A DNA stretch of 24,000 nucleotides from positions 2,767,306 to 2,791,305 of the forward strand of contig CP036352.1 of the NCBI GenBank assembly GCA_007753915.1. Direction: 5' to 3'. The DNA comes from Phycisphaerae bacterium RAS2 (GTDB lineage Bacteria; Planctomycetota; Phycisphaerae; UBA1845; UTPLA1). The first letter of the stretch is position 1. The number at the start of each line of letters is the position of its first letter. The notes under the pieces were generated by a model. The model was not told the DNA's origin and searched no databases. It saw nothing but the letters and a program-made list of their open reading frames with translations. Made by a program: the position numbers and the translations under genes. Shown piece after piece: positions 1-24,000 of the stretch.

Positions 1-124
1 TAAGCGCTTCTACCGCGAGAAGGGCCGTATCCGCCTTCAGCCGGCCAATGAGAAGTACGAGCCGATCTTTGTGACCGAGGTGGACATCCGCGGCGTGGTC
101 ATCGGTGTGATTCGCAAGACGTAG
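1..124 (+). CDS. lexA: LexA-type (S24 peptidase) repressor, C-terminal fragment; 5' end lies outside the window
   Basis: Frame starting at nt 2 reads [40 protein letters not shown], stopping at TAG 122-124. This follows the conserved LexA C-terminal tail pattern (KR[FY]..K...IRLQPxN...EPI......I.G.VIGV.R) as I recall it from B. subtilis LexA. It is absent from the ORF track because the window edge truncates it. Confidence 0.7.
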
Positions 125-142
125 CAGCGCATGACGCGCTGC
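124..142 (+). terminator. GC-rich hairpin immediately after the lexA stop (possible terminator, no U-tract)
   Basis: GCAGCGC (124-130), loop ATGAC, GCGCTGC (136-142) form a perfect 7-bp stem. No T-run follows, so intrinsic-terminator status is weak. Confidence 0.2.
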
Positions 143-206
143 GAGAGTGCCGATTGCGCGAGCAATTGAAAAAGTGTCGTTGCGCCCAACGGCGGAATCT
201 CCCGAC

Positions 207-470
207 TTACCTCAAGACCCACACGTAGATCAGCGCGGCCGCGATAATCAGTGTTACCGCCGACCAGATGAACTGTTCTATCCTGCGTTTCGCCGGGTTG
301 ACTGCATTGACCCAGCTGCCGCATTGAGGACACTTGATCGCATCAAACGCCATTGTTGCTCCGCAAAGCGGACATGCGGATTCATCCGAGTCGTCGGCGG
401 TGTCGTCATCATCCATGTCGGCCGACTGCGGATCGTCGCGGTCATCTTCGTCATCGTCACGGTAAGGCAT
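207..470 (-). CDS. Small hypothetical protein: acidic N-terminus, CxxC...CxxC zinc ribbon, C-terminal transmembrane helix
   Basis: 87-aa ORF. About 30 N-terminal residues are D/E-rich. CPLCG-x11-CPQCG is a zinc-ribbon signature, and the C-terminal segment FIWSAVTLIIAAALIYVWVL is hydrophobic. The competing + strand ORF 147-476 looks like Arg/Pro-rich junk. No clear SD. It lies 35 nt downstream of the isochorismatase gene on the same strand. Confidence 0.5.
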   Translation of the reverse strand: MPYRDDDEDDRDDPQSADMDDDDTADDSDESACPLCGATMAFDAIKCPQCGSWVNAVNPAKRRIEQFIWSAVTLIIAAALIYVWVLR

Positions 471-505
471 GATTGATCTGCGGAAGCAATGAGACGCCGC
501 AAGGC

Positions 506-1069
506 CTATTTGACGAGTTTGAGGAACTCTTTGAATCGCGGATGGTCACACCGTTCGATCAATTCGAACATCAGCGATTCCACGGTCGAGACGACCACGC
601 CCGCGCTGCGCATTCGATCCAGCGCCGTTTGATAATCCACCGGCCGTCGCGAGCCAACGGCATCGGCCGGGACAAACGGCACATAATCCACGCGCAACAG
701 GTCCAGCGCCGTCTGTTGTATACAAACGTGAGTCTCCACGCCGCACAGGATCACATGCTCCCGTTCGGTGGCCTGCAGCGCCGCGCGAAAGCCCTCGTCT
801 CGCCAACAGCTGCATGTCGTCTTCTCCAATGGACCGGTTGCGCCCGCCAGCGTCTCAACCAACCCGGCGTCGGTCGAACCCAGGCCGCGCGGGTACTGCT
901 CGGTGAAAATAACGGGCACATCGAGCAGCCGCGCCGTCTTCACCAGCACCGCCATGCGCGCCACCAGCGCGTCCGGCGTGCTCGACGAAATCGCCGAGAG
1001 CATCTTCTCCTGCACGTCGATCACAACGAGCGCGGTCAGATCCGCTTCGAGCATGTTGGCATGAGGCAT
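506..1069 (-). CDS. Isochorismatase-family cysteine hydrolase
   Basis: LTALVVIDVQEKM (Asp block), VPVIFTEQYP, and VILCGVETHVCIQQTALDL (nucleophile Cys block) are typical of the isochorismatase/nicotinamidase fold. The ORF is open to 1147, but ATG at 1069 (MPHANMLEADL...) gives a family-typical length of 187 aa. ATG 1054 is an alternative. Confidence 0.85.
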   Translation of the reverse strand: MPHANMLEADLTALVVIDVQEKMLSAISSSTPDALVARMAVLVKTARLLDVPVIFTEQYPRGLGSTDAGLVETLAGATGPLEKTTCSCWRDEGFRAALQATEREHVILCGVETHVCIQQTALDLLRVDYVPFVPADAVGSRRPVDYQTALDRMRSAGVVVSTVESLMFELIERCDHPRFKEFLKLVK

Positions 1070-1190
1070 CGTCGCATCCCTCCGGGCAACGATTGTAGCG
1101 TCTGGCCGCTTGCCCGCGACACGGCGATCATGAGAAGATACCGGCACTTCTCGCGACCAGTCGAATGACCGCCCTCCAGGAGAGTGCGAC

Positions 1191-2243
1191 TTGCCCCGCG
1201 CGACCCGACGACTCCGACGCCGTATCTGGCTCTTTGCTCTTTCGAGCCTCGCGTGCGCCTCGTTGGCCCTGCCGTGGCTGGCGCGCGTTTGGATGGAGTC
1301 GCGCGCGGCCGATGTCCCTCGCGCGGCCTGCCTGCTGTATCACCGTCTCGTCGATGAATCCGCGTTCTCATCGCTTACGCGGGATGAACAACTCTATGCC
1401 ATCACGCCACGCCAGTTCGAATCACAAGTCGATGCACTCGTGACTGACGGCTGGCGGGTTGCATCGCTCGATAACGTGCTAGGCCTCGCGGCGCAGCCCG
1501 TCATCGCGCCTGATGGGGCCGCCATGCCCAAGAACCTGCTCCTCACCTTCGACGACGGATGCGAGTCCATCGCTACGGTGCTGCAGCCGATCCTGCAACG
1601 CCGAGGGTGGCGCGCGACCATCTTCATCACGACGGACCCGCAGGCGGAGGTCTTCCGCACCGGCCTCGCCGCGCAGCCGCGCATGACTGATGCACAGATT
1701 CGCGAACTCGATCCTGACCGGTTCGACCTCGGCTCGCATGGACGCACGCATCGGCCTCTCAATCAACTCGACGACACCGCACTCGACGCCGAATTGCGTG
1801 ATTCACAGATCGCGCTGGCCGCGCTGACGGGCCGTTCAATCACGACACTTGCGATCCCCGGTAACTGGTACGACGCGCGGGTGCTGGAACGCGCCCACCA
1901 CGCGGGCTATCGGGCGGTCTTCACGTCCGACGCCGGGTCGATTCATTCCGGTGACGATCCCATCGGTTTGCCGCGCATCAATGTGCCGGGGTACTTCGCG
2001 CCCGAGCAGCTTGTGTCACGCCTCTCGCCGACGGCGATCGTCCAGCGGCGCATGATCGGCAAATGCCGCAGGGCCTTGGCTACGGTGTTTGGGGAGGAAT
2101 TGGCCGGGAAGACTGCTTACATAATATGGAGGGCCGGCGGCTGGCCGGAGACGCTCATTCCGCTGTTTTCGCACTTGGCCATGTTTGCGTACACGATGCG
2201 GCGCCACCGCGAGATAACTCAAGCTGCTACCTCTGTGGTCTGA
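1191..2243 (+). CDS. Polysaccharide deacetylase (CE4/NodB domain), membrane-anchored
   Basis: Shows the CE4 motifs LLLTFDDG and GSHGRTH, plus the upstream LLYHRL...ITPRQFESQVDAL block common in EPS/PG deacetylases. Hydrophobic segments occur at the N-terminus (IWLFALSSLACASLALPWL) and C-terminus. TTG start at 1191 is preceded by AGGAGAG 9 nt upstream. Confidence 0.85.
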   Translation: MPRATRRLRRRIWLFALSSLACASLALPWLARVWMESRAADVPRAACLLYHRLVDESAFSSLTRDEQLYAITPRQFESQVDALVTDGWRVASLDNVLGLAAQPVIAPDGAAMPKNLLLTFDDGCESIATVLQPILQRRGWRATIFITTDPQAEVFRTGLAAQPRMTDAQIRELDPDRFDLGSHGRTHRPLNQLDDTALDAELRDSQIALAALTGRSITTLAIPGNWYDARVLERAHHAGYRAVFTSDAGSIHSGDDPIGLPRINVPGYFAPEQLVSRLSPTAIVQRRMIGKCRRALATVFGEELAGKTAYIIWRAGGWPETLIPLFSHLAMFAYTMRRHREITQAATSVV

Positions 2244-3768
2244 CCGTCTGACGGGCCAGTGCCATCACCACACCGTACACCGCAAACGAAATCCCAAAGC
2301 TGATGAACCACGCATAGTGGTACAGGTCCATCCAGATCGGTGCGACCTTTAACGTGGTGACCGTCCCGACAAACCCCGGTACGCAAGGCACGATGCCGAA
2401 GATGAGCGCAAGCAAGGCGACGGGATTAAATCCGCCGATGTACCAATACGGGCCGGCGCGGTCGTACAGCCCCTTCACATCCAACTTCGCGCGGCGAACG
2501 AGATAATAATCCGCGATCAGCACGCCCCCCACCGCGCCGAGCAGCGCCGAATACGCAACAAGCCATTTGAAGATATACCCCGTCGGGTCCGCGACGAGCT
2601 TCCACGGCTGCATCACGATTCCGATGATGCCCGTAATCAGCCCGCCGGTGCGGAACGAAATGCGACGCGGCGAGAGGTGCGCAAAATCATTCGCCGGGCT
2701 GACGACGTTCGCGGCGATGTTCGTCGCCAGCGTCGCAAGGCACAGCGCGAACATGGCGATCACCAGCACGACGGGGTTCTTGAACTTCGTCATCAGGATG
2801 ACTGGGTCCCAGATCGCCTGATCGTGCGGTAGGTTGTAAATGACGATCGTCGCCGACGTGACCGCCACGCCGATGAACGAATACAGTGCCATGGTCGGTG
2901 GCAGGCCGACCGCCTGACCCACGACCTGATTCCTCTGCGAGAAGGCATAGCGTGAAAAATCGGGAATGTTCAGCGAGAGCGTCGCCCAGAAGCCGACGTT
3001 GGCCGTCAGCGCAGGGAAGAAGAACTTCCAGAACGCGCCTTCCTTCGGCTGCCCCGGCGCGAACGCCGACGGCTCCGACAGCATCGGCCCGAATCCACCC
3101 GCCTGCCGATAAGCCCACGCGAGCAGAAGCAACCCCAGCACGATCAGCAGCGGCGCTTTGATGTTCAACAGAATGCGGATTGACTCGATCCCCCGGTAGA
3201 TCACCCACATGTTGATCAGCCAGAAAAACAAAAAACACGCGAGTTGTGCCGCGTTGATGTCAATCCCAGAGAGCTTTGGCAGATCGTTCCAGCTTGTGAA
3301 TTGCACCGCGAGGATCTGGTAAATCGCCCAGCCGCCGATCCAGGTCTGAATCCCGAACCAACCGCACGCCACCAGCGCCCGCAGCAACGCCGGCACGTTC
3401 GCGCCGAGGATGCCGAACGAGGGCCGGCAATACACCGGGAACGGGATGCCGTACTTCGTCCCCGCGTGCGCGTTGAGAATCATCGGGATCAGCACGATGA
3501 CGTTGGCCAGAAATATCGTGCCGACCGCCTGCCACCAGTTCATGCCCTCGGCGATCAGGCTCGACGCCAGCATGTAAGTCGGCACGCACGCCGCCATCGA
3601 GATCCACAGCGCCGCGATGTCCTTCGTGCCCCACTTGCGCTGCGCGACCGTCGTTGGCGCCATGTCCGCCGAGTAGTACGGCGAGCGCATCAGGCTGCTC
3701 TGGTCTGCGTACTCGACGATGCCGCCGGTCGTCACGCTGACCTCCGCATTGCTGCTGCTGTTTCGCAT
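2227..3768 (-). CDS. NCS1-family nucleobase/thiamine/allantoin:cation symporter
   Basis: Polytopic membrane protein. Its N-terminal block YSADMAPTTVAQRKWGTKDIAALWISMA resembles the NCS1 signature (..DLAPT...R.W......W...). At ~513 aa it matches the 12-TM NCS1 size. The ORF is open to 3900, but ATG at 3768 avoids overlap with murG (stop at 3827). Confidence 0.88.
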   Translation of the reverse strand: MRNSSSNAEVSVTTGGIVEYADQSSLMRSPYYSADMAPTTVAQRKWGTKDIAALWISMAACVPTYMLASSLIAEGMNWWQAVGTIFLANVIVLIPMILNAHAGTKYGIPFPVYCRPSFGILGANVPALLRALVACGWFGIQTWIGGWAIYQILAVQFTSWNDLPKLSGIDINAAQLACFLFFWLINMWVIYRGIESIRILLNIKAPLLIVLGLLLLAWAYRQAGGFGPMLSEPSAFAPGQPKEGAFWKFFFPALTANVGFWATLSLNIPDFSRYAFSQRNQVVGQAVGLPPTMALYSFIGVAVTSATIVIYNLPHDQAIWDPVILMTKFKNPVVLVIAMFALCLATLATNIAANVVSPANDFAHLSPRRISFRTGGLITGIIGIVMQPWKLVADPTGYIFKWLVAYSALLGAVGGVLIADYYLVRRAKLDVKGLYDRAGPYWYIGGFNPVALLALIFGIVPCVPGFVGTVTTLKVAPIWMDLYHYAWFISFGISFAVYGVVMALARQTVRPQR

Positions 3769-3826
3769 GACGTTTTCCGTTTGCGCGAACGTTTCGAGTG
3801 CGGCAAGCAAGCTCGCCAACCAAACA

Positions 3827-4948
3827 TCACCCTTCGCGACCGGCCATCTCGAACAACGACATCGCCATCGACTCGGCCGCATCCTCACGCGCCAGAGCAC
3901 GGGCTGCCTGCGTCATGCGCTTGCGGCGGTGATCCGATTTCATCAGGTCGCGCAGCACCGGCAGCAGGCGTTTCGCGTTTTCCTTCGGGTCGTTCGAATC
4001 GTCGATCATTTCCGCGGCCTTCGCATCCACCAGCACCCGCGCGTTAGCGGTCTGATGCTTGTGCCGGTCGAACGGATATGGCATGAGCACGCTCGGCAAT
4101 CCCATCGCGGTGATCTCGGCCAACGTGGATGCCCCCGCACGCGAAATCACCAGGTCACAAGCGGCCATGCACTCCGGCATGTGCTCGGTGAACGAAAGCA
4201 CCCGCGCATCAACCCCCGCGCTCTTGTACGCCTGCTTGCACGCGTCCAGATCGGCGCTGCCCGTCAGGTGAACCACCTGCCAGTTGTTCGCGACGGTCCA
4301 AAGCTCCATCAGCTCCAACGCCGCCATGTTCACCGAATGCGCCCCCTGCGACGCTCCCGTGATCAAGATCGCCGGCCGCTCCGAATCCAGCTTGAGCGCG
4401 CGGCATCCCGCCTGCCGAGACATCTTCCCAAACCCCGGCCGGATCGGGCAGCCCGTCACCACCACCTCGCGCGCCTTAGGGAAGCGATCCTTGCTATCCT
4501 CCCATTGCACGAAGACCTTGTCCACCAGGCCCGACAGTTTCTGATTCGCGCGCCCTGGCACCGCGTCGGGATTGAAAATCGCCGTCGGCACGCCCAGCTT
4601 CGACGCAGCCACCACCGCCGGCCCGGCCGCATAACCCCCCAGCCCCAGCACCATCGACGGCATTCGATCTTCAAACCGCGCCCGCGCCGCGCGAACCGAT
4701 TTGCGCCATGCCAGCAGGAACCCCGGCCATTTCATCGGATTGCTCGGCCACGGCCGCACGACTTGCTTGACCAGTTCATACCCGCGCGACTTGGCCAGCT
4801 TGTGATCGATCTCGCGCGTCGTGCCGAAGATCGTCACGTCGAAATTGGGTTGAAGTGTCTTAATGGCCTGCGCAACGGCCAGCCCGGGGTACAAGTGCCC
4901 CCCGGTTCCCCCGCCGGCGATGACAAACCAGGGCTGTGACGTGCTCAT
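3827..4948 (-). CDS. murG: UDP-N-acetylglucosamine--N-acetylmuramyl-(pentapeptide) pyrophosphoryl-undecaprenol GlcNAc transferase
   Basis: N-terminal G-loop FVIAGGGTGGHLYPGLAVA is present. The size (373 aa) and GT28 layout fit, as does the position after ftsW. ATG at 4948 (MSTSQPW...) is chosen; the ORF-track extension to 5119 overlaps ftsW and is Arg/Pro-rich. Confidence 0.95.
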   Translation of the reverse strand: MSTSQPWFVIAGGGTGGHLYPGLAVAQAIKTLQPNFDVTIFGTTREIDHKLAKSRGYELVKQVVRPWPSNPMKWPGFLLAWRKSVRAARARFEDRMPSMVLGLGGYAAGPAVVAASKLGVPTAIFNPDAVPGRANQKLSGLVDKVFVQWEDSKDRFPKAREVVVTGCPIRPGFGKMSRQAGCRALKLDSERPAILITGASQGAHSVNMAALELMELWTVANNWQVVHLTGSADLDACKQAYKSAGVDARVLSFTEHMPECMAACDLVISRAGASTLAEITAMGLPSVLMPYPFDRHKHQTANARVLVDAKAAEMIDDSNDPKENAKRLLPVLRDLMKSDHRRKRMTQAARALAREDAAESMAMSLFEMAGREG

Positions 4949-4973
4949 GCAGTTGCGCAATCGCGGTCGGGGT

Positions 4974-6224
4974 TCATTGCGTCGTCGAAGCTCCGGCCAG
5001 GCCTGACAACGGGATGCTGGGGGCTGAATTCTGCGTGGCGGCAAAGATACCGCCTGTCTCCACCCGGCCCTCCGCACCTGATACGCTGCGATATCTTGCC
5101 GTGTTCGCCATGAGTCCAAGCAAGAAGCTGTAAAACAACACGCCGCTGCCCCCCGCCGACACGAGCGGCAGGCCGATCCCCTTGGTCGGCATCGACACCG
5201 TCACCACCGCGACATTCATCGCCGCCTGGAGGCCGATCAGAATCGTTACGCCGAACGCGATCAGCCGGCCGAAGGGCGTCGGGGCGATGGCCACGGCCTT
5301 GCGCCCCTGCCAGATGAGCACGGCGAACAGGCCGATGACCGCCAGCCCGCCGATGATGCCCAGCTCTTCGCAGATGACCGAGAAGATAAAATCGCTTCGC
5401 CCTTCGGGCAGGTAGCCATATTTCTGCACGCCGCCGCCCAGACCCAGCCCCCACCAGCCGCCCGATGCGATCGTGATCAGCGACTGCATCGGCTGATAGC
5501 TCTTGCCCTGCGCGTCCAATTCGGGGTTGCGAAACGCAAGCAGGCGATCCATGCGGTACTGCTCGGCCGTGAGAAGGTAGACCAGCCCCGCGACGATTGG
5601 AATCGCCAGCAGCCCGAGGTGCCACCATCGTGCCCCGGCCGCCAGCAGGATGCACCCGCCGACCGCGACGACGAGCGCCGCCGTGCCGAGGTCTTCCTTG
5701 CCGATCAGCGCGCCGACGATGGCGACGATAAAGAGCAGCGGCAGCAGACCAGTCCAGAACTTACGCACACGATCGCCCATCCGCGCGCAAACACCCGACA
5801 GGAAAATAATGATGCCGACCTTGGCAACTTCCGATGGCTGAAAGCCCAGCCCCAGCGACGACGGCCCGAGCGACAACCACCGCCGCGCGCCGTTGCGCTC
5901 CTCGCCGATGCCGGGGATGAGTACCGCCACAAGAAGTCCAACGACTGCAATCAACATAAACACCGAGGGCTGCCACCAGGTGCCGCGGCGAATCCGCCAC
6001 GCGTCATACGGACACAAGCTAACCAGCAGCAGCGTGACCATGCCGATGCCGCTGAAGGCGGCCTGGCGAACCGCAGAATTCTTGAGCGGCTCCTGCAGGA
6101 TCGGCGGTGCGGTGAGGCTCGCCGACGCCGAAAAAACCATGACCATGCCGAGGGAAAGAAGCGCCGCGCCAACGATCGTGATCGTCGCGCTGCACGAAGT
6201 GGGCTTGCTGTCGAGATTGAGCAT
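4974..6224 (-). CDS. ftsW: SEDS-family lipid II flippase/peptidoglycan polymerase FtsW
   Basis: Polytopic SEDS protein. The C-terminal block MPTKGIGLPLVSAGGSGVL resembles the FtsW/RodA LP[FL][IV]SYGGSS motif. It lies between mraY and murG. ATG 6224 has an AGGGA ~8 nt upstream; a TTG at 6254 is an alternative start. Confidence 0.9.
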   Translation of the reverse strand: MLNLDSKPTSCSATITIVGAALLSLGMVMVFSASASLTAPPILQEPLKNSAVRQAAFSGIGMVTLLLVSLCPYDAWRIRRGTWWQPSVFMLIAVVGLLVAVLIPGIGEERNGARRWLSLGPSSLGLGFQPSEVAKVGIIIFLSGVCARMGDRVRKFWTGLLPLLFIVAIVGALIGKEDLGTAALVVAVGGCILLAAGARWWHLGLLAIPIVAGLVYLLTAEQYRMDRLLAFRNPELDAQGKSYQPMQSLITIASGGWWGLGLGGGVQKYGYLPEGRSDFIFSVICEELGIIGGLAVIGLFAVLIWQGRKAVAIAPTPFGRLIAFGVTILIGLQAAMNVAVVTVSMPTKGIGLPLVSAGGSGVLFYSFLLGLMANTARYRSVSGAEGRVETGGIFAATQNSAPSIPLSGLAGASTTQ

Positions 6225-6314
6225 CTGGGCATCCCTGCCGCGGGGCGCGATCAACAGTCGCCCCGGTATGCGATCATTCCGACGACGGCATCGTACCGTC
6301 GCCGTTCGCCGATG

Positions 6315-7445
6315 TCACCGCAACTTGGTCGTGGCCAGTGCAAAGGCCGCGAAAATCGCCGCGAGCAGCCAGAACCGCGTGACGACCTGCGTTTCCTTCC
6401 AGCCGCCGAGCTGAAAATGATGGTGAATCGGTGCGACACGGAAGATGCGCTTGCCGCCGGACATTTTGAAGTACCCGACCTGCAGCATGACCGACAACGC
6501 CTCGATCACAAACACACCGCCGACGATGAACAGCATCACTTCCTGACGGATCACGATCGCCACGAAGCCGATCAGGCCGCCCAGCGGCAGCGAACCGGTG
6601 TCGCCCATGAACACCTGCGCGGGGTGGCAATTGTACCAGAGGAACCCCAGGCACGCCCCCATCATCGCGCCGCACAGCACGGCCAATTCACCCGCCTGCG
6701 GGATGAACGGAAACAGCAAATACTCCGCGACGCGCTCGTCTCCGACTGCCCACGACAACAGCATGAACACACAGCAGCACAGCGCGACGCACCCGCTGGC
6801 GAGGCCGTCCATGCCGTCGGTGAGGTTGACCGCGTTGGACGTTCCCGCGACGACCAGCACCGTCATCGTGAGAAAAGCCCACGACGGAAGCAGAAAGCCG
6901 TATTCGTATTCGCCCTTGAAGAACGGCAGTGTGAGAATCCGGTAGTGCTCGACCTCGAAGTCGGCGAAGGTCGCCCGGCCCCGGTCATAGATGAAGTACC
7001 CCAGCATCACACCGAGGCCCACCTGAAAGAGAATCTTCTGGTAGAACTTCAACCCGTCGCGCGAGCCGCCGCGGGCCTTGTCGCGCAGCTTGATCCAGTC
7101 ATCGATGAACCCCAGCGCCGTCAGCCAGACCAGGCAGACAAACGCCATGTGAATGTATAATACTGTCAAATTCGCCAGCAGCACCGTGCTCAAGCCGACC
7201 GCTCCCACGATCAGGACGCCGCCCATCGTCGGCACGTTCTTCTTGTCCTTGGTCAGCTCGTTCAGCGCCGTGTGGTCGAAGTCGGGGATGTCGCCCACTT
7301 TCAACCGGACCAGTTGCCGGATCACCCACGGCCCGACCAGCCACACGATGAAGAACCCGACGAGGATCGCGCAGATGCCCCGAAAGAGCGGATTCTGATA
7401 CCCGTAGTTGCCGGGAAGGAAATGATTGAGCAGATGGTATATCAC
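6315..7445 (-). CDS. mraY: Phospho-N-acetylmuramoyl-pentapeptide transferase
   Basis: MIYHLLNHF... N-terminus, NAVNLTDGMDGLA, and HPAQVFMGDTGSLPLGGL are MraY hallmark blocks. GTG start at 7445 has GAGAGA upstream. Confidence 0.96.
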   Translation of the reverse strand: MIYHLLNHFLPGNYGYQNPLFRGICAILVGFFIVWLVGPWVIRQLVRLKVGDIPDFDHTALNELTKDKKNVPTMGGVLIVGAVGLSTVLLANLTVLYIHMAFVCLVWLTALGFIDDWIKLRDKARGGSRDGLKFYQKILFQVGLGVMLGYFIYDRGRATFADFEVEHYRILTLPFFKGEYEYGFLLPSWAFLTMTVLVVAGTSNAVNLTDGMDGLASGCVALCCCVFMLLSWAVGDERVAEYLLFPFIPQAGELAVLCGAMMGACLGFLWYNCHPAQVFMGDTGSLPLGGLIGFVAIVIRQEVMLFIVGGVFVIEALSVMLQVGYFKMSGGKRIFRVAPIHHHFQLGGWKETQVVTRFWLLAAIFAAFALATTKLR

Positions 7446-7541
7446 GCGCGATGGTCTCTCGATTGAATCCGTCTATATCGGCAGAATCTGCATGCCGACT
7501 GCCGCTTTTCGCGCGATTCGCCCGGCTTTCGAAGCGGCGCC

Positions 7542-8942
7542 CTAGGCCGCGCCCGTTGCGGCCGGGGACCGCTTGTCCAGCCCCTCCAGCAACCGCTCCA
7601 ATCGCATGCCCCGAGACCCCTTCAACAGAACGATATCACCAGGCTCCAGGAGCTCCCGCAATCGGCCCGACAGCGCCTCCACCGTCGGGAACGCATAGAT
7701 TCGTTTGCTCGTCCCGGCGGACTTTGTCGCCCCATCCACCACCGCCCGCGAATGCCCACCGACCGCGATGATCACTTTCGCGCTGGATCGCCCCGCCTCC
7801 AATCCCACCGACGCATGGCATCGTTCCGACTCATCCCCCAGCTCCCGCATGTCGCCAAGGACGAAAACGCGCCGACCCACGGCGGGCCACTCGTCCACCG
7901 CCTCAAACGCCGCCTTCATGCTCGTCGGGTTCGCGTTGTACGCGTCGTTGATCACCGTCCACTCGCCGAGTTGCATCGGTTCCAGCCTCATCTTGGCCGG
8001 TCGAACGGTCTCGAGTGCCGCCGCGATCTCACCGTGCGTCATCTTCAACCGCAGACCAATTGCCACGGCCGCCAATGCGTTCACCACGTTGTGCCGACCG
8101 ATCAACGGCAGTCGATAGTCGAACTTGCCGTTGACGCGAAAACGCATGCCCGCGCGATCCGCCGACAGCTCCGTCGCGCGAAGATCGGCCGACTCGGCAA
8201 AGCCATACACCAGTCGCGTACACCGCTCCGGCAGTTTGCCCGGTGCGAAGGCTGCCGCCTGCTCGCTCATTGCCAAAAATGCTCGGCCGCCAAGATTCGC
8301 AACGATTGAGAACTCCTCGCTCGCCACGGCGTCCAGCGTGCCGAAGAATTCGAGATGCTCTTCGCCAATGCTCGTCACCACCGCGAGATCGGGCTGCGCC
8401 ATGCGCCCCAGCGCCGCCACTTCACCGGGATGGTTCGTGCCGACTTCCACAACGACGTACTGATCCGCCGGCTCGACCGACAGCAGCGTCAGTGGCACGC
8501 CGATGTGATTGTTAAAACTCCCCTGCGCCGCCTTGCCGCGGAGCTTGCCGCCCAGCACCGTAGCGATCAAATCCTTGGTCGTCGTCTTTCCGTTACTGCC
8601 GACCACGGCAATGACCTGCGCAGCGAACTGCCGGCGGTACCATCCCGCGAGCTTCCCCAGCGCCGCCGTCACGTCCGGCACCTGGATGACCCGACCTCCA
8701 CGATGAAACTGGTCCGCCACGGCCGACAGATCGCTCACCACGGCGCAGGCCGCCCCGCGCGCCAGAACATTGTTCACAAATGCGTGACCGTCATGGTTCT
8801 CGCCGCGCAAGGCGAAGAACAGCCCACTGGTCACATCGTGCCGTGAATCGGTCACGATGCGATGAACCGCCGGCACGGTCAGCTCGCCAAGCAGCCGCCC
8901 CGCCATCGCCGTGCAGATTTCAGGGATCGTTAGCGCGCGCAT
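7542..8942 (-). CDS. murF: UDP-N-acetylmuramoyl-tripeptide--D-alanyl-D-alanine ligase
   Basis: Mur ligase with P-loop VVGSNGKTTTKD and a MurF-type N-terminal domain. ATG at 8942 (MRALTIPEI...) gives 466 aa and overlaps the murE stop by 13 nt (ATGCGCGCGCTAA). The ORF-track extension to 9302 is Arg-rich overlap with murE. Confidence 0.95.
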   Translation of the reverse strand: MRALTIPEICTAMAGRLLGELTVPAVHRIVTDSRHDVTSGLFFALRGENHDGHAFVNNVLARGAACAVVSDLSAVADQFHRGGRVIQVPDVTAALGKLAGWYRRQFAAQVIAVVGSNGKTTTKDLIATVLGGKLRGKAAQGSFNNHIGVPLTLLSVEPADQYVVVEVGTNHPGEVAALGRMAQPDLAVVTSIGEEHLEFFGTLDAVASEEFSIVANLGGRAFLAMSEQAAAFAPGKLPERCTRLVYGFAESADLRATELSADRAGMRFRVNGKFDYRLPLIGRHNVVNALAAVAIGLRLKMTHGEIAAALETVRPAKMRLEPMQLGEWTVINDAYNANPTSMKAAFEAVDEWPAVGRRVFVLGDMRELGDESERCHASVGLEAGRSSAKVIIAVGGHSRAVVDGATKSAGTSKRIYAFPTVEALSGRLRELLEPGDIVLLKGSRGMRLERLLEGLDKRSPAATGAA

Positions 8943-10432
8943 GCCGCCGATTGCCTCCGTGCCACCGCCTCGCGCGCGACTTCCACGTCGTCGAAGTGAA
9001 TCTTCTGCGTGCCGAGGATCTGGTAATTCTCGTGACCTTTGCCGGCGATGATCAGCGCGTCGCCCGGCTCCAGCCGCTCGATCGCATGCTGGATCGCCTC
9101 GCGGCGGTCGGCAATGGTCGTCCCGCGCTCGCGATCCGAATTGGCTACACCGCGCTCGATGTCCTGGAGAATCTTCTGCGGGTCCTCCGTCCGCGGATTG
9201 TCGCTCGTGATCACGAACCGGTCGGCGCCCTGCGTGACCGCTCGCGCCATGAGCGGCCGCTTGTACGGGTCGCGGTCCCCGCCGCATCCGAAGACGCACC
9301 ACAGCCGCTCGCGCGTCAGCGGACGCACGGCGCTCAATACGTTTCGCAGCGCGTCATCGGTGTGGGCATAATCGACGAAAATATCAAACCCCAGATCGCC
9401 CGTGTCCACCCGCTCCAGCCGCCCGGGCACGTTGTCCAGTCGGGCGATGCCGTCGGCGATGATCTCCAGGTCCAGCCCCAGCGACAGTCCCGCGGCCGCC
9501 GCCGCCAGCGCGTTCAGAATGTTGTGCCGCCCCACCATCGGCGTGCGCACCGAGACCTGTCGACCCTCCACGTCCAGCACGAACGTGCCGCCGCCGATGT
9601 CCGCCTGAAGAATCCCGCCGCGCACGTCGGCGCGGCTGTCCAGCCCGAAGCGCAGCACCCGTCCCCTGCACGCCGCCGCCATGTGGTCGCAATTGGGATC
9701 GTGCGCGTTCAGCACCGCCGTCGCGCTGCGGTCGAGCTGCTCGAACAGACGCCGCTTCGCATCGCGATAGTTCTCCAGCGTGCCGTGATAATCCAGGTGA
9801 TCCTGCGTCAGGTTCGTAAAGACGCCTGTAGCGAAGCGGATGCCGTCGGTCCGCCGCTGATCCAGTGCGTGGCTGGAGACCTCCATCACCGCGCTGTCGG
9901 CTCCGTGACCCGCCGCTTCCACGAGATGCCGCGTCAGCGTGACCGCGTCCGGCGTCGTCAGCGCCGCGTCCACCTTGCGACCGACCAGATCGTATTCAAT
10001 CGTGCCCAGCATCGCCGGCCTCAACCCGGCGCGCTGAAGCAGGGCCCGCACCATGTACGCAAACGTGCTCTTGCCGTTTGTGCCCGTGACTCCGACGACG
10101 GGAAACCGGCCATCCGCCTGAATCCGACCGAGTCCGTAAAACCCCCGCGCCAACCGCGCTACCGCCGCTCGCGCATCCGGCACGCGAATCACCGGTGCCG
10201 TCAGCGGCCCCACGTCGGCATCACGATCCGCGACGACCGCAACCGCGCCGCGCTTCACCGCGTCGGCCGCAAACGCCGCGCCGTCGGCCTTTGAGCCGGA
10301 CAACGCCACGAAGACATGTCCGGGTTGTGCCGCACGACTGTCACCACAAACGCCCGTGACCTCGACGCGGCCCAGGCTGTCGGGGCAGACCCCGACCCCG
10401 AGTTCTTCCGTGATGAGCGTTGCGAGGTCCAT
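8930..10432 (-). CDS. murE: UDP-N-acetylmuramoyl-L-alanyl-D-glutamate--2,6-diaminopimelate ligase
   Basis: Mur ligase with P-loop VTGTNGKSTF and the DNPR motif (9191-9202) associated with meso-DAP specificity. ATG 10432 (MDLATLITE...) has AAGGA/AGGGA upstream and gives ~500 aa. The upstream ATG at 10549 is an alternative. Confidence 0.94.
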   Translation of the reverse strand: MDLATLITEELGVGVCPDSLGRVEVTGVCGDSRAAQPGHVFVALSGSKADGAAFAADAVKRGAVAVVADRDADVGPLTAPVIRVPDARAAVARLARGFYGLGRIQADGRFPVVGVTGTNGKSTFAYMVRALLQRAGLRPAMLGTIEYDLVGRKVDAALTTPDAVTLTRHLVEAAGHGADSAVMEVSSHALDQRRTDGIRFATGVFTNLTQDHLDYHGTLENYRDAKRRLFEQLDRSATAVLNAHDPNCDHMAAACRGRVLRFGLDSRADVRGGILQADIGGGTFVLDVEGRQVSVRTPMVGRHNILNALAAAAAGLSLGLDLEIIADGIARLDNVPGRLERVDTGDLGFDIFVDYAHTDDALRNVLSAVRPLTRERLWCVFGCGGDRDPYKRPLMARAVTQGADRFVITSDNPRTEDPQKILQDIERGVANSDRERGTTIADRREAIQHAIERLEPGDALIIAGKGHENYQILGTQKIHFDDVEVAREAVARRQSAACAR

Positions 10433-10608
10433 TCCCTGATCCTTCGATGCCTTCCACCGAGCCACTGCCTCTTGCGGCTCGACATTGTAACGCGTCCCTG
10501 CACCGGGCAACTCGTCGAAGCCGGCTAGCCTAACCGCCGCTGCGGCCATTGATTGTACGTGATCTCCCCCGTCTGCGGTTCACGGGCGCTTCGACCCGTT
10601 GCACGCCG

Positions 10609-12363
10609 TCAGTCGCCGCCGACGCCGTCCGCCTCAACGGACGCAACGGTCCGGCCGTCGGGTCGATCCGGCGCAATCTGAAGATAAGCCAGCGCGTGCG
10701 CCAGAATTTCGCGCACGACCGGCGCGGCGACCGTGCCGCCGTAATAGGCAATCGATTTCTTCGGCCGAGTTACCGCGACCATCACCACCAGTTGCGGGTC
10801 CTTCGTCGGCGCGCCGGCAATGAATGAGCTGACATACGCGTCCGGCTCGTATCCTCCGCCGCCTCGCCGCGCGATCTGCGCCGTGCCGGTCTTCCCGAAG
10901 ACCGAATACTGCGCCAGCTTCGATTTCGTGCCCGTGCCGATCTCCACGACCTGGCTCAAGATCTTTTCGCGCATCGTCTTCGCCACGGCCTCGCTCACCA
11001 CGCGTCGTTCCGGCGGCGGGTTTGAGAAATCATTCAACACGCGCCCATCCGGCGCGAGCACGGCCCGGATCAGGTACGGCTGCACCAGCATCCCGCCATT
11101 GGCAAACACGCAGAACGCCCGCGCCAACTGCAACGGCGTCGTGCCAATCTCCTGCCCCATGGGAATGCTTGTCGTCGTGAAGCTGTTCCATCGGTTGAAC
11201 GGCTGGAGGATGCCCGAGTCTTCGCCGACCAGGTCAATGCCCGATTTGCTTCCGAAACCGTACGCGCGCATGTAGCGATGCAACCGGTCGTTCCCAAGCC
11301 GCTTGCCGATCTTGGCCATGCCGATGTTGCTCGACTTAATCAGCACATCCTCGAACGACAACGCGCCGTAGGGATGGTGATCGTGCAGCAGCCGCGCGCC
11401 GTCCTGCCAGGCCCCGTTTTCGCAATCGAAGACCTCGCCCAGCCGCACGACTTTCTCCTCCATCGCGGCGGCCGCAACGAAGGGTTTGAACGTGCTGCCC
11501 GGCTCGTACGGATCGGTGATCGCCCGATTGCGATAGCGCACCGGCCCGAAGTCCAGGTAATGATTCGGATCAAACCCCGGCGACGTCGCCATCGCGAGGA
11601 TCGCCCCCGATTGCGCGTGCATCACGATGCCGACCGCGCTCTCGGCCTTGTATTGCTCGATGCATTTGGCCAGCTCGCGCTCGGTTGTCGCCTGAATCTC
11701 GGCGTCGATGGTCAGGAGAACATGGAACCCGTCACGCGCCGGGCGATAGCCGCCGTCGGCCAGCCAGAATGCCTTGCGCCGCGCATCTCTAACAATTGTC
11801 TTTAGCCCGTCCTCGCCGCGCAGCCACGATTCGCACTGATACTCCAGACCGCTCACGCCGACGCCGTCCGGCGAGACAAACCCAACCAGCGCCGCCGCCA
11901 GCTGATTCATCGGATACACGCGATACGGCTCGTCGAACAGGCCGATGCCGTAGATGTTCGCATCGCGGATCATCTGCGCCTGCTCGTCGTCCACTCCGCG
12001 GCGAATCACCATGAAGCGATTGCCTTCCGCCGCGTTCAGGTCCGGCGCGATCTCCTCCGGCGAAACGCCGAGAATCTCCGCCACCGTTCGAGCCGCGGCG
12101 TCTTTGTCTTCGATGACTTTCGGATCGGCGAAGACGCTCTTGCGCAGCATCGTGCCGGCGATCATGCGACCGCGGCAATCGACCACGAGCCCGCGACGAT
12201 GCTTCAGCGGGATGATCGACTGCTGCTGGCGCTCGGCGCGGGCCAGCAGGGCCGTCCCCTGGTAGGCGTTGATGTAGACAAGTCGCCCGCCCAGCACGAC
12301 AAACAGGACCAGCACACCGCCCAGCAGAATCTGCGAAACCGGATTGTTTGATTTCGAACGCAA
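10609..12363 (-). CDS. ftsI: Class B penicillin-binding protein (transpeptidase), FtsI-type by context
   Basis: N-terminal TM helix (ILLGGVLVLFVVLGG) followed by a dimerisation domain. Transpeptidase motifs STFKP (SxxK), SSN and KTGTA are present. TTG start at 12363 has AAGGAA upstream. Confidence 0.93.
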   Translation of the reverse strand: MRSKSNNPVSQILLGGVLVLFVVLGGRLVYINAYQGTALLARAERQQQSIIPLKHRRGLVVDCRGRMIAGTMLRKSVFADPKVIEDKDAAARTVAEILGVSPEEIAPDLNAAEGNRFMVIRRGVDDEQAQMIRDANIYGIGLFDEPYRVYPMNQLAAALVGFVSPDGVGVSGLEYQCESWLRGEDGLKTIVRDARRKAFWLADGGYRPARDGFHVLLTIDAEIQATTERELAKCIEQYKAESAVGIVMHAQSGAILAMATSPGFDPNHYLDFGPVRYRNRAITDPYEPGSTFKPFVAAAAMEEKVVRLGEVFDCENGAWQDGARLLHDHHPYGALSFEDVLIKSSNIGMAKIGKRLGNDRLHRYMRAYGFGSKSGIDLVGEDSGILQPFNRWNSFTTTSIPMGQEIGTTPLQLARAFCVFANGGMLVQPYLIRAVLAPDGRVLNDFSNPPPERRVVSEAVAKTMREKILSQVVEIGTGTKSKLAQYSVFGKTGTAQIARRGGGGYEPDAYVSSFIAGAPTKDPQLVVMVAVTRPKKSIAYYGGTVAAPVVREILAHALAYLQIAPDRPDGRTVASVEADGVGGD

Positions 12364-12411
12364 GGCATCCGTTCCTTACCGAGTTCGATCCATCCCCTCG
12401 GGCAACGCGAG

Positions 12412-12702
12412 CTAGTCGCGCGGTCCGGGTTGCCCCCGATTGGCATCCTTCGCCGCGGCATCAGTTCGCGGCGGAAGCAGATTCAAACCGAGGTCCTTCG
12501 TCCGCCGGCGAATTTCCTCCGGCCCCCGAAGCCGTGCGAGATCCATCTCCTGCGACCAGAGCACGTGCTCCAGTTCCGTCTGCTTTTGGTGCAGCCGCTG
12601 CACGCGATTTGAAGCTTTGGCAGTCTCCCCGCGGATCACCACGATCGTGATGCCCGTGACGACCATCATCAGCAGTATCAACAGCGACCGACCCGTCGTC
12701 AT
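12412..12702 (-). CDS. ftsL: FtsL-like small bitopic division protein (TM helix + coiled coil)
   Basis: 96 aa. N-terminal TM helix LLILLMMVVTGITIVVI is followed by a heptad-like region (RVQRLHQKQTELEHVLWSQEMDLARL). It sits directly upstream of the class B PBP, as ftsL does in canonical dcw clusters. The call rests on architecture and position, not sequence identity. Confidence 0.6.
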   Translation of the reverse strand: MTTGRSLLILLMMVVTGITIVVIRGETAKASNRVQRLHQKQTELEHVLWSQEMDLARLRGPEEIRRRTKDLGLNLLPPRTDAAAKDANRGQPGPRD

Positions 12703-12753
12703 CGCACATGCACCCCGCGCGACCTGCGCCGCCGCGCTGCCCGCGTCCTTCGA

Positions 12754-14052
12754 CTACGGCTCGTCGCCGCCGCTCCCCTTTGCCGACTGGACGTTCAACT
12801 CCGACGAACCGGCCACCTTCGCCGGCACACGGATCTTCATGCCGATCTTCAGCGAATGCCGGTTCTTCAGCAGGTCCTGATTGATATCCATTAATGTCTT
12901 AACGTAGCGCTCCGCCCCCATCTCACGCCGCGCGATGCGGCTTAACGTGTCGTTTTTCTGAACCTCGTACCACCGATAGGCCATCGGCTTGGACGTGCGC
13001 TCGCCGGTTGCCTTGGCGTCGGTCGAGCGATCTTCTTCCCGGCGTTCGGCTGGATCGACCGGCGGCCGCGACGATGCCAACTGGATCGACTCAATCTGCC
13101 CCCGCTCACGAATGGGCACGGGGATGCGCAGGGCTGATTCCGGCGAGGCGGACGCGCCGCGCGGGTTCGATGGCGCCGCATCGACTAACGTCGTGCGCCC
13201 GGCGCGGGCAGGCTCCGCTACGCCAGGCTTGACGGGGGCGGCTTCCTTGTTCAACACGAATTCCGGAGCCGGCTCAAACCCCTCACCCAGGTCGGGAATC
13301 TTTAACGATGTTCCAGCCCGCACCGAAGCCTTGTTCTTCAGCACATCGCGATTGGCCTCGTAGATTGCATCGACGCGCGCCGGCGTCGAGCGTCCGAAGT
13401 GTTTCGCGGCGATCTTGCCGAGGCTTTCGCCCGGTTGAACCTCGTGATGCGTTCGCACGCGAATGCCCACTTGCTTCGCGATGCGCTCCAACTCTTCTTT
13501 CGACGCCGTTGGCGGCGACGACCCCGCAGCCAAAGTCGTATTGGCGCTCGGCAGAGCCGATGCCGAACCGGGCGAAGCCGGCGACATCACCGGGCTGCCG
13601 GGCGTCGCGGCGGGCGAACCGACCGGCGGCGTCGCCGAACCGCTGTTCTGCGCGATGCGCGTCGCGGAATCGACCGGTGTTTCCTGCACCAGCGGATCGA
13701 CCACGCGCGGCAGATTAAGACTGTTGACAAGATCGGCCGGCAGCTCCTCCAGTGGTTCGTCGTCGCGCGGCGTTGCCTGCACGACACGTTCCTCTTGAAT
13801 CGGCGACATCACCGGCACGCGCGTCGTGCTCGGGCGCACGATCGGAGGTAATTGCGTCTCCACGGGGACGCGCCCCATGTCTCCCAGCGGATGGTCCGAA
13901 GCGACGTTGGATGACTTCTTGGATTGATCCATGAACGCAAACGCCGGCGCCTTGCTGTCGCGATGCGCCGTGCCACGCTCGGATAAGATGATGGCGAAAA
14001 GTACGATGAACGCCAAACCGACCAACAGGCCGATCTTGGTCTCTTTGGTCAT
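12754..14052 (-). CDS. Bitopic membrane protein with Pro/Ser/Ala-rich linker and two LysM peptidoglycan-binding domains
   Basis: ATG 14052 is preceded by GGAGGTG. The short MTKETK tail is followed by TM helix IGLLVGLAFIVLFAIILS. LysM-1 is HEVQPGESLGKIAAKHFG...SLKIP and LysM-2 is YEVQKNDTLSRIARREMG...MKIRVP. The ORF-track start 14181 adds 43 non-membrane residues before the TM helix and lacks an SD. Confidence 0.85.
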   Translation of the reverse strand: MTKETKIGLLVGLAFIVLFAIILSERGTAHRDSKAPAFAFMDQSKKSSNVASDHPLGDMGRVPVETQLPPIVRPSTTRVPVMSPIQEERVVQATPRDDEPLEELPADLVNSLNLPRVVDPLVQETPVDSATRIAQNSGSATPPVGSPAATPGSPVMSPASPGSASALPSANTTLAAGSSPPTASKEELERIAKQVGIRVRTHHEVQPGESLGKIAAKHFGRSTPARVDAIYEANRDVLKNKASVRAGTSLKIPDLGEGFEPAPEFVLNKEAAPVKPGVAEPARAGRTTLVDAAPSNPRGASASPESALRIPVPIRERGQIESIQLASSRPPVDPAERREEDRSTDAKATGERTSKPMAYRWYEVQKNDTLSRIARREMGAERYVKTLMDINQDLLKNRHSLKIGMKIRVPAKVAGSSELNVQSAKGSGGDEP

Positions 14053-14090
14053 GGAGCGCACCTCCGTGTGCAATGACTTCCGTGGCGAGC

Positions 14091-14119
14091 AGTCTAGGTG
14101 ATAACGTCCTTGTTTACAA
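14091..14119 (-). promoter_or_regulatory. Candidate internal sigma70-like promoter in the rsmH-LysM spacer
   Basis: The minus strand reads TTGTAA (14119-14114), a 17-nt spacer, then TAGACT (14096-14091), about 39 nt upstream of the LysM ATG. Each hexamer matches consensus at only 4/6 positions. Confidence 0.25.
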
Positions 14120-14192
14120 GCTTCAATCGCGCTCCCGACCCTCTCATCGAACGCGTCCAACCGGCGCGCCGCCAGCCGCATTCCAAGTTGCC

Positions 14193-15101
14193 CTACGCAA
14201 CCCGACGTGCCACGCGAAGCTTGGCCGACCGGCTTCGCGGATTGACGGCCTGTTCCTCTTCCGTCGCCGTCAAGGGCTTCTTTGTCAGCACCTCAAAGGT
14301 ACCGGCAGCCGACATCGCCTTGAAATTCTCCTTCACGGCCCGATCTTCCACACTGTGAAAGCTGATCACCGCAATCCGTCCGCCAATCGACAGGCATCGC
14401 GGAGCCGCTTCCAGCAGCCGACCCAACGCCTGCGTCTCACCGTTCACGGCCATTCGCAAGGCCATGAACGTTCGCGTTGCCGGGTGGATGCGGCTTCGGT
14501 GCGAGTCTGGGTCCTCGCCCATTGCCGTGGCGACCAATCGGGCCAACTGGACTGTGCTGTTCAGCCGAATTTGCCGACGAACCTGACAAATCCGCTTTGC
14601 AATTCTTCGGCTGTGCCGTTCTTGCGCCTGCAAGTAAATTAGATCGGACAGCTCTCCCTCGCCCAGCGTGTTCACCAAGTCGGCGGCGGTGGTCTTTTGA
14701 CGCCGGTCCAGCCGCATGTCCAACGGTCCATCCACGTCGAAACTCAACCCCCGAAGCGGGTCGGAAATCTGGTTACTGCTGACCCCCAGGTCGGCCATAA
14801 TCCCCACAACTGGCCCGGTTGCGCTTCCTCCATCCGCCAGAACCGCAGCCAGGTCGCCGAAATTGGACTGAACGGACCGAAATCGGTCTCCGAATTCCGC
14901 CAGCCTCCCGTTCGCCGTCGCCAGGTTCGACTCATCGACATCCAACCCCAGCACCTGAATCCTTGGGTTCGCGCGGAGGAGCAAGCTGGAGTGCCCTCCC
15001 AGGCCGAGGGTGCAATCCACGACCCATCCGGCGGGCAAGTCTTGAAAAAACCGCGCGACTTCGTCGGAAAGGACCGGGACATGTCCGAGTAGGTCGCTCA
15101 T
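14193..15101 (-). CDS. rsmH: 16S rRNA (cytosine1402-N4)-methyltransferase
   Basis: HVPVL near the N-terminus, DCTLGLGGHS SAM-binding block, ISFHSVEDR block, and 302 aa length fit RsmH. Its ATG overlaps the TGA of the upstream ORF (ATGA at 15101-15098). Confidence 0.95.
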   Translation of the reverse strand: MSDLLGHVPVLSDEVARFFQDLPAGWVVDCTLGLGGHSSLLLRANPRIQVLGLDVDESNLATANGRLAEFGDRFRSVQSNFGDLAAVLADGGSATGPVVGIMADLGVSSNQISDPLRGLSFDVDGPLDMRLDRRQKTTAADLVNTLGEGELSDLIYLQAQERHSRRIAKRICQVRRQIRLNSTVQLARLVATAMGEDPDSHRSRIHPATRTFMALRMAVNGETQALGRLLEAAPRCLSIGGRIAVISFHSVEDRAVKENFKAMSAAGTFEVLTKKPLTATEEEQAVNPRSRSAKLRVARRVA

Positions 15102-16738
15102 GAGCGATGCATCGCCTCCGCCGCCCGAAACGCCAGTGTGTGTAGCCGTTCAACTGAATGCATCCCGACGAACCACTCTCGATTCTGCGCGACGCGGTTG
15201 CTTTCAATTTCTCGCTTCAGTCGAGCAACCTGCTGCGCCGCCGGGTTCAGGCCGCTACGCGATTCCGACAGACCGGTTTGAACCAGCCCCAGGGCGAGAG
15301 CGATTTCCTGATTTGCACGATGAATGGCCTCGTATTGGATGCGCCGCTCACTTCGCAAACGCGGCGTTTCCTTTCGCAGATGCATCGACGAGTCGATTGC
15401 TCTTTGCCGCCGTTCAATCAAGGCGGCGACCTCTCGGGCATGCTTTGGGTCACTGCTTGCCGCCAACCGCTGCGGATTGAAACGCCGATCTCGTCCTTCG
15501 CGGTACACGCGATCCAGATCGCGCGGGCCGGCGTCAAACCGCGGCAGGGGCAATCGAAGCGTCGCCGTCACACAACCGTAACCCGGCGGCTCAATGCCGA
15601 ACAACCGTCGAATCACATCGTCCGTGATCTGATCGTACTTCGCGCCGCCGATACCATGAATGAACACGTCGCAAGCCAGCAGACGCAGGTACATCGTCAG
15701 TGCCAGCGCCCGCGGCCGCAGGCTCCATCCAGCCGCCAACTCGCACAGCGCCGCGCCGGGCTGCGATTGCAATCGGACGGCGGAAGTTGTCCCCAGTTCA
15801 AGCCCGTCGGCCCAGAGCGTCAGGTCGCCTCCGGTCGAGACGGACACATACACGCGCTGCCGCGGCCGACTTTCGCGCACCGCCCAAAGCGGCACTTCCA
15901 CCCGCGCGCCGTCCATCAAAAGATCGGGAATCGGATGCTGCACGCCCGCGATGCCGCGCCGCGTTCGATAAGCCGCCAGCGCCCCGTTGAACGCCTTCGC
16001 AGTCTTTCCAGCGTTGGCGATCAGATGACCCACGAAGCATGTGCCGCGCCGCGCGGCCGTGGGACTGCACAGGTTGAACTCGTCGCTGACGAATCGGTAG
16101 TCTGGCGGGGCGACGCCGGCCGCCGTGTCTATCGCCGCCACTCCGGCTCGCCACCGCTGCGCGTAGGCCGCCGGTCCGGAAGCACTCTCGAGGAAAGACG
16201 TCACCCAACGGGAAAATGCCGTTGCGGGTCCTTCCCGAAATGACGATGGGACGCGCTCGAAAAAAGCAATCCATTCCGCCGCGGCGCGCGCCGGCATCGA
16301 CTCAAACGCCCAGCCGGCCTGAAAGTCCGCGAACGCCGCGACCGACCGCGCCGTCACGATTCCATCGTCAATCTCCGGCCAGGCCAGCGCCGTACGGTGA
16401 ACCGCATCACTGTCGACGATCCAATACTCCGCCCGACCGGCGAAGCGCGATGCCAGCGCGGAAACCGCCGCGACCTTGACCCACACGCCGGGATGGATGA
16501 ACCCCGGTTGGTGGCCCGCCGCGACGACCAGCGGCTCCGAAGCATCGTCATTCAGCAAATCGCCCGCGGGCGTATCAAGTAAGGTGTAAGAATATCTCCG
16601 TCGCGCGGCCCGGTTGCGCGCCGCAAGGTCCGCCAGTGCCCCGCCCCCGGGCCAGGTCAACACGTCGCCATCGCCTGCGGGAGCAGCCAGTGCGTCGATC
16701 TCGGTGGCGGTCATTTTGGAATGATAGGCGAAGGTCAA
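15098..16738 (-). CDS. Divergent BshC-like protein (putative BshC/YllA family; function uncertain)
   Basis: ~540 aa, the same size as BshC. Three colinear blocks resemble B. subtilis BshC as I recall it. VVAAGHQPGFIHPGVWVK matches VVGGQQAGLLTGPLYTIHK. YWIVDSDAV matches FWVAGEDHD. RPRALALTMYLRLLACDVFIHGIGGAKYD matches RPLMQEFLIPTLAFIAGPGEINYW. The C-terminal ~100 aa look coiled-coil, as in BshC. The start is either TTG 16738 (TTGA overlap with the GT2 stop) or ATG 16714. The coding call is strong; the family call is moderate. Confidence 0.55.
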   Translation of the reverse strand: MTFAYHSKMTATEIDALAAPAGDGDVLTWPGGGALADLAARNRAARRRYSYTLLDTPAGDLLNDDASEPLVVAAGHQPGFIHPGVWVKVAAVSALASRFAGRAEYWIVDSDAVHRTALAWPEIDDGIVTARSVAAFADFQAGWAFESMPARAAAEWIAFFERVPSSFREGPATAFSRWVTSFLESASGPAAYAQRWRAGVAAIDTAAGVAPPDYRFVSDEFNLCSPTAARRGTCFVGHLIANAGKTAKAFNGALAAYRTRRGIAGVQHPIPDLLMDGARVEVPLWAVRESRPRQRVYVSVSTGGDLTLWADGLELGTTSAVRLQSQPGAALCELAAGWSLRPRALALTMYLRLLACDVFIHGIGGAKYDQITDDVIRRLFGIEPPGYGCVTATLRLPLPRFDAGPRDLDRVYREGRDRRFNPQRLAASSDPKHAREVAALIERRQRAIDSSMHLRKETPRLRSERRIQYEAIHRANQEIALALGLVQTGLSESRSGLNPAAQQVARLKREIESNRVAQNREWFVGMHSVERLHTLAFRAAEAMHRS

Positions 16739-17469
16739 CAGCGCCGGCGCGTGGCGCAGGGCGTTGGCGATGGAAGCGGACGGGCCAACTCCGCCTCGAA
16801 CACTTCGAGGTAATGCTGCAGGCGCGCCTCGGGGTCATCGAGCAGCCCGCCAAAATGCCGAGTCGGATCGAGATAAATCAGCGGCACCGGCAACTCGCAA
16901 ATCCGCAGTCCGCGCCGCACCGCCTGCACCCAGAATTGAAGCGGAAACGCATACCCCGGCACCGTCAGGTCCAGACTCGCCATCGCGCACACACGATACG
17001 CCTTGAACCCGCAGAAGGCATCGGTCAGGTTCAAGTCCAGCCGTTCGTTCAGAATCCGTGTGATCCGCCGGTTGATCGCTCGACGGTCTTCCGGCGCGAC
17101 CGTGTTGCCTGCCATGTCGGTGAGATAGCGCGACCCGGAGACGATGTCCACGTCGTCCACCGCCGCGCGCCGGATGAAATCGGGGATGCCGGCAGGTTCA
17201 TGCTGTTCGTCGCAGTCGATCGTGATAATCCAGTCGTAACCATGGCAGTCTGCATACCGGAACGCATCGATCAGGCTCTGCCCATATCCGCGATTCTCCG
17301 GATGGCGAATGACCTGAATCCCTTCGAAACCGGCAAGAACTGCCGACGTGCCGTCCGTGGAACCGTCATCCACAACCAGCACATCCGTGGCGTATTGGCG
17401 GACCTCCGCCAGCACGTCCGCGACGTATGCGGCCTCGTTGTAAACGGGGATGGCGACCAGCGTTCGCAT
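16735..17469 (-). CDS. Family 2 glycosyltransferase (short, soluble; polyprenyl-phosphate sugar synthase-like)
   Basis: VAIPVYNEAAYV, VVDDGSTDGT and a DCD (DxD-type) motif are the GT2/GT-A signature, in a 244-aa protein. ATG 17469 is preceded by AAGAGG. Confidence 0.9.
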   Translation of the reverse strand: MRTLVAIPVYNEAAYVADVLAEVRQYATDVLVVDDGSTDGTSAVLAGFEGIQVIRHPENRGYGQSLIDAFRYADCHGYDWIITIDCDEQHEPAGIPDFIRRAAVDDVDIVSGSRYLTDMAGNTVAPEDRRAINRRITRILNERLDLNLTDAFCGFKAYRVCAMASLDLTVPGYAFPLQFWVQAVRRGLRICELPVPLIYLDPTRHFGGLLDDPEARLQHYLEVFEAELARPLPSPTPCATRRRC

Positions 17470-17506
17470 TCATGCCTCTTTCGGTGGCTCATTGTCGAGC
17501 AAGGAA

Positions 17507-17534
17507 ATAATAAGTCACGTGGAGGCGAAGTCAA
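17507..17534 (-). promoter_or_regulatory. Candidate sigma70-type promoter for the GT2-BshC-like-dcw operon
   Basis: The minus strand reads TTGACT (17534-17529), a 16-nt spacer, then TATTAT (17512-17507). Each hexamer matches consensus at 5/6 positions. It lies 37 nt upstream of the GT2 ATG in a locally AT-richer divergent intergenic region. Confidence 0.4.
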
Positions 17535-17697
17535 AGGAAATGCGTGCTTCCGCACGGCGGGGAATCGCCCTATCTCTCGGCGGATTCTCGGTTTGCACGT
17601 TTCGTTTGCCGATAATAACGAAGATCGCGCCGGCCCGACAACTGCGCAAGCCACCGCGCCGACGGCCGCGCGATCCATCAAACGGGCTGTTTTCGCG

Positions 17698-18567
17698 ATG
17701 ACCTTCAGAAGTATTGGATTGGCCCCCCATCGACTCGTTGCGCTGCCGGCAGTCGGCGCAATGCTTGTTGGCTGCGCCGCAACGAACCAGCGTCTGATGG
17801 AGCCGATTCACAAATCGACCGCTTCATGGGAGCTGAAGCGCGCCGAAGATCACGCCCAGCGCGGGCGCGATGAAAGCGCGGCCGATGCCTTCCAGCGGGC
17901 GATTCGCCATGACCCGCGCTGCGCGGCCGCCCATGCCGGTCTGGCGCGGCTTCGTCTGCAACAGGGGGCGATGGACCTGGCCGCCGGAAGCTTTCGATCC
18001 GCCGTCAAGTACGATCCGCAGCGGTTTGAGTATGCGATGGAACTCGCCGATTGTCTGCGCATCGGCGCAGCCCAGCATGCTGATCCACGCGCGCAACTGG
18101 CTGATGCCATTCGGGCCTACCAGTATGCCGAGTCGCTGGACGGCACGAGATACGAGCCGGTCTTCGGCATTGGTGTCAGCTATCGCCTGCTGGGAGACGT
18201 CGATCGCGCATTGGACCATCTCCGCCGCGCGATCGGGTTGAATCCGGCGGCCGTCGCGCCGCACATCGAAAAGGCGGCAGCGCATTTTGCCCGGAACGAG
18301 TATCGCAACGCGCTCGCCGAATACCGCCAGATTCTGGAGATTGACCCGAACAATGTGGCCGCGCACAACGGCGCCGGGCGTGTGAACGCCGTGCTGGCAA
18401 GGGCGCGCGGCCCGCGCGGGGCGCTGGCTCGCGAGCGAGCAGTCGCGCATTTCCGCCGATCGCTTGAGTTGGGGACCAATCAGGCTGACATCCGCAAGTC
18501 GCTCGCCGAGTTGGAGATGTACCGATACCCCGGCGTGCAGGTCGTCCGCGATGAGCCGGAAGATTGA
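17698..18567 (+). CDS. TPR-repeat lipoprotein
   Basis: ATG 17698 gives MTFRSIGLAPHRLVALPAVGAMLVGC, with a lipobox LVGC. Several TPR-like helical pairs follow (AFQRAIRHDPRCAAAH..., ALDHLRRAIGLNP..., ALAEYRQILEIDPNNVAAH...). The upstream 1 kb of the 643-aa track ORF is antisense to the GT2/BshC-like genes and is rejected. Confidence 0.8.
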   Translation: MTFRSIGLAPHRLVALPAVGAMLVGCAATNQRLMEPIHKSTASWELKRAEDHAQRGRDESAADAFQRAIRHDPRCAAAHAGLARLRLQQGAMDLAAGSFRSAVKYDPQRFEYAMELADCLRIGAAQHADPRAQLADAIRAYQYAESLDGTRYEPVFGIGVSYRLLGDVDRALDHLRRAIGLNPAAVAPHIEKAAAHFARNEYRNALAEYRQILEIDPNNVAAHNGAGRVNAVLARARGPRGALARERAVAHFRRSLELGTNQADIRKSLAELEMYRYPGVQVVRDEPED

Positions 18568-18611
18568 TCGTCGCCGCGGCAGGCAGTGCCCACCCATCGG
18601 CTCGCTGATTA

Positions 18612-20042
18612 CTACTTTCGTGTTCGTCGTCTGACATTTCGACGGCGCAGGCCCACCAGCCCCAGCACCATCAACGGCAACATGCTGCCGCCCATCGGGC
18701 CGCAAAGGCCGGCGCCGCAATCGGCGGAACCGTTGCCATTCCCGTTGTCGTTGCCATTGCCGTTGCCGTTTCCGTTTCCATTGCCGTTGCCGTTGTCATT
18801 TCCGTTGCCATTGCCATTCCCGTTGTTGTTGCCGTTGTCCGGGGCCGGGTCATAGCGCAACGCCCGCTCGTTAAATCGATCACCGGCGTACAGTGCGCCG
18901 TTGGGTCCGCAGGCCACGCCCCCGACATCAAACAACGTGCTCGCGCTGACGCCGCCGGGATTGTTGGTGTTCCCGGAGAAGTCAGTCTGCCCGAATACGC
19001 GATCCGCCGTGTTATCGTTGGCCGGATCGGTGAACTCCAGGATGCGATCATTGATCGAATCGGCGACATAGAGATTGCCGCTGACCGGATCAATGGCCAC
19101 GCTGACCGGCGTGTCCATCTTAATGGCGCTTGTCCCTGAAGTACCCGTCGTGAAATTCGGCTGGCCGAACACATGCGACGCGGCCTTGTTGTTGGAGAGC
19201 GGCGGCTCATAGCGTACAACCCGATTGTTTCCCTGATCCGCCACGTAAACATTGCCGTTGGCATCCACCGTCACGCCCTCGGGATTGTTCAGCGTGTTCG
19301 CCGCGGGCACCGGGTTTGCGTCATTCTGGTTCCGCTCTTTAGACGTGAAATTCGGCTGACCCAGCACAATGTCGGCCGTGGTGTCCGTCGTCGTGGGCGA
19401 GTTGTACACCAGCACGCGGTGCAGATTGAGATCCGCAAGATACAAATTATCGCTCGGGTCGATGCCGACACCGTCGGGGTTGCCGAGGTTGTCGGCGGTC
19501 GGATTCACCGCCTGATCCTTCGTCGTGAAACTGCCGCCCTGTCCAAACACTTGCACGGCGGGTTCATTCGTCGCGAGAAACGGCGGGTCGTATCGGAGAA
19601 TACGCTTGTTGCCCGAGTCCGCCACATAAAGCTTGCCGGTTGAGTCAACGACCGCGCCGCGCGGGCCCGAAAGCGTCAGCTCCGAAGGATTCGCATTGCC
19701 GCGGTTCTCATCGACGCCCGCGAAGTCCGCCTGGCCCAGCACGATGTCGGCCGCCTGACCGTTGGTGAAAGCCGCTGCATCGGGCCATGACAACACGCGA
19801 TTGTTGCCCGTGTCGCAAACCCACAACCGGCCGGACGCCTGATCCACCGTCAGACCACGAACGCCGTTCAACGTCGAGGCGGAAGGCGTTCCGCCCTGAT
19901 TACTTTGATTGCTGGTGAAATTGTTCTGCCCGACAACCCCGTCGGCGACCGTGTCTTCCGGAGCGGCCGCGGCGGAACCCGCCCACAGGCTGATGGTCAG
20001 CGCGCAAACACACAGGGGCTTCAACAAAGACCTGCATCGCAT
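18612..20042 (-). CDS. Secreted six-bladed NHL-repeat beta-propeller protein with (Asn-Gly)n linker and C-terminal Cys-motif/TM/Arg-rich anchor
   Basis: ATG 20042 is preceded by AAGGAG. The signal peptide is MRCRSLLKPLCVCALTISLWAGSAAAA. Six NHL repeats are visible, for example GRLWVCDTGNNRVLSW, GKLYVADSGNKRILRY, DNLYLADLNLHRVLVY, GNVYVADQGNNRVVRY, GNLYVADSINDRILEF and GALYAGDRFNERALRY. The C-terminus is DNGNNNGNGNG...GNG followed by SADCGAGLCGPMGGSMLPLMVLGLVGLRRRNVRRRTRK. Confidence 0.9.
   Translation of the reverse strand: MRCRSLLKPLCVCALTISLWAGSAAAAPEDTVADGVVGQNNFTSNQSNQGGTPSASTLNGVRGLTVDQASGRLWVCDTGNNRVLSWPDAAAFTNGQAADIVLGQADFAGVDENRGNANPSELTLSGPRGAVVDSTGKLYVADSGNKRILRYDPPFLATNEPAVQVFGQGGSFTTKDQAVNPTADNLGNPDGVGIDPSDNLYLADLNLHRVLVYNSPTTTDTTADIVLGQPNFTSKERNQNDANPVPAANTLNNPEGVTVDANGNVYVADQGNNRVVRYEPPLSNNKAASHVFGQPNFTTGTSGTSAIKMDTPVSVAIDPVSGNLYVADSINDRILEFTDPANDNTADRVFGQTDFSGNTNNPGGVSASTLFDVGGVACGPNGALYAGDRFNERALRYDPAPDNGNNNGNGNGNGNDNGNGNGNGNGNGNGNDNGNGNGSADCGAGLCGPMGGSMLPLMVLGLVGLRRRNVRRRTRK
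18729..18839 (-). repeat. Imperfect hexanucleotide tandem repeat (GGN-AAY)n encoding a 37-residue Asn-Gly/Asp-Asn-Gly tract inside the NHL gene
   Basis: The + strand shows reiterated GTTGCC/ATTGCC/ATTTCC units, about 18 in total. The translation is DNGNNNGNGNGNGNDNGNGNGNGNGNGNGNDNGNGNG. Confidence 0.9.
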
Positions 20043-20126
20043 GGGGAACTCCTTGAAAGCGACGTTGCCGCGAGGCTGCTCACTCATAACGCAGTGGGAA
20101 CAGAATGCTCCGCACCGCGGATGGAA

Positions 20127-21470
20127 TCAGGGGAATATACCGCGCTCTTTGTAAACCGTCTCCAGCGCCTGAAGCGCCACGATGTAGGCGGCCGTCCGCC
20201 AGTCCGTGTGGTGCTTCTTCGCCGTGTCGCGCACGCGGCGATACGAGCCGACGATCTTCTTCTTCAGCTTGCCGTCCACTTCATCCAGATCCCAGAACTC
20301 GCTGCGCTTGTTTTGCAGCCACTCGAAATAGCTCACAATCACGCCGCCGCTGTTGCACAAGATGTCCGGGATAACGTGAATCCCCCGCTTTTGCAGAATC
20401 TCATCCCCCTCCGGATCGGTCGGCCCGTTCGCCCCCTCGGCCACCAGCTTGCAATCCAGCAGACCGGCCGTCTCGCCGGTGATCTGATTCTCCATCGCAG
20501 CCGGAATAAAGATGTCTGTCTTGGTTCGCAGGAAGCCCTCGTGATCGATTGACTCCCCGCGGGCGTAGCCGCGCACCCCGCCGTTGGATCGCACGTAGTC
20601 GGCGAGGTCTTCGACATCGAACCCGTTGCTGTTGGCGATCGCGCCGGTGTGATCCTCCACGGCGACCAGTTTCGACTCGTGCGCCGCAAGCAGCCTCGCC
20701 GCCCACGACCCGACGTTGCCGAATCCCTGCACCGTGAACGTCGCGCGCGACAGCGGCAGGTGATGATCCTTCGCCCATTCCTCGATGATGTAGGCCGCGC
20801 CCTGGCCCGTCGCCTTGTCGCGACCCACGCTGCCGCCGGAGACAATCGGTTTGCCGGTCACGACGTGCGTGCAGCGCTGCCGTTCGTGCGGCGCGACGGT
20901 CGACAAGTACGTATCCAGGAACCACGCCATGATCTGCGAATTGGTGTTCACATCGGGCGCGGGAATGTCGTACTCCGGGCCGACGTTGTCGCCCAGTGCG
21001 TACACGAACCGCCGCGTGATGCGCTCGATCTCCGCCTGGCTGTAACCTTTCGGGTCAAACGCAATGCCGCCCTTCGCCCCGCCATACGGCAAATCCGAAA
21101 TCGCCGTCTTCCACGTCATCCATGCCGCCAGCGCCCGCACCTCGTCAATCTCCACCGACGGGTGATAGCGCAAGCCGCCCTTGAACGGGCCGCGCGCGTT
21201 GTTGTGCTGCACGCGATACCCGGTGAACACTTCAATGCTCCCGTTGTCCATGCGAACGGGAAAATGCACGATGATTTCGTTTGTCGAGGTCGAAAGGATC
21301 CGCCGGATATTGGAATCCAGCTTCATCAGGTCCGCCGCCTTGTTGAACTGCTGGATCACCGTCGCATACAGGCCTGACGCCTTGCGCGCGTGACCGTTCG
21401 TCGGTTTGGCCGGCGCGGCCGCCTGTATGGGTTTGTCTGTCACGCTGGTCCCTGTCTTGACCGAGGTCAT
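20127..21470 (-). CDS. gdhA: Glutamate dehydrogenase (Glu/Leu/Phe/Val dehydrogenase family)
   Basis: FKGGLRYHPSV...LAAWMTWKTAISDLPYGGAKGGI is the catalytic Lys/Gly-rich signature. A Rossmann block FTVQGFGNVGSW is present, and the length is 447 aa. Confidence 0.95.
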   Translation of the reverse strand: MTSVKTGTSVTDKPIQAAAPAKPTNGHARKASGLYATVIQQFNKAADLMKLDSNIRRILSTSTNEIIVHFPVRMDNGSIEVFTGYRVQHNNARGPFKGGLRYHPSVEIDEVRALAAWMTWKTAISDLPYGGAKGGIAFDPKGYSQAEIERITRRFVYALGDNVGPEYDIPAPDVNTNSQIMAWFLDTYLSTVAPHERQRCTHVVTGKPIVSGGSVGRDKATGQGAAYIIEEWAKDHHLPLSRATFTVQGFGNVGSWAARLLAAHESKLVAVEDHTGAIANSNGFDVEDLADYVRSNGGVRGYARGESIDHEGFLRTKTDIFIPAAMENQITGETAGLLDCKLVAEGANGPTDPEGDEILQKRGIHVIPDILCNSGGVIVSYFEWLQNKRSEFWDLDEVDGKLKKKIVGSYRRVRDTAKKHHTDWRTAAYIVALQALETVYKERGIFP

Positions 21471-21536
21471 CCACGAAACTCCAGAAGGTCCCCGCCCTGC
21501 TCCGCACGGACACCGGGCGGCGAACGGAAGCGTAGC

Positions 21537-21545
21537 ATTCTACCA
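21537..21545 (-). promoter_or_regulatory. Candidate extended -10 promoter element upstream of the glutamate dehydrogenase gene
   Basis: The minus strand reads TGgTAGAAT (TG 21545-21544; TAGAAT 21542-21537), 67 nt upstream of ATG 21470. Only a weak -35 is present (TTGCGG at 15 nt or TTTGCG at 16 nt). Confidence 0.3.
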
Positions 21546-21627
21546 GACTCCCGACCGCCGCAAAAACGCCGCACTTTCCTCGGAAATCCGGGCTGCGCTC
21601 GCCCCCGATCCCCCGGACCGCCCCGAA

Positions 21628-22932
21628 CTAAAGCACCCGCACCCACGCCGCCTTCAGATACGCCGATTCGGGGCAGTTCGGCATCACCGGGTGGTCCGCC
21701 CCCGGGCCGCTCCAGTCCAGCCATTGAATCGACCGTTTGGCCGGCCGCGCCGCCCGCTCCACCGTCTCGCGGAACGTGGGCCGGTCCACCAGGCCGCTGC
21801 AACTGCACGTCAGCAGGATGCCGCCCGGCGCGACGACCTGCATCGACAGGCCGTTCAGGTCGTAGTACTTGCGGAGCGCGTCGTCCAGTTCCTCGCGAGA
21901 GCGTGCCAGTTTCGGCGGATCGCAGACAACAACGTCAAACTTCTTGCCATTGGCGATCAACTGCCGCAGGTAAATGAACGCGTCGCTGTGGACAAGATTC
22001 ACTCGTGCGCTGTTGAGATTCACGTTCTCCTTCGCGACGGCCAGCGCCGCCTCGTCGAGATCGACGCTCGTCACCTCTCTCGCGCCGCCGAGCACCTTCG
22101 CGCACAGTCCGAACGCCGCCGTGTAGCAGCACAGGTCGAGCACGCTCGCATCGCGGCACAGGCGGGATAATTTGAGACGATTGTCGCGTTGGTCGCAGAA
22201 GAACCCCGTCTTGTGCCCGCCCGCCATATCGACGCGATAGCGCACGCCGTGTTCGCGGATGATGACGCTTGACCCGCCGCGCGGATCCCCGTCGCCGCCG
22301 GTCAGCGGCTTCAACTCACCGCCGGCCACTTCCACCGCCCGCGGCTCGCCCACGCGGAAATCCTCCGCCATCTCCACGCCGCTGTCCGCCCGAAACACGA
22401 CCCGCCACGACGAACCCGCCCGGCCCGGCCGATCCAGACTCGCCGGCGCGCCCAGCGCCGCCGCCAATTCGCGCGCCAGCCTCTCCCGTTGCTCGTACAT
22501 CCCCCTTGAGAAAAACTCAAACACCAGCCAGTCGGCATACCGCTCGGCGATCAACCCGCTTAACCCGTCGCCCTCGGCGTGAATCACTCGGTACGCATCA
22601 GTGACCGCATCAAGATTCAGCCGTCGGCGCAACTCGACCGCCCGCGCGATGGCGCTGCGCCAGAATGCCTCGTCCGCCCGCGCCTCGCCGTACGTCAGCA
22701 TCCGCAGCGCGATCTGCGACCGCGGGTTGTACAACGCCTGCCCGAACAGCAAGCCCGACTTGTCGTAAACATGCACGACATCGCCCGGCCGCGCTCCCTC
22801 ATCCGCCGAGCGAATCATCCGCTTGAAAATGAACGGATGCCGCGTCACCGAGCGCAGCAACACCCACGGCCGCTGCATGGTCGCGGGCTGCGGGGTTGCG
22901 GGACTTCTTGGTGAATCGAAAGAACTCGCCAT
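21628..22932 (-). CDS. rlmI: RlmI-like SAM-dependent rRNA (cytosine-C5) methyltransferase (PUA + class I MTase)
   Basis: The N-terminal PUA-like block is HPFIFKRMI...GDVVHVYDKSGLLFGQALYNPRSQIALRML. The MTase blocks are VLDLCCYTAAFG, FDVVVCDPPKLA and GGILLTCSCS. Candidate starts are ATG 22932 (chosen), 22878 or 23013. Confidence 0.85.
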   Translation of the reverse strand: MASSFDSPRSPATPQPATMQRPWVLLRSVTRHPFIFKRMIRSADEGARPGDVVHVYDKSGLLFGQALYNPRSQIALRMLTYGEARADEAFWRSAIARAVELRRRLNLDAVTDAYRVIHAEGDGLSGLIAERYADWLVFEFFSRGMYEQRERLARELAAALGAPASLDRPGRAGSSWRVVFRADSGVEMAEDFRVGEPRAVEVAGGELKPLTGGDGDPRGGSSVIIREHGVRYRVDMAGGHKTGFFCDQRDNRLKLSRLCRDASVLDLCCYTAAFGLCAKVLGGAREVTSVDLDEAALAVAKENVNLNSARVNLVHSDAFIYLRQLIANGKKFDVVVCDPPKLARSREELDDALRKYYDLNGLSMQVVAPGGILLTCSCSGLVDRPTFRETVERAARPAKRSIQWLDWSGPGADHPVMPNCPESAYLKAAWVRVL

Positions 22933-23019
22933 GTCTCGGCGTAGTTTAGAGCATTTTGGTGCGGTGTGTGGCAGCCTACTCAACTCAATCGGCCCGAATT
23001 CCCGGCTGGTCAATCAAGT

Positions 23020-23038
23020 AGGTCGGGTCCGCCGACCT
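23020..23038. repeat. Left copy of a 13-bp inverted repeat (AGGTCGGGTCCGC, 23020-23032), itself part of a 7-bp-stem hairpin
   Basis: AGGTCGG (23020-23026), loop GTCCG, CCGACCT (23032-23038) form the hairpin. The 13-mer recurs exactly in reverse complement at 23693-23705. Confidence 0.6.
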
Positions 23039-23155
23039 GACGCTCATGGTCTGATCCGATCTATTTGGCTGAAATCAATACCTTGAAGTGCGCATGTTCC
23101 TGAGTTGTTGGTACGTCGTAAAAAATCATTTACGTCACCTCCAGCCGTACTCAGT

Positions 23156-23596
23156 TCATTTTCCTTGCGTATTTGTGATCCAGTCAACAGCTTCGGCAAC
23201 GGAGCGGAACTGTACACCGGACAAATTGGAGAATGCCCGTAGCGCTACCCGACGCACTTCGGGATCAAAATCGACAAGGCCTCGGGCGACGACTGCGGCA
23301 TCTTGCTGACTGCCGAAACATCCGATGCAATAAATGGCCTCAGCGCGATACTTCGTCGCACAGAAATCCTTGAGCACGGCAACAAAATTCTCGCGGCCGA
23401 TTTCTTGTTCTATCAACTTCCGATCTGTCGGGCCGGGACAGTCAAGGTCGCGTTGATGCTCGCAATAAATGATGTATGCATTCTTGATGCAGACCTCTTG
23501 TCGGGTTATGCATGCGCTGCAAATTGAAAGGAAGAGAGCCATTGCCACTGAAAGCAACGGTTTGCGGGATCGCAAGCTAAATCGCCCATGGCGCAT
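23156..23596 (-). CDS. Hypothetical small secreted Cys-rich protein with a HEAT-like C-terminal segment
   Basis: ATG 23596 (TTG 23614 is an alternative). The N-terminus MRHGRFSLRSRKPLLSVAMALFLSICSAC is signal-peptide-like. There are 10 Cys. DPEVRRVALRAFSNL resembles a HEAT/armadillo repeat. It lies in the low-GC segment, and no family was recognised. Confidence 0.5.
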   Translation of the reverse strand: MRHGRFSLRSRKPLLSVAMALFLSICSACITRQEVCIKNAYIIYCEHQRDLDCPGPTDRKLIEQEIGRENFVAVLKDFCATKYRAEAIYCIGCFGSQQDAAVVARGLVDFDPEVRRVALRAFSNLSGVQFRSVAEAVDWITNTQGK

Positions 23597-23683
23597 GCGC
23601 TGAATTCCAAGCAATCCGAAGGTACGTGATATCGAGGGCTAGTTCAGTAACTCGGATGTTTGCCTCGGACGTCGCAGGAAATT

Positions 23684-23705
23684 GTCGGGGTTGCGGACCC
23701 GACCT
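23684..23705. repeat. Right copy of the 13-bp inverted repeat (GCGGACCCGACCT, 23693-23705), within a 6-bp-stem hairpin
   Basis: GTCGGG (23684-23689), loop GTTGCGGA, CCCGAC (23698-23703) form the hairpin. 23693-23705 is the exact reverse complement of 23020-23032. Confidence 0.6.
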
Positions 23706-23768
23706 GCAAGGCACCCAAATTGTCAGAATGCCTCCGTTCATGCACATTCCCGGCGACACATAAACCCG

Positions 23769-24000
23769 TCACAATTCGCGGGAATCCAGAATTCGCCACG
23801 ACCCGTTGGCCTCTGGGTAAACAGGCTGTGCACCTCCAAGCGCGCAGAACAGGCTCGCCGCGCAGTCTGGATACTTATTAACGATACTTGTATAAACTCG
23901 TCGCTCGCTCAGCAAGTCTGAGAAATGTTTCGATATCCACTCCACATATGTGTTCAGCTCGCCTGGCACGAAAGTTGAAATGAAGATCAGACGTTCATAA
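23769..24000 (-). CDS. Possible 3' end of a hypothetical gene continuing beyond the window
   Basis: The frame is open from the window edge (...YERLIFISTFVPGELNTYVEWISKHFSDLLSERRVYTSIVNKYPDC...SREL*). It looks more protein-like than the overlapping + strand ORFs. The region is low-GC and no family was recognised. Confidence 0.3.
   Translation of the reverse strand, partial: YERLIFISTFVPGELNTYVEWISKHFSDLLSERRVYTSIVNKYPDCAASLFCALGGAQPVYPEANGSWRILDSREL

What the first reader, a model, noticed from the sequence alone, without database searches (positions are those of the whole stretch)
15098..17534. GT2 glycosyltransferase plus divergent BshC-like protein sit in the mraZ position and are coupled to rsmH at the head of the dcw operon
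Seen in sequence: the best sigma70-like promoter I found for the cluster (TTGACT-N16-TATTAT) lies upstream of the GT2 gene. The GT2 stop overlaps a possible TTG start of the 546-aa ORF (TTGA at 16738-16735). That ORF's TGA overlaps the rsmH ATG (ATGA at 15101-15098). No mraZ is present. The 546-aa protein shows three colinear motif blocks and a C-terminal coiled coil resembling BshC/YllA. That comparison is from memory and needs a real alignment. Established knowledge: in B. subtilis, bshC (yllA) lies immediately upstream of mraZ-rsmH, and BshC's proposed cysteine-ligase activity has, to my knowledge, not been reconstituted in vitro. Inference: a BshC-like gene adjacent to rsmH in a very distant high-GC lineage, now inside the operon, argues for a functional link to envelope synthesis or division rather than coincidence. 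Its partner is a short soluble GT2, not the GT4 BshA. This suggests a different, possibly lipid- or sugar-linked, substrate, so the pair could be an uncharacterised two-enzyme module co-expressed with PG synthesis. More speculatively, the window also encodes a deacetylase (CE4, 1191-2243). A glycosyltransferase, a deacetylase and a BshC-like enzyme together mirror the BshA/BshB/BshC chemistry using non-orthologous families. However, the CE4 gene is 13 kb away on the other strand.
Basis: partly seen in the sequence, partly recalled or inferred. Interest (0 to 1): 0.7.

Follow-up and report, generated by a model that had tools for sequence, protein, structure and literature searches.

The report
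Planctomycete GT2 plus BshC-fold enzyme pair
A conserved, uncharacterised two-gene pair found across Planctomycetota (a lipid-phosphate-type sugar transferase followed by an enzyme whose predicted fold matches only the bacillithiol enzyme BshC) sits here in front of rsmH at the head of the cell-wall/division operon, but that position is peculiar to one clade.

Summary
GT2 (16735-17469), a 538/546-aa ORF ("X546", 15098-16714/16738) and rsmH (14193-15101) are tightly packed on the minus strand. X546 and rsmH share an ATGA overlap. A TTGACT-N16-TATTAT site precedes GT2, and there is no mraZ.

The BshC call holds only at fold level.
- Against: no Pfam or NCBIfam BshC match at E≤10 in 35 family members, and profile-profile comparison is not significant.
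- For: the AlphaFold model (pLDDT 92) has B. subtilis BshC (4WBD) as its only significant PDB match (E 8e-11, 526 columns). Class I aminoacyl-tRNA synthetases follow at E≥0.01.

X546 belongs to a large unannotated family (about 3,800 clusters at 50% identity). The named hits are almost all Planctomycetota.

The conserved unit is GT2→X546, adjacent in 60 of 75 species loci. rsmH follows in only 5 of 72, all within one Phycisphaerae-type clade, so a division-specific role is weakly supported.

GT2 resembles TM-less polyprenyl-phosphate sugar synthases (PpgS, DPMS, ArnC).

Best reading: a two-step module that builds and then modifies a probably lipid-linked sugar, co-expressed with peptidoglycan genes in this clade. 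A soluble thiol-type pathway is not excluded. The CE4 "BshB analogue" idea has no support.

The parts
17507..17534 (-). Sigma-70-like promoter candidate TTGACT-N16-TATTAT upstream of GT2
   Evidence: Scores 10/12. The -35 is identical and the -10 is TATTAT or TATCAT in relatives L081, L087 and L088. It lies in the 228-nt divergent intergenic region between the TPR gene and GT2.
16735..17469 (-). GT2 glycosyltransferase, 244 aa, no TM helix. It is of the DPM1/PpgS/ArnC type (polyprenyl-phosphate sugar synthase-like).
   Evidence: Pfam PF00535, E 1e-29. The best NCBIfam match is PpgS, E 1.4e-32, full length but below the equivalog cut-off. The family profile hits ArnC at 2e-16 and DPMS at 3e-16 in PDB sequences, and does not hit GpgS. 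The AF2 model has pLDDT 91. Foldseek gives ArnC and DPMS at 6e-13 (TM 0.70-0.72) and GpgS at 1e-11. The maximum 19-residue hydropathy is 1.18. The sequence shows a DCD(85-87)EQH motif.
15098..16714 (-). X546: 538 aa from the ATG at 16714 (546 aa if from the TTG at 16738). It has a BshC-fold, class-I-aaRS-like Rossmann core with C-terminal long helices, and belongs to an unannotated family.
   Evidence: No Pfam or NCBIfam hit. More than 500 homologues, those with source names being hypothetical proteins of Planctomycetota or Phycisphaerae. 3,807 clusters at 50% identity. AF2 pLDDT 92. Foldseek gives 4WBD BshC at E 8.4e-11. Invariant motifs are GHQPxFxHxGxWxK, VDxD, RPRAL..., FxHGxGGAxYDxxxD and RxxxxNP.
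14193..15101 (-). rsmH (mraW). Its ATG overlaps the X546 stop codon (ATGA).
   Evidence: TIGR00006, 250.6 bits against a cut-off of 154.3. The overlap is visible. The same 4-nt overlap occurs in L081, L084, L087, L088 and L089.
3827..14181 (-). Rest of the dcw cluster: LysM protein (12754-14181), 96-aa ORF in the FtsL position (12412-12702), ftsI, murE, murF, mraY, ftsW and murG.
   Evidence: Pfam assignments. The same order is seen in L081, L083, L084 and L087.
17698..18567 (+). Divergently transcribed TPR-repeat gene (289 aa). It bounds the operon head.
   Evidence: tblastn against TPR genes of L081, L084 and L086. Pfam TPR families. The 298-aa minus-strand ORF at 17824-18720 is its antisense shadow.
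17563..17630 (.). 68-nt intergenic block identical but for one variable site in four relatives. It is a candidate regulatory site.
   Evidence: No significant RNA structure on either strand (z about 0). No Rfam hit. Only one further copy, at the same locus type, in the metagenome collection.

Best explanation
GT2 and X546 form a Planctomycetota-wide two-gene enzyme module.

Step 1 (inferred from family and fold): the TM-less GT2 is a DPM1/PpgS/ArnC-type enzyme. It transfers a sugar from a nucleotide sugar to a phosphate-bearing acceptor, most likely undecaprenyl/polyprenyl phosphate at the inner face of the membrane.

Step 2 (inferred from fold and invariant residues): X546 is a remote structural relative of BshC, with a class-I-aaRS/HUP Rossmann core. 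It uses a nucleotide (ATP)-dependent ligation to modify that glycoside, for example by attaching an amino acid or another carboxylate. The product would then feed an envelope glycoconjugate.

In the clade that includes this window, the module was placed directly in front of rsmH, where mraZ sits in other bacteria. It is transcribed from a conserved promoter region and translationally coupled to rsmH, so it is co-expressed with peptidoglycan genes.

Shown: gene layout, coupling, fold relationships, pair conservation and the clade-restricted dcw linkage. Inferred: substrates, chemistry and the envelope destination.
For: - Pair conservation: GT2 lies directly upstream on the same strand in 60 of 75 species-level loci. 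These include Phycisphaerae, Blastopirellula marina DSM 3645 and Isosphaeraceae. The flanks otherwise vary.
- X546 fold: BshC is the only significant PDB match, followed by GlnRS, GluRS and TyrRS.
- X546 conservation: invariant Gly/His/Asp/Lys/Arg motifs at Rossmann strand ends suggest a catalytic protein.
- Colinearity with BshC: a relaxed profile alignment places GHQPxF..K on BshC GGQQAGL..HK, and VVDSD on AGEDHD.
- GT2 family: sequence relatives are all polyprenyl-phosphate transferases (PpgS 1e-32, AglJ, Dol-P hexose transferase, ArnC). Fold matches are ArnC and DPMS.
- Operon structure: the ATGA overlap with rsmH recurs in relatives. The promoter hexamers are conserved. No internal terminator-like site was found.
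- Linkage to Und-P-using genes: mraY, murG and ftsW lie in the same operon in one clade.
Against: - No biochemical data exist for this family, and the chemistry of BshC itself is unresolved (PMC5790435).
- GT2 fold matches to soluble glucosyl-3-phosphoglycerate synthase are almost as good as those to ArnC and DPMS. GT2 has no TM helix. A soluble acceptor is therefore possible.
- No flippase, GT-C transferase or deacetylase is conserved next to the pair.
- The similarity between X546 and BshC is not significant at sequence or profile level.
- The global TM-score to 4WBD is only 0.44.
- In the Brocadiia/anammox loci sampled here, X546 is not next to the GT2.
- dcw linkage is absent in most lineages.
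Confidence: 0.4

Rival explanations
1. Soluble low-molecular-weight thiol (or other glycoside-amino acid) pathway. GT2 glycosylates a small acid, as GpgS, BshA or MshA do. X546 then adds cysteine, as BshC or MshC do. This would give Planctomycetota a phylum-specific redox thiol.
For: - BshC is the only significant structural relative of X546.
- GT2 lacks TM helices and matches soluble GpgS at E 1e-11, TM 0.71.
- The family has the near phylum-wide distribution expected of a core redox cofactor.
Against: - By sequence, GT2 groups with polyprenyl-phosphate transferases. Its family profile does not hit GpgS at E≤0.001.
- BshC and MshC need a free amino sugar, yet no LmbE or CE-type deacetylase is conserved near the pair.
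- No BshC sequence signature is detected.
Confidence: 0.15
2. X546 acts before GT2 rather than after it. As a HUP-class nucleotidyltransferase it would make an unusual nucleotide-activated donor, which GT2 then transfers.
For: - The Rossmann/HUP fold is shared with class I aaRS.
- An H-x-G element and a GGAKYDQ loop are invariant at positions typical of nucleotide-binding motifs (my reading of the sequence).
- Pairings of a nucleotidyltransferase with a glycosyltransferase are common (general knowledge).
Against: - The full-length match, including the C-terminal helices, is specifically to BshC. No sugar or cofactor nucleotidyltransferase appears in the top 50 matches.
- At 538 aa with large insertions, the protein is unlike the known small nucleotidyltransferases.
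Confidence: 0.12
3. X546 is a non-catalytic partner that activates, scaffolds or localises the TM-less GT2. DPM3 does this for DPM1, the Ppm1 membrane domain for Ppm2, and Rv3632 for PpgS.
For: - TM-less DPM1-type enzymes usually need a partner (established knowledge).
- The adjacency is tight and conserved.
- BshC itself has never shown activity in vitro.
- X546 evolves much faster than GT2. On what appears to be a shared contig, matched by the listed length 44,627, identity to the window proteins is about 41% for X546 and 74% for GT2.
Against: - X546 has no TM segment (maximum hydropathy 1.55), so it cannot tether GT2 to the membrane.
- About 47 residues are invariant across 35 diverse members, concentrated in active-site-like loops. 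That pattern fits catalysis better.
Confidence: 0.1
4. The position in front of rsmH is a neutral, lineage-specific rearrangement. It carries no division-specific meaning, and its resemblance to bshC-mraZ-rsmH in Bacillus is coincidence.
For: - rsmH follows X546 in 5 of 72 species loci, all within one clade. Within that clade, linked and unlinked members are interspersed.
- Elsewhere the pair is followed by DUF1844, rhomboid and class IV aminotransferase genes, or by unrelated genes.
- The planctomycete dcw cluster is known to be eroded and rearranged (PMC12673574).
Against: - The arrangement has persisted between relatives whose X546 proteins share only 39-40% identity with the window's (L083, L084).
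- The 4-nt translational overlap with rsmH is maintained in several of them.
- A BshC-fold gene at the dcw head in two distant phyla is at least a notable coincidence.
Confidence: 0.55

Closest known systems
BshC (YllA), putative cysteine-adding enzyme of bacillithiol synthesis; PDB 4WBD; Pfam PF10079 + PF24850; TIGR03998
   Same: - Similar length (538 against 539 aa).
- It is the best and only significant structural match, over 526 columns.
- Both have a Rossmann-like core followed by long C-terminal helices.
- Three motifs are colinear by eye and in a relaxed profile alignment: G-x-Q-x-G-φ...K; a strand followed by acidic residues; and RP-x12-FIxGxGxxxY.
- In Bacillus and in this clade the gene sits just upstream of the dcw head.
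   Different: - Identity is 11%. There is no HMM or profile-profile signal.
- The invariant residues differ (His68, His74, His353, Lys359 and many Arg in X546).
- The partner is a GT2, not the GT4 BshA.
- No BshB-type deacetylase is nearby.
- The host phylum has no predicted bacillithiol pathway.
Class I aminoacyl-tRNA synthetase catalytic domains (GlnRS, GluRS, TyrRS) and the CysRS paralogue MshC
   Same: - Second-tier structural matches (E 0.01-0.4).
- MshC offers a functional analogy: an aaRS-like ligase that acts on a glycoside made by a glycosyltransferase (established knowledge).
   Different: - No canonical HIGH or KMSKS motif.
- No anticodon-binding domain.
- TM-scores are only about 0.2.
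PpgS (Rv3631), DPM1/DPMS, ArnC and GtrB: polyprenyl-phosphate glycosyltransferases of family GT2
   Same: - Pfam GT2 with a DxD-x-Q-H motif.
- Full-length colinear match to the PpgS model.
- Best PDB sequence and fold matches are ArnC and DPMS.
- Like PpgS and human DPM1, it is short and TM-less (the comparison to these two is from my knowledge).
   Different: - It scores 113 bits against the PpgS equivalog cut-off of 370, so it is not an orthologue.
- Donor sugar and acceptor are unknown.
- The partner is a BshC-fold protein, not a small membrane protein, a deformylase or a GT-C transferase.
mraZ-rsmH head of the dcw operon
   Same: rsmH followed by an ftsL-position gene, ftsI, murE, murF, mraY, ftsW and murG.
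   Different: - mraZ is absent.
- Two enzyme genes occupy its place.
- A LysM protein is inserted after rsmH.
- murD is missing between mraY and ftsW.

Membership tests
BshC (Pfam PF10079 Rossmann-like_BshC + PF24850 CC_BshC; NCBIfam TIGR03998) | Match to the family HMMs at or near the curated threshold | tested here: not met
   No hit for X546 in Pfam at E≤10 or in NCBIfam at E≤1. None of the 35 family members hits PF10079 or PF24850 at E≤10. True BshC proteins carry both domains.
BshC | Detectable sequence homology by profile methods | tested here: not met
   The A1 profile against PDB sequences does not retrieve 4WBD at E≤10. hhalign of A1 against a 20-sequence BshC profile gives probability 0.14, E 0.4.
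BshC | Overall fold: Rossmann-like core with insertions plus a C-terminal coiled-coil region | tested here: met
   The AF2 model has pLDDT 92. Foldseek against 4WBD gives E 8.4e-11, probability 1.00, 526 aligned columns and TM 0.44. The next hit is at E 0.011.
BshC | Conserved BshC motif residues (GGQQAGLLTGPLYTIHK; WxAGEDHD; RP...FIAGPGExxYW) | tested here: inconclusive
   Colinear analogues are present (GHQPxFxHPGVWxK; VDSD; RPRAL...FIHGxGGAKYD). Most BshC-invariant residues are replaced.
BshC | Pathway context with BshA (GT4) and BshB (LmbE deacetylase) | tested here: not met
   Neither gene appears next to the pair in the annotated contexts. Genome-wide co-occurrence could not be tested. 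The literature reports no predicted thiol pathway in Planctomycetes.
BshC | Required for bacillithiol production (cysteine addition to GlcN-malate) | not testable with these tools
   This needs genetics and thiol profiling.
Class I aaRS / HUP nucleotide-binding ligases | HIGH and KMSKS signature motifs | tested here: not met
   Neither canonical motif is present. Only H74-P-G76 and G356-G-A-K-Y-D-Q are found at analogous loop positions. Equating them with HIGH and KMSKS is my inference.
Polyprenyl-phosphate GT2 (DPM1/PpgS/ArnC/GtrB type) | GT-A fold, GT2 Pfam domain and DxD motif | tested here: met
   PF00535, 103.9 bits. D85-C-D87 is invariant. Fold matches to ArnC and DPMS at E 6e-13, TM 0.70-0.72.
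Polyprenyl-phosphate GT2 (DPM1/PpgS/ArnC/GtrB type) | Equivalog-level match to a characterised member (PpgS, ArnC, AglJ) | tested here: not met
   PpgS scores 113 against a cut-off of 370, ArnC 39 against 529, and AglJ 64 against 325.
Polyprenyl-phosphate GT2 (DPM1/PpgS/ArnC/GtrB type) | Lipid-phosphate acceptor rather than a soluble acceptor | tested here: inconclusive
   Sequence profiles favour lipid-phosphate enzymes. The fold search scores soluble GpgS almost equally, and GT2 has no TM helix.
dcw operon head | Co-transcription of GT2 and X546 with rsmH | tested here: inconclusive
   The 4-nt overlap, the gap of 20 nt or less, a conserved promoter-like site and the absence of an internal terminator-like site all fit co-transcription. 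No transcript data are available.

The most novel reading that the evidence does not exclude
The GT2-X546 pair makes a previously unknown, planctomycete-specific cysteine-containing glycoside. This would be the missing low-molecular-weight redox thiol of the phylum. X546 would be a second, independently tractable branch of the BshC fold, on which the unresolved BshC ligation chemistry could finally be worked out.
Probability: 0.12. Interest if true: 0.85.

Novelty: new variant of a known kind. Interest (0 to 1): 0.58.

Why it matters
- X546 defines a large protein family with no Pfam or NCBIfam model (about 3,800 clusters at 50% identity). It is present across the classes of Planctomycetota, and its only recognisable relative is BshC, an enzyme whose reaction has never been reconstituted.
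- A second, very divergent branch of this fold, with a different and tightly linked partner enzyme, gives an independent handle on what BshC-fold proteins do.
- It also points to a phylum-specific metabolite or envelope modification in bacteria whose cell wall, division and redox-thiol biology are all atypical.
- The pair is present in the cultured strain Blastopirellula marina DSM 3645 (L058), so the proposal can be tested.

Tried and rejected
- Sequence-level tests of BshC membership were all negative: Pfam and NCBIfam at permissive E-values, the family profile against PDB sequences, and hhalign against one BshC sequence and against a BshC profile. Global hhalign was uninformative.
- The 1.84-billion-protein profile search gave the size of the family. 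It lists only the top 150 hits, so it could not show whether the tail reaches BshC.
- The BshC structure paper (PMC4303302) is not held. The ADP and citrate-site residues could not be mapped.
- CE4 as a pathway partner: not found in any related locus.
- An Mla lipid-transport link in anammox loci: seen in only 2 loci, so rejected.
- The ultraconserved intergenic block as a structured RNA: folding z-scores are about 0 on both strands and there is no Rfam hit. It is more likely a protein-binding regulatory DNA site.
- The 298-aa minus-strand ORF at 17824-18720 as an upstream operon member: rejected, because it is the antisense shadow of the TPR gene.
- No GT2-X546 fusion proteins appear among the listed hits.
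- Literature searches found no description of BshC-like proteins, or of any LMW thiol, in Planctomycetota.

Full report
**1. What is in the sequence**

The window is high-GC (about 0.63). Its closest protein matches are hypothetical proteins from Phycisphaerae and other Planctomycetota MAGs.

The minus strand carries, in order:
- GT2 (16735-17469)
- a long ORF, here called X546 (15098-16738 from TTG, or 15098-16714 from ATG)
- rsmH (14193-15101)
- a LysM protein
- a 96-aa ORF in the FtsL position
- ftsI, murE, murF, mraY, ftsW and murG

However, the 99%-identical database protein P0001 and four close relatives are all called from the ATG. Each leaves an identical 20-nt gap after GT2. Family conservation starts just after that ATG. 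I therefore take 16714 as the likelier start.

TTGACT-N16-TATTAT lies at 17534-17507 and scores 10/12. It sits in a 228-nt divergent intergenic region bounded by a TPR gene on the plus strand (17698-18567). Both hexamers are conserved in relatives L081, L087 and L088. No minus-strand terminator-like site lies inside GT2-X546.

No mraZ is detectable in the window or in about 90 related loci. The MraZ queries were recalled from memory and not checked against a database.

**2. Is X546 BshC-like?**

- X546 has no Pfam hit at E≤10 and no NCBIfam hit at E≤1.
- None of 35 diverse family members hits the BshC Pfam models at E≤10.
- A family profile does not find 4WBD among PDB sequences.
- hhalign against a verified B. 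subtilis BshC sequence and against a 20-sequence BshC profile is not significant.

The structural test succeeds. The AlphaFold2 model is confident (pLDDT 92.2, pTM 0.88). Its only significant PDB match is BshC 4WBD, at E 8.4e-11, probability 1.00, 526 aligned columns, 11% identity and TM 0.44. The next matches are class I aminoacyl-tRNA synthetases at E≥0.011.

- GHQPxFxHPGVWxK against GGQQAGLLTGPLYTIHK
- a strand followed by VDSD against AGEDHD
- RPRAL-x-FIHGxGGAKYD against TRPLM-x-FIAGPGExxYW

A relaxed profile alignment puts the first two in register.

**3. The family and its conserved partner**

X546 belongs to a large unannotated family. More than 500 hits were found in the 90%-clustered database, and 3,807 clusters at 50% identity have E≤0.001. 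At least 518 GTDB species genomes carry a match. Among the 80 loci retrieved, the record titles are overwhelmingly Planctomycetota, spanning Phycisphaerae, Pirellulaceae (including Blastopirellula marina DSM 3645), Isosphaeraceae and Brocadiia.

In the 80 best species-level loci, a close homologue of this GT2 lies directly upstream on the same strand in 60 of the 75 loci that have enough upstream sequence. rsmH lies directly downstream in only 5 of 72.

Annotated contigs show the same picture.
- GT2-X546-rsmH-LysM-ftsI... occurs in L081, L082, L083, L084 and L087.
- The pair occurs with unrelated flanks in L085 and L086.

A neighbour-joining tree of X546 places all rsmH-linked genes in one clade, where they are interspersed with unlinked ones. 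The other Phycisphaerae clades, the Planctomycetia and the anammox group are all unlinked.

In the largest other clade, the pair is followed by DUF1844, rhomboid and class IV aminotransferase genes. In anammox loci the GT2 is not adjacent.

The conserved functional unit is therefore GT2→X546. Attachment to the dcw head is a clade-specific feature, old enough to persist down to 39-40% X546 identity.

**4. What the GT2 is**

- Pfam GT2.
- NCBIfam ranks PpgS (polyprenyl-phospho-GalNAc synthase) first, full length at E 1.4e-32. AglJ, Dol-P hexose transferase and ArnC follow. All are below equivalog cut-offs.
- The GT2 family profile hits ArnC (2e-16), DPMS (3e-16) and GtrB among PDB sequences, but not GpgS.
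- The AF2 model (pLDDT 91) matches ArnC and DPMS best (E 6e-13, TM 0.70-0.72). Soluble glucosyl-3-phosphoglycerate synthase is nearly as good (E 1e-11, TM 0.71).
- It has no TM helix. From my own knowledge, PpgS and human DPM1 are likewise TM-less.
- GT2 is far more conserved than X546. On what appears to be a shared contig (matched by the listed length 44,627), identity to the window proteins is about 74% for GT2 and 41% for X546.

**5. Mechanism**

The best-supported reading is a two-step module. GT2 loads a sugar onto a phosphate-bearing acceptor, most likely polyprenyl phosphate. X546, a nucleotide-dependent BshC-fold ligase, then modifies the glycoside.

X546 has invariant His, Lys and Asp residues at Rossmann loop positions, and many invariant Arg residues suited to an anionic substrate. 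Reading these as a nucleotide-dependent ligase active site is my inference.

In this clade the module is co-expressed with Und-P-dependent peptidoglycan enzymes.

The main rival is a soluble thiol-type pathway. [quoted passage not shown] It lacks a conserved deacetylase, and the GT2 sequence affinities argue against it.

Other rivals are X546 as a maker of the sugar donor, and X546 as a non-catalytic partner of the TM-less GT2.

The CE4 gene at 1191-2243 has no demonstrated link to the pair.

**6. Comparison with the known, and novelty**

bshC does sit immediately upstream of mraZ-rsmH in B. subtilis. The parallel is real, but given the census it is probably coincidental or convergent.

No paper in the library describes BshC-like proteins in Planctomycetota. 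I rate the finding as a new variant of a known kind: a very divergent BshC-fold family with a new partner. Interest is moderate to high. The division link is downgraded.

**7. Side observation**

A 68-nt block in the divergent intergenic region (17563-17630) is identical, apart from one variable site, in four relatives whose X546 proteins are only 65-74% identical to the window's. It shows no RNA-structure signal and no Rfam match. In the metagenome collection, a 29-nt core of the block occurs exactly only once more, at a contig with the same gene arrangement. It is probably a regulator-binding site for the divergent promoters.

Noticed in passing
window 17563-17630 (intergenic, between the TPR gene and GT2): A 68-nt block is identical, apart from one variable site, in the window, L081, L087 and L088. 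The flanking proteins in those relatives are only 65-74% identical to the window's. The block contains a direct repeat, GCAAAC-N7-GCAAAC. It shows no RNA-structure signal and no Rfam hit. An exact 29-nt core was found only once more in the metagenome collection (L090), beside an ORF of GT2 size on the same side. It is probably an operator for the divergent promoters.
   Followed up: partly
window 3827-7445: The order mraY (6315-7445), ftsW (4974-6254), murG (3827-5119) has no murD between mraY and ftsW. A cytosine/purine permease (2227-3900) follows murG in place of murC, ddl and ftsQAZ. Relatives L081 and L083 show the same murD-less order.
   Followed up: no
window 12754-14181 and 12412-12702: A 475-aa LysM-domain protein sits directly after rsmH, followed by a 96-aa ORF with no Pfam match in the FtsL position. 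Both are conserved in L081, L083, L084 and L087. This looks like a clade-specific insertion into the dcw head.
   Followed up: partly
window 17824-18720 (minus strand) against 17698-18567 (plus strand): The 298-aa minus-strand ORF is an antisense shadow. The real gene is a 289-aa TPR protein on the plus strand, and it recurs as a divergent neighbour of GT2 in L081, L084, L086, L087 and L088.
   Followed up: yes
GT2 16735-17469 against X546 15098-16714: The two partners evolve at very different rates. In relatives whose X546 is about 41% identical to the window's, GT2 is 71-74% identical. The GT2 and X546 entries were paired by matching longest-contig lengths of 44,627 and 172,309.
   Followed up: partly
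L091 (B. subtilis): The order panE, bshC, mraZ, rsmH, ftsL, pbpB is confirmed. A BshC-fold gene therefore abuts the dcw head in both Bacillota and one planctomycete clade.
   Followed up: yes
L003 2085-9650: In this relative the GT2-X546 pair faces ftsI and murE on the opposite strand, about 3 kb away. The dcw cluster is nearby but inverted, which suggests rearrangement around this junction.
   Followed up: no
window 23001-24000: GC content drops to 0.517 in the last kilobase, from about 0.63 elsewhere.
   Followed up: no
window 7542-9302 against 8930-10549: The mechanical murF ORF (586 aa) overlaps murE by about 370 nt. Relatives have a 466-aa MurF with a small overlap, so the real murF start is probably further downstream.
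   Followed up: no
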